Assembly (NCBI GenBank): GCA_038087875.1
Contig: CM075991.1
Span: forward strand, 2,294,001-2,358,000
From: Malacoraja senta
Lineage: Eukaryota
Direction of reading: 5' to 3'
Length of the DNA: 64,000 bases
The notes below the pieces were generated by a model. It was not told the origin of the DNA. It searched no databases and saw only the letters and a list, made by a program, of their open reading frames with translations. A program made the translations under genes and the position numbers. This document shows positions 1 through 64,000 of this stretch, one piece after another. How positions within the stretch are numbered: position 1 is the first letter of the stretch; every line of letters begins with the position of its first letter.

Positions 1-1289
1 CGGAGTAGTGTGTGTGCCGTTCTGGTTGCCTCAGAAATGTTGCCGGAGGTTTTCCAGGCTGCTGCCCGGATTAAAGAGTTTAGCTATGAGGCGAATCACA
101 AAGCACTGGAGTAACTCAGTGAGTCAGGCAACATCTCTGGAGTACATGGATAGGTGACATTTCAGGTCGAGACTCTTCTTCAGACTGATTGTCAGACCAA
201 CCACCTGACCCGCTGAGTTACTCCAGCTTTCTGTGTCTATCTTCGGCCAGAAGTGATGGTGCATTGGATAAGGATCTGTTTCTATGGCCTAATTATACTC
301 CTATCTCTTATGATCATATGAACGTCTAGGCTAATGTGTTGTACATCAATAATTCAATTTGCCCTGTGTAAAGTACAAAGATGCTAACTAGATGCTAACA
401 TCGCAACAGGGATGCTGCTTAACCCACTGAGTTACTCCAGCACATTTTGTATACCAGCACCTGCAGTTTCTCGTTCTGCAGCCAATAGAGGTTGGAGAAA
501 CTTGGGTTGTTAGAAGCATGTAAAATTAAGAGAGGCATAGATAGGGTAGACAGTCAGAATCTTTTGCCCAAATGGAAAACCCAAATCCTAGAGGGCATAC
601 CTCTAAGATGGGAAGGGCAACATATGGAACACCTATCCATGTTCTCCAGAGTTGCACATTGCAGGCACAGTGGTGCCTGGAATGTGCCGTCAAGGGTAAA
701 CGTGGAGGCAGATACGATGGTATAGGATTTTTTTTTCAATTTAGTTTATTGTCACAGTGAAAATCTTTGGAGTCGGAACCCTTCTTCAGACTGATTGCAG
801 GAGGGGAGTGGGGAAAGAAAGCTGGGAGAGAGAAGCATCAGGTCGAGGCGTGGCATGCATTGGGGTGAACACAGGCGGGGGGGCGGCGGGGCAGAGGATA
901 GGCAGATGTTGGACATTGGCCAGAGATTAAGCTACAAGGTGTGAGACAAAAGGATTGAAGAATAGTGAATTGTGAAGCCAGAGGAAGGAATGTAGGTGGA
1001 ACGGAAGGGGAGGGGGGAAATAGGTTGTGGGGGGAAGAGGGGGAGAGGGGTTTATGTTAGAAGCTACCTAAAATTGGTGAATTCAATGTTCCTACCATTG
1101 GATCGAGGTTTTTGGATAGGGTGATGGATATGCAGGGAATGGAGGGATACGGATCACGTCCAGACATGGCTTAGTTCGCCTCACGGACATTGTTGGATGA
1201 CGAGCCTGTTCGTGTGATACCGTTTTATCTTCTTGTGTTATAAGGTGGCTGAAAAAAGTTTCAATGTCAAACAGAAGAAGTCACCGTGA

Positions 1290-1563
1290 GTAGACAAAAG
1301 TGCTGGAGAAACTCAGCGGGTGCAGCAGCATCTATGGAGCGAAGGAAATAGGCACGTTTCAGCGAAACCCTTCTTCAGACTGATGTCCCCACCAGTCCCC
1401 ATCAGTCTGATGTCCCCACCAGTCCCCATCAGTCTGAAGAAGGGTTTCGGCCCGAAACGTTGCCTATTTCCTTCGCTCCATAGATGCTGCTGCACCCGCT
1501 GAGTTTCTCCAGCATTTTTGTCTACCTTCGATTTTCCAGCATCCGCAGTTCCTTCTTAAGCAT
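1290..1563 (+). mobile_element. Fold-back Penelope pLTR-derived insert with hammerhead-like core
   Basis: About 95-bp inverted arms (1291-1385 vs 1427-1524); CTGAAGA-AGGGTTTCGGCCC-GAAACGTT at 1434-1461; 13-bp direct repeat GAAGTCACCGTGA at 1277-1289 and 1564-1576 (TSD). Confidence 0.8.
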
Positions 1564-1907
1564 GAAGTCACCGTGAAACGACCTATAAAATGGACACTAG
1601 GAGAGACCAAGAAGCATTTGGGGAGCTCAGATATGAGAGCAGCAAGAAAACAACTGGTGGGGAATTGTCAGCTCCAGTGGAATATGTTGGATTGGGGAAT
1701 ACACACAGCCCCAGGATGGATCAAGTTGGGATAAGGCTATATAAGAACGTTGAGGATACGACCTTTGCACTTGGCTCGAGGAGCTGGTTGGGCATAAGGC
1801 TGTCTGGGTGGAACTGTGGAGTTTTTGAAGATGAGAATGCAACACAGAATTTTGCAAGTACATTCTCCTGTTCAATTTGATTATCCTATATTCCTATATT
1901 CTTGTCT

Positions 1908-2312
1908 TTTTGGACTGGCGGCCAGTGAGTAGTGGCGTGTCTCAGGGATCAGTGAGCAGTGGCGTGTCTCAGGGATCAGTGAGCAGTGACGTGTCTCAGG
2001 GATCAGTGAGCAGTGGCGTGTCTCAGGGATCAGTGAGCAGTGGCGTGTCTCAGGGATCAGTGAGCAGTGGCGTGTCTCAGGGATCAGTGAGTAGTGGCGT
2101 GTCGCTGGGCTGAATGCTGTTTATCATCCATATCAACCATATGGATGGGATTGCACAAGACATTAGTAAGTTTGCAGATGACACTAAAATAGATGACATC
2201 GTAAATGGCGAAGATGGTTTTCAACATTGCAGCAGGATCTTGATCAACTTGGTGAGGAATGGCTAACAGAGATTGAGGCAGATATGTGCGAGGTCGTGCA
2301 TTTTGGGAAGTC
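1908..2312 (+). pseudogene. CR1 LINE reverse-transcriptase fragment with internal 27-bp tandem amplification
   Basis: DWRPVSSGVSQGS motif (CR1 'WRPVTSGVPQGS'), later FADDTK and LQQDLDQL. The unit CAGTGAGCAGTGGCGTGTCTCAGGGAT repeats about 7 times at 1923-2105. Confidence 0.8.
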
Positions 2313-2513
2313 ATTTCCCTGTGCAACGACACAAAGTGCTGGAGTAACTCAGCCGACTGAATCAGTCGGAAAAAAGATCCCGACCAGAAACGTTACCTAT
2401 TCATGTTCTCCAGAGATGCTGCCTGACCTGCTGAGTTACTCCATCACTTTGTGTCATTTTATGTATTAACCAGCATCTGCAGTTCTTTGTTTCTAGTATA
2501 TACAATGATAATA

Positions 2514-2941
2514 CCTTCCCCCCTTCCCCCCTTCCCCCCTCCACCCCTTCCCTCCCCCGTCCCTACCCCCTTCCCTAAACCCTTCCGCCCTTCCCCGCCT
2601 CCCGCCTCCCCCTTCCCTCTCCCCACCCTCCCCCCCCCTTCCCACCTCCTCCCCTTCTCCCCCCTCCCTCTCCCCACCCTTCCCCCCTTTCCCCTCACCC
2701 CCCTTCCCCCCTCCCCCTTCCCCTCTCCCCCTCCTTTCCCCCCATTTCCCACCACCCCCCTTCCCCCTCCCTCCCCCCTTCCCCCCTCCCCTCCCCATGC
2801 CCTACCCCCTTCTGCCCTTTCCCCCCACCCACCTTCCCCTCCCTCCCCCTCCCCCCTTCTCCCACTCCCCCCTTCCCTCCCCCTTCCCTACCCCCTTCTG
2901 CCCTTTCCCCCCTTTCCCCTCCTCCCCCCTCCCCCCTCTCC
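2514..2941. repeat. C-rich polypyrimidine low-complexity tract
   Basis: About 430 bp almost entirely C/T (CCCCTT-like units); the source of the Pro-rich and Gly-rich spurious ORFs. Confidence 0.95.
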
Positions 2942-3099
2942 AACTCAGTATTAAAAGTATTTTGGATAATTTATCACCAATTGGTAAATGGAGGGGAATA
3001 TTCGTGAAATAACTGCTGAATGACTTCATTCTAATTTTGAAATGTTCCTTCCTTGTTCTGTGAGAAATGGCTCATCATGAAATTTCGGAGAATAAAGGA

Positions 3100-3730
3100 A
3101 TTAGAGATTAGAGATTAGAGATTAGAGATTCCTTTATTTGTCATTCAGACCTTTCGGTCTGAACGAAATTTCGTTGCCTGCAGTCATACATATAATAATA
3201 AATGACAAAACACACAATAAACACAAATTAACATCCACCACAGTGAGTTCACCAGGCACCTCCTCACTGTGATGGAGGCAAAAGTCTTAAAGTCTCTGTC
3301 TCTTCCCGCTTTCTTCTCCCTCTGCGCTGAGGCGATCCAGGCTTCTGATGCTGTGGCCCCGCCGGGCGACGGTAAGCCAGTCCAGCGGCCGAATCCGTGC
3401 TCTGTCCGCGACGGGCCGGCTCAAACTCCGCGGCCCGGGGTGGTCGAAGCTGCCGAAGCTGCCGCCCTCCAGTCCAGCGGATGCAGCTGTAGTTGCGGGA
3501 GCCCCAGAAAAACAGGTCACCAACCTGTGACCTGCGCGCTCCCGACGATGTCGTCCACTGGGCCCGCGGCCGAGCCTCCGGTCTCAGGTCGCCACCAGTG
3601 TCCTCGGTCGCCACCGCCGGAACGCCACCGCAGCCCCGAAGTTGGCCAGCCTCGCGCTCCCGAAGATGTCGTCCACTGGGCCAGCTGCGGCCGAGCCTCC
3701 GGACTCAGGTCGCCACCAGTGTCCTCGGTG
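3100..3730 (-). mobile_element. GC-rich non-coding retroposon, 3' part, with Rex1-like tail
   Basis: Minus strand ends TGACAAATAAAGG + (AATCTCT)n; hairpin core at 3235-3275; an internal ~78-bp segment is duplicated (3531-3608 and 3650-3729); similar to 9729-10523 and 25420-27065. Confidence 0.6.
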
Positions 3731-5540
3731 TTTTGAGATTGAGAATTTTGAGATTGGAACATTGTTTGGAACGACTGTCAGGTTGAGGATGGGCATAGTT
3801 AAAGAGAGTGGTCATTTTGCTGAGGGCTCCTAGATGTCTCTGTGTGAGAGGAAGAATAGCAACCTGAATAGCAATAGTTCAGTCTGAAACGTGGCCTATT
3901 CCTTCTCTCCATAGATGCTGCCTCACCCGCTGAGTTTCTCCAGCATTTTTTGTCTACCTTCGATTGTTTCAGCATCTGCAGGTCTTTCTTAAACAATAGC
4001 AATCCCTTGATTTATGAAAGGGATTCATATTTCTGAGTGAATTTGAATAAATCGAGGAGACTGGGGATGATGCTGCGTTGTTTTTTTAGTAGTGGATCAG
4101 GGAGGGGAGAGACAGTGTGGAACCAAGTGTGGATACAAGCCCTTCGGCCCAACTTGAGCATGCTGACCAACATACCCCATCTAAGTTTGAAGAAGAGTCT
4201 TCACGTCATCCATTCCTTCCCTCCAGAGATGCTGCCTATCCCCGCTGAGTAACTCCAGCATTTTGTGTCTATCTTTGGTGTAAACCAGCATCTGCAGTTC
4301 CTTCCTGCTAATACCCCATCTGCATAAGTTGCACCTGCCTGTGTTTGGCGCATTTCCCTCTCAATCCCATATCCCTCTAACCCATGGGCTTTGCTTATTA
4401 TCACAATAGATAGATGCATAAATTAAAGACACTTCACCCAAAGGATCAATGACGTTACAGCAAAAATCTATAAAGTAATCATTTGTAAATTGAGCAATAC
4501 CTGTACAACAGTGAGTCTTAATGTATTAGCCAGCAATTGTCAATGGTACTGCAGGCTGTCTCTTTGAATTTTCTGCAGTAAGCAATCAATAGACCTGTCT
4601 GTATTATTTTGTACAGCAGAAGCAGGAATTTCTCCAAACCTCAGGCAAACCACGTATTAAATGTTACGAAGCAACAGTAACTGCACAATCCAACCAATAT
4701 TGGAGATACAAGGAACTGTGGATGCTGGAACCTTGAGCAAAGCACAAAGTGCTGGAGAAACTCAGTGGGTCAGGCAGCATCTGGGGAGAGAATAGATGGA
4801 TGACAATTTGGGTCTGGACTCTTCTTCAGACTGGATATTAAGTTGCATAAAGAGATGTTTGAGTTTGAGCTTAGTTTATTGTCACGTGTACCGAGGTACA
4901 GTGAAAAGCTTTTGTTGCGTGCAAACCAGTCAGTGGAAAGACAAGACGTGATTGTTAAACTGGATGACAGGTCACTTGTAGATGTAGAAGGAACTGCAAG
5001 TGCTGGTTTACAAAATAAGTAACAATCGTTTTTTTGAGGAAGTAAATAAAATGGTTGTTGAGGGCAAAGCCATAGATATTATTTATATGGACTTCAGCAA
5101 GGCTTTTGGTAAGGTTCTGCATGGTAGGCTGTTCTGGAAGGTTAGATCATATGGGATCGAGAGAGAGCTGATCCCTTGAAGACAGGCCAACTACTAACCA
5201 TGTATTTTATGCTCTTATGTTCAGTTACATTTCAACAATTTTGGCCGGCACAGTGGCGCAGCTGGTAGGTCCACTGCCTCAAAGGCTGAGGAGACACCTG
5301 ATTGAAATATATAAAATGATATAAAGTTATATAAATTATAAAAAGTATACAGATAGGGTGAACAGTCAGAAGCTGCATTCTGGAGTGGGAACGTCAAAGA
5401 CAACAGAGCATAGCTTCAAGGTGCAAGGGGCAAAGTTTAAAGGGAATGTGTGGGACAAGTTCTTATATGGAGTGGTGGAATATGTTGACAGAAATGGCGG
5501 TGAAGGCAGATATAATAGCGGAGTTTCAGATGCATTTTGA

Positions 5541-6500
5541 AGACCACAAATCATTACATACTCTGTATAATACACTCATACTGCCATATCTGAGTTACTG
5601 TGTGGAGATATGGGGTAACACCTACAAAACCAACCTACAGCCATTATGCACATTACAAAAAAGAGCAATAAGAATTATCAATAACCTTGGATATCTTGAA
5701 CATACCAATTTATTATTCTTAAAGTCACATACACTGAAGTTCACTGATCTGGTTAAATTTAAGACTGCGCAAATCATGTACAAAGCAAGAAATAATTTAC
5801 TTCCAAGAAATATACAAAAACTGTTTATGGAAAGGCAGGGTGGGTATAATTTGAGAGGGGAACATAATTTTTAAAAAATCTCAATGTCAGAACAACTCTT
5901 AAAAGTATGTGCATAGCAATCTGTGGGGTGAATTTGTGGAATGGTCTGGAACAGGAGATAAAACTTAGCACAAACATAATTCAGTTTAAACAGATGTACA
6001 AAAACACTTTTTTTTAAAGGATATTGGGATGAGGATAGGTGATTGTGAGTGGGATATTTGTTATACTGATTGTATTGGGAAGGGTGATTATAGGGTGATG
6101 GGTTGTATATATGACTAAGACTGAGGTACTGAGTACTGAGAGATACTGAGGGTTTTTTCTTCTCTTTTTTCTTTTTTTCTCTCTTTTTTTGTATGGCTTT
6201 GAAAATATTTGATTAGTGTATAAATGTAAATAATTTGGTGTACATATAGCTGCTGGTGTACATATGGTGTACATATAGCTGCTAAATTTGTATAAGAGAA
6301 TTATAAGCAGTTGAATAAGGGGTGGGAATTAATAAGCTTTGGCTTCTTCCTGCTCCTTTTCGGACACATACGATTTCATTTATTTATAGATATTGTTTAT
6401 GACACTTTATAAATATTCTTGTTTTGTTTTTTATATGCTGTTTCACACTTGCTTTTTAATCTTTTATTCTGTTCAAAATAAAGAATTAAATAAATAAATA
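5541..6500 (+). mobile_element. CR1-group (Crack/L2-like) LINE 3' fragment
   Basis: Peptide LYNTLILPYLSYCVEIWGNTY..LQKRAIRII, typical of the post-RT region of Crack/Daphne/L2-group LINEs; long AT-rich 3' UTR ending AATAAA..(TAAA)n. Confidence 0.75.
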
Positions 6501-7484
6501 CAATAAGGCCACACGGATATGCAGGGAATGGAGGAATATGGATCCCGTACAGGTAAATCAGATTAGTTTATCTTGGCATTATATGCGCCGCAGAAATTGT
6601 GGGCCAAAAGGCCCATACCTGGGTTGTACTGTTCTATGTTCCATTTCTGACATGTTTCTACCCAGCGTTACAGGCAGCCTCTCTGGAGAGAAGGGAATTG
6701 TATAGCTAACAATAATCTATTCTACATTATCCTTGATTATCATCCCCTTTGATGTCTCGTTTTCACACCTTACATTTCCTTATCTCTGTGTCTCCCTCTC
6801 CCCTGACTCTCAGTCTCAAGGGTCTCGACCCGAAATGTCACCCATTCGTTCTCTCCAGAGATGCTGCCTGCCCCCGTGAGTTACTCCAGCATTTTCTGTC
6901 TTTCTTTGATTTAAACCAGCATCTGCAGTTCCTTCTTACACATGTTTCTACTCAGCAGGAGTTGATTAGCCTCCCTGCTCTGGGGTTGAAGACCTCTCTG
7001 ATCCACCTCTTTGACCAATGTCTGCTTTTATTATTTCAACTTGATTTTGCTTGTATCTTATAGGCACCGTACAAATGCGAGCAGATTTTATTTTTCCGCG
7101 ATGGTCCCCTTTGTTTGAATTCAGCTGGAAGGAGACTTGCAAAGCACTGCTGATTAGAGATGGATAGCTGCTGAAAATAGTCTCAGCACCTTCTTAATAG
7201 GGAAATTACTGGATCAGCAGATGTTAATATCGAGGTCAGGCATTTTAAACTGGGATAATTACACCTGTTATATTTAGAGGGCTTTTTATTTTAAATTGTA
7301 ATGCATCACTCAACCACTTTCAACTTCACCAGCTAAACTTTATTTTTAGAAAATGTTGTATAACCATTAGGAATAAATTATTCAAGTTCTGAAGTTCTGA
7401 TGGATAAACACTTTCTTGGAGAACCTGCGACAATAAAATGTGCCCCGACTGTGAATGTGGTGGCCACATGGGTACCTCTTCACT

Positions 7485-7995
7485 AACCTGGTTTGGGAAC
7501 AGCTCCATCCAAGACCGCAAAAAATTGCAGAGAATTGTGGATGCAGCCCAGACCATCACACAAACCAACCTCCCTTCCATTGACTCCATCTACACCTCAC
7601 GCTGCCTCGGCAAGGCCAGCCGACATAAGCAAGGACCCGTCTCACCCCGTACACTCCCTCTTCTCCCCTCTCCCATCGGGCAAGAGGTATAGAAGTTTGA
7701 AAACGCACACATCCAGATTCAGGGACAGTTTCTTCCCAGCTGTTATCAGGCAACTGAATCATCATCTCATCAGCTAGAGAGTGGTCCTGACCTATCAACC
7801 TCATTGCAGGCCTTTGAACAATCTTTACTCAAACTTTATTGAACCTCAATGTTATGTCTTACACTATATTTTGTACCCTTTACCCCTTCTCCCTCTATCG
7901 GTTGCCCTGCGACTGCTTGACTGTATTCATGTATAATCTTTTCTTTGACTGAATTGCAAACAAAAGCTTTTCACTGTACCACGTGACAATAGACT
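7485..7995 (+). mobile_element. Rex1/Babar LINE 3' fragment
   Basis: WFGNSS..RKKLQRIV, LPSG.RYRS..TSRFRDSFFP peptides; tail TTCACTGTACC..TGACAATA. Confidence 0.8.
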
Positions 7996-8864
7996 TTATA
8001 GTGTGGAAACAGGCCCTTCAGCCCACCAAGTCTGCACCAACCAGCGATCCCCATACACTAGCACTATCCTACACACTAGCAGGGACATTTACAATTACAG
8101 AGGCCAATTAACCTGTACGTCTTGGGAATGTGGGAGGAAACTGGAGCACTCAGAAAAACCCACACGGTCACAGGGAGAACGCACAAACTCAATACAGACA
8201 GCACCTTAGGTCAGGATCGAACCTGGGTCTCTGGCGCTGTGAGGCAGCAACTGTGAGACCGCTGCGCCACTGTGCCGCCCTCTAACTGAACTAAATAGTG
8301 TTTGCATCTTAGGATTGCTTCACCCTGCAGATCACCTTGGGATCTTATGGATGGAGTGTGTTACATTTTCCATCCATTGCAGTCGCATAGACAAATCTTG
8401 CACCTCTGTGATTCTAACATTTTCTCCCTGCCACAGACCACAGAATCAGATAACAAATATAAGTCATAAGATCAGACGATCAGCCCAAGAAAGACAGTCA
8501 CCTGGAACAAAATCTCTCGCTTTTTGTTATTCCAATTAGAAACCAGAGCACAGAACAGTACAGACACAAAACGCTGGAGTAACTCAGCGGGACAGGCAGC
8601 ATCTCTGGAGAGAAGGAATGAGTGGCGTTTCGGTCGTGTCCCTTTATCAGTCTGAAGATTTAATCTATCTTCGATTTAAACCAACATCTGCAGTTCCTTC
8701 CTACATAGAACAGTACAGCACAGCTACCTTTGCCCACAATGTTAGTAAGCGATGGTTGGCATGGACCTGGTGGGCCGAAGGGCTTGTTGTTCATGCTGTA
8801 ATCTCTGGACTAAATATTGAGCAGAGGAATATACGTGGGCCAGACATATCACTTGCTGTCATCC

Positions 8865-9300
8865 TCACATTGAAACATATAAGATCTCATTGAAACATAT
8901 AAGATCTCATTGAAACATATAAAATTGTTAAGGGCTTGGACACGCTAGAGGCAGGAAACATGTTCCCGATGTTGGGGGAGGCCAGAACCCAGGGCCACAG
9001 TTTAAGAATAAGGAGTAAGCCATTTAGAACGGAGACGAGGAAACACTTTTTCTCACAGAGAGTGGTGAGTCTGTGGAATTCTCTGCCTCAGAGGGCGGTG
9101 GAGGCAGGTTCTCTGGATGCTTTCAAGAGAGAGCTAGATAGGGCTCTTAAAAATAGCGGAGTCAGGGGATATGGGGAGAAGGCAGGAACGGGGTACTGAT
9201 TGGGGATGATCATCCATGATCACATTGAATGGCGGTGCTGGCTCGAAGGGCCAAATGGCGTACTCCTGCACCTATTGTCTATTGTCTATTGTCTATTGTC
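8865..9300 (+). mobile_element. CR1 LINE 3' end
   Basis: FFSQRVVSLWNSLPQRAVEA..FKRELDRAL peptide; (CTATTGT)n tail; near-identical to 37805-38370, 46065-46757, 12604-12885 (-) and 16953-17190 (-). Confidence 0.9.
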
Positions 9301-9728
9301 ACAACTCGATAATCCACCTGCCCTTGTATATTTAAGAGGGAGTTAGATGTGGCCCTTGTGGCTAACGGGATCAGGGGGTATGGAGACAAGGCTGGTACAG
9401 GATACTGAGTTGGATGATCAGCCATGATCATATTGAATGGCGGTGCTGGCTCGAAGGGCCAAATGGCCTACTCCTGCACCTATTTTCTATGTTTCTATGT
9501 TTCTATGTAATCTTGGCAAATGTGGCTACAATGCACGTGATCTCTTCATCCAAGTCACCAATATAAATGCTAATAGTTGCTCCGATGTTGATCTCTGCGG
9601 CACTGTACCACTTATTGACTGCCAATCCCAAACTGTCCCATTTATCATAACTTGTTTGTTAGCCATTCAACTATCAATGTCAATGTGTTAACCACTAACC
9701 CCATCCTCGTGCTATATGCTATTATGCA

Positions 9729-10523
9729 CTGGAAGTGGCGGCGCCTCGCGGCAGCGGCCTCTACAGTCCATCTGTCTTTCTTTGTTCTTTTTGTTCTGTT
9801 AAGTGCATGTTTTGGTTGTAGTTTATATATTATTTTTAGCTGTGTATATGTGGGGGGCGGGGGAAACTTTAAAATATCTTCCCTGTACGGGGGACCCAAC
9901 CTTTTCGCTGTTGGGTCTCCGTAGTCGTTGGGGCCTAGCACAATGGAGCGGACTCCAGCTGGAACGACCTGGGGGCTCCAGTCGCGGAGCCTGCGGACTC
10001 ACCATCGTGGAGCTGGCCGGCTTCGGAGTGTGGAGAGCTGTGGTGGCGAGCGGCTGCGACCCGACTTTGGAGCTTCGGAGGCTCCAGCCACAGGCCCGGT
10101 GGACGAGACATCGGGAGCTCGCGGGTCCCTGGTGGGAGACCGCTTTTCGATGCTCCAGCAACGGCAACTTCTCCCGCCTGAACTGCGGGGTTGAAAATGA
10201 CCCGGAGCGGGGCCTTACATCGCTCGGCGCGGCTTTAACGTCCGCGGGACTTACCATCGCTTGCCCGCCAGGGGCTCCAACATCAAGACCTGGAGCAGGG
10301 CCTTACATCGCCCGGCGTGGCCTTAACGGCCGCGGAACTTACCTTCGCCCGCCAGGGGCTTTAACATCGGGAGAAGAATAAAGAACAGGGGAGAGACAAG
10401 ACTTTGCCTTCCATCACAGTGAGGAGGTGTTTGGAGATTCACTGTTGTATGACTGCAGAAATGTAATTTCCTTTGAACTTAGGTTCAAATGACAATAAAC
10501 GTTATTCTATTATTCTATTCTAT
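9729..10523 (+). mobile_element. GC-rich non-coding retroposon, apparently near full length
   Basis: Starts GGAAGTGGCGGCG, T-rich leader, CpG-rich body with GCTTTAACATCG-like repeats, hairpin remnant CCATCACAGTGA..TCACTGT, tail TGACAATAAA + (TATTC)n. Confidence 0.6.
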
Positions 10524-10556
10524 CAGTGAATTCCTTCAGGAATGTCTAAAATACAC

Positions 10557-11599
10557 TAGGTATGTTACAATACTTGCCTTCAGCGGCGCTGTAATTCTGT
10601 CACTGGCCGTGTGCGCGATTTTGGCGCCTTTAAGGGGGGGGGGCGGGGTTAAAACGCGGGTTTCTCCTCCCTTGTCCTGAATTATATTTTGTTGGAGTAC
10701 AAGCTTTTGCGGAAGAATCGTTCCGAGGGGCGTTTTGAGTATTTAGTTTTAAAAATCTCCCGACAAGTTCAGCGTTGGAATCATTTTAAAATCATCTTCT
10801 GAACCCGTCAACGCCAACAACGGGGACGGATTTCACACACGGGACAGGTAAACGAAAGTGCTTTATTTTAATGTATAAACGTTCTCCTTAAGAGGCCTTT
10901 AATTCACATTTTTACATGCGACACGGTGATTTTTTCCCCCGAACTAACGGCAATAATTTTCATGCCAATACGGGGTTAAATTCACCGCAAATGAACGTTC
11001 CAAATGATCGCGTTCCAGAAATCCCCATTCGCAAGATGATATAAATGCCCATTAATTTACAGGTATTAAACATTCAATTTCTTCCATTTGGCCTATAAAT
11101 CCATGACAATGAGATACAATAATTATGTTATATTGTGAATTCTTGTGTGAATGTTATTTGGACACTTAGGCTATTTAAAAATGTTAATCTATTCTTAAGA
11201 AATTGATAGATGTTTAGATCTAGTAATTGAATTTTGTAATTTGCTACAATTGGGTAACTAACTAATTATATGCTTTAATTTCATGTCATCTAAGTAAGAT
11301 TTTCATATTTGTTTCAGAATGCTTCAAACTATAATAACTGAAAATTTCTTTCAGTTCTCTTAATTTTTAAGAACGTTATGGGCTTTTAACTGTCCTCGAT
11401 CACAGCTTTTGTGTTAAGTCAATGGAAAAGCAATAGAGAACAAGATGCTAATTTCCGAGTATGAAAATGGCCATAACTTTTTTAATACTGAAGATATGAA
11501 AGTGAGTTAGGTGTCAAATTAAACTTCTTTTTATGCTTTATCTGATGGGATAAATTACAGACTTGATTTTTAAAATCTCAAAATTTTGTAACATTGCTA
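10557..11599. mobile_element. Non-autonomous TIR DNA transposon, 1043 bp (copy 1)
   Basis: Imperfect TIR TAGGTATGTTACAA...TTGTAACATTGCTA; flanking direct repeat AATACAC (10550-10556 and 11600-11606); closely similar copy at 49957-50999. Confidence 0.85.
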
Positions 11600-12603
11600 A
11601 ATACACTACATATCCCCTTTATCCACCTATTGTTACTTTCTCAAAGAACTGTCATATTTGCCTAACTACTGAATGCGGCAAAATTGCAACAACCATCTTA
11701 AGAAATAGTTTGTACAACATAATTAAAAGGGTAAGATTTCAATCCATTGCTTAACATACAAACCCGCATGTCTTTGGGTTGTGGGAGGAAACCGGCGCTC
11801 CAGAGGAAACCCACACGGTCACGGGGAGAAAGTGCAAACTCCACACAGGCAGCACCCGAGGCAGCTGCTGGGATAAGATAGAACTAGAGTGAGTGGGTGA
11901 TCGATGGTTGGCGTGGATGCATTGAATATGTTAAATTGAATATGAATCACTGTCGTTATCGGCTCACAATCAATTTCCATTGGATTCTTTTACAGTCTAA
12001 TGCAAAGAGGTATTTTGCTGCATGAAGTAACGTTTTGGGAGTGGGTGGAAAGAGATGTTGCACTGGGATCTAATATGAATAGTTATTTTTGCACCATTTT
12101 TATTTCCCAGGCTACTTGAATTATGGTATGATTTTATATCGAATGGTAATTGTCAGTTCGTGCTTCACTGAGGGATGTGAAGTGGATAACATCACTGTTT
12201 TGGGTGTGGATGTAAGCACCCATCAAAGGCACTCATTCTTTCTACATCCTTGATGTCTGTGGGAGCAGAGGTTGTGGCACTCTATTGCTAACTGATAGAC
12301 CATTGCTTAAATTATTCACAGCAGCAATTGTTTTTAATTAGGCAGTTAGGATCAGGAGCTGATTACATTTAATGTCATTTTAAACCAGAACGATTTTTCC
12401 CTTTCTAATTTAGTGGACTATTGTTTTAGATAATGGTGCACAATACCCTGCCGCTCAATCACCTGCATTTATTTTTTTAATGTCTATCTATCAGAAACAA
12501 ATAATTTTAAGTTTTGATAGATGAAGACATAGTCATCGCAACTATGAAACGTTTCCTAATGTAAATGTACATTCTGTAACCATGTAGACAAAATGGGTGA
12601 TTG

Positions 12604-12885
12604 ATAGACAATAGGTGCAGGAGTAGGCCATTCGGCCCTTCGAGCCAGCACCGCCATTCAATGTGATCATGGCTGATCATCCCCAATCAGTACCCAGTTC
12701 CTGCCTTCTCCCCATATCCCCTGACTCCGCTATTTTTAAGAGCCCTATCTAGCTCTCTCTTGAAAGTATCCAGAGAACTGGCCTCCACTGTCCTCTGAGG
12801 CAGAGAATTCCACAGACTCACAACACTCTGTGTGCAAAAGTGTTTCCTCGTCTCCGTTCTAAATGGCTTATCACTTATTCTTAAG
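12604..12885 (-). mobile_element. CR1 LINE 3' end
   Basis: Reverse complement of the CR1 tail at 8865-9300. Confidence 0.85.
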
Positions 12886-13244
12886 AGATGCTCGGTACGG
12901 ACTCGTGGGCTGAAGGGTCTGTTTTCAATCACAATCTATCACAATCACAATAATACTTTATTAGCCAAGTATGTTTTGCAACATATGAGGAATTTCATTT
13001 GTCAAGTCAGTCATACAATAAAAAGCAACAGAACATTTTAACATAAACATCCACCACAGTGACTCCTCCACATTCCTCACTGTTTCTGCTTGGTGCAACA
13101 TACTTAGTACATCACCTACCATAGATTAAAGGACACAAGTGCTGGAGTAACTTAGCAGGTCAGGCAGCATCCTTGGAGAACATGGATAGGTGACCATAGA
13201 TTCCTTTCTCTGCATTGTGGAGTAATGTCTTGCCAGTAGATACT

Positions 13245-13680
13245 AAATGCTGCAGTAACTCAGCAGGACAGGCAACATCTCTGGAGAGATGTTTTGGGTC
13301 GAGACCCTTCTTCAGACTGGTGTCAGTGGAGTGGGAGGTACATAGCTAAGGAAGTGTAAGGTGTGAAAATGGGACAAAGGGAATTGGGAGATCAAGGAAA
13401 ATGTAGAATAGATCATTGTTAGTTGGGAAGAGATAATAACAAAGCAAACAGAGATAAAATGTAGTTGGAGACAGTCAGATTGGTTGGAGAACTGGGAAGG
13501 GGGAGTGGATGGAGAGAGAGGGAAAGCTAGGGCTACTTGAAGTTAGAGTAGTCAATGTTCATACCACTGGGGTGTTAGCTGCCCAAGCAAAATATGGGGT
13601 GCTGTTCCTCCAATTTGCGCTGGGCCTCACTCTGACGATGGAGGAGGCCCAGGACAGAAAGGTCAGTGTGCGAATGGGAA
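13245..13680 (-). mobile_element. Penelope-like element 3' fragment (GIY-YIG C-terminus plus pLTR)
   Basis: Minus strand encodes LSVLGLLH.QSEAQRKLEEQH.IFCLGS, followed by a pLTR with a degenerate hammerhead core. Confidence 0.75.
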
Positions 13681-14362
13681 TTAAAAAAAATATTCTTGCC
13701 TAAACACCCACCATTGCTGCAATATCAAGATCAGTGAAATATGAATTATACTTACAGTCTCTATAGCACTAAGTTATTGCATTCGCATTCTTAATCAAAC
13801 AGCAAATCTGTCTGCCTACTGAAAGTGCCAAATTAGAGTTTCAACTCTGCACAATCGTATCAAGTGATCCTACTGTAATTATTTGATGAGTAATTATTTC
13901 GTATTTGTCAGGTGAAGCAGCAATAATGGAGAGACCGAAGATAGGCACAAAAAGCTGGAGGAACTCAGCGGGACACGCAGCATCTCCTGTCTGATCTGTA
14001 TGAGATGCCGCCTGTCCCGCTGAGTTACTGCGACTTTTTGTGTCTATCTTCGGTTTAAACCAGCATCTGCAGTTCCTTCCCACACAATAATGGAGAGACT
14101 TTGTATAATTCATTTTCAATCGGGATCGGCAAGATTTTCCTTGGAGCGCAGGAGGCTGAGGGGTGATATTATAGAAGTGTATAAGAACATGAGGGGAATA
14201 GATTGGATGATTGTGCAGAGTCTTTCACCCAGAGTAGGGACATCAAGAAGCAGAAGGTGAGAGGGGAAAGATTTAATTGGGGCCTGAGGGGCAACTTTTA
14301 CACTCAGAGGGTGGTGGGTGTATGGAACAAGCTGCCAGAGGAGATAGTTGAGGCAGGGACTC

Positions 14363-14625
14363 CTGGAGGAAATCCGTGCAGGAAGGAGCTGCACTTCACG
14401 AAATGGAACTATGCCGTGTCGCAGAGACAAAGCGACAGCACCGTAAGGAGAGGGAGAAGGGGGCTCGACGACTACCAACCACCGCCAGTCTCCACTGCCC
14501 ACGTTGCACCAAGGTGTGTGGATCACGGATCGACCTCTACAGACATCTGCAGACCCACAAGTAGTCGACCCTATGGAGAGGAGAGGACAGTCATACTTGT
14601 TTCCAGTGACCGCCAATGATGGTGA
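14363..14625 (+). mobile_element. RTE-clade LINE 3' end nested in a CR1 fragment
   Basis: C-terminal zinc finger CPRCTKVCGSRIDLYRHLQTH* typical of RTE/BovB-type ORFs; short 3' UTR ending AATGATGGTGAT; CR1 sequence resumes on both sides. Confidence 0.75.
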
Positions 14626-14694
14626 TAACAACATTTAAAAGATATTCTGGTCATGTGCATCAATTGAAAATGTTTAGAGGGATATGGGCCAAAC

Positions 14695-15013
14695 ATTCTG
14701 TCCTGGGCCTCCTCCATGGCCAGAGTGAGGCCCACCGTAAATTGGAGGAGCAGCACCTCATATTTCGCTTGGGCAGTCTGCACCCCAGCGATATGAACAT
14801 TGACTTCTCTAATTTCAAGTAGTCCTTACTTTCTCCGCCCCTTCTCAGCTCTCCCTCAGCCCACTGGCTCCACCTCTTCCTTTCTTCTTCCCGCCCCCTC
14901 CCCCCCCCCCCCCCCCACATCAGTCTGAAGAAGGGTTTCGGCCCGAAACGTTGCCTATATCCGCTCCATAGATGCTGCCTCACCTGCTGAGTTTCTCCAA
15001 CATTCTTGTCTAC
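14695..15013 (+). mobile_element. Penelope-like element 3' fragment (GIY-YIG C-terminus plus pLTR with hammerhead core)
   Basis: SVLGLLHGQSEAHRKLEEQHLIFRLGSLHPSDMNIDFSNFK* then a pyrimidine tract and CTGAAGA..GAAACGTT at 14925-14952. Confidence 0.8.
14921..14956 (+). ncRNA. Minimal type-I hammerhead ribozyme-like motif
   Basis: CUGAAGA + A + stem II GGGU(UUCG)GCCC + GAAA + CG + UU. Stem III is only the palindromic ACGU and stem I is weak (2-3 bp), so activity is unproven. Confidence 0.5.
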
Positions 15014-15421
15014 AGGCAAATGGGACCAGCTTGGATGGGGCATCTTGGTCAGTAAGGACAAGTTGGGCTGAAGAGCCACTTCCCGTGATTTAGGTGACTT
15101 ATAATTTCTTCTGACATGATTCTAGCACAAAGCACATTCGGTAAAATCTTGCTGTTCCTGAATTAAAATGAAATGAATGATGTCTTTCCAATATTCTTGC
15201 TTTATTAGCAAGCTCTCAGCCAAGTACTTGGCGTAGAGTCTCTCGATGCAGTTGTGTAAAGTTGAAACATTATGAGGCTCTGTTTAATATTCTCTGATAG
15301 ACCAATCCCATCCACATCAGCAGATAAGGCTTGTACAGAATGGACACAGAAGTTTACCCATGATGTACGAATTGATTCACAAACTGGTGAATGGTGGAGA
15401 TGTGGTAGAGTTGCTGCCTTA

Positions 15422-15982
15422 GGGGCCTGTCCCACTTGGACGACCTAATCCACGAGTTTAGAAGACCCTAGACGAATTGAAAAAAATGTCAAGGTCATGT
15501 TGACTCGCCAAAGTAAAAGACCTCCTATGACTATGTCTACGACCTCCCACGACTATGTCTACGACCTCCTACGACTATGTCTACGACCTCCTACGACCCC
15601 CTCAACCTCAGTCTTCCACACCTAAGACCAACTACGACCAGCTACGAGTGGAAAATGATCACATAATAAAATGATGTCATGTTTGCATTTTTTTCTCGGG
15701 CCAGTTACCGACCTACGACTACCTACGATTACCATCACGACCTACTACGACCTACCTACGAGTAAAAAGTGTCAATTTTTTCCATGCCAACATTTTTTTT
15801 ACTCGTGAACATTTTTTATCAGGCTGGAAAAAAGAAGGCCACGAGTACGCGGAGACCACTCACGAGCATGAGGAAGAGTTACGAAGCCCTCCTACGATTT
15901 CATGGCGACCATGCTGCGAGTACGAGTCAAGGGCAAACTCGGCAGAAGTCGGCAATTAGGTCGTGAAAGTGGGACAGGGGCT
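15422..15982. mobile_element. PIF/Harbinger-type non-autonomous DNA transposon inserted in a tRNA SINE
   Basis: TIR core CCTGTCCCACTT...AAGTGGGACAGG; 3-bp TSD TTA (15419-15421 and 15983-15985); internal CTACGAC repeats; the SINE head is split (TTGCTGCCTTA | CAGCGC). Confidence 0.8.
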
Positions 15983-18224
15983 TTACAGCGCTTGCAGCGC
16001 CAGAGACTTGTTATCGATCCCGACTACGGGTGCTGTCTGTACGGACCTGCGCGGGTTTTCTCCGAGACCTTCGGATTCCTCCTACACTCGAAAGAAGTCC
16101 AGGTTTGTAGGTTAATTGGCTGGGTATAAATGTAAAATTGTCCCCAGTGTGTGTAGGATAGTGTTAGTGTGCAGGGACCGCTGGTCGGTGTGGACTCGGT
16201 GGGTCGAAGGGCCTGTTTCCGTGCTGTATCTCTAAACTAAACTAAACTGAACAGAGAGCAAAGTGATTGTGAGCTATGGGACAAATATAATTTGAAGTTG
16301 GTGCCACTTTCAGCTCTAGATGAGAAGGTTGTGGACTCAAGTCCCCGGGACTCGAGTATAAATCTGCAGAAGCAGTCTCCTGCAGTGACTAGGTGCGGTG
16401 TATAATGGAGTTCATGGAGCAAATAAGGTGGCAGCTACTGAATGCAAGACACAGGAACAGGCCCTTCGGCCCTCAATGCTCATACTGAACACAGTACCAA
16501 GTTACATTTATCTCCTCTCCCTCCATTTCCTGCATATCCATGTGCCACTTTAAAGTGTAAATGTGCCTATTCTACCTGAGGTAGGGTCCCAACCTGAAGG
16601 TTGCCTGTAGATCTTTCTCCAGAGATGCTGCCTGGCCTGCTGTGTACTTCAGCACTTTGTGTCCATTTCTGTAAACCAGCATCTGCAGTTCCTTGTTTGT
16701 ACATTGTGTCTGCTCCACTGCCAAATCTCCTCAAGGAATGCTTACTTTGAAGAAGCTCTTCTCTCTGAAGAGGGGCCTGACCCAAAACATCACCTTGCCA
16801 TGCTCTCCAGAGATGCTGCCTGATCCGCTGAATTGCATCAGCACCTCATATCTATTTTTACCGATCAAAACGCTTCTTAAATTAAACTATCATAACTGCC
16901 TCCACCACCAACCCCATGGCAGTGTGTTCCAGGCACCCGCTGAGAAGGGACAATAGACAATAGACAATAGGTGCAGGAGTACGCCATTCGGCCCTTCGAG
17001 CCTGCACCGCCATTCAATGTGATCATGGCTGATCATCCCCAATCAGTACCCCGTTCCTTCCTTCTCCCCTTATCCCCTGACTCCGCTATCTTTAAGAGCC
17101 CCATCTAGCTCTCTCTTGAAAGTATCCAGAGAACCAGCCTCCATCTCCCCCTGAGGCAGACAATTCCACAGACTCATAACTCTCTGTGTGAAAAAGTTGT
17201 GAGTCTGTGGAAGTTGTGAAGAAGGTCTCCACCTGAAACGCCACCCATTCCTTCTCTCCAAAGATGCTGCCTGCCCCGCTGAGTTACTCCAGCATTTTGT
17301 GTCCACCCACTACTCTAAACTCTCTGTGTAAAAATACATGTCATGCACATCTCCTTTCAACTTTGCACCCCTCACCCCTCAAAGACCCCCAGTCTTTGTC
17401 ATTTCTACCCTGGGTAAAATGTTCAGACTGTCTACCTGTCCATGTCTTTTATAATTTAATACATTTCTATTAGTCTTCCCTCAGTTTCTGGTGTTCCAGA
17501 GAAAACAATCCAAGTTTTGAACTTGGATTTTTGATTGGGGAGGGTGAGAGAGACAGACAAGCGAGGGCAAGGCAGTAGGAATGTTTTGTTGGAGATATAT
17601 TGGAAGAAGGGCAGAAGAATTTGGCTCTGAGTGGAATAGTTGGGAGCCAGCATTCTAAAACAAATGGACGGTGACGGCTTGGAATTTCCAGCAGTAACGC
17701 AGGTAATGCCAGGCTCTCTTTAACTAATGTTAAACTAGGCCTCAGTCCTTTAGTTAAGCCCTGCACCAGTGTGTGAGTGGACCAATTAAAAATGCAATGC
17801 TGCACAAGAGATGAAAGACGTCAACACAGTCCTTAGCTTTTGCTTGCACCTGGTCCAGAATGAATTCTAACCCATTAGATATTATGTCCTAGGTAGTCTG
17901 AAGAAGGGTCTTGACCTGAAACATCACCCATTCCTTCTCTCCAGAGATGCTGCCTGTCCCACTGAGTTACTCCAGCATTTTGTGTCTACCTTCAGTTTAA
18001 ACCAGCATCTGCAGTTCTTTCCTACATACATACTGCTGTCAATTTTAGTAAAGGGCACTGGATTACTTCAATAGTTGAGTAGATTGATATATTTGGATGG
18101 ACAGATTTGTAAAGAGGAAAACAGCTACCAAAAGCATGTTAATCATGGCCTTTAATAAATGGTCAAACAGAAAAGTGATCTTGGTGATTCATTGACTCCA
18201 ATCTAAGGAAATATGTAAACGGGA

Positions 18225-18650
18225 TAATAATAATAATGAATTTTATTTACGGGCGCCTTATACCGAGGTCTCAAGGACACCTTACAGAGATTTATAGGAA
18301 ACATATAATCAGAATAAAAAAATAAGTTATAAAGACCAATACACAAATCAGGGACAGAATTCCTTCCAAAAACACAAAAAAGAAAATCAGAAACACAATT
18401 TGAGGAGAGAGCAGCGGCAGCGAAACCGCGCCAGCGTCCACTCTCCCCTCCGACCGCCATCTTGAACACAGACTAACAAATACAATTACAAACAATTACA
18501 TACAAAAATCATCCCCCCACAATGATTTCCACTGTGGGGGAAGGCACAATGTCCAGTCCCCAGCCCCAGTTCACCCAAAAAAAGTCAGGCCAAATGAAGC
18601 CCCCGCTATTGCCTCTACGGAGGCCCGATGATCCTGGCCGGGGGGGGGGG
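18225..18650 (-). mobile_element. GC-rich retroposon fragments with an L2-type tail
   Basis: Minus strand ends TGTAAGGTGTCCTTGAG..AAGGCGCC..AATAAAATTC(ATT)n; contains a CAAGATGGCGG head and a hairpin CCCCCACAGTG..CATTGTGGGGG. Confidence 0.5.
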
Positions 18651-18792
18651 TGTGCATGTGCGTGTGCGTGTGCGTGTGCGTGTGCGTGTGCGTGTGCGTG
18701 TGCGTGTGCGTGTGCGTGTGTGTGTGCGTGTGTGTGTGTGTGCGCGTGAGTGCGTGCGTGCGTTCGTGCGTGCGTGCGTGTGTGTGTGTGTG
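18651..18792. repeat. (TG)n/(TGCG)n microsatellite
   Basis: Direct inspection; it continues as a degenerate (TG)n tract at 19366-19628. Confidence 0.95.
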
Positions 18793-19365
18793 TGTTAGGC
18801 AGGTACTTCAGAGCCGCGTAACATAAGTCAAAAACCAGGTTGAAGTTGAAAAATAGTTTTAATTATTCAATGGAACACAAAACCCAAACCTGGTTCAAAC
18901 AACCCAGTCAGGGATATGGATGGACTGACAAACAATTTAACTTTGCTCCAGCCAGCCACGTGATGGACCGTCGAACCGGAGACTCTAGAACCTGCCTAAA
19001 GAGATATAACCCTGAAACAAAATACACGAAAACACTAAGGTCAGCCCTTATCTGTCCCAATTCAATATTTGTTACTAAGTACTGGTGAAAGTACACAAAG
19101 TTCTATGCCATATGGCCAGGCCTTCCGCAGCTCACTCCAGCAGTCAGCTCACAAGTCAGGGTCGACGAGGAAGAGAGAGAATCCTGGGAAGGCTCTGGTA
19201 TTTAAGCTTCAGATGAGTCAACCGTCACCTGACGCAGCTTGGCCAATCGGGTACAGGAGCCTTTTAACCCCTTGATTCCAGACTCACAGCCACAAGGCCT
19301 GCACTCGGGAAAGAAACAGAGAAAGGTAAGTACATAGCATTCACCAGGGGGGGAAGCGCCTAACA
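18793..19365 (-). mobile_element. Solo LTR (573 bp) inserted in a (TG)n tract
   Basis: Termini TGTTAGGC...GCCTAACA (8-bp perfect inverted, TG..CA); GTGTG on both flanks; on the minus strand an ATTGG box, then TAAATA, then ATTAAA near the end. Confidence 0.7.
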
Positions 19366-19556
19366 GTGTGTGCATGTGTGTGTTTGTGTGTGCATGTGTG
19401 TGTGTGCATGTGTGTGTGTGCTGTGTGTGCGTGTGCATGTGTGTGTATGTATGTGTGCATGAGTGTGTGCGTGTTTGAGTGTGTGTACATGAGAGAGTGT
19501 GTGTGTTTGAGTGTGTGTGTGTGTGTATGAGAGAGTGTGTGTGCATGAGTGTCTGT

Positions 19557-19600
<44 letters not shown>

Positions 19601-20109
19601 ATGAGTGTGTGTGTGCACGTGCGTGTGTCCTGTTTACAGAATACTACTGATTTGTTGTCAAACTAAAGGAACTGGCAACATTGAATAATGCTCACGACAG
19701 CTGCCAATAAACTACAGGCCCAGGAACAGTGATGAATGGCTCAACCTGAGGTCAAATATCGATGATCGGAGAGCTGGATCTATCTGGAGATGGCACTAGC
19801 TCCAACTGAAGTCCGTGCTATAAAACTCACAATAAAAGACATCATTTCAATGACAGAGAAACCATAAAGGAAGAATGTAATAACTTCTACAGGGAATGAG
19901 ATGGTACAAGATGCCAAGGCTGAAAATCCACAGTCTTGCTTGTATACGTCCAGGCCAAGTTCAACAAAACACCATCAATGGTGTTGGGCGGAACGGTGGT
20001 GCAGCAGGTAGAGCTGCTGCCTCTCAGTGTCAGAGACCCGGGTTCGATCCTGACCTCAGGAGCTGTCTGTGTGGAGTTTGCATGTTATAAAGTCATAAGT
20101 GATAGGAGC

Positions 20110-20600
20110 CTGTCAAGTCGACTCTGCCATTCAATCATGGCTGATCTATCTCTCCCTCCTAACCCCATTCTCCTGCCTTCTCCCCATAACCCCTGACACC
20201 CGTACTGTCTATCTCTGCCTTAAAAATATCCACTGACTTGGCCTCCACGGCCTTCCGTGGCAAATAATTCCACAGATTCACCACCCTCTGACTAAAGAAA
20301 TTTCTCCTCAACTCCTTCCAAAAAGAAAGTACTTTAATTCTAAGGCTATGGCCTCTAGTCCTAGACTCTCCCACTGGCGGAAACATCCTCTCCACATCCA
20401 CTCTATCCAAGCCTTTCACTATTCTGTATGTTTTAATGAGGTCCCTCCTCATTCTTCTAAACTCCAGCGAGTACAGGCATGCTCACAATATGACAAATGT
20501 GGCCTTACCAGCGCCTTCTAGAGCCTCAGCATTTCATCCCTGCCTTTGTATATAAACCCTCTTGAAATAAATGCTAGTGTTGCATTTGCTCTCTTTACTA
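20110..20600 (-). mobile_element. CR1 LINE 3' fragment
   Basis: RRDLIKTYRIVKGLDRVD..FFSQRVVNLWN peptide. Confidence 0.85.
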
Positions 20601-21299
20601 CCGATGTTCTCGCAGTGGGTTCTCCGGTTTGCTCTCACCTCCCCAAGTTGTGTGGGTATTGCAGAATAATTGCCCTCTGTTCATGAAATAGTGGCTAGCA
20701 CGGGCCAGACTGTATCACTGAACGAAAGTCATTTTCTTTGATGGTTGAATTAAATGGTGTTGCACAGGAAGAGCGCTCGGCGGAAACCCACGTGGTCACA
20801 GGGAGAACATGCAAACTCCACATAGACAGCGTACGAGGTCAGGATTGAACACGGATCTCCGGCGCTGCAAGGCAGCGGCTCTACCATCTGCGCCCGCTGT
20901 GCCGCCCAAGAAACTGATCAGTCCTGAGCTTCCATGCCTATTTCCTTACGATGTGGGATGCCATTCAGCCCATCTAGTCTGCGCAGCACAAGGGTTTTCC
21001 TGCACTCCTTACGTTCCTATCTATTCCATCACGTAGCAATCCAGACTCCACACCGTAAACTCAATCTGCACTTCACGCTACCTCAGGAAAGCAGCCAACA
21101 CGGTCAAAGACCTTTTTCACACTAGTCTTTCCCTTTACTCCTCTCTCTAATCGGGCATAAGATGCACATGCATGAAAGCACACACCACCAGATTCAGAAA
21201 CAACTTCCCCCCCGCTGTCATCAGACTGTCCTCCCATAAACTAGGGTGTAGTCCTGAACTTCCAACCTACCTCATTGCTGTCCTTGGATTTCTTTGTTG

Positions 21300-21852
21300 T
21301 AAATGTTAAGCTGTGTCACCCGTAACTCCATGTAGCGTACTCTGGCAAGTTTCTCTTTTCACTACCTGTTGCAATGTGTGTGGGGTGATGGTGCTCATGA
21401 ATAGTGTGGTGAGACTGGATAGCGAGCAAACAAAGCTTCCCGCTGTACAGATGCTCCCAGTGACTTCCCCTGCGTAAGTCTGATGTGACGGAAGTCCGGA
21501 GACCGTGTATGAGGTCCCCGGCGTGGAGACCACGGCAGCGGTGCGGAAGCGGACTCGGACGCCGATATGGAGCCGAACAAACCAGCACAAGCCCGGCGGG
21601 CAAAGTGACCACCAAGAACAAAGGATAAGGACAGTGCCCGGCGAGAAAACACAGAGGGACCCGGCATGGGGGGGGGGGGGTGGGGGAGTGGGGGAAGGGG
21701 GGGCGCCGAGAACAAAGAGGGCCCGGCGGGACTATAATGAACACTATGTTGGCACCCTATACGTGGCGACTCTTGGCATACTTTGTGTGTTGTACGCAAT
21801 ACAAAGAATTTCACTCCATCAAGTAGATGTGACAATAAAGTACCATCACCAT
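21300..21852 (+). mobile_element. GC-rich SINE-like retroposon with Rex1-like tail
   Basis: CpG-rich body ending AAAGAATTTCACT..GTGACAATAAAG + (ACCAT)n. Confidence 0.5.
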
Positions 21853-22079
21853 GTGGGATATCTGCAACAACTATTGGGGGGCTGCAGGAGGAGGTAGGTG
21901 GGGCAAGTACAGTCACAACGTTGAACGGACATTTGGACAGGTACATGAATGGGAAAAGTTTGGAGGAATGTAAACCTACACAGGCAGGTGGGGCTAATGC
22001 ACATGGGACATGTTGGTCGGTGTGGGCAAGTTGGGCCGAAGGGCCTATTTCCACGCTGTGTCACTCTATAACGGTGAAG

Positions 22080-22373
22080 TCACGGTGGCGCAGCGGTAGA
22101 GTTGCTGCCTTACAGCAAATGTAGCGCCGGAGACCCGGGTTCGATCCCGACTATGAGTGCTGTCTGTATGGAGTTTGTACGTTCTTCCCGTGACCTGCGT
22201 GGGTTTTCTCCAGGATATCCGGTTTCCTCCCACACTCCAAAGACGTGCAGGTTTGTAGGTTAATTGGTTTGGTTAATGTAAAAATTGTCCCTAATGAGTG
22301 TTCATGTGTGGGGATCACTGGTCAGTGCGGACCCGGAGGGCCGAAGGGCCTATATCCATGTTCTAAACTAAAC
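22080..22373 (+). mobile_element. tRNA-derived V-SINE (HE1-like), representative copy
   Basis: A box GGTGGCGCAGCGGTAGAG, B box GGTTCGATCCC, V-domain GTTTGTACGTTCT.CCCGTGAC..GGTTTCCTCCCAC, CR1-like tail + (CTAAA)n. Other copies at about 8000-8280, 23147-23435, 27490-27790, 33747-34050, 37480-37782, 40352-40655, 45670-45978, 47275-47580 and 60886-61190. Confidence 0.85.
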
Positions 22374-23060
22374 TAGGAAGATTAAACAGGAACGTACCAG
22401 TTTGAAGTTTGATCTTTATTTTATGAGGAGTTACGATGAGGGATTATGTGAAAAAACCCGCCAGCCCGCATGTGCGTCAACCTTCAAAGCAGCGGTGTGA
22501 AATCACAGAAACCAGTTGCTGAACTGATTATAGGAAGATTCGAGAAACTAGAACTACCACATGTCCTTCATGAGAAGAGGGTTGGGAGCGGAGGGCACGT
22601 AATCCCTCATCGTAACTCCTCATAAAATAAAGATCAAACTTCAAACTGGTAAGTTCTCGTTTAATCTTCCTATTTTACTTCGGAGTCACGTGGGTGACTA
22701 CGTGAAGATTTTAAAGCTCTGTGATTTCATGCCGCGAACACGAGTCCATGCAACACACTGCATTAGTTGACCAGAAATGATTGAAAAGATAATGCATTCA
22801 GACATGACATAGATTTAAAACATGCTGATGCTATTAATAAGCAAATAATAAGCAAATTATTGAATAGAACTTAAAATTGAGTTGGCAAACGAACCCGGCC
22901 TGGCAATTGGTTTATTATAAAAGGTTTGGAAAGTCCGCTCATTTGACCATCCTACTGTCGCTAGGATGCGGTCCAGCAGAGCCTCCATGAACCTTGCCGC
23001 TGATGTTATCGCAGCCCTGGTGGAGTGAGATTTTAAAAAATCCATAGGATATGCCCGGTC
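22374..23060 (-). mobile_element. DIRS1-type retrotransposon right end (YR C-terminus, ICR, right ITR)
   Basis: SHSTRAA..ILATVGWSNERTFQTFYNKP tyrosine-recombinase motifs (22857-23045); 22374-22450 is inverted to 22596-22672; homologous to 55723-56070. Confidence 0.85.
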
Positions 23061-24131
23061 TGCTTAGTTTAATTAACTAAGTTGAGGCATTAATGTCCCA
23101 ACTAATGCCTCAACATATGAAGGCAAGCGTCCCGAATGCCTTCTTCAGTTCAGTTTAGAGATACAGGCCCTCCGGCCCACCGAGTCCGCACCGACCAGCG
23201 ATCTCCGCACACTAACACTATCCTATGCACACCAAGGACAATTTATACATATACCAAGTCAATTAACCTACATCTGTGTCTTTGGAATGTGGGAGGAAAC
23301 CGAAGATCTCGGCGAAAACCCACGAAGGTCACGGGGAGAACGTACAAACTCCGTACAGACAGCACCCGTAGTCAGGGTTGAACCCAGATCTCTGGTGCTG
23401 TAAGGCAACAATTATACCGCTGCGCCACCGTGCCGCTCACAACACCTGTGTCACCACTTTCAGTAAGCAATGGACGTTTCCCAAGGTTCGTCTATGCATC
23501 AATGCTTCAGAAGACTCTGTATGTCATGTGACTGATCGAAGATACAGGAACAGTTATATTATGGGACAGGAAATCCAGATGCCTAAACTATTGATCCACC
23601 ATTGTTAAAAATTCAAAGCCACAACATGGTGTCTGCATAGTTCAAAATTAATACTCAAATAAATTCTGAACTTTATTAAAAATCCACCATCAGTAATAGC
23701 GGCTGCAAGTTGTCCAGATTGTCATAAGGCCCCAACCTATTTTCACTGATATCTATATTACTAAAAGTAAGATCTTGACCACTTCCTGTTTTTCTGTTTC
23801 ATGATTTTAGAGAAAATGCTGCCACTTACGGCTGTGATTTTTGGCCATCTTACTCAGAGTCCCTCTCCGCTGCACAGGACAAGAGGATTTTTCCCATCGA
23901 TGAAAAATAAAAGAGTTATTAATGTTTTAAAAATGTTGAGATTCTCTCTGCTGCCCCTGCTGGTGGGAGGGGGGAGGGACTATAAAACCCGGAAGTGTTG
24001 TGCCTCAGTCAGTCTCTGCAAGATGGGGAAGTGAGAGGGTCACGTCTCTCAGCCTGAGCTGTGAATAACACTGAACACATGTCTACTAAACTGTGAGTGT
24101 GATTTTATTGACCTTGAGTGCCCTTAATGTT

Positions 24132-24380
24132 TGGGTTGAAGTAAAAACTCTGCAAATGGTTGCTGGGGGGGGGGGGGTGAACTAAAAGCTCTGCAAATGG
24201 TTGCTGGGGGGGGGGGTTGGGTTGAAGTAAAAGCTCTGCAAATGGTTGCTGGGGGGGTTGGGTTGAAGTAAAAGCGCTGCAAATGGTTGCTGGGGGGATT
24301 GGGTTGAAGTAAAAGCTCTGCAAATGGTTCATGGGGGGAGGGGTTTGGGTTGAAATAAAAGCTCTGCAAATGGTTGCTGG
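24132..24380. repeat. About 42-bp minisatellite
   Basis: GGGTTGAAGTAAAAGCTCTGCAAATGGTTGCT(G)n, about 6 copies. Confidence 0.9.
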
Positions 24381-24711
24381 AGGGGCCACACGGCTGTTAT
24401 TTTTGGCCATCTTACTCAGTCCCCCTCCGCTCATCAGATGCAGAGGATTCTTCCCATCAATGAAAAATAAAACTGTTATTAGTGTTTAAAAAATGTTGAG
24501 AATCTCTCTCCTGTCAATCAAGCCATGAAGGCCACACCTTTTCCGGTGGGAGGGATTATAAAACCCGGAAGTGTGGGTGTGGCTCAGTCTCTGCATGATG
24601 GGGGAGGGGAGGTCACGGCTCTGTCTGAGCTGTGAATCAACTGAACACACTGAATGACTACTGAACTGTGGGTGTTTTTTTGTGTGGTTTTATGGTGTTT
24701 TTATGGTGGTT

Positions 24712-25140
24712 TCACCCTGCACCCTGAATGTGGTGGCCTTGCACCCTGCATGAAATGGTATGAAACTGCATTTGAATGTGGTGGCCTTGCACCCTGCATG
24801 AAATGGTATGAAACTGCAATTGAATTTGTTGGCCTTCACCCTGCTTGAAATGGTATGAAACTGCACTTGAATTTGGTGGCATTGCACCCTGCTTGAAGTG
24901 GTATGAAACTGCACTTGAATTTGGTGGCCTTGCACCCTGCTTAAAGTGGTATGAAACTGCACTTGAATTTGGTGGCCTTGCACCCTGCTTAAAGTGTTAT
25001 GAAACTGCACTTGAATTTGATGGCATTGCACCCTGTTTGAAGTGGTATGAAACTGCACTTGAATTCGGTGGCCTTGCACGCTGCTTGGAGTGGTCGGAAA
25101 CTGCACTTGAATTTGGTGGCCTTGCACCCTGCTTGAAATG
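24712..25140. repeat. 48-bp minisatellite
   Basis: TGAAATGGTATGAAACTGCACTTGAATTTGGTGGCCTTGCACCCTGCT, about 9 copies. Confidence 0.95.
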
Positions 25141-25419
25141 GAATTTCAAGGAATAGCCGTGAGTCAACTGCCAGCCCACCAGCCATGAGTGAGCTGCCAG
25201 CACATCAGGCTTGAGGGACTGAGCTGCCACCCCAAGAATCCATTTGGCCCACAATGTCCATACTAGCCCTCTGGAGACCAGTCCCTCAGCCCACAACACC
25301 CGTACCAGTGCTCCAGAAAGCCCCCCCCCCCCCACTGGCCACCAATAATGGAATTGGTGGAGAAGTGGAATATTGCGTTGGGGGCCAGCCCTCCCGCGTG
25401 AACATGGGACCCAACAGCT

Positions 25420-27065
25420 GCCTCGCCAACAGTCTGTCTCATCCATTCCTTCTTTGTTGTTTATAGTATGAGTTAAATGTATGTTTTAGTGTTCTTTAGC
25501 TTGTTTTATGTTGGGGGTTGGGGGAAAACTTTTTAAATCTCTTACCTCGACGGAGATGCAATTTTTTTCCGTATCATATCTCCGTCTGCACTATGGCCTA
25601 TCATCAAGGCCTCTGCTGGAGACTGACTTCAGAAGCTCCAACTGCGGGAGCCTGCGGACTTTTATTTTTTTATTTTTTTTATTTTTATTTATTAGAAGTA
25701 CATTACATTACAACCACATACATTAATACTCGTCATTTATATCTTCTTACAATTAATGTACTCCCTTTATTTATTTTTTTACACTAGAAAAGGAAAAGAT
25801 TGCAAGAAAGAAGAAAGTGAAGGAAAAAGTGAAAGTGTAGAAAAGTGTAGAAAATGTAACAACAAAAAAGGACGAAGACCCTATAAGAGCGAAATTAAAA
25901 ACAAAAGAAAAAGAGTTAAGAAATAGGCCCTAGGAAAAAAAAGAGAGAGAGAGGAAAAAAAAAAGAAAAACAAATATTTTTTTGAGCATTACATAAATAG
26001 GACATACCAACTCTTCAACTATCATCCCCCCTTACCTGACCTCAATTTTTTTTTTTTCTTTAAGTACTTTTGCACCCTATGTTTGTAATAATTCTATAAA
26101 TGCAGACCACGTCAGGTGGAAGTGATCTGTTTTACCTGCTAGGAGGAGTCTTATCTCTTCTAGGTGTAATGTTTCAAACATATTTGAAATCCACATATTT
26201 ATAGTTGGTATTGGAGCCTTCTTCCAAAATTTTAGAATTAGCTTTTTTCCAGTTATTAACCCATAGTCCATTAATTTCTTTTGAAACACATTTAGTTCTG
26301 GATCATCTTCCGTTATTCCGAAGATAATCCATTCTGCTTTGGGTATCAGTCTTGTTTTAAATAACTTTGTAAAGATTTCAAAAATTTCATTCCAAAATTT
26401 TTGAATTTTTGTACAGAAGACGAATGAGTGCGCTATAGTAGCTTCTTGGGATTGACATTTATCACAAATAGATGATACATTTGGGAAAATTTTATGAATT
26501 TTAGTTTTCGAATAATATAATCTATAAAATTTTAAATTGTATTAAAGTGTGTCTTACATTAATCGAGCATTTATGCACGTTTAATAAGTATTCATTCCAA
26601 CTTTCCTTTGAAATTTTAATAGCTAATTCTTGTTCCCAGTCTCTTCTGATACCCTCCGTAGGTGGTATTTGTACATTTAAAATAATATTATACAAGAGCC
26701 TGCGGACTTTAACATCACAGAGCTCGCTGTCCCTGGTTAGAGACCGACTTCGGGAACTTCAAGCTGCAGGAGCTTCGACCACCCCGACGCGGGAGCTTCG
26801 ATCACCGGCTGCGAGAGCTTCGATCGCCCCGACTGCGGATGGTTCGACTGCCCTGACTGCGGGAGAATAAAGAGGGAAGAAGATTGGACTTTATTGCCTT
26901 CCATCAGAGTGAGGAATGTGGGGAATCCTCTGTGGTGGATGTTTATGTTAACTTTTATGTAGTTGTGTGTCTTATTGCTTTTCTTAGTATGGCTCTATGG
27001 TAAATCAAATATTACTGTACCTTAATTGGTACGTGTGACAATAAAAGACCTTGAACCTTGAACTT
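25420..27065 (+). mobile_element. GC-rich non-coding retroposon interrupted by an L1
   Basis: Leader like 9729-9900; hairpin CCATCAGAG..CTCTGTGGTGG at about 26901-26938; tail GTGACAATAAAAG + (ACCTTGA)n. Confidence 0.6.
25663..26695 (-). mobile_element. L1-clade LINE, 5'-truncated
   Basis: ORF2 C-terminus (QFKILYRLY..CDKC..H.FVFC..FW) ending at 26077; A-rich tail; 15-bp TSD GAGCCTGCGGACTTT (25648-25662 and 26696-26710) at a CTTT/AA site. Confidence 0.9.
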
Positions 27066-30000
27066 TAAAACCAGAGCACCTGGAGAAAACCCCTGCCGTC
27101 ACAGGGAGAACATACAAACTCTGTACAGAGAGCACCCATAGTCAAGATCAAATCTGGGTCTCTGGCACTGTGTGGCAGCAACTCTACCGCTGCACCACTG
27201 TTTATGCAATTATAAACAGGAAAGTTTGAGTTGTGGAGTTTGTTAGTGAAACGGCTTCCTGTTGAAGATAACGTTGATAAGATTCAGCCATTTAACGCTA
27301 AACCATTAAATGCATGTTTGGCCTCATAGGAATAAAGACTCAAATTACTATGAATCACAGGATGTTTTGTAGCCATGTACATTATGAGCACACCACAGGA
27401 TACAGTTGCCCCGACACCCCTGACACATAAAAGAACTGCCCAAAGAGCCATCTCAATCAACTGGCACAGTTTAGTTTTGTTACTTTCAAGATACAGCATG
27501 GAAACAGGCCCTTCGGCCCACCAAGTCTGTGCCAACCAGCGATCCCCATACACTAACACTACCCTACACACACTAAGGACAATTTACACATACACCAAGC
27601 CAATTAACCTGCAAACGTGTACGTCTTTGGAGTGTGGGAGGGAACCGACGATCTCGGAGAAAACCCACGCGGTCATGGGGAGAACGTGCAAAACTCCGTA
27701 CAGACAGCACCCGTGGTAGGGATTGAACCGTGGTAGAGTCTCCACTGCTGCAAGCGCAGTAAGGCAGCAATTCTACTGCTGCGCCACCATGCCTTAATTA
27801 ATAGGCGCCCATGAAAGATCATTATGTTGTCACTGAATTGATGAACGCTGACAACACTGACATTATATTTCCCTCTTTACCAACAGCAATAACACAGAAG
27901 GCCACGTTAAATTAAAATTCATAAACATTTCAATTATAAAAAGACAAGCACAAATATTTATTAATTCAGAGTGAAAGCAGAGGTATCAATCTCTCAAAAT
28001 GCAACAGGGACTTCAAATAGATGCATAGCTTCAGGACACACAATAGTGTTTCTGTCATCTTCAGCAATCCCTTCAGGTAAAGTCTGGCCTGTTTCCACTG
28101 ATATTCAGTGGATTCTGAGATGACTGATGAGGCCAACATTTGTCCCACAAGTTCTACCACTGATGGGATGAGTGAGTGGGTAGTTCTATCGGCTTCTGAC
28201 AAGCAGGGGCAGCATGGTGGTGCAGCGGTAGATTAGCTGCCTCACGGCGCCAGAGACCTGGGTTCGATCCAGATGATCCAGTACGGAGTGCTTGTTTCCG
28301 CTCTACATAAACTAAGTTAAACAAAACTAAAGGTAGACACAAAGTGCTGGAGTAACTCAGCGGAACAGGCAGCATCTCTGGAGAGAAGGAATGGATGACG
28401 TTTCAGGTCGAGACCTTTCTTCAGACCTTCAGCCTGAAGAAGGGTCTCGACCTGAAATGTCAAAGAAGGGTCTCGACCCGAAACGTCGCCCATTCCTTCT
28501 CTCCAGAGATGCTGCCTGTCCCGCAGAGTTACTCCAGCATTTTGTGTCTGCCTTCGATTTAAACCAACATCTGCAGTTCTTTCCGAAACTAAACGAAGCT
28601 TTGACTTGGGATTTTCAGTATCCTCCTGAATCTTGCGTTCGCACTTTGATCAAGGAGTCACATTTGCCATTTTCCAACATAGAGTGACCTTATCTGAATC
28701 TGGGGAATATTTGAAAATTAAAACTGACACATTAATTATCTCACAGCCTTCCTCAAGTTCAGAATTTGAAATCCGCCAGGATACAGACTTGTCAGCCCTC
28801 AACCCTGACAATTCGCTTAGTACCACTTCTCTAATAATTGAAATTCCCCTGCTTTCCTCCCTCTTCATTCTTGATTGAGAGCTACTATTGGGATGTTGAT
28901 TGTACTCTCTGCAGCAAAGATTGATGCAAAATACCTGATTAATTCATCTCCCTTGTTTCCTTGGCCATGGGCCTGGGGGAATGCTGCAATTTTTACCGTA
29001 CACTTTGAGAACTTTGACTTTTATTTCTGATAGTCTCTTCCGGCCATGTATCAGCTAATTACTGCAGCTATTTCATAGCATTCTCACGTCTAAATTAAGA
29101 ACTCAGGTAAACAGGAGCAGTAGAAAATCAGACTCTTCAAACCTGCCGCACAATTTACTATGTGTAGGAAGGAAATGCAGATGCTGGTTTAAACCGAAGA
29201 TGGACATAAAATGCTGGAGTAACTCAGCGGGACAGGCAGCATCTATGGAGGGAAGGAATGGGTGACAGTTCGGGTCGAGATGTCCGAGGAAGGGTCTCGA
29301 CCCCAAACGTTACCCATTCCTTCTCTCCAGAGATGCTGCCTGTCCCGCACAATTTAACATGATCATGGCTGATGCTGGCCTTTACTTCTCTTCTGTAGCA
29401 TTTCTCCACACTCCTCCATTCCGTAATTGAATTGATTGAATAAGATGCAGCGTGGAAACAGACACGTCAGCCCACCGAGTCCATGCTCACCTGTTCACAC
29501 TAGCACTTAGCGTAGAAATACAACGCGGACACAGGCTCTTCAGATCGCAAAGTCCATGCTGACCATCAATCACCCGCTCACACTAATTCTATCCTCATCC
29601 ACACTTTCTCATCCATCCCTGCACACTAGGGGCAATAAACCTACAAACCCTTTGGGATGTGAGATGAAACTGGAGCACCCGGAGGAAACCCACAAGGGGT
29701 CACAGGGAGAGCGTGCAAACTCCACACATACAATCCCCAAAGTCAGGACTGAACCAGGGTCTCTGGCATTGTGAGGCAGCAGATCTAGCAGCCACGCCAC
29801 ATCAATCACCCATCTACATTACAGTAATCTTACATTTTATTCTCGCCACATTCTCATCCAACCCTCTCCCACTCCCACTGGAGCCAATTATCCTACCGAC
29901 TCGCACGTCTTTGGGATGCGGGAGGAAACCGGAGCACCCGGAGGAAACCCACACGGAGTCACAGGGGGAGCGTGCAAACTCCACACAGACAGCAGCCGAG

Positions 30001-30959
30001 GTCAGGATCGACCAGGGTCTCCAGCGCTGTGAGGCAGCAGCTCTACCAGCTGTCAAATATTTATCCGCTTCCACTTTAAATATTTCTGAGTCAAAGGTCA
30101 CAATCCGTGGCCTCTGCAACTTATAACACCAATAACCAACAGCATTCAAAACCTGGTTAGTGCTTCATTTGATTGTGATTTGTAAGATTTGAAATTGCAC
30201 AGAATGATGAGGATATCTACAAAATGCCACTGCCCCCATCCCTCTCTCCCTCATGCCTGACCTGGATGCACCCATTTCTCCCCTCCCCCTCCCCTTACAC
30301 CTATATTGCTTTCCTCCAGCTTCACAATTTGCAACTCTTCAACCGTATTGTCTCACACCTTCTGAACTTTCATCTCTGGCCTTTGTCCAGCCATCTGCCG
30401 ATCAAAAAACTCTCTACACCAATGTTCACCTATTACCTGTGTAAGAAGGAACTGCAGATGCTGGTTTACACCGGAAATAGGCACAAAATGCTGGAGTAAC
30501 TCGGCAGGTCAGGCAGCATCTCTGGAGAAAAGGAATAGGTGACGTTTCGGGTTGAGCCACTTCATCAGACCATATGATCAGACCTTCTGATGAAGGGTGT
30601 AGGATGGAATGCAGATGCTGGTTTAAACCAAAGATAGACACAGAAAGCTGGAGTAACTCAGTGGGACAGGCAGCATCTGTGGAGATAAGGAATGGGTGAA
30701 GTTTCAAGCCCGAAACGTCACCTATCCATGTCCTCCAGAGATGCTGCCGGTCCCACTGAGTTACTCCAGCACTTTGTGTCGTACCGTGGAAGGACGCCTT
30801 GTTTTTCATGTTCTTTGAGATGTTCCTCCTGGGAGATTCTGGTCTGTGTTGCATATGAAGGAAATGATTTGCATTTGAAAAGCATGCTGTGCAGCCTCAG
30901 GATGTTCCTCCAGTACACTTTGTTTTGTTTGTACACCTCATATTTTGCTTGGGTAGTTT

Positions 30960-31196
30960 ACACCCCAGCGGTATGAACATTGACTTCTCCAATTTCAGGT
31001 AGTCCTTACTTTCTCCCTCCTTCCCTCCCCTTCCTAGCTCTCCCACAGCCTACTGTCTCCGCCTCTTCCTTTCATCTTCCCGCCTCCCCACCCCCACATC
31101 AGTCTGAAGAAGGGTCTCGACCCGAAACGTCTCCTATTCCTTTGCTCCATAGATGCTGCCTCACCCGCTGAGTTTCTCCAGCATTTTTGTCTACCT
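30960..31196 (+). mobile_element. Penelope-like 3' fragment with hammerhead core
   Basis: PSGMNIDFSNFR* then CTGAAGA-AGGGTCTCGACCC-GAAACGTC at 31104-31131. Confidence 0.75.
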
Positions 31197-31488
31197 GTGT
31201 TTTGTACAGTTAATTTAAGTCTGTTGAAGTACTGTTAATGTGGACAAACATGGCAGAGGAAGATCTCCTCAAAGGCCATGAGAAAGATGTGGAAAAACTT
31301 GCCCCTCGGACTTGATCTCCCTTAGATTTTGCCCTTCTCAATTTCAGATGTGGATAGATGACATTTTATTCCTGCCACTTTGCACCATCTCCTCCTCTCC
31401 TCCAGCTTTCACCCCCTACTGTCTGTCCCAACTCGATATGTCACCTGCCCATGTTCTCCACAGATGCTGCCTGACCAGCTGAGGTACT

Positions 31489-32045
31489 CCACTTGGATGA
31501 CCTAATCCACGAGTTTAGAAGACCCTAGACGAGTTGAAAAAAATGTCAAGGTCGTGTTGACTCGCCGAAGTAAAAGACCTCCTACGACTATGTCTACGAC
31601 CTCCCACGAATATGTCTACGACCTCCTACGACCCCCTCAACCTCAGTCTTCCACACCTAAGACCAACTACGACTAGCTACGAGTAGAACATGATCACATG
31701 ATAAAATGATGTCATGTTTGCATTTTTTTCTCGGGCCAGTTACCGACCTACAACTACCTACCTACGACTATCTACGGCTACCATCACGGCCTACTACGAC
31801 CTACCTATGAGTAAAAAGTATCAATTTTTTCCATTCCGACCTTTTTTTTACCCGTGGACATTTTTTATCAGGCTGGAAAAAACACCGCGGCCTACTTGAG
31901 GCCACGAGTACGCGGAGACCACTCACGAGCATGACGAAGAGTTACGAAGACCTCCTACGACCTCGTGGCGACCATGTTGCGAGTATGAGTAAAGGGCAAA
32001 CTTGGCAGAGGTCGCCAATTAGGTTGTGAAAGTGGGACAGGGGCT
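31489..32045. mobile_element. Second copy of the Harbinger-type element, left TIR truncated
   Basis: Colinear with 15422-15982; ends AAGTGGGACAGGGGCT|TAA. Confidence 0.8.
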
Positions 32046-32274
32046 TAACTAATACCTAGCTGATAGACCGATGTTCTTCCTGATTCTGCTGAACACTGGT
32101 GCAGTTTCATATCCAAAATTCATACGTTTATGAGTGTATTACCGGTTTGTATCGTGCTTGTCTTTAGTGCCACTTTCAAATTATCTCGGCCATTATGTAC
32201 ATGTGGCCAGATCTGCCAACATGTTGCCAACAACCTCATCTACATCTGCCACCACTTGCCGGCTTATTGACTTA

Positions 32275-33640
32275 ATAACCATATAACCATATAACCATTA
32301 CAGCACGGAAACAGGCCATGTCGGCCCTTCAAGTCCGTGCCGAACACTTTTTTTTTCTTTTTCTTAATTTATTTATTTATTTTTCCTACTTTCTTCCCCC
32401 CTAGTCCCATCTACCTGGACTCAGACCATAACCCTCCATTTCTTTCCCGTCCATATACCCATCCAATCTATTTTTAAAGGATAAAATCGAACCTGCCTCC
32501 ACCACTTCCACTGGAAGCTCATTCCACACAGCTACCGCTCTCTGAGTAAAGAAGTCCCCCCTAATGTTACTGCTAAACTTCTGTCTCTTAACTCTCAAGT
32601 CATGTCCCCTTGTTTGAATCTTCCCTACTCTCAATGGGAAAAGCTTATCCACATCAACTCTGTCTAACCCGCTCATCATTTTAAAGACATCTATCAAGTC
32701 CCCCCTTAACCTTCTGCGCTCCAAAGAATAAAGACCTAACTTGTTCAACCTTTCTCTGTAACTTAGTTGCTGAAACCCAGGCAACATTCTAGTAAATCTC
32801 CTCTGTACTCTCTCTATTTTGTTGACATCCTTCCTATAATTAGGCGACCAAAATTGTACTCCATACTCCAGAATTGGCCTCACCAATGCCTTGTACAATT
32901 TTAACATTACATCCCAACTTCTATATTCAATGCTCTGATTTATAAAGGCCACCAAAAGCTTTCTTTACCACCCTATCTACATGAGATTCCACCTTCACGG
33001 AACTATGCACAGTTATTCCTAGATCCCTCTGTTCAACTGCATTCCTCAATTCGCTACCATTTACCATGTACGTCCTATTTTGATTTGTCCTGCCAAGATG
33101 TAGTACCTCACATTTATCAGCATTAAACTCCATCTGCCATCTTTCAGCCCACTCTTCCAAATGGCCTAAATCTCTCTGTAGACTTTGAAAATCTACTTCA
33201 TTATCCACAACACCACCTATCTTAGTGTCATCTGCATACTTACTAATCCAATTTTCCACACCATCATCCAGATCATTGATGTACATGACAAACAATAGTG
33301 GACCCAACACAGACCCCTAAGGCACCCCACTAGTCACCGGCCTCCAACCTGACAAACAGCCATCCACCATTACTCTCTGGCATCTCCCATTCAGCCACTG
33401 TTGAATCCATCTTGCTACTCCACCATTAATACCCAACAATTGAATCTTCTTAACCAACCTTCCATGAGGAACCTTGTCAAAGGCCTTACTGAAGTCCATA
33501 TAGACAACATCCACTGCTTTACCCTCATCAATTTCCATAGTAACTTCTTCAAAAAATTCAAGAAGATTAGTCAAACATGACCTCCCAGGCACAAATCCAT
33601 GTTGACTGTTCCTAATCAGACCCTGCTTATCCAGATGCTT
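32275..33640 (-). pseudogene. CR1 LINE, 5'-truncated, RT domain to tail, disrupted
   Basis: GRSCLTNLLEFF, YMDFSKAFDKVPH, SGVP*GS (in-frame stop), YADDTK, FFTQRAVAVWNELP; (TATATGGT)n-type tail. Confidence 0.92.
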
Positions 33641-34417
33641 ACTCCAGCAAAGTCACGCCCTGTGCTGGAGTGCAGAACATTCCGGAAATGTTTGTGGTGC
33701 CATGTTGAACTCTCCATATGGAGTTTACCGCTACGTGGCAGCGGCTCGTGGCACAGTGGCGCAGCGGTAGAGTTGCTGCCTCACAGCGCCAGAGACCCAG
33801 GTTTGATCCTGACTACAGGTGCTGTCTGTACGGTGTTTGTACATTCTCCCCGTGACCTGCGCAGGTTTTCTCAGGGATCTCCGGTTTCCTCCCACACTTC
33901 AAAGACGTACAGGATTGTAGGTTAATTGTCTTGGTATAAATGTAAATTGTCCTTAGTGTGTGTAGGATAGTGTTAGTGTGCGGGGATCGCTGGTCGGCGC
34001 GGACCCGGTGGACCAAAGGGCCTGTTTCTGCACTGTATCTCTAAACTAAACAGACTTAAGGCCCTGTCCCACTTACGTGTCCTCAGCATGCAAATTACGC
34101 GACCTCGTCGTCGCGTTGAGGCGCACGGGCATCGTGTGGCCGCGCGGGGCCGGTCCCACTGAGAAGCGCGGAGGGGTATGGAGTTGTGCGCGGTATCGTG
34201 CGGCGCTCTGAAATTTTGTACCGAACGAAATCTTCGCGCGCCAACGGCCTGTCGCGTAACTGACGGCCAAAGTGGGACAGGCCCAAGACCTGGCGCGACG
34301 CAACATCTCACCTGCAACAGCAGCAGAAACAGGCAAACGATCGCCGAACTCGGCCTGGGGCTCACGGCCGTTGCGGTCCGGATCCGCCCCCACTTCTACT
34401 CCCAGAGTGGGGCCAAG

Positions 34418-34767
34418 GGGAGGAGGGGGTCTCCCTGTCGGACTGCTCCTGGGCCTGGCCAAGATGGCCATTCGCGGGTCCAGGCAGCGGGCGGTCGATG
34501 GCCGCACAGCGGTTGGCTGCCTGCCCCTTTTCCGGGGTTACGTCCGTGCCCGCGTGTCCCTAGAGAGGGAACACGCGGTGTCCACGGGGACTGTGGAGGC
34601 CTTCTGTGAACGCTGGTCACCGCAGGAGGTTGAATATATTATAGATAAAAATGTTAATATTTTAATTTGATAATTATGTGTAAATGGTTTTTAAAATTGT
34701 GTGAGCTTTCTACCCTTCCTTGTAAATTGTACATTTGTTTAAAAATCTAATAAAAAAACATTTACGG

Positions 34768-34798
<31 letters not shown>

Positions 34799-35159
34799 TG
34801 GGGCCAAGGGGAGGAGGGGGTCTCCCTGTCGGACTGCTCCTGGGCCTGGCCAAGATGGCCATTCGCGGGTCCAGGCAGCGGGCGGTTGATGGCCGCACAG
34901 CGGTCGGTTGCCTGCCCCTTTTCCGGGGTTACGTCCGTGCCCGCGTGTCCCTAGAGAGGGAACACGCGGTGTCCACGGGGACTGTGGAGGCCTTCTGTGA
35001 ACGCTGGTCACCGCAGGAGGTTGAATATATTATAGATAAAAATGTTAATATTTTAATTTGATAGTTTTGTGTAAATGTTTTTTAAATTGTGTGAGCTTTT
35101 TACCCTTCCTTGTAAATTGTACATTTGTTTAAAAATCTAATTAAAAAAAAATTACGGAA

Positions 35160-35194
<35 letters not shown>

Positions 35195-35199
35195 ATAAA
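34418..35199 (+). mobile_element. Two head-to-tail Tx1-clade LINE 3' ends
   Basis: Each copy encodes GLLLGLAKMAIRGSRQRAV..F.ERW..ILI* with an A-tail; AGAGTGGGGCCAAG at 34404, 34795 and 35200. Confidence 0.75.
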
Positions 35200-35216
35200 A
35201 GAGTGGGGCCAAGAAA

Positions 35217-35415
35217 ATTGAAGATAGACACAAAATGCTGGAGTAACTCAGCGGGACCGACAGTATCTCTGGAGAGAAGGAATGCGTGACGTTTCGGGTC
35301 AAGACCTTTCTTTCAGACTGAAGAAGAGTCTCGACCCGAAACATCACACATTCCTTCTCTCCAGAGATGCTGCTGGTCCCGCTGAGTTACTCCAGCAATT
35401 TGTGTCCATCTTCAA
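35217..35415. mobile_element. Fold-back Penelope pLTR-derived insert
   Basis: About 100-bp inverted arms meeting at TTCAGACTGAA; a degenerate hammerhead core on each strand. Confidence 0.75.
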
Positions 35416-36829
35416 ATGAAGTCACACGCTCCAGACGGCTGTGCGGGTGCATGAACTCACGCGCGACCTTCGCGGGACCGTCGCGCGTCAACGCTACCAC
35501 GAGGTCGCGTAATTAGGATACTTGGGGAGAACGTACAAACTCCATACAGACAGTTTAGATCGAACACAAGTCTCTGACGCTGTGAGGCAGCAACTCTGCC
35601 GCTGCGCCACCGTGCTGCTCTTGAGGTGAGAGGGGCAAAGTTTAAAGGAGATGTGCGGGGCAACTTTTTCTACAACGAGGGTGGTGAATGGCTGGAATGT
35701 GCTGCCAAGGCTGGTAGTGGAAGCCGATATGATAGTGGCATTTAAGAGGCTTTGAGATAGGCACATGGTGATACAGGGAATAGAGCGGCCTGGACCATGT
35801 GCAGGCAGAGGACATTAGTTTACCTTTGCAACACATTTGGAGCAGATATTGTGGATAAGGACCTGTCCTGCACTATGTTCCATGAGTAAGCAAGCTGCTC
35901 CCTCTGGTCTGCTCATCATTAGGATCCTGGCTGATCTTTCCCAGGCTTCAATTATTTATCCATGCCGCTTGCACAGCCATCGATACCCCTCTCGTTCAAT
36001 AAATTATATACATCATCTTGGAATGTTTCCAATGAAGTGCTGAGGTAGGAAATTACCCTGGATCTTCTGATGGGCTGCAGATTTGGGCAGCAGGTAGAGC
36101 TGCTGTCTCACAGCGCCAGGCACCCGGGTTCCATCCTGACCTCGGGTGCTGTCTGTGTGGAGTTCACACGTTCTCCCTGTGACCATGTGGGTTTCGCTCC
36201 GAGTGTTCCAGTTTCCTCCCACGTCCCAAACATATGTGTCTGATGAAGTCCGAAGAAGGGTCCCGACCTGATACATCACCTATCCTTTTCCTCCAGAGAA
36301 GCTGCCTGATCCGCTGAGTTACTCAGACACTTTGTGAATAAATCCGAAGTAAATCGGAAGATGTGCTAAGCTTACTGAGAATGAAACATTTATTTATTCT
36401 GATATTGTACACAGCCCATGATAGATCTCAACTCTGTAATAAAGCTCTCCACAGAAATAACGTGCCGGTCTTTTGTTCTGCACAGTAAGTGACATTACAA
36501 TAAATTTTCTGTACCACTGAACGGCTTTTGAAAAATGGAAGCTAGGTTTTCTTCAAAGAATAATACCTGGTGTCAAAGGTGTGCCTGCAGGTAGTATTTC
36601 CAGTCTAAGACAGCGAGCCATGGTGAAAATGGAAATTCAGACGCATTCGGGTCATCCAGGCAATGTTTCAAGTCAAGTTTATTTGTCACATACGCATACA
36701 AGATGTGCAGTGAAATGAAAAGTGGCAATGCCTGCGGATTGTGCAAAAAATAAAAATTAAAAAATAAATAAAAATGAGAAATATGGGGTTTAGGTTTATT
36801 ATGATCAGCCAGGTCCAAATGGCCTTCGA

Positions 36830-37285
36830 GCCTATTGTCTATTGTCAAACTCAAGTACAATAGGTAGAGCAAAGGGGAAGATACAGAATGCAGAATATAG
36901 TTCTCAGCATTGTAGCACACCAGTTCCAGAGACAAAGTCCAATGTCCGCAATGGGGTAGAGATGAATCGGACAGCAGCCTAGCTTATGGAAGGACCATTC
37001 GGAAGACTGATAATGGAAGGGAAAAAGCTGTTCTTGATTTTGACAGACCCGTTTTCAAGCTTCTGTACCTTCGTCCGGATGAGAGCAAGGGGGAAGAAGG
37101 AATGTGCGGGCTAGGACAAGTCTTTGATGATGTTGGGTGTTTTTCCGAGGCATTGTGAAGTGTAGATGGAGTCAATGGTGGGGAGCATGGTCTGTGTGAT
37201 GGACCGGGCTGCATCCACAAACATCTGCAACGTCTTAGCGTATTGGGCAGAGCTATTGCCAAACCAAGCTGTGCTGCAACCTGCC
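36830..37285 (-). mobile_element. Rex1/Babar LINE 3' fragment
   Basis: SGRRYRSLK motif and similarity to 7485-7760. Confidence 0.7.
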
Positions 37286-37804
37286 AGTATTTAGAAGTCA
37301 AATTTCCTCAGGAGTAATTGGAAAGTGGGAATTCAAAGACCAGTCTGAAATTGGACCATTCTTCATCTTAATACCTTTAGTATCTTGTCAGACCAGCTAA
37401 ACCTGTATGCATGACAAGACAAACTCTTTCAAGTAATATATTCAGGACTACGGGATTACAGTTGCCAGGACGATAATCGGCACGGTGGCACAGCGGTAGA
37501 GTTCCTGCCTTACAGCAAATGCAGGGCCGGATACCCGGGTTCGATTCCAACTGCGGGTGCTGTCTGTACGGAGTTTGTACGTTCTCCCCGTGACCTGCTT
37601 GGGTTTTCTCCGAGATCTTCGGTTCCAAGATCGTGCAGGTTTGTAGGTTAATTGGCTTGGTAAATGTAAAAATTGACCCTGGTGTGTATAGGAAAGTGTT
37701 AATGTGCGGGGATCGCTGGTCGGCGCGGACCCGGTGAACCAAAGGGACTGTTTCCGTGCTGTATCGCTGAACTAAACTAAAAATTAGGCCGATACAATAC
37801 AATA

Positions 37805-38370
37805 CTGTGTGCAGTTTTGGTCCCCTAATTTGAGGAAGGACATTCTTGCTATTGAGGGAATGCAGCGTAGGTTCACAAGGTTAATTCCCGGGATGGCGGG
37901 ACTGTCATATGCTGAGAGAATGGAGCAGCTGGGCTTGTACACTCTGCAGTTTAGAAGGATGAGAGGGCATCTCATTGAAACATATAAGATTGATAAGGGC
38001 TTGGACACGCTAGAGGCAGGAAACATGTTCCCGATGTTGGGGGAGTCCAGAACCAGGGGCCACAGTTTAAGAATAAGGAGTAAGCCATTTAGAACGGAGA
38101 CAAGGAAACACTTTTTCTCACAGAGAGTGGTGAGTCTGTGGAATTCTCTGCATCAGAGGGCGGTGGAGGCAGGTTCTCTGGATGCTTTCAAGAGAGAGCT
38201 AGAAAGGGCTCTTAAAAATAGCGGAGTCAGGGGATATGGGGAGAAGGTAGGAACGGGGTACTGATTGGGGATGATCAGCCATGATCACATTGAATGGCGG
38301 TGCTGGCTCGAAGAGCCGAATGGCCTGCTCCTGCACCTATTGTCTATTGTCTATTGTCTATTGTCTCTTG
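37805..38370 (+). mobile_element. CR1 LINE 3' end
   Basis: QFWSPNLRKDILAIE..RRFTRLIPG..LWNSL peptide; (CTATTGT)n tail. Confidence 0.92.
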
Positions 38371-38711
38371 TCTATTGATATGATACAATATGATACGATA
38401 CAATGAACTTTATTCATCCCTGGAGCGAAGTTCTTCTGCCAACACACAAGGTACATGAAAACTTGAAAAATTAAAATTAAATTAAAAGTGAAAAAAAAGA
38501 AAAAGACAAGCGACTGTTGGCTGGCTGCCGTGCACACAGCGCCATCACCGGAATAAACAAACAAACAAACAAATAAATGCAGGCTTATCCCCTGGGGAGA
38601 GGATTCTAAAACTGCCCCCACCCCTTGCCGGGTACCCATTGTCTTCCCCTCCCCCGTTCATGCTCATCGACCGCTGATCGCGAGTCGATTGTGATGTCAA
38701 GGCTCCCGTCG

Positions 38712-39088
38712 CTGACGCTGAGGCCACACCGCCCCCTACGTTGAGGGTCACGCTGACGCCGAGGCCCCACCGCCCCCTACGACGAGGGTCACGCTGCCGC
38801 TGAGGCCCCACCGCCCCCTACGTCGAGGGTCACGCTGCCGCTGAGGCCCCACCGCCCCCTACGTTGAGTGTCACGCTGACGCCGAGGCCCCACCGCCCCC
38901 TGCGTCGAGGGTCACGCTGACGCCGAGGCCCCACCGCCCCCTACGTTGAGTGTCACACTGACGCTGAGGCCCCACCGCCCCCAGCGTCGAGGGTCACGCT
39001 GACGCCGAGGCCCCACCGCCCCCTGCGTCGAGGGTCACGCTGACGCTGAGGCCCCACCGCCCCCTGCGTCGAGGGTCACGCTGACGCC
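38712..39088. repeat. 41-bp GC/CpG-rich minisatellite
   Basis: CTGACGCCGAGGCCCCACCGCCCCCTACGTCGAGGGTCACG, about 9 copies, inside a minus-strand retroposon-like unit (about 38375-39190) ending GGGATGAATAAAG + (TATC-like)n. Confidence 0.95.
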
Positions 39089-39194
39089 ATAACTCCTGCT
39101 GCCGCTGCCGAGGCTACCATCACCGCCGCCACTGAGGCTCCTTCGGCCCAGACAGGCCTGGCTTCTCCGCACTCCCCAAAGGGACTAGAGGGTT

Positions 39195-39632
39195 TAAGCT
39201 ATAGGGATAGGTTGAGTAGGCTGGGACTCTATTCCTTGGAGTGCAGGAGGATGAGGGGTGATCTTATAGAGGTGTACAAAATCATGAGAGAAATCGATCG
39301 GGTAGGTGCACAGAGTCTCCAGCCCAGAGTAGAGGAATCGAGGACCAGAGGGAATAGGTTTAAGGTGAAGGGGAAACGATTTAATATGAATATGAGGTGT
39401 AACTTTTTCACACAAAGGGTGGTAGGTGTATGGAACAAGCTGCCAGACGAGGTAGTTGAGGCTGGGACTATCCCAACGTTTAAGAGCCAATTAGATAGGT
39501 ACATGGATAGGACAGATAAGGAGGGATATGGACTGACTTGGGCAGATGGGACTAGTGTATCTGGGACACGTTGGCCAGTATGGGTAAGTTGGGCCAAAGG
39601 GCCTGTTTCCACACTGTATCACTCTATGACTA
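39195..39632 (+). mobile_element. CR1 LINE 3' end (second subfamily)
   Basis: RLGLYSLE.RRMRGDLIEVYKIM..FFTQRVVGVWNKLP peptide; tail shared with the V-SINEs. Confidence 0.9.
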
Positions 39633-39920
39633 TATTCTTTGGTCCTGATTAAAATGAACAACTGATGTCACAACAGAAAATTTGTCAGTAAATCAGTATT
39701 TCTGCCTGTATTAAGGGATAATAGCTATAAGAGACCTGATCTAACTTCATAAAATTATGCCCCCCCCCCTCTGCCCTCTCTCTCTCTACCCCCCTCCCTC
39801 CACCCTCTCTAGCTGCGCCTGAGAGTTGCGGGCTATGCGTGAGTGGATAGGGCGGGGGTGGGGTAAAAGGAACGAGTGAATAATATTAATATAATATCAA
39901 GGGGGTGGTCAGTTTGTGTG

Positions 39921-39980
<60 letters not shown>

Positions 39981-40814
39981 TGTCCCCCCCCCCCCCCGGC
40001 AGCAGGCCCCCCCAAACCGGGCATTGAAGGAATGCCCCCCCCCAACCGGGCACTTGGTCTAGTAGCTAAAAAATCATGAGGGACATAGATAGGGTAGACA
40101 GTCAGAACCTGTATCCCAGAATGGAATATAATATATTCACGGAGTCGCTCAGTGTTATATCTATTCTATGTAAGCATGAAAAGTATTCTGAAATTATACC
40201 ATTGATCCATAAATAGACACAAAAAGCTGTAGTAACTCAGCGGGACAGGCAGCATCGCTGGGGACAAGGAAAGTGCGACATTTCGGGTCGAGACCGTAAA
40301 CTATCCATTTAATGGTTGTTAAATAATTCTTTACATTCTTAATAATAATGTTTAGCTTTTAGTTTTAGAGACACCGTATGGAAACAGGTCCTTCATCCCA
40401 CAGAGTCCACACCGACCAGCAAACCCCGCACACTAACGCTATCCTACACACACTAGGGACAATTTACATGTATATCAAACAAATTAACCTATAAACCTGT
40501 ACGGCTTTGGAGTGTGGGAGAAAACCAAAGATCTCAGAGAAAACCCATGCAGGTCATGGGGAGAAGGTACAAATGTACAGGACAGCACCCGTAGTTGGGA
40601 TCGAATACGGGTCTCTAGCGCTGTAAGGACTGTAAGGCAGCAACTCTACCGCTGCCCCCTCGTGTGGGAGAGGGAAGAAGAAAATCTTCAGAAATTGACT
40701 GTACTGCAGTATTTAGTCACTTCTGATCCCAATAATAGATGATATTGAAAAAAATGAAAGATGATGACAAAAGTATTAACAAAAATCATGATAAAAAATT
40801 AACAAAAATCATTA

Positions 40815-41392
40815 ACAAGATTACGGAGAGTCGGTTTGTCAAGGAGGACTCTCTCTAACTTCTACAGGTGCACAGTAGAGAGCATGCTGACTGGTTGCAT
40901 CGTGGCTTGGTTCGGAAACTTGAGCGCCCGTGAGCGGAAAAGACTACAAAACGTGGTAACACTGCCCAGTCCATCATCGACCTCCCTCCCATCGAGGGGA
41001 TCTATCACAATCGCTGCCTCAAAAAGGCTGGCAGCAGCATCAAGGACCCACACCATTCGGGCCATACACTCATCTCCCTACTACCTTCAGGTAGATGGTA
41101 CAGGAGCCTGAAGACTGCAACGACCAGGTTCGGCAATAGCTACTTCCCCACAGCTATCAGCCTATTAAACTCGGCTCGGACAAAACTCTGAACATTAATA
41201 GCCCATAATCTGTTTATTTGCACTTTATCAGTTTATTTATTCATGTGTGAATATATTTATATAATGCTATATGGACACACTGATCTGTTCTGTATTCGTG
41301 CCTACTATATCCTGGTGTGCCAAAGCAAAGCAAGAATTTCATTGTCCTATCAGGGACACATGACAATAAACTCTCTTGAACTCTTGAACTTG
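40815..41392 (+). mobile_element. Rex1/Babar LINE 3' fragment
   Basis: Closely matches 54236-54806; tail TGACAATAAACT(CTTGAACT)n. Confidence 0.9.
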
Positions 41393-41631
41393 ACTGAAGG
41401 TGAAATGTATGAATAAGATTTAGGTCCAATTCAAGATTAGATCCTTTAATCACTTATTCAAATTTTGCTGAATGCAGTTGCCAAATACAATTTAAAAACC
41501 TGAGTGCCATATTGTGACGTTCATACACACAGAAGGACCCTGTAGTTAAAGCAAGCCCCAGGATTCTGGTCATTCTACTGGGCCAGTTATCAAACATCAC
41601 CACCTATTGGGCGTGTCACATTTTATTGAAA

Positions 41632-44217
41632 AGGAGAAAGATCCCCTGCTTTGTAGTAGCTATAGACCAATCTCACTCCTGAATGTGGACCTCAAAATCC
41701 TTTCTAAAGCCCTTGCACTTCGTCTTCAACGAGTGATGCCCTCTATTATCCGTTGGATCAAACAGGGTTTGTACCTGGCCGACAGTCTTCCCATAATACT
41801 AGGCGTCTCCTTAACATCATTCACTCTTCGAGTAATGAGACCCCGGAGATGGTGGTCTCCCTCGATGCCGAAAAGGCCTTCGACAGGGTCGAGTGGAGGT
41901 ACCTATATGAGGCGATGGATAGGTTTGGCCTCGGTAACAGTTTTATTCTCTGGGTGAGCCTATTATATTCGTCCCCGGTGGCCTCAGTACAAACAAACGA
42001 CATACTGTCGCCCCACTTCACACTTCAGAGAGGTACCAGACAGGGTTGCCCGTTATCTCCACTCTTGTTTGATGTCGCGATAGAACCCCTGGCGATCTGG
42101 TTACGCGCAGAGAAGGGCTTTAAAGGTATTACATGGTTTGACACAACTCATAAAGTCTCATTGTATGCGGACGACCTGCTCCTGTACATCTCGAACCCAG
42201 TCAGTTCTCTCCCTGTGATTATGAATATTTTAGAACGGTTTGGTGCATACTCTGGTTATAAACTTAACTACCAAAAGAGTGAGCTATTACCGATTAACTT
42301 ACCGGCTAAGCAGCTCCCTCGCTCTTTAACCTCATTCAAAAGGGCAGAGGATGGGTTTCGCTATCTCGCCGTTTTTATCACAATACCCTTATCTGATATG
42401 TTCCGCACAAACTTTTTGCCTCTGGTTGAGAAAGCCGAAAAAGATTTTGATCGCTGGTCAGTCTTACCGCTATCCCTCGTGGGCCGGATAAATCTGGTTA
42501 AGATGGTTGTCCCACCCAAATTCCTGTATCTTTTCCAGCATGTCCCCATACTTATCACCAAATCTTTTTTTGACAAATTAGAAAGGACAATATCTAAATT
42601 CTTATGGGGTAGCAAACCGGTCAGAATCCGAAAGGCGATACTGCAGTCGCCTGAGAGTGATGGCGGTTTGGCCCTCCCTGATTTTAGGCGATACTACTGG
42701 GCAGCTAACTTGCAAAAACTCCTGTATTGGATGAATGATGATTGCAAGCACCCACCGATCTGGGTATATATGGAAAAGGCGAGTTCATGTCTCCCGTTGC
42801 GGTCTGTCCTATGCTCCCAACTCCCCCTTTCTATAACATCTGTGGGTGCAGGCCCAATTGTGTCCCTTTCGCTCAAGATATGGAGTCAATTTAGGAAAAA
42901 CCTCGGTTTACAGGGTCCTTCCATCTTGACCCTGCTTAAAAATCACATTTTTAAACCTTCAAGTACAGACCACGCATTTAAAACATGGCATAGCAATGGC
43001 ATCAGTAGTATTAAAAACCTATACAAGGATGGCATCTTCTCATCTTTTGCGGAGCTCTCGTCTAACTACAACCTCCCAAACTCCCACCTTTTTTGGTTTT
43101 TCCAGATTAGGGATTTTGTGAAGAAGACATTTCCCTACTTCCCAAATCGCCCTCCTGAAACCCTGACTGATATCATCTTAGCTTTAGACCCCAATCGGAA
43201 GAAATGCATCTCTATTTTGTATAATTTGCTAGGGTCGGTTTTATTGAAACCTCATACCTCATTAAAAGCTGCGTGGGAGGGAGAGCTGAATACGAAATTA
43301 ACAGACCAGCAATGGGACTATGCCTTGGATTTGATCCACTCTTCTTCCATATGCGCTCGTCATGGCCTAATCCAATGCAAAGTCCTTTACAAAGTCCACT
43401 ACACAAATGCAAGATTAGCTAGAATGTACCCAGCTGTTAATGACACCTGTAACAGATGTAGTCAATCTCCTGCCAACCATAGCCACATGTTTTGGTCTTG
43501 CCCTAAGCTAGCAGCCTTTTGGAGGAGTGCTTTTGAATTGATAAGCAGAGCTTACGACCAGACTATTCTTCCAAATCCAATGTCAGCTATTTTCAGTACC
43601 CCTCCCAATACTAACCTCTCTGTTGCGGTGAAACGGGTCCTAGCTTTTACAACCTTGTTAGCCCGGAGACTGATCTTGCTTAGTTGGAGGCTTACCTGTC
43701 CCCCGACACACGCCCGTTGGATTAAGGAGGTGATTTACAATCTGAAACTTGAAAAACTTAGGTTCTCTCTCAAAGGCTCTACCAAGACATTCCTAGATAC
43801 ATGGAACCCTTTCTTTGAACTGGTTAACTCTCTTAACTTGTCCCCGGACTCGGAAGAGGACTGAGTGTTCTCCATCATCGTTTTGTTCTACAGCAGCTGC
43901 TTTCCCCTTAATCCCCCCCTCCCTACAATTGTCTATTTAGATATATATGTATATATATATTTTTTTATTTTTATTTTTTATTTTTATATAGCACATTTTG
44001 TTTCGTCTATTCTACCATTTGTGTGTGGATGTGTACGTATGTGAGTGTTGTTTGTCCCCGTTTGGCTCCGACCTGACTTGGGTGGGTTGAAGGTGGGTAA
44101 GGGTAGGGGTTTTGAGGATCGCTTACATACTGTTGTACAATTATGCCTTGATTATTACTGTCTGTTATTATTGTATGTATGTAAATTGCCGTGAAATTCA
44201 AATAAAAAGATTTAAAT
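41632..44217 (+). mobile_element. L1-clade LINE, 5'-truncated
   Basis: 14-bp TSD ACATTTTATTGAAA (41618-41631 and 44218-44231); KDP..YRPISLLNVD.KIL, then a frameshift near 41750; 3' UTR with AATAAA at about 44201. Confidence 0.92.
41753..43864 (+). CDS. L1 ORF2 partial: reverse transcriptase plus CCHC zinc knuckle (703-aa open frame, N-terminus absent)
   Basis: QTGF, SLDAEKAFDRVEW, GTRQGCPLSP, YADD, FRYL, GGLALP, CNRC..HMFWSCP motifs. Confidence 0.9.
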   Translation: MDQTGFVPGRQSSHNTRRLLNIIHSSSNETPEMVVSLDAEKAFDRVEWRYLYEAMDRFGLGNSFILWVSLLYSSPVASVQTNDILSPHFTLQRGTRQGCPLSPLLFDVAIEPLAIWLRAEKGFKGITWFDTTHKVSLYADDLLLYISNPVSSLPVIMNILERFGAYSGYKLNYQKSELLPINLPAKQLPRSLTSFKRAEDGFRYLAVFITIPLSDMFRTNFLPLVEKAEKDFDRWSVLPLSLVGRINLVKMVVPPKFLYLFQHVPILITKSFFDKLERTISKFLWGSKPVRIRKAILQSPESDGGLALPDFRRYYWAANLQKLLYWMNDDCKHPPIWVYMEKASSCLPLRSVLCSQLPLSITSVGAGPIVSLSLKIWSQFRKNLGLQGPSILTLLKNHIFKPSSTDHAFKTWHSNGISSIKNLYKDGIFSSFAELSSNYNLPNSHLFWFFQIRDFVKKTFPYFPNRPPETLTDIILALDPNRKKCISILYNLLGSVLLKPHTSLKAAWEGELNTKLTDQQWDYALDLIHSSSICARHGLIQCKVLYKVHYTNARLARMYPAVNDTCNRCSQSPANHSHMFWSCPKLAAFWRSAFELISRAYDQTILPNPMSAIFSTPPNTNLSVAVKRVLAFTTLLARRLILLSWRLTCPPTHARWIKEVIYNLKLEKLRFSLKGSTKTFLDTWNPFFELVNSLNLSPDSEED

Positions 44218-44299
44218 ACATTTTATTGAAAGACCATAAGACAAGGAGTAGCATTAGGCCATGCAGGGCAAAAAGGGGCCAGGAGATAGCTCTGGCAGA

Positions 44300-45134
44300 T
44301 GGGAGACCGTGTCGGGACGTTGGGACTGGAGAAAGCGTGCCTGCCTTTGATGGTAGTACTTGTCCTTGCTGGCGCCGTTGGTAGCCGACGTCACTGCTGA
44401 TCCATGAAGGCAGGGACCGCTCGTATGACCTGCCAAGGCACAGTCGCCACCCAATTGATGATGGCTCCACCCTGCTGTTTGGCTTGCCACAGCACGTCCA
44501 CACGGGCTGCCAGCCATCGGGGGTCGGTGAAATCGTCATCCGCGTGGAGCAGGCGAATGTCCTTAGGCATCTGCTCGAGGAAGACCTGTTCCAAAAGGAG
44601 GCAGGTCTTGTTTCCATCCCTCTTACTTGTTGTGGGCTGGTGGCTGGTGAAGGTAATCGATGAAGCGCCCAGCGGTTTCATGGTCCAGCGCACTGACCAC
44701 GTAGTAGTACTTGGTGACGTCGGCAGTGATCTGGTGGATGTGGAATTGGGCTTCGGCCTGTTCGAACCACACCTTGGGCTGTGATGTCCAGAAGGTGGGC
44801 AGTTTGTGTGCAACTGCGTTCTGCTGATCTGGGTAGTCTCCTCCAGGCACGATGGAATCAAAAAGAGGCCATTTTGGATCGTCGGGAATCACCACTGAAT
44901 AGGTTCGAGTGTTGTACAAACACTCATTTAATATTTAAAAGACACAGTTTAATATTAGTACAAAAGCGATGGCTGGCAAGTGAAGTCGCTCGGTCTCTGC
45001 TGCACCCGTCACGTGACCATCCAGATCGGCGTTGATCGGTCGGCCCAGATCACGCCAGTTCACGCGAGATCTCAAGCTCGACGAACGAAGGTTCGAGACC
45101 AAAGTGGCTCGGCCACAAGATGGCGCCGCAATAC
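44300..45134 (-). mobile_element. Gypsy (CsRn1-like) LTR retrotransposon 5' end: LTR, PBS, degenerate gag
   Basis: KLPTFWTSQPKVWFEQAEAQF..TKYYYVVSALD gag motif; TGGTGATTCCCGACG (44894-44880) resembles the tRNA-Trp PBS; putative LTR about 45134-44896 ending CA. Confidence 0.75.
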
Positions 45135-45139
45135 CTGCT

Positions 45140-47160
45140 TTTAGATGGACACGGGGTGATTCGGGATCGTCAGCATGTATTTGTACACGGGGGGTTGTGC
45201 CTTACGAATCTAATAGAGTCTTTTGATGATGTGACCAAAGAGATTGATGAGGGCATAGCTGTAGACAATGTATGTGGATTTCAAACAGGCAGTCCACAAG
45301 GTTCCGCATGGTCGGCTGCTCTAAAAGGTGAGATCGCATGGGATCCAAGGAGAGATAGCTGAATGGATCGATAATTGGCTTCATGGAAGGAAGCAGAGGG
45401 TGATGGTGGAAGGTTGCTTTTCATGCTGGAGGCCTGTGACTTGTGGCGTGCCTCAGGGTTCGGTGTTGGGCCCGTTACTGTTTGTCATCTACATCAATGA
45501 TTTTGATGTGTACGTACATGGCAAGGTTAGCAAGTCCGCAGATGATACAAAAGTGGGTGGTATTACAGACAGTGAAGAAGGCTGTCTAAAGTTGCAGCAG
45601 GATCTTGATCGGTTGGCCAGGTGGGCTGAGGAATGGTTGATGGAATACAGTGAAATGTGAGGTGTTGCATTTTAGTTTAGTTTAGTTAAGTGATTCAGCG
45701 CGAAAATAAGCCCTTCAGCCCACTGAGTCCATGCCGACCAGCGATCCCGCACATAAACACTACCCTACACACTAGGGACAATATACAATTAAACCAAGCC
45801 AATTAACCTACAAACCTGTATGTCTTTGAAGTGTGGGAAGAAACCTGAGATCCTCGAGAAAACCCACGCAGGTCACGAGCAGAATGTACAAACTCTGTAT
45901 GGACAGCACCCATAGTCAGGGTCGAACCCGGCTCTCTGGAGCTGTAGAGCTGCAACTCTGCCACTGTGCCACCGTGCCATCCTTTGGGAAGACTAACATG
46001 GGCAGAACCTACACATTGAATGGTAGGGCTCTGGGGAGTGTTGTAGAGCAGAGGGAATGGACAACACAAGTAAATGAAAGTAAGCATGCAGGTACAGCAG
46101 GCAGTGAAGAAAGCGAATGGCATGTTGGCCTTCATAACAAGAGGAGTCGAATATAGGAGCAAAGAGGTACTTCTGCAGTTGTACAGAGCCCTCGTGAGAC
46201 CACACCTGGAGTATTGTGTGCAGTTTTGGTCCCCTAATTTGAGGAAGGACATTCTTGCTATTGAGGGAGTGCAGCGTAGGTTTACAAGGTTAATTCCCGG
46301 GATGGAGTGACTGTCATATGCTGAGAGAATGGAGCAAATGGGCTTGTACACTCTGGAGTTTAGAAGGATGAGAGGGTATCTCATTGAAAAATATAAGATT
46401 GTTAAGGGTTTCGACACGCTAGAGGCAGGAAACATGTTCCCGATGTTGGGGGAGTCCAGAACCAGGGGTCAATTTAAGAATAAGGAGTAAGCCATTTAGA
46501 ACGGAGACGAGGAAACACTTTTTCTCACAGAGAGTGGTGAGTCTGTGGAATTCTCTGCCTCAGAAGGTGGTGGAGGCAGGTTCTCTGGATGCTTTCAAGA
46601 GAGAGCTAGATAAGGCTCTTAAAAATAGCGCTGGGGATATGGGGAAAAGGCAGGAACGGGGTACTGATTGGAAATGATCAGCCATGATCACATTGAATGG
46701 CGGTGCTGGCTGGAAGGGCCGAATGGCCTACTCCTGCACCTATTGTCTATTGTCTATAAATGGTGTGGTCAAAAAGGCATTTGGCACATTAGTCTTCATC
46801 AGTCAGTATTGAGTATAGAAGTTGGGAGGTCATGTTGCAATCATATAGGACGTTGGTGAGGACGCATTAGAGTATTGTGTTCAGTTCTGGACACCATGTT
46901 ATAGGAAAGAAGTAGTCAAGCTGGAAAGGGTACAGAGAAGATTTACAAGGTTGTTGCCAGGATTCGAGGGTACGAGCTATAAGAGAGAGGCTGAGTAGGC
47001 TGGGACTCTATTTCTTGGAGCGCAGGAGGGTGAGGGGTGATCATATAGACGTGTATAAAATCTTGAGAGGATTAGATCGGGTAGATGCACGGGGTCTCTT
47101 GCCCAGAGTAGGGGAATCAAGGGTGAGGGGTGAAAGATTAAATAGGAACCTGAGGAGTAA
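45140..47160 (+). pseudogene. Decayed CR1 LINE with nested V-SINE (45670-45978) and a younger CR1 3' end (46065-46757)
   Basis: CGVPQGSVLGPLLF, ADDTK, LQQDLDRL peptides; the host sequence resumes after each insert. Confidence 0.85.
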
Positions 47161-48238
47161 CGTTATCTTTCAATATCTCCCCTGACTGTCAGTCTGAAGA
47201 AGGGTTTTGATCCCAAAACATCACCCATTCCTTCTCTCCAGCAATGCTAACTGTCCCGTTGAGCTTGTTTTTGTTTTTTAGTTTTAAAGATACAGCACGG
47301 CAACAGGCCCTTCGGCCTACCGAGTCCGCACCAACCAGCGATCTCCTCACACTTACACTATCCTACACACACTAGGGACAATTTACATTTATATCAAGCC
47401 AATTAACCGACAAACTTGCACGTCTTTGGAGTGTGGGGGAAACCGAAGATCTCGGAAAAGCCCACAAGGTCACGGGGAGAACGTACAAACTCCGTACAGA
47501 CAACACCCGTAGTCAGGATCGAACCTGGGTCTCTGGCACTGGAAGCGCTGTAAGGCAGCAACTCTACTGCTGTGCCCACGGCAGAACAGACTCGATTGAC
47601 TTATTGAGTTACTGTAGCATTTTTTGTCTGTCCACAAGGTGTAAAGTGCCTGGAACACTCATTTGCAGCAACTACCTTCAGAATGGAAATATTGTGCTTT
47701 CTTGCAAATGCTCGATCCCTCCGAATGGCCTACTCCTGCACATATTTGCTATGTTTATATCCCCAGAATCATTTTCGTAAACCTCCTCTGGACCCTCTCC
47801 AATACCAGTACATCCTTTCTGAGATAAGGGGCCCAAACCCGTTCACAATATTCCAAATGTCGTCTGACCAGTGTCTTAACAGCCTCAGCGTGACATCCTT
47901 GCTTTTATATTCTAGTCCTCTCAAAGTGAATGCTAACATTGCATTTCCTCACCCTACAACAACCTGCAAATTTACCTTTTTGGAATCCTGCACCAACACT
48001 CCCAAGGTATGTTGCGCCTCTGATTTCTGAATCCTCTCCCCATTTAGAAAATAGTTCACATTTTGAACTGGAGCAGCATAGATAGAAAATTGGCTGAGTA
48101 GTAATGAAGCTTTGTCGATGGAAAGGGAGGAAGTGTACAATAGAGTTCCTTAGAACAGTTGAGTTGAGTTTATTGTCACATGAACCGAGGTACAGTGAAA
48201 AGCTTATGTTGCATGCTAACCAGTCAGCGGAAAGACTA

Positions 48239-49065
48239 TCTATATAATTAAAAGCGTCATCTTGACCACTTCCTGTCTGCGCTTTTTACTGATTGTTGAA
48301 AAAACGCTACCATATATGGCTGTGATTTTTGGCCATCTTACTCACAGTCCTCCTCCGCTGATCAGGCCCCGAGGATTTTTCCCATTGATAAAAAATAAAA
48401 GAATTATGAGTGTTTTAAAAATCTTGAGATCCTGTCGCCTGTCAATCACCACGATGAAGGTAACGCCCCTTCCGGGGGGTGGGGGGGGTGCAGGACTATA
48501 AAACCCCAGATGCCTGGACATGACTCAGTCTCTCTGCAAGATTGCGAGGGAGAGGCCACGACTCTCATTCTAAGCTGGGAATCAACTCAACTGTGAGTCT
48601 GCAATGTACTTGAATAAATGATTTGTTAGCCCTCGATGAAAATGAAATGAGTTGTATGGCCTGCTGCCTTCCCTGTACTCAAAACTGCAATGCTTTATTA
48701 GATTCGACTGTGTTTGGTTCAAAAGTCCCGCTCATTTCATGACTTCCGCTTAGTGGACAGGTCACGTTGATTGCGTAATCTCCAGTGAGTGCAGAGGTCG
48801 CGCTGATTGTGGAAGTGCTGCTAACTGCGGAAGGCCCACAGTGGAGAGGCCGCGCTGAGCCATGTGAGTATTGAAGAAAGTTTACTGTCATATATATGGT
48901 GTGTGAGTGTGAGTGAGTGTGTGTATGTGTGAGTGTGTGAGTGTGTGAGAGTGTGAGTGTCTGTGTGTGTGTGTGAGAGTGTGTGTGTGCATGTGTGTGT
49001 GTGAGAGTGTGTGTGTGAGTGTGAGAATGTATGTGTGAGTGAAGCTGGGTCCCAACTTAGTCTAG
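48239..49065 (+). mobile_element. Non-autonomous Helitron with both termini
   Basis: A|TC start and CTAG|T end, no TSD, GGGTCCC hairpin remnant before the end, internal (TG)n tract; interrupts a minus-strand Rex1 tail (48165-49465). Confidence 0.75.
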
Positions 49066-49956
49066 TACAGTTACATGATAAAGGGAATACCATGAATAAT
49101 GGTTTAGTGCAAGATAAACCCAGTAAAATCCACTCAAAGATAGCCCAAATGTCTTCAATGAGGTGGATAGTAGTTCAGGACTGCTCTCTAGTTGTGGTAG
49201 GATGGTTCATTTGCTTGATAACAGCTGGGAAGAAACTGTCCCTGAATTTGGAGGTTTCACACTTATATAACTTTTGCCCGATGGGAGAGGGGGGAAGAGG
49301 GGTGCGACTCATCCTTGATGATGCTGGGGGCCTTGCCGAAGCAGCATGAGGTGTAAATGGAGTCAATGGAAGGGAGGTTGGTTTGTGTGATGATCTGGGC
49401 TACGTCCACAATTCTTTAAAATTCCATGCGGTCTTGGATGGAGATGTTCCCAAACCAACCAAGCAACCAAGGGATAGGCCATTTACGATGAGATGTGGAA
49501 AAACTTTTTCACCCAAAGAGTTGTGAATCTGTGGAATTCTCTGCCAAAGAAGGCAATCAAGGCCAATTCACTGGATGTTTTCAATAGAGAGTTAGATTTA
49601 GCTCTTAGGGCTAAAGGAATAAGGGATATGTGGAAAAAGCAGGAGTGGGGTACTGATTTTGAATGATCAGCCATGATCATATTGAATGACGGAGCTGGCT
49701 CGGAGGGCCAAATGGGCTACACCTGCACCTATTTTTCTATGTTTCTATGATTGAATGGTGTAGACTTGATGGGCCGAATGGCCTAATTCTGCTTCTAGAA
49801 CTTATGAGCATGTATAGCAAGGGCCTGTTCCTATGCTGGAATCATATAATGATTGACAAAGTGGTTAAAAATGCATCTTGAACCCTGGGCTTCATTTGTG
49901 TATTTATAGCCACGGAGTATAAGAGCAAAGAGGTCATGATGAGCCTTTAATATTAG

Positions 49957-50999
49957 TAGGTATGTTACAATACTTACCTTCAGCGGCGCTGCAATTCTGC
50001 CACTGGTCGTGTGTGCGATTTTGACGCCTTTGAGGGGGGGGCGGGGTTAAAACGTGGGTTTCTCCTACCTTGTCCTGTATTATATTTCATTGGAGTACCA
50101 GCTTTTGCGGAAGAATCGTTCCGAGGGGCGTTTTGAGTATTTTGTTTTAAAAATCTCCCGACAATTTCAGCGCTGGAGTCATTTTAAAATCAGCTTCTGA
50201 AGCCGTCAACGCCGACAACGGGGACGGATTTCACACACGGGACACGTAAACGAAAGTAATTTATTTTTATGTATAAACGTTCTCCTTAAGAGGCCTTTAA
50301 TTCACATTTTTACATGCGACACGGTGATTCTTTTCCCCGAACTAACGGCAATAATTTTCATGCCGATACGGGGTTAAATTAACCGCAAATCAACGTTCCA
50401 AATGACCGTGTTCCAGAAATCCCCATTCGCAAGATGATATAAATGCTCATTAATTTACAGGTATTAAACATTAAATTTCTTCCATTTGTCCTATAAATCC
50501 ATGACAATGAGATAAAAAAATTATGTTATATTGTGAATTCTTGTGTGAATGTTATTTGGACACTTAGGCTATTTAAAAATGTTAATTTATTCTTAAGAAA
50601 TTGATAGATGTTTAGATCTAGTAATTGAATTTTGTAATTAGCTACAATTAGGTAACTAACTAATTATATGCTTTAATTTCATGTCATCTAAGTAAGATTG
50701 TTTCATATTTGTTTCAGAATGCTTCAATCTATAATAACTGAAAATTTCTTTCAGTTCTCTTAATTTTTAAGAAAGTTATGGGCTTTTGACTGTCCTCGAT
50801 CACAGCTTTTGTGTTAAGTCAATGGAAAAGCAATAGCGAACAAGATGCTAATTTCCGAGTATGAAAATGGCCATAACTTTTTTAATATTGAAGATATGAA
50901 AGTGAATTATGTGTCAAATTAAACTTCTTTTTATGCTTTATCTGATGGGGTAAATTACCGACTTTATTTTTTAAATCTCAAAATGTTGTAACATTTCTA
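49957..50999. mobile_element. Non-autonomous TIR DNA transposon, 1043 bp (copy 2)
   Basis: TAGGTATGTTACAA...TTGTAACATTTCTA; flanking direct repeat ATATTAG (49950-49956 and 51000-51006). Confidence 0.85.
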
Positions 51000-51211
51000 A
51001 TATTAGCACCAGACATTTCAAGAGTAAAATAAGGAAACCTTGCTTGCACTAACTCCAACAGACATTTGAAATACTCTTCTGCAATTGGCAGTTGATGTAG
51101 GATCAATATCTACTTTCAAAGCTGAGACAAATTAATTCTTAAATTGTATCATTAAGCTGCATGATCTCACGGATTGGCAAAACAGGCTTGACAGATAAAA
51201 TAGCAGACACA

Positions 51212-51529
51212 TGTGTAGGAAGGAACTGCAGATGCTGGTTTAAACTGAAGATAGACACAAAATGCTGGAGTAACTCAGCTGGGCAGGCAGCATCTCTGGA
51301 GAGAAGGAATGAGTGACATTTCGGGTCGAGACCCTTCTTCAGACTGGTTAGTGATAAGGGAAATGCGAGATATAGACGATGATGTAGAGAGATAAAGAAC
51401 AATGAATGAAAGATATGCAAAAAAGTAACGATGATAAAGGAAACAGGCCATTGTTAGCTGTTTGTTGTGTAAAAATGAGAAGCTGGTGCGAATTGGGTGG
51501 GGGTGGGATAGAGAGAGAGGGAATGCCGG
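51212..51529 (-). mobile_element. Penelope-like element, pLTR half (split by the hAT-type insertion)
   Basis: pLTR with hammerhead-like core on the minus strand (about 51315-51343); joins seamlessly to 62468+ by comparison with the uninterrupted copy at 13500-13565. Confidence 0.8.
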
Positions 51530-51651
51530 CAGGGCCGGCCTTAGGGGGTGCGGGGCCCAATTGGGAACAATTTTATTGAGCCCCAGGTTCCCAGCCAAGG
51601 TCTGTCAGCCCTGTTATTTAGTATATATTATGAAATTGTACACTAAGGTGC

Positions 51652-54600
51652 GGGAGCCCCGGACTTTAAATTTTCCCACGCTGGCTGTGAAACTCCCGAC
51701 CCGAGGATCCCAGGTACGGTACCTGGAAACCCCGGGATGACCTCCAGAGCCGACGGGCTGGATCTCCCAGAAACAATGAAGCTGGAGCTGCTGACTTTGA
51801 AGGTACCCCTGTTCGTTACGGAGCTGGAGCTGCCGTCTGTGAGGGAATCCCCGTTCCAGCGCAGGTTCGCAGAAACAGCAGGTACAGTAAGCAGAGTACC
51901 TGGAAACAAAGGGGAAGCCTCCATTATGTCCGGAAACGTGGCCGATGGGCAGGACTTCAGGTCAGACTGAAGCGCAGGGGACTTCGGCCCCCTCTCCCTA
52001 CTATCCTACTGGCCAACGTACAGTCCCTTGAAAATAAATGGGGGACTTAAGTGCAAGACTGCTTTATCAAAGGGAGCTGAGGGAATGCTCTGTGTTCTGT
52101 TTCACAGAGACATGGCTCACCCCCAGTTCCCCAGACTCAGCGGTCCAGCCTGAAGGGTTCTCCATCCACCGTATGGACCGTACACTGGCATCTGGGAAAG
52201 GGAGAGGAGGGGGCGTCTGCCTCATGGTCAACTCTGCGTGGTGCTCAGACGTGGCAGTCCTGTCCAACTCCTGCTCTCCACACCTCGAACATCTGGCGGT
52301 GAAGTGCCGTCCCTTCTACCTACCGAGGGAATTCACCTCCATCATCCTGACCGCGGTCTACATCCCACCCCAGGCAGACGTCCGTCTGGCACTGGAGGAG
52401 CTGCATGCCGTGGTCAACAAACACCAGACGTCTTACCTCGAGGCATTTACCACCATTGCTGGGGACTTCAATAAGGCAAACCTCAAGAAATCACTCCCTA
52501 CCTTCCACCAACATGTCTCCTGCTGCACCAGAGGATCAAACACCCTCGACCACTGCTACACCACCATCAAGAATGCCTATCGTTCTATTCCTCGCCCTCA
52601 CTTCGGTAAATCCGACCATACTGCCTGCCTCCACTGCTTCTTCCTGCCTTCAGGCAGCAATTGAAGAGCGCACCTCCAGAGGTGAGGACAGTACAGAGCT
52701 GGTCGGGGGGGGGGGGGTGGGGGGGCAGAGGAACAACTCCAGGACTGTTTGGAATCTGTAGACTGGGCAATGTTCAAGGACTCGGCAACGGACCTGAACG
52801 ACTACGCCACAGTCGTTACAGACTTCATTAAGAAGTGTGTGGAGGACTGCATCCCTACAAAAACCTTCCGAGTGTTTCCCAATCAGAAACCTTGGATGAA
52901 CTTTGAGATCTGCACTCTTCTGAAGTCCAGACACCGGGCATTCACGTCCGATGATACAGTAGCCTACAAGAAGTCCAGATATGACCTTGGTAAGGCCATC
53001 AAAAAGGCCAAAAGGGACTTCTGCTCCAAACTGGAGGATGAGACAGATGTTCGGCGGCTGTGGCAGGGCCTGAATGCAATCACCTCCTACAAGGCGAAAC
53101 CAGGAGGCAGCTTGAATGTCGGCGAAACATCACTCCCTGACAAGCTCAATGCGTTTTACGCACGCTTTGATAGGGAGAACACTGATGTGTCTTCCCGAGC
53201 CCCCATTCGCTGTGATGGTATTTCAGTCTCAGTCACAGAGGCCGACGTCAGGAAATCCTTCAGAGGGGTGAATCCTCGAAAAGCGCCTGGACCTGATGGT
53301 ATGTTCTAAAAACCTGTGCGGACCAACTGGGTGGAGTTTTTACGGACATTTTCAACCTCTCACTTCTGAGGTCTGAGGTCCCCACCTGGTTTAAAAGGGC
53401 ATCAATTATACCAGTGCCCAAGAAGAGCAAGGTGACGTGCCTCAATGACTATCGACCTGTGGCACTAATGCCTGTAGTGATGAAGTGCTTTGAGAGGTTG
53501 ATCATGGAGCAAATCAACTCCTACCTCGACAAAAACCTGGACCCACTGCAGTTCGCTTACCGCCACAACAGATCAATGGTGGATGAGATCTCGCTGGCCC
53601 TTCACTCTGCTCTGGACCACTTGGACAACAAAAAACTCATATGTCAGGCTGTTATTCATCGATTACAGCTCGGCATTTAATACAATCATCCCCTCCAAGC
53701 TGGTTACCAAACTCGCAGAACTGGGTCTCTGCGCATCCCTCTGCAATTGGATCCTCGACTTCCTCATTCACAGACCACAGTCTGTTCGTATTGGTGGAAA
53801 TGTGTCAGCCTCGATAACAATCAGCACGGGAGCACCTCAAGGCTGCGAGCTCAGCCCCCTGCTGTACTCACTCTATACTCATGACTGCGTAGCCGGTCAC
53901 AGTGCGAACTCCATCATCAAGTTCGTGACGACACCACTGTTGTCGGACGTATCACTGATGGGGATGAGTCAGCGTATAGAAGAGAGATCGAGCAACTGTC
54001 CATATGGTGCCAGCACAATAACATGGCCCTCAACACTAGCAAAACCAAGGAACTGATTGTGGACTTTGGAAGGAGTAGGATGGGGACCCACAGTCCCGTT
54101 TATATCAACGGGTCAATGGTTGAAAGGGTCAAGAGCTTCAAATTCCTGGGCGTGCACATCTCTGAAGATCTTTCCTGGTCCGAGGAACACTAATGCAATT
54201 ATCAAGAGAGCACATCAGCGCCTCTACTTCCTGAGAAGACTACGGAGAGTCGGTTTGTCAAGGAGGACTCTCTCTAACTTCTACAGGTGCACAGTAGAGA
54301 GCATGCTGACCGGTTGCATCGTGGCTTCGTTCGGCAACTTGAGCGCCCTGGAGAGGAAAAGACTACAAAAAGTAGCAAACACTGCCCAGTCCATCATCGG
54401 CTCTGACCTTCCTTCCATCGAGGGGATTTATCGCAATCGCTGCCTTAAAAAGGCTGGCAGTATCATTAAAGACCCACATCATCCTGGCCACACACTCATC
54501 TCCCTGCTACCTTCAGGTAGAAGGTACATGAGCCTGAAGACTGCAACAACCAGGTTCAGGAATATCTACTTCCCCACAGCCATCAGGCTATTAAACCTGG

Positions 54601-54804
54601 CTCGGACAAAACTCTGATCATTAATAACCCATTATCTGTTATTTGCACTTTATTAGTCTATTTATTCATGTGTGTATATATTTATACAATGGTATATGGA
54701 CACACTGATCTGTTCTGTAGTCAATGCCTACTATGATCTGTGTGCTGAAGCAAAGCAAGAATTTCATTGTCCTATCAGGGACACATGACAATAAACTCAC
54801 TTGA
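51652..54804 (+). mobile_element. Rex1/Babar LINE, near full length, frameshifted APE-RT
   Basis: APE motifs (FTETW, GGGV, VYIPP, AGDFN, LDHCY, SDH) and RT motifs ([35 protein letters not shown]); 10-bp TSD ACTAAGGTGC (51642-51651 and 54805-54814). Confidence 0.93.
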
Positions 54805-54921
54805 ACTAAGGTGCTATGGATTATACACTGTCTTAATCTCTCCTGCTCCCGTTTGACTGTCAGTACCTCCACTGGCTTCCAACCTTTACCGTAGCTGCTA
54901 ATAACCATTAAACTGCATTAT

Positions 54922-55056
54922 GTGATTGGACACAATGCCCTTGGAGAAAGAGGCTGATTGGACGGGAGGAGACCGAATTGTTGATTGGACGGGAATTTTA
55001 AGGCAAGCTGGTTGGTGATTGGACGCAACCCCCTTAGAGACAGCGGTTGATTGGCC
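54922..55056 (-). promoter_or_regulatory. Cluster of five CCAAT boxes
   Basis: TGATTGG with GATTGG starting at 54924, 54956, 54983, 55017 and 55049 (spacing 32, 27, 34, 32). Function is inferred only. Confidence 0.4.
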
Positions 55057-56266
55057 ACCAAATAATCGGGCACAAATTAATTGACAAATAGGAAAATAAT
55101 AAAATCGCTGGTCGGTGTGAACTCAGTGGACTATCTGCACTGTATCTCCAAACTAAACAGTATAACATGCAGGTACATTCATTTAAAATAAAATTCAGTG
55201 ATTATTTCACATAATTTCTCACTGTATCTGACTAATTTCTGTTTAAGACGTTTGGTCTGCCTTCGGCATTGACTCTGAACTAAAAACCTAAACCAGACTC
55301 AATTGTATCATCACATTGGACTCAGTAGACTCACACATCTCTGCATTCAGGAGGCTGCCGTGGTTGGAATCACCGGCTCTGAGACCAGAGTGGGTAAAGT
55401 GACCTGCGATCAATACCTAAGATGATAGCCCTTCTCGATAAAAAAATAGTGAAGCTTTTCACTCTAACCATGATGGCTGGAGCTTCTTGCAAGGTGATCT
55501 ATGACCTCGCTAAATAAATATTGTCGTAACGCTCAGTTGAGGTCAAATGAAGGAGATATTCATTACATTGTTCAGTGGAGCCCATGGATGTGTCACTGAA
55601 AGCAGTGAAGAAAGCAATCTCCACACTGCTTGTCCCCGCGTTTAATGGTGACTTTTAAATTACTTGAAATAAAAGTTAATTTCTCTTTGTACCAAATGTC
55701 AACCGTGCTTCTATTGAAAGAGAATAGTAAGATTAAATGAGAACTTACCAGTTTGAAGTTTGATCTTTATTTTATGAGGAGTTACGTTGGTGATTACGTG
55801 AAGAAGACCAGTCAGGGCGCACCCGCGTCAATCTTCAAAGCAGCGGTATGAAATCACAGACAACACCATCATTGAAGTAACATATTAAGATGATCAACAT
55901 GAGAACTACCATTATGACCTTTTTTCTATGAGAGAGGGTTGGGCGTGGCGGGCACGTAATCACCAACGTAACTCCTCATAAAATAAAGATCAAACTTCAA
56001 ACTGGTAAGTTCTCATTTAATCTTACTATTTTACTTCAGAGTCACGTGAGTGACTACGTGAAGATTTTAAAGCTCTGTGATTTTTATGCCGCAGATCAAA
56101 ATCCTGGCTTCTCACTGCATTGATTGACTCTGAGTATCATCAATAATGCTGTAAACATGACATTGCATATCATGCAAAAACAAAACAGTTCTATTTTTGG
56201 TCATAAAACAACCAATAAACCCTCTTAATTTAGGGCAACAGAATTAAACAGTATTGAAAACAGACT

Positions 56267-57290
56267 TTAAACATTAGCAACAGCACTCAATATTGAGGTG
56301 GCAAACAGCCCTCCATCGGCAATCGGCCGATGGTAGTATTGCTGAAACACAAGTTCATTTTTCCAACCTGCGGCTTTTAATATATGGTCGATGGGAACGT
56401 CCATCGCCCTGGCCGCGGATGTTGCTACTGCGCTAGTGGAATGAGATGTAAACACATAAATGTTAATACCTGGCTGAACCAACTCTTGCTTTAACCACCT
56501 TGAGATAGTCTGAACTGCCACTCTTTTATGTTGGCTTCTTGTAACTGACAAATGATCCTGTTTCTTCTTGTCTTAAAGCCCTTGTGGCTTCAATGTAATG
56601 TAAGATATGTGTCCTTACACATAAACATGGAGCTGTAGGATATGCTGAGAACACAATCTTAAATCCTGTCACACCTGGCCTGCTTTGTTTGAGCAGGTGA
56701 TAAATATAAAACATAACATTTTCTGTAGACACTTTCATTCTATCTAACTGAAGTGTTTGGAAAGTCTGCACTCTCTGTGCTTACACCAATGACATTAGCA
56801 TAGCCAATTTCATGGTTAATTTTAACAAAGTTATACACGTGACAGGGACCGAATGACAAAGCATGTTAAGAACAACGCTTACATCCCAGATTACCATATA
56901 CCTAGGCTTAGGCGGTTTGGAATTAAAGATTCCTTCCATCAACCTAGATATGAGAGGGTGAGAACCTATACTTTGTGTCCATGTACCTATTACAAGCTTT
57001 GCCGACAAAGCACTTCTAGCTGTATTGATAACACTATAGCTAAAACCCTCATCATAATAAAGTGTAGATAAACTCTAACACATTTTCAATAACTACAGTA
57101 TCATATTGAATAGTCTTTTGAACACAATATTGTTCCCATTTAAAAAAAAAAAATCATAAGTCATATACTGCTTTTGAGTACTCTTTCTCCAGGCTGCAGT
57201 GAGTATATCCACCGTTGGCCTAGAAAGTCCTCGACCAATGTAAGGCATTCTTACAAACCTACAAATTAAGAGATCAATACGATCACATAA
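56267..57290 (-). pseudogene. DIRS tyrosine recombinase (fragmented)
   Basis: HPLISRLMEGIFNSKPPKPRY..WDVS.VL, LKQSRPG, TISRWLK, SHST, AAGW..F..YYHRP. Confidence 0.88.
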
Positions 57291-57472
57291 CATAGAAACA
57301 TAGAAAATAGGTGCAGGAGGAGGCCATTCGGCCCTTCGAGGGATGATAATGGATGAACTTAACGCATTACTGGATGCTCCAGCAAATTCCTACTGTTTGG
57401 AACCAGCAAAAGGAGGTTGGATCACTATCTGTAACCTGAAAAGGAACCATGGTTGAATCGGGCAATTTGGTA

Positions 57473-57778
57473 TCACCAAAACCCCTGAAGCGTCATCCTG
57501 CTTGATTTTCTCAAACACCGACCTATGAGGCAGAATGGTGGGAAAATGTACACAAACATATCATCCCAATTTAGTGAAAAAGCATCAATTGCCACAGCCC
57601 CTGGATCTGGTTCCCATGAAACATATTTTGGCCTTCCATATAGAAGTACTATGTTCTTGAACACATCCTGGTTCAACATCCACTCTGTATTATCACGTAA
57701 TTTTCGTGACCTGCCATCTGGTACTACATTAAGTTTCCCTGGCAGATAGATAGCTCCAATCCAAATATCTCTATCCAT
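57473..57778 (-). pseudogene. DIRS RNase H end plus DNA adenine-methyltransferase-like domain (fragment)
   Basis: YLPGKLNV..D..SR then PDPGAVAIDAFSLNW..VYIFPPF. Confidence 0.8.
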
Positions 57779-58099
57779 ACTCCAGGTCCAATTCTATTTG
57801 CCAACCTGTCACATGATAACTATTTGATTCCACCCATGTGATTCATATAAGCAACTGCTGTAGTGTTGTGTATTTTGCACTGCACATGCAAACTAGTTTA
57901 GTTAGTGCCATAAGCCTTGAGTCCATAAAATACTCTTGGTTAATTCCCCATGTTTGCAGAAGCAATGTCCATCTGTCTCCACAGCTGGATCTTGTATCAG
58001 TAGCACCCTACCCAAGTGCTCTGACATCGGTCTGCAAAATCATGGAATCTTGGTCCAATAACACTTTGGAACTACTAGTGGACACATGCTGAATCCACC

Positions 58100-58830
58100 A
58101 TTGTACCTCAGCAACAGCCTCTATTGATAGAAGCATAGGTCTATTATAATGACCCTAATGTATCCTCAGTGCTTGTTCCTTTGACCTTTGTAATTGTAGA
58201 TAATAAAGTTGGCCATATTGAACTGTGGAAATGCTGCAGCAATTTCCCCAGCAGACTCATCACCTGGCTAATTGAAGGCTGTGTGTGAGCAATTAACTTG
58301 ATACAGCTCTTAATTAGCTCTACCCTTTTTTTTTCTTCTTTTTTTTTGCCTGGGCAAGGTCACAATCGTGTTGAATAAGTCTATTGTGAACCCAACTAGT
58401 CAATTTGTGTCACAGGTATAAATTTAGATTTCTCTGGATAGGTTATGAAGCCTAATTTAAGAAAAAAAATGTTTTTTACCAACTGCCACTGATGCTTCAG
58501 CTGTTTCCTTTGATTGTCCTACAATCAAGATATTATCTAGTTAAGCCATGAGTTCATGCCCTTGACTTCTCATCATGCCTAGAATAGGTTTTAACAACTT
58601 TGTAATCCCTCTAGGAGCTGAAGACAAACTATTAGGCAGTGCATTGTATTGCCATAATTGCCCCATCCAGCTGAATTTTAAATCTTCTATCCTGCAAATG
58701 AACAGACACTGAATAATCCCTGCTTGGTCTGGGAAAGATATTGGACACAAACTGATGGCTTTGGTAAACTGCCTTAGCAATTACACCTTTATTACATAAG
58801 CTTGAAAGTTCCAACTGAACTTTCAATTGT
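58100..58830 (-). pseudogene. DIRS reverse transcriptase (deleted, fragmented)
   Basis: FVSNIFPRP; LWQYNALP..LSSAPR.ITKLLKP; *LDNILI in place of YLDD. Confidence 0.75.
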
Positions 58831-58923
58831 TCAGTGATAGTGAAGTCAAACTCCTTTTTGGAACATGTTGCATGGGTAAATCAGAATTTGCATTAAGCTT
58901 TATTTGATATCCTTCAATAACCT

Positions 58924-59667
58924 TCAGTATAAAGATATCTGACGTATCACATTAGATCTGTCTACATGAGAACCAGACCCACTTACCTCCTTACCACCTG
59001 GCATTCTCCCCCGGCCTCGAGCTGGATATCTCACCTTCCCTGGCGGTGCTACAGCCAAACGCCAACTGCGCTGCGTCGTAGCTGGACTCGTCCCTTGCCC
59101 GGACCAGTCTCCTCGCTTATAGGGATACTTCTGCTTTAGTGAATATGTGGTTGCCGTCTTAGCCTCCTCCTCCAGCTCCTTCACCTGCTGTGCGAAATCC
59201 TCGCCAAACAGCTGTGCCGGTTGCACTGTGCCAGGCTGGCAGAGTGAAGCATATTTAGAATTGATGGTTGGTCTAATCGCAGTCTTGCAGAGGCAGTTGA
59301 TCTCAAAGTGGGCACTCCACAATAGCGCCTTTTGTTGTAATTTGTCATGGCCTCTCCATCCACCATCCTGGCAAAGCTCGTTATACCAGATGCCAACAAC
59401 TTTAAACAGGCCACAATTGATTGGGGCTTCATGCTTCCTTACTGTCTCATCCATTGTCAGCTCCTGTAGCTGATGTGAGACTTGGTAATTTATGCTGGTG
59501 GCAAGTTCCTCACCCAGAGGCTCACCAGCGTCCGACGACATGGCAAACCGTGCTGCACACGGTGTCAGCTCTGGCAGCTGCCTGCCCTCCATTTGGAAGT
59601 CATCGGACTCAGGGTCAGAGCGTATCTGCCCTTCTGCACTCACCTCTTGCAAAGAGGGTGCTTTCAA
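58924..59667 (-). pseudogene. DIRS gag-like ORF remnant
   Basis: Lies upstream of RT; KYASLC..LFGEDF.QQVKEL motif resembles DIRS ORF1. Confidence 0.6.
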
Positions 59668-60444
59668 GCAGGCCTCTACTAGGCACTGCCGGCGGAGCCT
59701 TCCCGACGGCCTCCGGCCTGCACAATTCCTCCTGGAGTGTGGCTTTGTGAAGCAGGCCTCTCCAAGGCACTGCCAGCGGAGCCTTCCCTAAGGCTTCCCG
59801 CCTGCACAACTCCTCCTGGAATGTGTCTGTGGAGCAGCCCCTGTATGAGCTGCTCCTTTTGGATAACCGCTGGGTCACGGTATCCTGTCCCCGACGGGAC
59901 TCTCCTGGCCCGACTCTGCCGAGTCAATGCCCCTGACAGACTTAGCTTATGCCGACCGCCCGACTGGCGTTGGCTGTGTACCCGGTTGGGCACTTTCCGA
60001 AGTCTGTCGCCGCACCGCTACCGGCTTGCGACTCCCCAGAGGTGACAGGCTGCCTTTCAGAGGCTGCGCTCCCGCAGCTCTCTCTCTCCTTGTCCGCAGC
60101 AGACCTGCACCGTGATGATTTTTTTCATTGTTCCTGCATTGTAGGGAAAAAACACAGCAACAATTTCTCTACTTTTCTAACTCCTCCAAAGTCTCCCCGG
60201 CTTTGGTGGAGCTGTAATTACTCACCTCCAGGAGGAGCTCCGTCCTCCTGCTGCCGTTCGTGCCAATGCGTCAGACATAATGACGCGCATGCGCCCTGAC
60301 GGGTCTTCTTCACGTAGTCTTCACGTGACTCCGAAATAAAATACAATACACTTCTTTCTTTAACCTTCCGTAATTCAGTTGACTTTTATTTAAAGTGGAA
60401 GATGCAAACATTGTCAGCTCCACCTGGACTTCACCCAGAGTGAC

Positions 60445-60770
60445 TGGGGAGTCCAGAACAAGGGGCCACAGTTTAAGAATAAGAGGGTAGGTCATGTAGG
60501 ACTGAGATGAGGAAACACCTTTTTACCCAGAGAGTTGTGAATCTGGGCAATTCTCTGCCACAGAAGGCAGTGGTGGCCAATTCACTGGATGTTTTCAAGA
60601 GAGAGTTAGATTTAGCTCTATGGGCTAACGGAATCAAGGGATATGGGGCGAAAGCAGGAACGAGGATACTGATTTTAGATGATCAGCCATGATCATATAG
60701 AATGGCAGTGCTGGATCGAAGGGCCGAATGGCCTACTCCTGCACCTATTTTCTATGTTTCTGTTTCTATG
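60445..60770 (+). mobile_element. CR1 LINE 3' end
   Basis: FTQRVVNL.NSLPQKAV..FKRELD peptide; (TTTCTATG)n tail; similar copies at 9328-9507 and 49470-49750. Confidence 0.85.
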
Positions 60771-62022
60771 ACTGATAGAAATGCATGCTCCATTCTTGAA
60801 GGTATCTTGTGCGGGATTTGAAATCCCCGTCGTCATAACGTGCAAATAAAGATGCTCTGCTTTCTTTCCATAGATTATCTGCTCTAGTTTAGTTTAGTTT
60901 AGTGATATAGCACGGAAACAGGCTCTTCGGCCCACCGAGTCCGCACCGACCAGCAATCCCACACACACAAACACTACCCCACACACACTAGTGACAATTG
61001 ACATTTGTACCAAGCCACTTAACCTCCAACCTGTACGTCTTTGGAGACCGGGAGGAAACGGAAGATCTCGTAGAAAACCAATGCAGGTCAAGGGGAAAAC
61101 GTATAAGCTCCGCACAGACAGCACCAGTCATCAGGAAAGAACCCGGGTCTCTGGCGCTGTGAGGCAGCCACTGTACCGCTGCGCCACCTAGCCGAGAAGG
61201 TTTCTTGTGCGAGATTTGAAAGCCTCGTCAAGTCATAATGAACCAACAAAGATGCTCTATTGTCTTTCCATAGATTATCAGTTTAGTTTAGTTGAGAGAT
61301 ACAGCGCGGAAACAGCCCTTCGGCCCACCGAGTCCGCACCGACCCCTGCACACAAACACAATCCTGCACACAGTTCTTCAGACTGAGAATCAGGGGACAG
61401 GGAAACTAGAGGTATGAAAAGATACAGAACAAAGCCCAGAACAGAATGATTTGTTCTGTACCTTTTCTCACCTCTAGTTTTCCTAATAATATGGAAACCT
61501 TTGAACCATTGAAACGAAGATAGACACAAAATGCTGGAGAAACTCGATGGGACAGGCAGCATCTCTGGGTGGGTGACGTTTTGGGTTGAGGCCCTTCTTC
61601 AGACCCTTCAACCATTGAACCAGCACATTGGAAGTCTGTGAAACAGTGCAGGGCAATGCACCTTCTAGTTTTGTCCAGCACATTGGGGAAGTGAGTTATG
61701 CTTTACTCTAAAACCTTGGCAACAAAAGTAATTGACACCCCCACCAACAGAAAGGAACCGCAGAATGTCAATGATTCCGTGAATGCCGAGGCGACAGGGT
61801 GAGAGAGAGGAAGTGAAAGAGCATGAGGGAGCTAGAGAGAGAAGAAATGGGAGCGGGGGAGAGAGAGCACGCGTGCGCGAGAGAGAGAGAGCGAGGGAGG
61901 GAGGGAGAGAGCAAAAGACAGAGAGACACAACGTGGGTCGATGGGTGAATGACTAACCTGCACACCAAGAAGAAGCTCGCGGTCTGAGCTCTCAACCATG
62001 ATGATGAGTTTTAAGAAATTCT

Positions 62023-62192
62023 CAATGTGTCGTCAATGCATCGATCTACATTCCTCAGTAAATGTAATTGTGTTTTGACCAAGTATTAATGACGTCGCTT
62101 TTGAATAAAATTCACAGGGCGTCATTAATACTTGGTCAAAACACAATTACATTTACTGAGGGAATGTGGATCGATGCATTGATGACACATTG
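62023..62192. repeat. Long inverted repeat (about 72-bp arms, about 24-nt spacer)
   Basis: CAATGTGTCGTCAATGCATCGATC..ATTAATGACG pairs with CGTCATTAAT..GATCGATGCATTGATGACACATTG. Confidence 0.92.
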
Positions 62193-62467
62193 TATAACTA
62201 CTTGTTAACTACTGGTTGTTAACAAGTGCTACAGTAGCAGTTAACAAATTGTTTTTGTCTGATGGCCGGTGCAATGGTTTTTATCCATGTTCGTTTAAAA
62301 AACAATCCGTATTTAACAAGGCGAATTTAAAAAAAAAAATTGTATTTAGCAACGCAAATTCGTATTTCCGTACGAAATACGGAAAATTAGCGCGGGGCCC
62401 CCCATTGGCGCGGGGCCCAATTGGGAGCAATCGGTCCAATCGGCTTAAGGCCAGTCCTGAATGCCGG

Positions 62468-62707
62468 GGTTACTTGAAGTTAGAGAAATCAATATTCATA
62501 CCACTGAGCTGTAAGCTGCCTAAGCAAAATATGAGATGCTGTTCCTCCAATTTGCGTTTAGCCTCACTCTGACAATAGAGAGACCTAGGACAGAAAGGTC
62601 AGTGTGGGAATGGGAAGGAGAATTAAAGTGTTTAGCAACCGGGAGATCAGGTTGGTTCAGGCGGACTGAGCGACGGTGTTCAGTGAAGTGATCGCCGAGT
62701 CTGCATT
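62468..62707 (-). pseudogene. Penelope GIY-YIG endonuclease C-terminal fragment (other half of 51212-51529)
   Basis: Minus strand RLGDHFTEHRRSV..LPVAKHFNSPSHSHTDLSVLGL, one frameshift, then QSEAKRKLEEQHLIFCLGSL..GMNIDFSNFK*. Confidence 0.8.
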
Positions 62708-63445
62708 TAAACTAACATATGATTTTGATCCAGTAATGATGGGGGACTGAATTTTAGTTAAGGCTGTGCATGACTTGGAGGGAAATTAGAGGTGATGATA
62801 TTCTCAAAGCTGGCCAGATCATCTGAGAAACAAGTTAAGATGACACTGTCAGTTCCATTCAAAGCAAAGTTATATTGGAGAGATCGACACAAAATGCTGG
62901 AATCTCAGCCCGTTCCGTTGAGTTATTCCAGCATTTTGTGTCTATCTTTGGTTTAAACCAGCATCTGCAGTTCCTTCCTACACAATGTAGAAACAGAGAA
63001 AAATAGGTGCAGGAGTAGGTCATTCGGCCCTTCGAGCCATTCAATATCTAGAATCAGTATCCCGTTCCTGCTTTCTCCCCATATCCCCTGATTCCGTTAG
63101 CCCTAAGAGCTATATCTAACTCTCTCTTGAAATATATATTGGAGAGATGATCTACAGTCATAGCTTCGCATTGGAGATCGACACAAAATGCTGGAGTAAC
63201 TCAGCGGGTCAGGCAGCATCTCTGTCCCGCTGAGTTACTCCAGCATTTTGTGTCGATCTCTCTGGTGTAAAGCAACATCTGCAATTCCTTCCTACACAAC
63301 GTTTCACATTTATTGACACTTCTGCACTAATACAAATGTGCACAATAGTGTGGCTACAGGTAGTGATCACTGCAGTGGAACTCCACAACACTGCTGATGT
63401 ACGCAAAACTTTGATAAAACGACAAGAAGGGTTTTATTACAATGA

Positions 63446-64000
63446 CTCGACTAAGTGGGACCCGTTGGGTCCCAGCATCACACGGGAGGGCTGGTCACCC
63501 AACGCAATATTCCACCTCTCCACCAATTCCAATATTGCTCGCCAGTGGGGGGAGGGGGGGGGGCTTTCTGTTGCGCTAGTATGGGTGTTGTGGGCCGAAG
63601 GTACTGGTTTCCAGAGGGCTAGTATAGACATTGTGGGCCAAATGGATTCTTGGGCTTGCAGCTCAGTCACTGAGGCCTGGTAGTAGTCACTCGGGCCTGC
63701 CAAGCTGGCAGCTGAGAAACTGCCCAAAACAGGTGACAGACTGTGAGAGAGGAGGGGGAGATTATTGGGCTGGCAGTTCAGTCACTTACGGCTGGTGGGC
63801 TGGCAGTTCACTTACTCACGGCTGGTGGGCTGGCAGTTCACTTACTCACGGCTCGTGGGCTGGCAGTGCAGTCACTCAGACCTGGTATGCTGGCAGTTCA
63901 GTCAGTCACCCCTGCTCCCTTCACCCCCCCCCCCCTCTACTCCTTGCCATACCCTTCCCCCCACACATTCAGTGCATCTCCCCACAACCTCCCCCCATGC
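63446..64000 (-). mobile_element. Non-autonomous Helitron 3' portion (runs off the window)
   Basis: Minus strand ends GGGACCC-AAC-GGGTCCC hairpin, ACTTAGT, CGAG|T (variant of CTAG); homologous to 25190-25414; 30-bp tandem repeat at 63767-63910. Confidence 0.72.

Follow-up and report, generated by a model that had tools for sequence, protein, structure and literature searches.

A 10.9-kb hAT unit with nested retrotransposons and repeat debris inside a Penelope-type element of Malacoraja senta

Outline of the hAT unit and its host element

The window analysed here is a 64,000-nt stretch of Malacoraja senta DNA (GCA_038087875.1, contig CM075991.1, positions 2,294,001 to 2,358,000, forward strand). 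Within it, a hAT unit of 10,930 bp lies between exact 8-bp target-site duplications (TSDs) and interrupts a Penelope-type element. Its ends and flanks are:

51202-51529, minus strand: host Penelope-type element, part beyond the stop codon, ending in the left TSD; left flank matches 13512-13530 at 16/19
51522-51529, no strand: left 8-bp TSD, AATGCCGG, exact (8/8)
51530-51651, plus strand: left end of the hAT, with 16-bp terminal inverted repeat (TIR) and subterminal GGGGCCC motif, ending in the first Rex1 TSD (51642-51651)
62444-62459: right TIR
62460-62467, no strand: right 8-bp TSD, AATGCCGG, exact (8/8)
62468-62708, minus strand: host Penelope-type element, covering the last part of the GIY-YIG endonuclease frame, which has one frameshift near 62579

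The original prediction had placed TIRs and an 8-bp TSD 10.9 kb apart, and this outline is confirmed: the TSD is exact and 13 of the 16 TIR positions agree (51530-51545 against 62444-62459). Short TIRs (10-25 bp) with a YARNG terminus are given as a hallmark of the hAT superfamily in the available text of PMC3942097 and PMC3014272. The left TIR fits this terminus and the right TIR fits it at four of five positions. A 23/25 subterminal motif is common to both ends (51547-51571 and 62407-62431, E 9e-4), and three of the four plus-strand GGGGCCC matches in the window sit in the hAT ends. The unit therefore has the 8-bp TSD, the short TIRs and the shared subterminal repeats of a hAT element, while a Pfam search of 18 frames found no transposase ORF such as an autonomous hAT has.

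Over all pairs in the window, ~0.12 occurrences of a TIR plus TSD alone are to be expected, so the case for the ends needs the 23/25 motif and the flanks too. This expectation, and the fact that no contig spans the unit, would suit two separate insertions sharing a TSD by chance. The shared motif argues against that origin, as do the flanks, which together read as one Penelope-type sequence without a shift in register. Compared without a gap to the copy at 13512-13548, they match at 16/19 and 17/18 positions (33/37 bases), which fixes the length of the TSD. The same joint occurs in the related-genome data, which consist of contigs from four runs (X1, X2, X4 and X6) of 23 listed: X1 contigs with a summed depth of 1,796 join 51526 to 62476. 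Separate insertions, named beforehand as the outcome that would overturn the unit, are thus largely refuted by the co-linear flanks, and we consider them extremely improbable. The predicted restoration of a Penelope sequence by excision holds for the co-linearity of the flanks; the copy used for comparison lies one base away from where it had been placed and is not identical.

Part of the left flank (51202-51345) belongs to a family of 26 copies within the window. On the right, the homologues P0121 (above cut-off) and P0122 (below it) align at 62468-62708 and carry PF01541 (Pfam GIY-YIG), and the right flank itself gave no Pfam match. Through these homologues, the host shows the GIY-YIG endonuclease at the ORF end that characterises Penelope-like elements.

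A Rex1-type LINE and a DIRS-type element lie inside the unit

Most of the length of the unit consists of two retrotransposons:

51652-54814, plus strand: near full-length Rex1-type LINE (APE endonuclease and RT, several frameshifts); second TSD at 54805-54814
55723-60343, minus strand: DIRS-type retrotransposon (4,621 bp) with terminal repeats and broken gag-like, RT-like and tyrosine-recombinase frames
57285-57340, minus strand: short CR1/SINE 3' fragment inserted in the DIRS-type element, 1/48 from the window consensus

The LINE (3,163 bp) has its own exact TSD (10/10) at 51642 and 54805, as had been predicted. Pfam searches placed PF03372/PF14529 below cut-off and PF00078 above it, with a match to PF09004 too, and in-frame pieces of 73 and 110 aa are 93-95% identical to P0008/P0009. 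The LINE is a putative Rex1: its APE-RT domains would suit the Rex1/Babar clade, which is normally set by RT phylogeny.

The complete outline claimed for the DIRS-type element was borne out. It has inverted termini, an internal complementary region (55953-56064) that is identical to one end over 78 bases, and a tyrosine recombinase (PF00589, E 0.0074; three homologues carry PF00589). No TSD was found, as expected of DIRS elements, and the RT frames, which are too broken, gave no Pfam match. The strand of the fragment at 57285-57340 was taken from its inverted match to 60716-60761.

The remaining core consists of repeat debris and multi-copy sequence

Subtracting the LINE and the DIRS-type element from the unit leaves a core of 3,146 bp:

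54815-55722, no strand: left interior of the core, multi-copy in related genomes, no protein match
54924-55054, minus strand: five CCAAT boxes (GATTGG on the plus strand), spaced 32, 27, 34 and 32 bp
55104-55158, plus strand: decayed 3' end of a 300-bp tRNA-type SINE, with an 11-bp deletion and 9/55 mismatches (hand count from the alignment)
60447-60774, plus strand: 5'-truncated CR1-type tail, with a 6-bp repeat on both sides (at 60441 and 60769)
60798-60879, no strand: unit U1 of an old 82-84 bp duplication, 70/82 identical to U2
60880-61195, minus strand: full-length ~300-bp tRNA-type SINE with motifs resembling A and B boxes on that strand
61196-61279, no strand: unit U2 of the 82-84 bp duplication
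61278-61372, minus strand: 5'-truncated 3' end of the ~300-bp tRNA-type SINE family
61374-61484, no strand: Penelope-type fragment with an 86-bp hairpin, 80% identical to 6775-6820 and 92% to 47178-47201
61504-61619, plus strand: small Penelope-type element (61514-61609) between exact 10-bp TSDs of its own
61620-62459, no strand: right part of the core, including a GA tract and GGGGCCC motifs, multi-copy
62023-62192: 170-bp palindrome in the right core (z -22.6)
62297-62360: 33-bp subterminal repeats in the right core

The CR1 tail, SINEs, CCAAT cluster and long palindrome that had been read in the unit are all present, with five GATTGG motifs at 27-34 bp and a palindrome of 170 bp. We presume the ~300-bp tRNA-type SINE to be HE1-like; since the SINE lies on the minus strand, the truncated pieces are 3' ends. 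A profile built from 10 copies outside the unit detected the decayed end at 55104-55158 (nhmmer, E 7e-8), and the hairpin at 61374-61484 gives a self-inverted match of E 1e-13.

No transposase was detectable in the core, where neither 18 read-through frames nor six shorter ones matched a Pfam family; the sensitivity of this search is limited, as three long DIRS frames also came through it without a relevant family. Nor was a captured gene found by these searches or by phmmer, run on one of the 18 frames against a large protein library. The phmmer match to P0124 (E 1.3e-9) was rejected as an artefact: its score adds up ten repeats of one 28-bit match, and tblastn found nothing for it in the window. 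A supposed likeness of 55419-55664 to the hAT dimerisation motif found no Pfam match at E 10. Eight Rfam matches (E up to 0.5), all under the gathering score and mostly miRNA models on the palindrome, were set aside as hairpin artefacts.

About 2 kb had been described as unexplained non-transposase sequence. The lack of a detected transposase stands; 55104-55158 and 61374-61484 prove to be repeat debris, 61514-61609 is an element flanked by a 10-bp TSD of its own, and what is left occurs in many copies in related genomes.

These data bear on whether the unit is a true Pack-TIR. In that case its unique interior, the CCAAT cluster for example, would derive by capture from a host gene or promoter and have its single-copy parent at another locus. 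Strictly, a Pack-type element has a traceable single parental source, often genic; its internal sequence has a unique parental copy (>=90%) outside a transposon, and genic or exonic capture is common, not required. The five CCAAT boxes exceed the 0.06 expected in 131 bp at the window rate. Their ~32-bp spacing resembles that of NF-Y promoters, and we counted this likeness for the reading together with the ~2.1 kb of core that has no assigned origin. The Pfam and phmmer results speak against it, and the CCAAT region is the deepest among the listed core rows, as expected for a transposon end. We therefore regard gene or promoter capture as highly improbable.

The core is repeated in related genomes and the DIRS-type element is restricted

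Summed contig depth in the related-genome runs is not copy number, as the tool itself warns. All 12 listed core variant rows are covered in X2 and X6, mostly far above the ~10-60 of single long contigs; of the 12, four drop to single-copy depth in X1 and one to zero in X4. At core site 54903, depth across the four runs is 15,431, 10,043, 85,263 and 5,947, and the ratio of left-end to right-end depth is 0.38, 0.37, 0.60 and 0.40. The variant at 61195 appears in 5-11 contigs of each run. All four runs are rich in Rex1. The DIRS interior bins (58920-60062) reach 407,000-443,000 in X1 versus 3-298 in X2, X4 and X6. The core is thus a repeated family and the spread of the DIRS-type element is restricted. 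Since the core is many-copy in four genomes and the DIRS interior is abundant in only one, the DIRS-type element probably inserted later than the core.

The near-zero DIRS depth in three of the four core-rich genomes, and the TSD of Rex1's own, also weigh against movement of the whole as a block, in which the hAT would have carried full-length Rex1, or Rex1 and DIRS, as passengers (6.3-10.9 kb). Rex1 parts the left TIR and 112 bp from the rest of the left end, which should hamper transposase binding, and no common Rex1-core or DIRS-core junction appears among those listed. In favour of a block, the TSD is intact as are both ends, the small divergences of Rex1, DIRS and core overlap, and the abundance of Rex1 in all four runs makes its distribution compatible with carriage. 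Anolis hobo_AC elements of 9-15 kb still moved, according to the available text of PMC3014272. Taken together, block transposition appears very improbable.

No second full-length member of the hAT family was seen in the window or in the contigs of the four runs. Contig record 23 of X4 departs from the window at 62432 and continues with 367 other letters, in which no second TSD was read. Among the 15 joints listed of 10,079, none skips exactly Rex1 or DIRS; the table is swamped by SINEs, so the missing rows carry no weight. Three motif-scan matches in metagenome contigs (L001-L003) were rejected as family members: they are apparently one locus three times, their likeness to the window is confined to 40-44 bp of the end, and no Pfam family matched any of the six frames of L002:1-3400. 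The motif common to both ends had no match in viral contigs.

SINE debris in the core appears older than the host element

The host Penelope-type element is ~3.4% diverged (4/120 plus 3 of ~85 first- and second-position sites; pooled 7/205, 95% interval 1.4-6.9%), and its raw right flank has 12/128 private differences, eight of them synonymous. Several core SINE scraps are 7-16% diverged, on consensus-based ages that are noisy because subfamily differences are mixed with decay. The full SINE differs from the window consensus at 32/287 positions and the decayed SINE end at 9/55 (p 0.002 against the host for each). The CR1 tail, the small Penelope-type element and U1/U2 are not separable from the host in age: U1 and U2 differ at 12/82 positions (p 0.10), and the 38/293 differences of the CR1 tail become 10/220 when strictly private ones are counted (p 0.58-0.75). 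An age argument from the 13% of the CR1 tail, mostly a subfamily difference, was weakened by this stricter test and dropped.

The debris could also have accumulated locally, if a debris-free hAT of ~2.1-2.3 kb inserted long ago and all SINE, CR1, Rex1 and DIRS sequences landed later. The apparent youth of the host is at odds with this. Outside the unit, four of 45 SINE-type copies lie within 5% of the consensus, from which 0.17 SINE pieces would be expected in 2.3 kb versus at least four seen. Were the site as old as most SINEs, 1.5-2 insertions would be expected, and at least four has p 0.07-0.14, which leaves room for local nesting. So do the private divergence of the CR1 tail, no higher than that of the host, and the ~6-12% divergence from the window of the other five listed core-overlapping contigs. 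One collapsed X6 contig, a single piece, differs from the core at 3/182 positions, with p 0.001 were the copy 7% old. The flanking duplications kept by the CR1 tail, the small Penelope-type element and Rex1 fit local insertion and would persist in a carried master as well. In X4, the sites on either side of the heavily decayed SINE end have depths of 85,263 and 57,394, which also counts against local nesting. We consider this origin possible but doubtful.

In X6, records 30 and 31 bridge the SINE-to-core junctions at 61372 and 61609; these contigs are at single-copy depth and may represent the orthologous site. Because the SINE scraps look older than the host and the junctions are bridged in one genome, the debris was probably carried by the hAT family. 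Of the two origins first proposed, an insertion hotspot and a cargo block, neither fits alone, and the evidence of age and recurring junctions favours a modest cargo.

Discussion

The boundaries and nesting of the unit are clear. We think it rather probable that it is a composite non-autonomous hAT, like the Anolis hobo-N families, into which Rex1 and DIRS inserted afterwards. Using a transposase supplied from elsewhere, a non-autonomous hAT of ~3.1 kb would have moved by cut-and-paste into a Penelope-type end, where 8 bp were duplicated. The family master would already have held the SINE and other repeat scraps, acquired as genomic filler or by insertion into an ancestral copy, and would have spread them passively. 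The Rex1-type LINE would then have inserted by target priming 112 bp inside the left end, with its 10-bp TSD, and the DIRS-type element would have inserted at the site, inflating the copy to 10.9 kb. The present copy is probably now immobile.

The comparisons below follow the available text of the cited papers. Anolis hobo_AC and hobo-N1 to N15_AC are hAT elements with 8-bp TSDs (Novick et al., PMC3014272). The hobo-N families, of 1.3-3.4 kb, carry Penelope, SINE, CR1 and Chapaev fragments, and autonomous hobo copies reach 9-15 kb (PMC3014272). Our element resembles them in TSD, non-autonomous size and repeat-fragment cargo, and the same argument from passengers older than their carrier was made there (PMC3014272). 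It differs in its TIR, which begins CAGG rather than TAGGC, in having no transposase, and in a bulk made up of two near-complete retrotransposons, probably inserted later (PMC3014272). Short CAG-starting TIRs with a GC-rich CGG/CC core, and 8-bp TSDs, also occur in Anolis hAT-N6, N7 and N8_AC and in Tip100, orphan non-autonomous families (PMC3014272, PMC12511174); the three Anolis families are 288-810 bp, versus the 3,146-bp core here (PMC3014272). The Tip group is defined by transposase sequence (PMC3942097), and for an element without transposase the TIR likeness to Tip100 does not establish a clade.

Animal Pack-TIRs likewise hold extra sequence between TIR-element ends, and hAT is their commonest carrier (208/370; Tan et al., PMC8277862). 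Each has an identified unique parental copy; their median size is 224 bp and multicopy ones are rare (4 cases), whereas the recognisable cargo here is repeat debris with no parent identified (PMC8277862). MER6 also spread a SINE-derived piece in a non-autonomous DNA transposon, in that case a mariner-derived MITE of mammals rather than a hAT (Luchetti et al., PMC6887750). We found no description of the present hAT family in the literature searched, which held few subscription papers and had Repbase and Dfam outside its scope.

A pile-up of this kind is ordinary and, in the available text of PMC3014272, already described in a lizard (Anolis), and it carries little weight beyond repeat annotation. 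If, as we judge very unlikely, a ray or skate hAT family moved by cut-and-paste as a non-autonomous unit of 6-11 kb with a full-length LINE on board, joined in one lineage by a complete DIRS, this would be a route by which class I elements move without reverse transcription. The locus probably adds a cartilaginous fish to the cases of composite hATs through which SINE debris spreads. It suggests a relative chronology, from Penelope to hAT, then Rex1 and DIRS, then the SINE piece in DIRS, and may serve as a presence/absence marker among related species.

Boundaries of the unit and its Penelope host

The 8-mer AATGCCGG occupies both 51522-51529 and 62460-62467, immediately outside inverted ends that are identical at 13 of 16 bases. 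The TIRs and 8-bp TSD noted 10.9 kb apart are therefore present, and the TSD is exact. About 0.12 such pairs are expected by chance in 64 kb, so the pair alone was not considered compelling, and the boundaries were accepted because the two ends share a motif (23/25, E 9e-4) and the flanks are co-linear. Removal of the span restores a continuous Penelope, as originally noted: the flanks are in register with the other copy (13512-13548) at 33/37 bases, and the match extends at 86% over 159 bases. The chance expectation leaves a little room for the two ends being separate insertions, but the shared motif and in-register flanks make this exceedingly improbable. Contigs were compared from four sequencing runs of related genomes (X1, X2, X4 and X6); those of X1, summed depth 1,796, connect 51526 directly to 62476.

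The right flank aligns to two protein homologues (P0121 and P0122), both with Pfam GIY-YIG, and rays and skates supplied the best named protein matches (74-80% identity). Judged by these alignments, the minus strand of this flank codes for the end of a GIY-YIG endonuclease. Three metagenome contigs whose DNA looks animal (L002 at 3292-3365, also L001 and L003) have an end motif that resembles the unit's at 86-88% over 40-44 bp; this end type thus occurs outside the present lineage.

Anatomy of the unit

The unit spans 10,930 bp and contains two large elements:

51652-54814, plus strand, Rex1-type LINE, 3,163 bp with one of the two exact 10-bp TSD copies counted in
55723-60343, minus strand, DIRS-type element, 4,621 bp

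What remains once both are subtracted is a 3,146-bp core. Endonuclease and RT domains, together with the exact TSD, bear out the internal Rex1-type LINE. The DIRS likewise has its complete outline: ends, a tyrosine-recombinase remnant, and an internal complementary region with 78 bases identical to one end and ~34/38 to the other. No TSD was found at its borders. The names Rex1, HE1, CR1 and NF-Y are labels that we presume to fit the pieces here. A second, partial DIRS-type end lies at 22374-22771 (82% over 411 bp to 55725-56128). Its bins are deep in all four runs, in contrast to the DIRS interior, so there may be an older, more widely spread derivative that is short or merely related.

Recognisable debris makes up ~1,011 bp of the core, 956 bp of it in 60344-61619:

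CR1 tail
full tRNA-type SINE
truncated SINE end
Penelope-type hairpin fragment
small Penelope-type element with its own 10-bp TSD
55104-55158, decayed SINE end (E 7e-8)

Around 2 kb had been called unexplained non-transposase sequence. Read through in 18 frames, the core matched no Pfam family, a weak test as long DIRS frames likewise lacked a relevant match. For one core frame, comparison with 1.84 billion proteins turned up one match, an artefact. "Unexplained" no longer holds throughout, given the decayed SINE end, the hairpin fragment and the repetition of the core in relatives.

Towards its right side the core contains a near-perfect 170-bp palindrome (62023-62192, z -22.6), perhaps a fold-back element in its own right; one X4 contig (record 22) joins the left arm of the palindrome to upstream core. 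Five CCAAT boxes spaced ~32 bp apart near the left end (54924-55054) are possibly the promoter of a lost autonomous element.

The core is repeated in related genomes

A search with 60344-62600 matched 23 runs, and 14 runs from 8 coded organisms held 0.33-0.51 of the query words. Contigs of four of the 23 were compared with the window at 85% likeness, yielding 1,227 variant rows, of which 40 were displayed, 12 in core sequence. Summed contig depth is no copy number and serves only to separate many from one, with single long contigs at ~10-60 depth as reference.

Summed depth at three core positions in the four runs
54903 (16-45 contigs): 15,431, 10,043, 85,263, 5,947
55514: 1,621, 717, 1,562, 363
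61262: 1,686, 1,008, 4,050, 264

In X1, four of the 12 displayed core rows did not rise above single-copy level; in X4, one of the 12 was empty. Depth peaks near both ends (left-to-right ratio 0.38, 0.37, 0.60 and 0.40), which would be the usual profile for a DNA-transposon family with deleted derivatives. At bin 55110-55490, X4 depth is 36-100 times that of the other runs, as if a single longer derivative had undergone a burst in the X4 organism.

The LINE and DIRS probably did not travel as a block with the hAT

The DIRS interior (bins 58920-60062) reached 407,000-443,000 in X1 and 3-298 in X2, X4 and X6, all three of which hold the core. Contigs demonstrate presence, not absence, and this contrast covers three or more orders of magnitude. 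Because of this, family copies in the X2, X4 and X6 genomes are mostly without this DIRS. Rex1 is abundant in 4/4 runs, so its distribution leaves its timing unfixed and would allow a hAT that moved with full-length passengers; the DIRS interior, near-absent in three of the four runs, makes that highly unlikely, and the position of the exact Rex1 TSD, 112 bp in from the left end, would fit a LINE that inserted locally. No exact skip of Rex1 or DIRS was found among the 15 joints displayed of 10,079, mostly SINE joints.

Some debris appears older than the host

A host element cannot be younger than whatever inserted into it. Divergence of the host Penelope from the window consensus is 4/120 sites. 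In its right flank, 12/128 sites are private differences (9 third-position, 8 synonymous, leaving 3 in ~85 sites); pooled divergence is 3.4% (1.4-6.9%). The core is similarly close to one collapsed X6 contig of depth 304, with 3/182 sites differing. The full SINE (32/287 from consensus, 16% from the nearest window copy) and the decayed SINE end (9/55 from consensus) both appear older than the host (p 0.002 each). Of 45 SINE-type copies elsewhere in the window, just 4 differ from consensus by no more than 5%; a young site would accordingly be expected to gain ~0.17 such pieces in 2.3 kb.

These results argue against pure local nesting, in which debris inserted at the site after the hAT arrived. 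In its favour, the CR1 tail (10/220 strictly private differences) is by that test no older than the host, nor are the small Penelope-type element (8/86) and truncated SINE end (6/93) significantly so. At a site dating back as far as most SINEs do, four insertions would be unremarkable (p 0.07-0.14). Apart from the collapsed X6 contig, the displayed core-overlapping contigs, five in number, differ from the window by ~6-12%. We regard local nesting as possible but the less likely course.

An 82-84 bp unit flanks the full SINE on both sides (60798-61279; 70/82 identical). It may have arisen by tandem duplication long ago or as a target duplication of exceptional length. Its 12 differing sites give p 0.10 against the host and 0.015 against 3/182. 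On the side of carried debris, X6 records 30 and 31 span SINE-to-core junctions, but at single-copy depth, and may represent the orthologous site; a variant at SINE boundary 61195 occurs in 5-11 contigs in every run.

On balance, we favour a composite 3.1-kb non-autonomous hAT moved here by a transposase from elsewhere. Transposase encoded elsewhere would have inserted the composite into the Penelope, and Rex1 and DIRS would then have inserted into the copy at this site. The original choice between an insertion hotspot and cargo moved as a block is thus divided: modest SINE debris was probably carried, but the DIRS was probably not part of a block.

Other repeats in the window

A 718-codon open frame (41708-43861) just past a second Rex1-type 3' end (40817-41382) reads like a LINE reverse transcriptase. 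Two CR1-type tails (8904-9296 and 37969-38361) are 97-98% identical, far closer than other copies, so that either they were duplicated locally or the family had a burst not long ago. Minisatellite arrays are as follows:

1896-2138, 27-bp unit
24682-25160, 48-bp unit
38669-39170, 41-bp unit
63766-63909, 30-bp unit

Relation to known composite hATs

Anolis hobo_AC elements (9-15 kb) and 15 non-autonomous families of 1.3-3.4 kb have CR1, SINE, Penelope and Chapaev fragments inside (PMC3014272). The Anolis orphan families hAT-N6 to N8 have TIRs similar to those of the unit (PMC3014272). MER6 is a Mariner MITE with a SINE domain aboard (PMC6887750). Tip100 has an 11-bp TIR beginning CAGGG (PMC12511174), but elements are assigned to the Tip group on the phylogeny of their transposases (PMC3942097). 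For animal Pack-TIRs the parental source must be traceable, and they are short elements that seldom become multicopy (PMC8277862); that the unit is a true Pack-TIR is very improbable. The unit, whose hAT family had no published description in the papers searched, is probably a further example of an already known kind of composite hAT.
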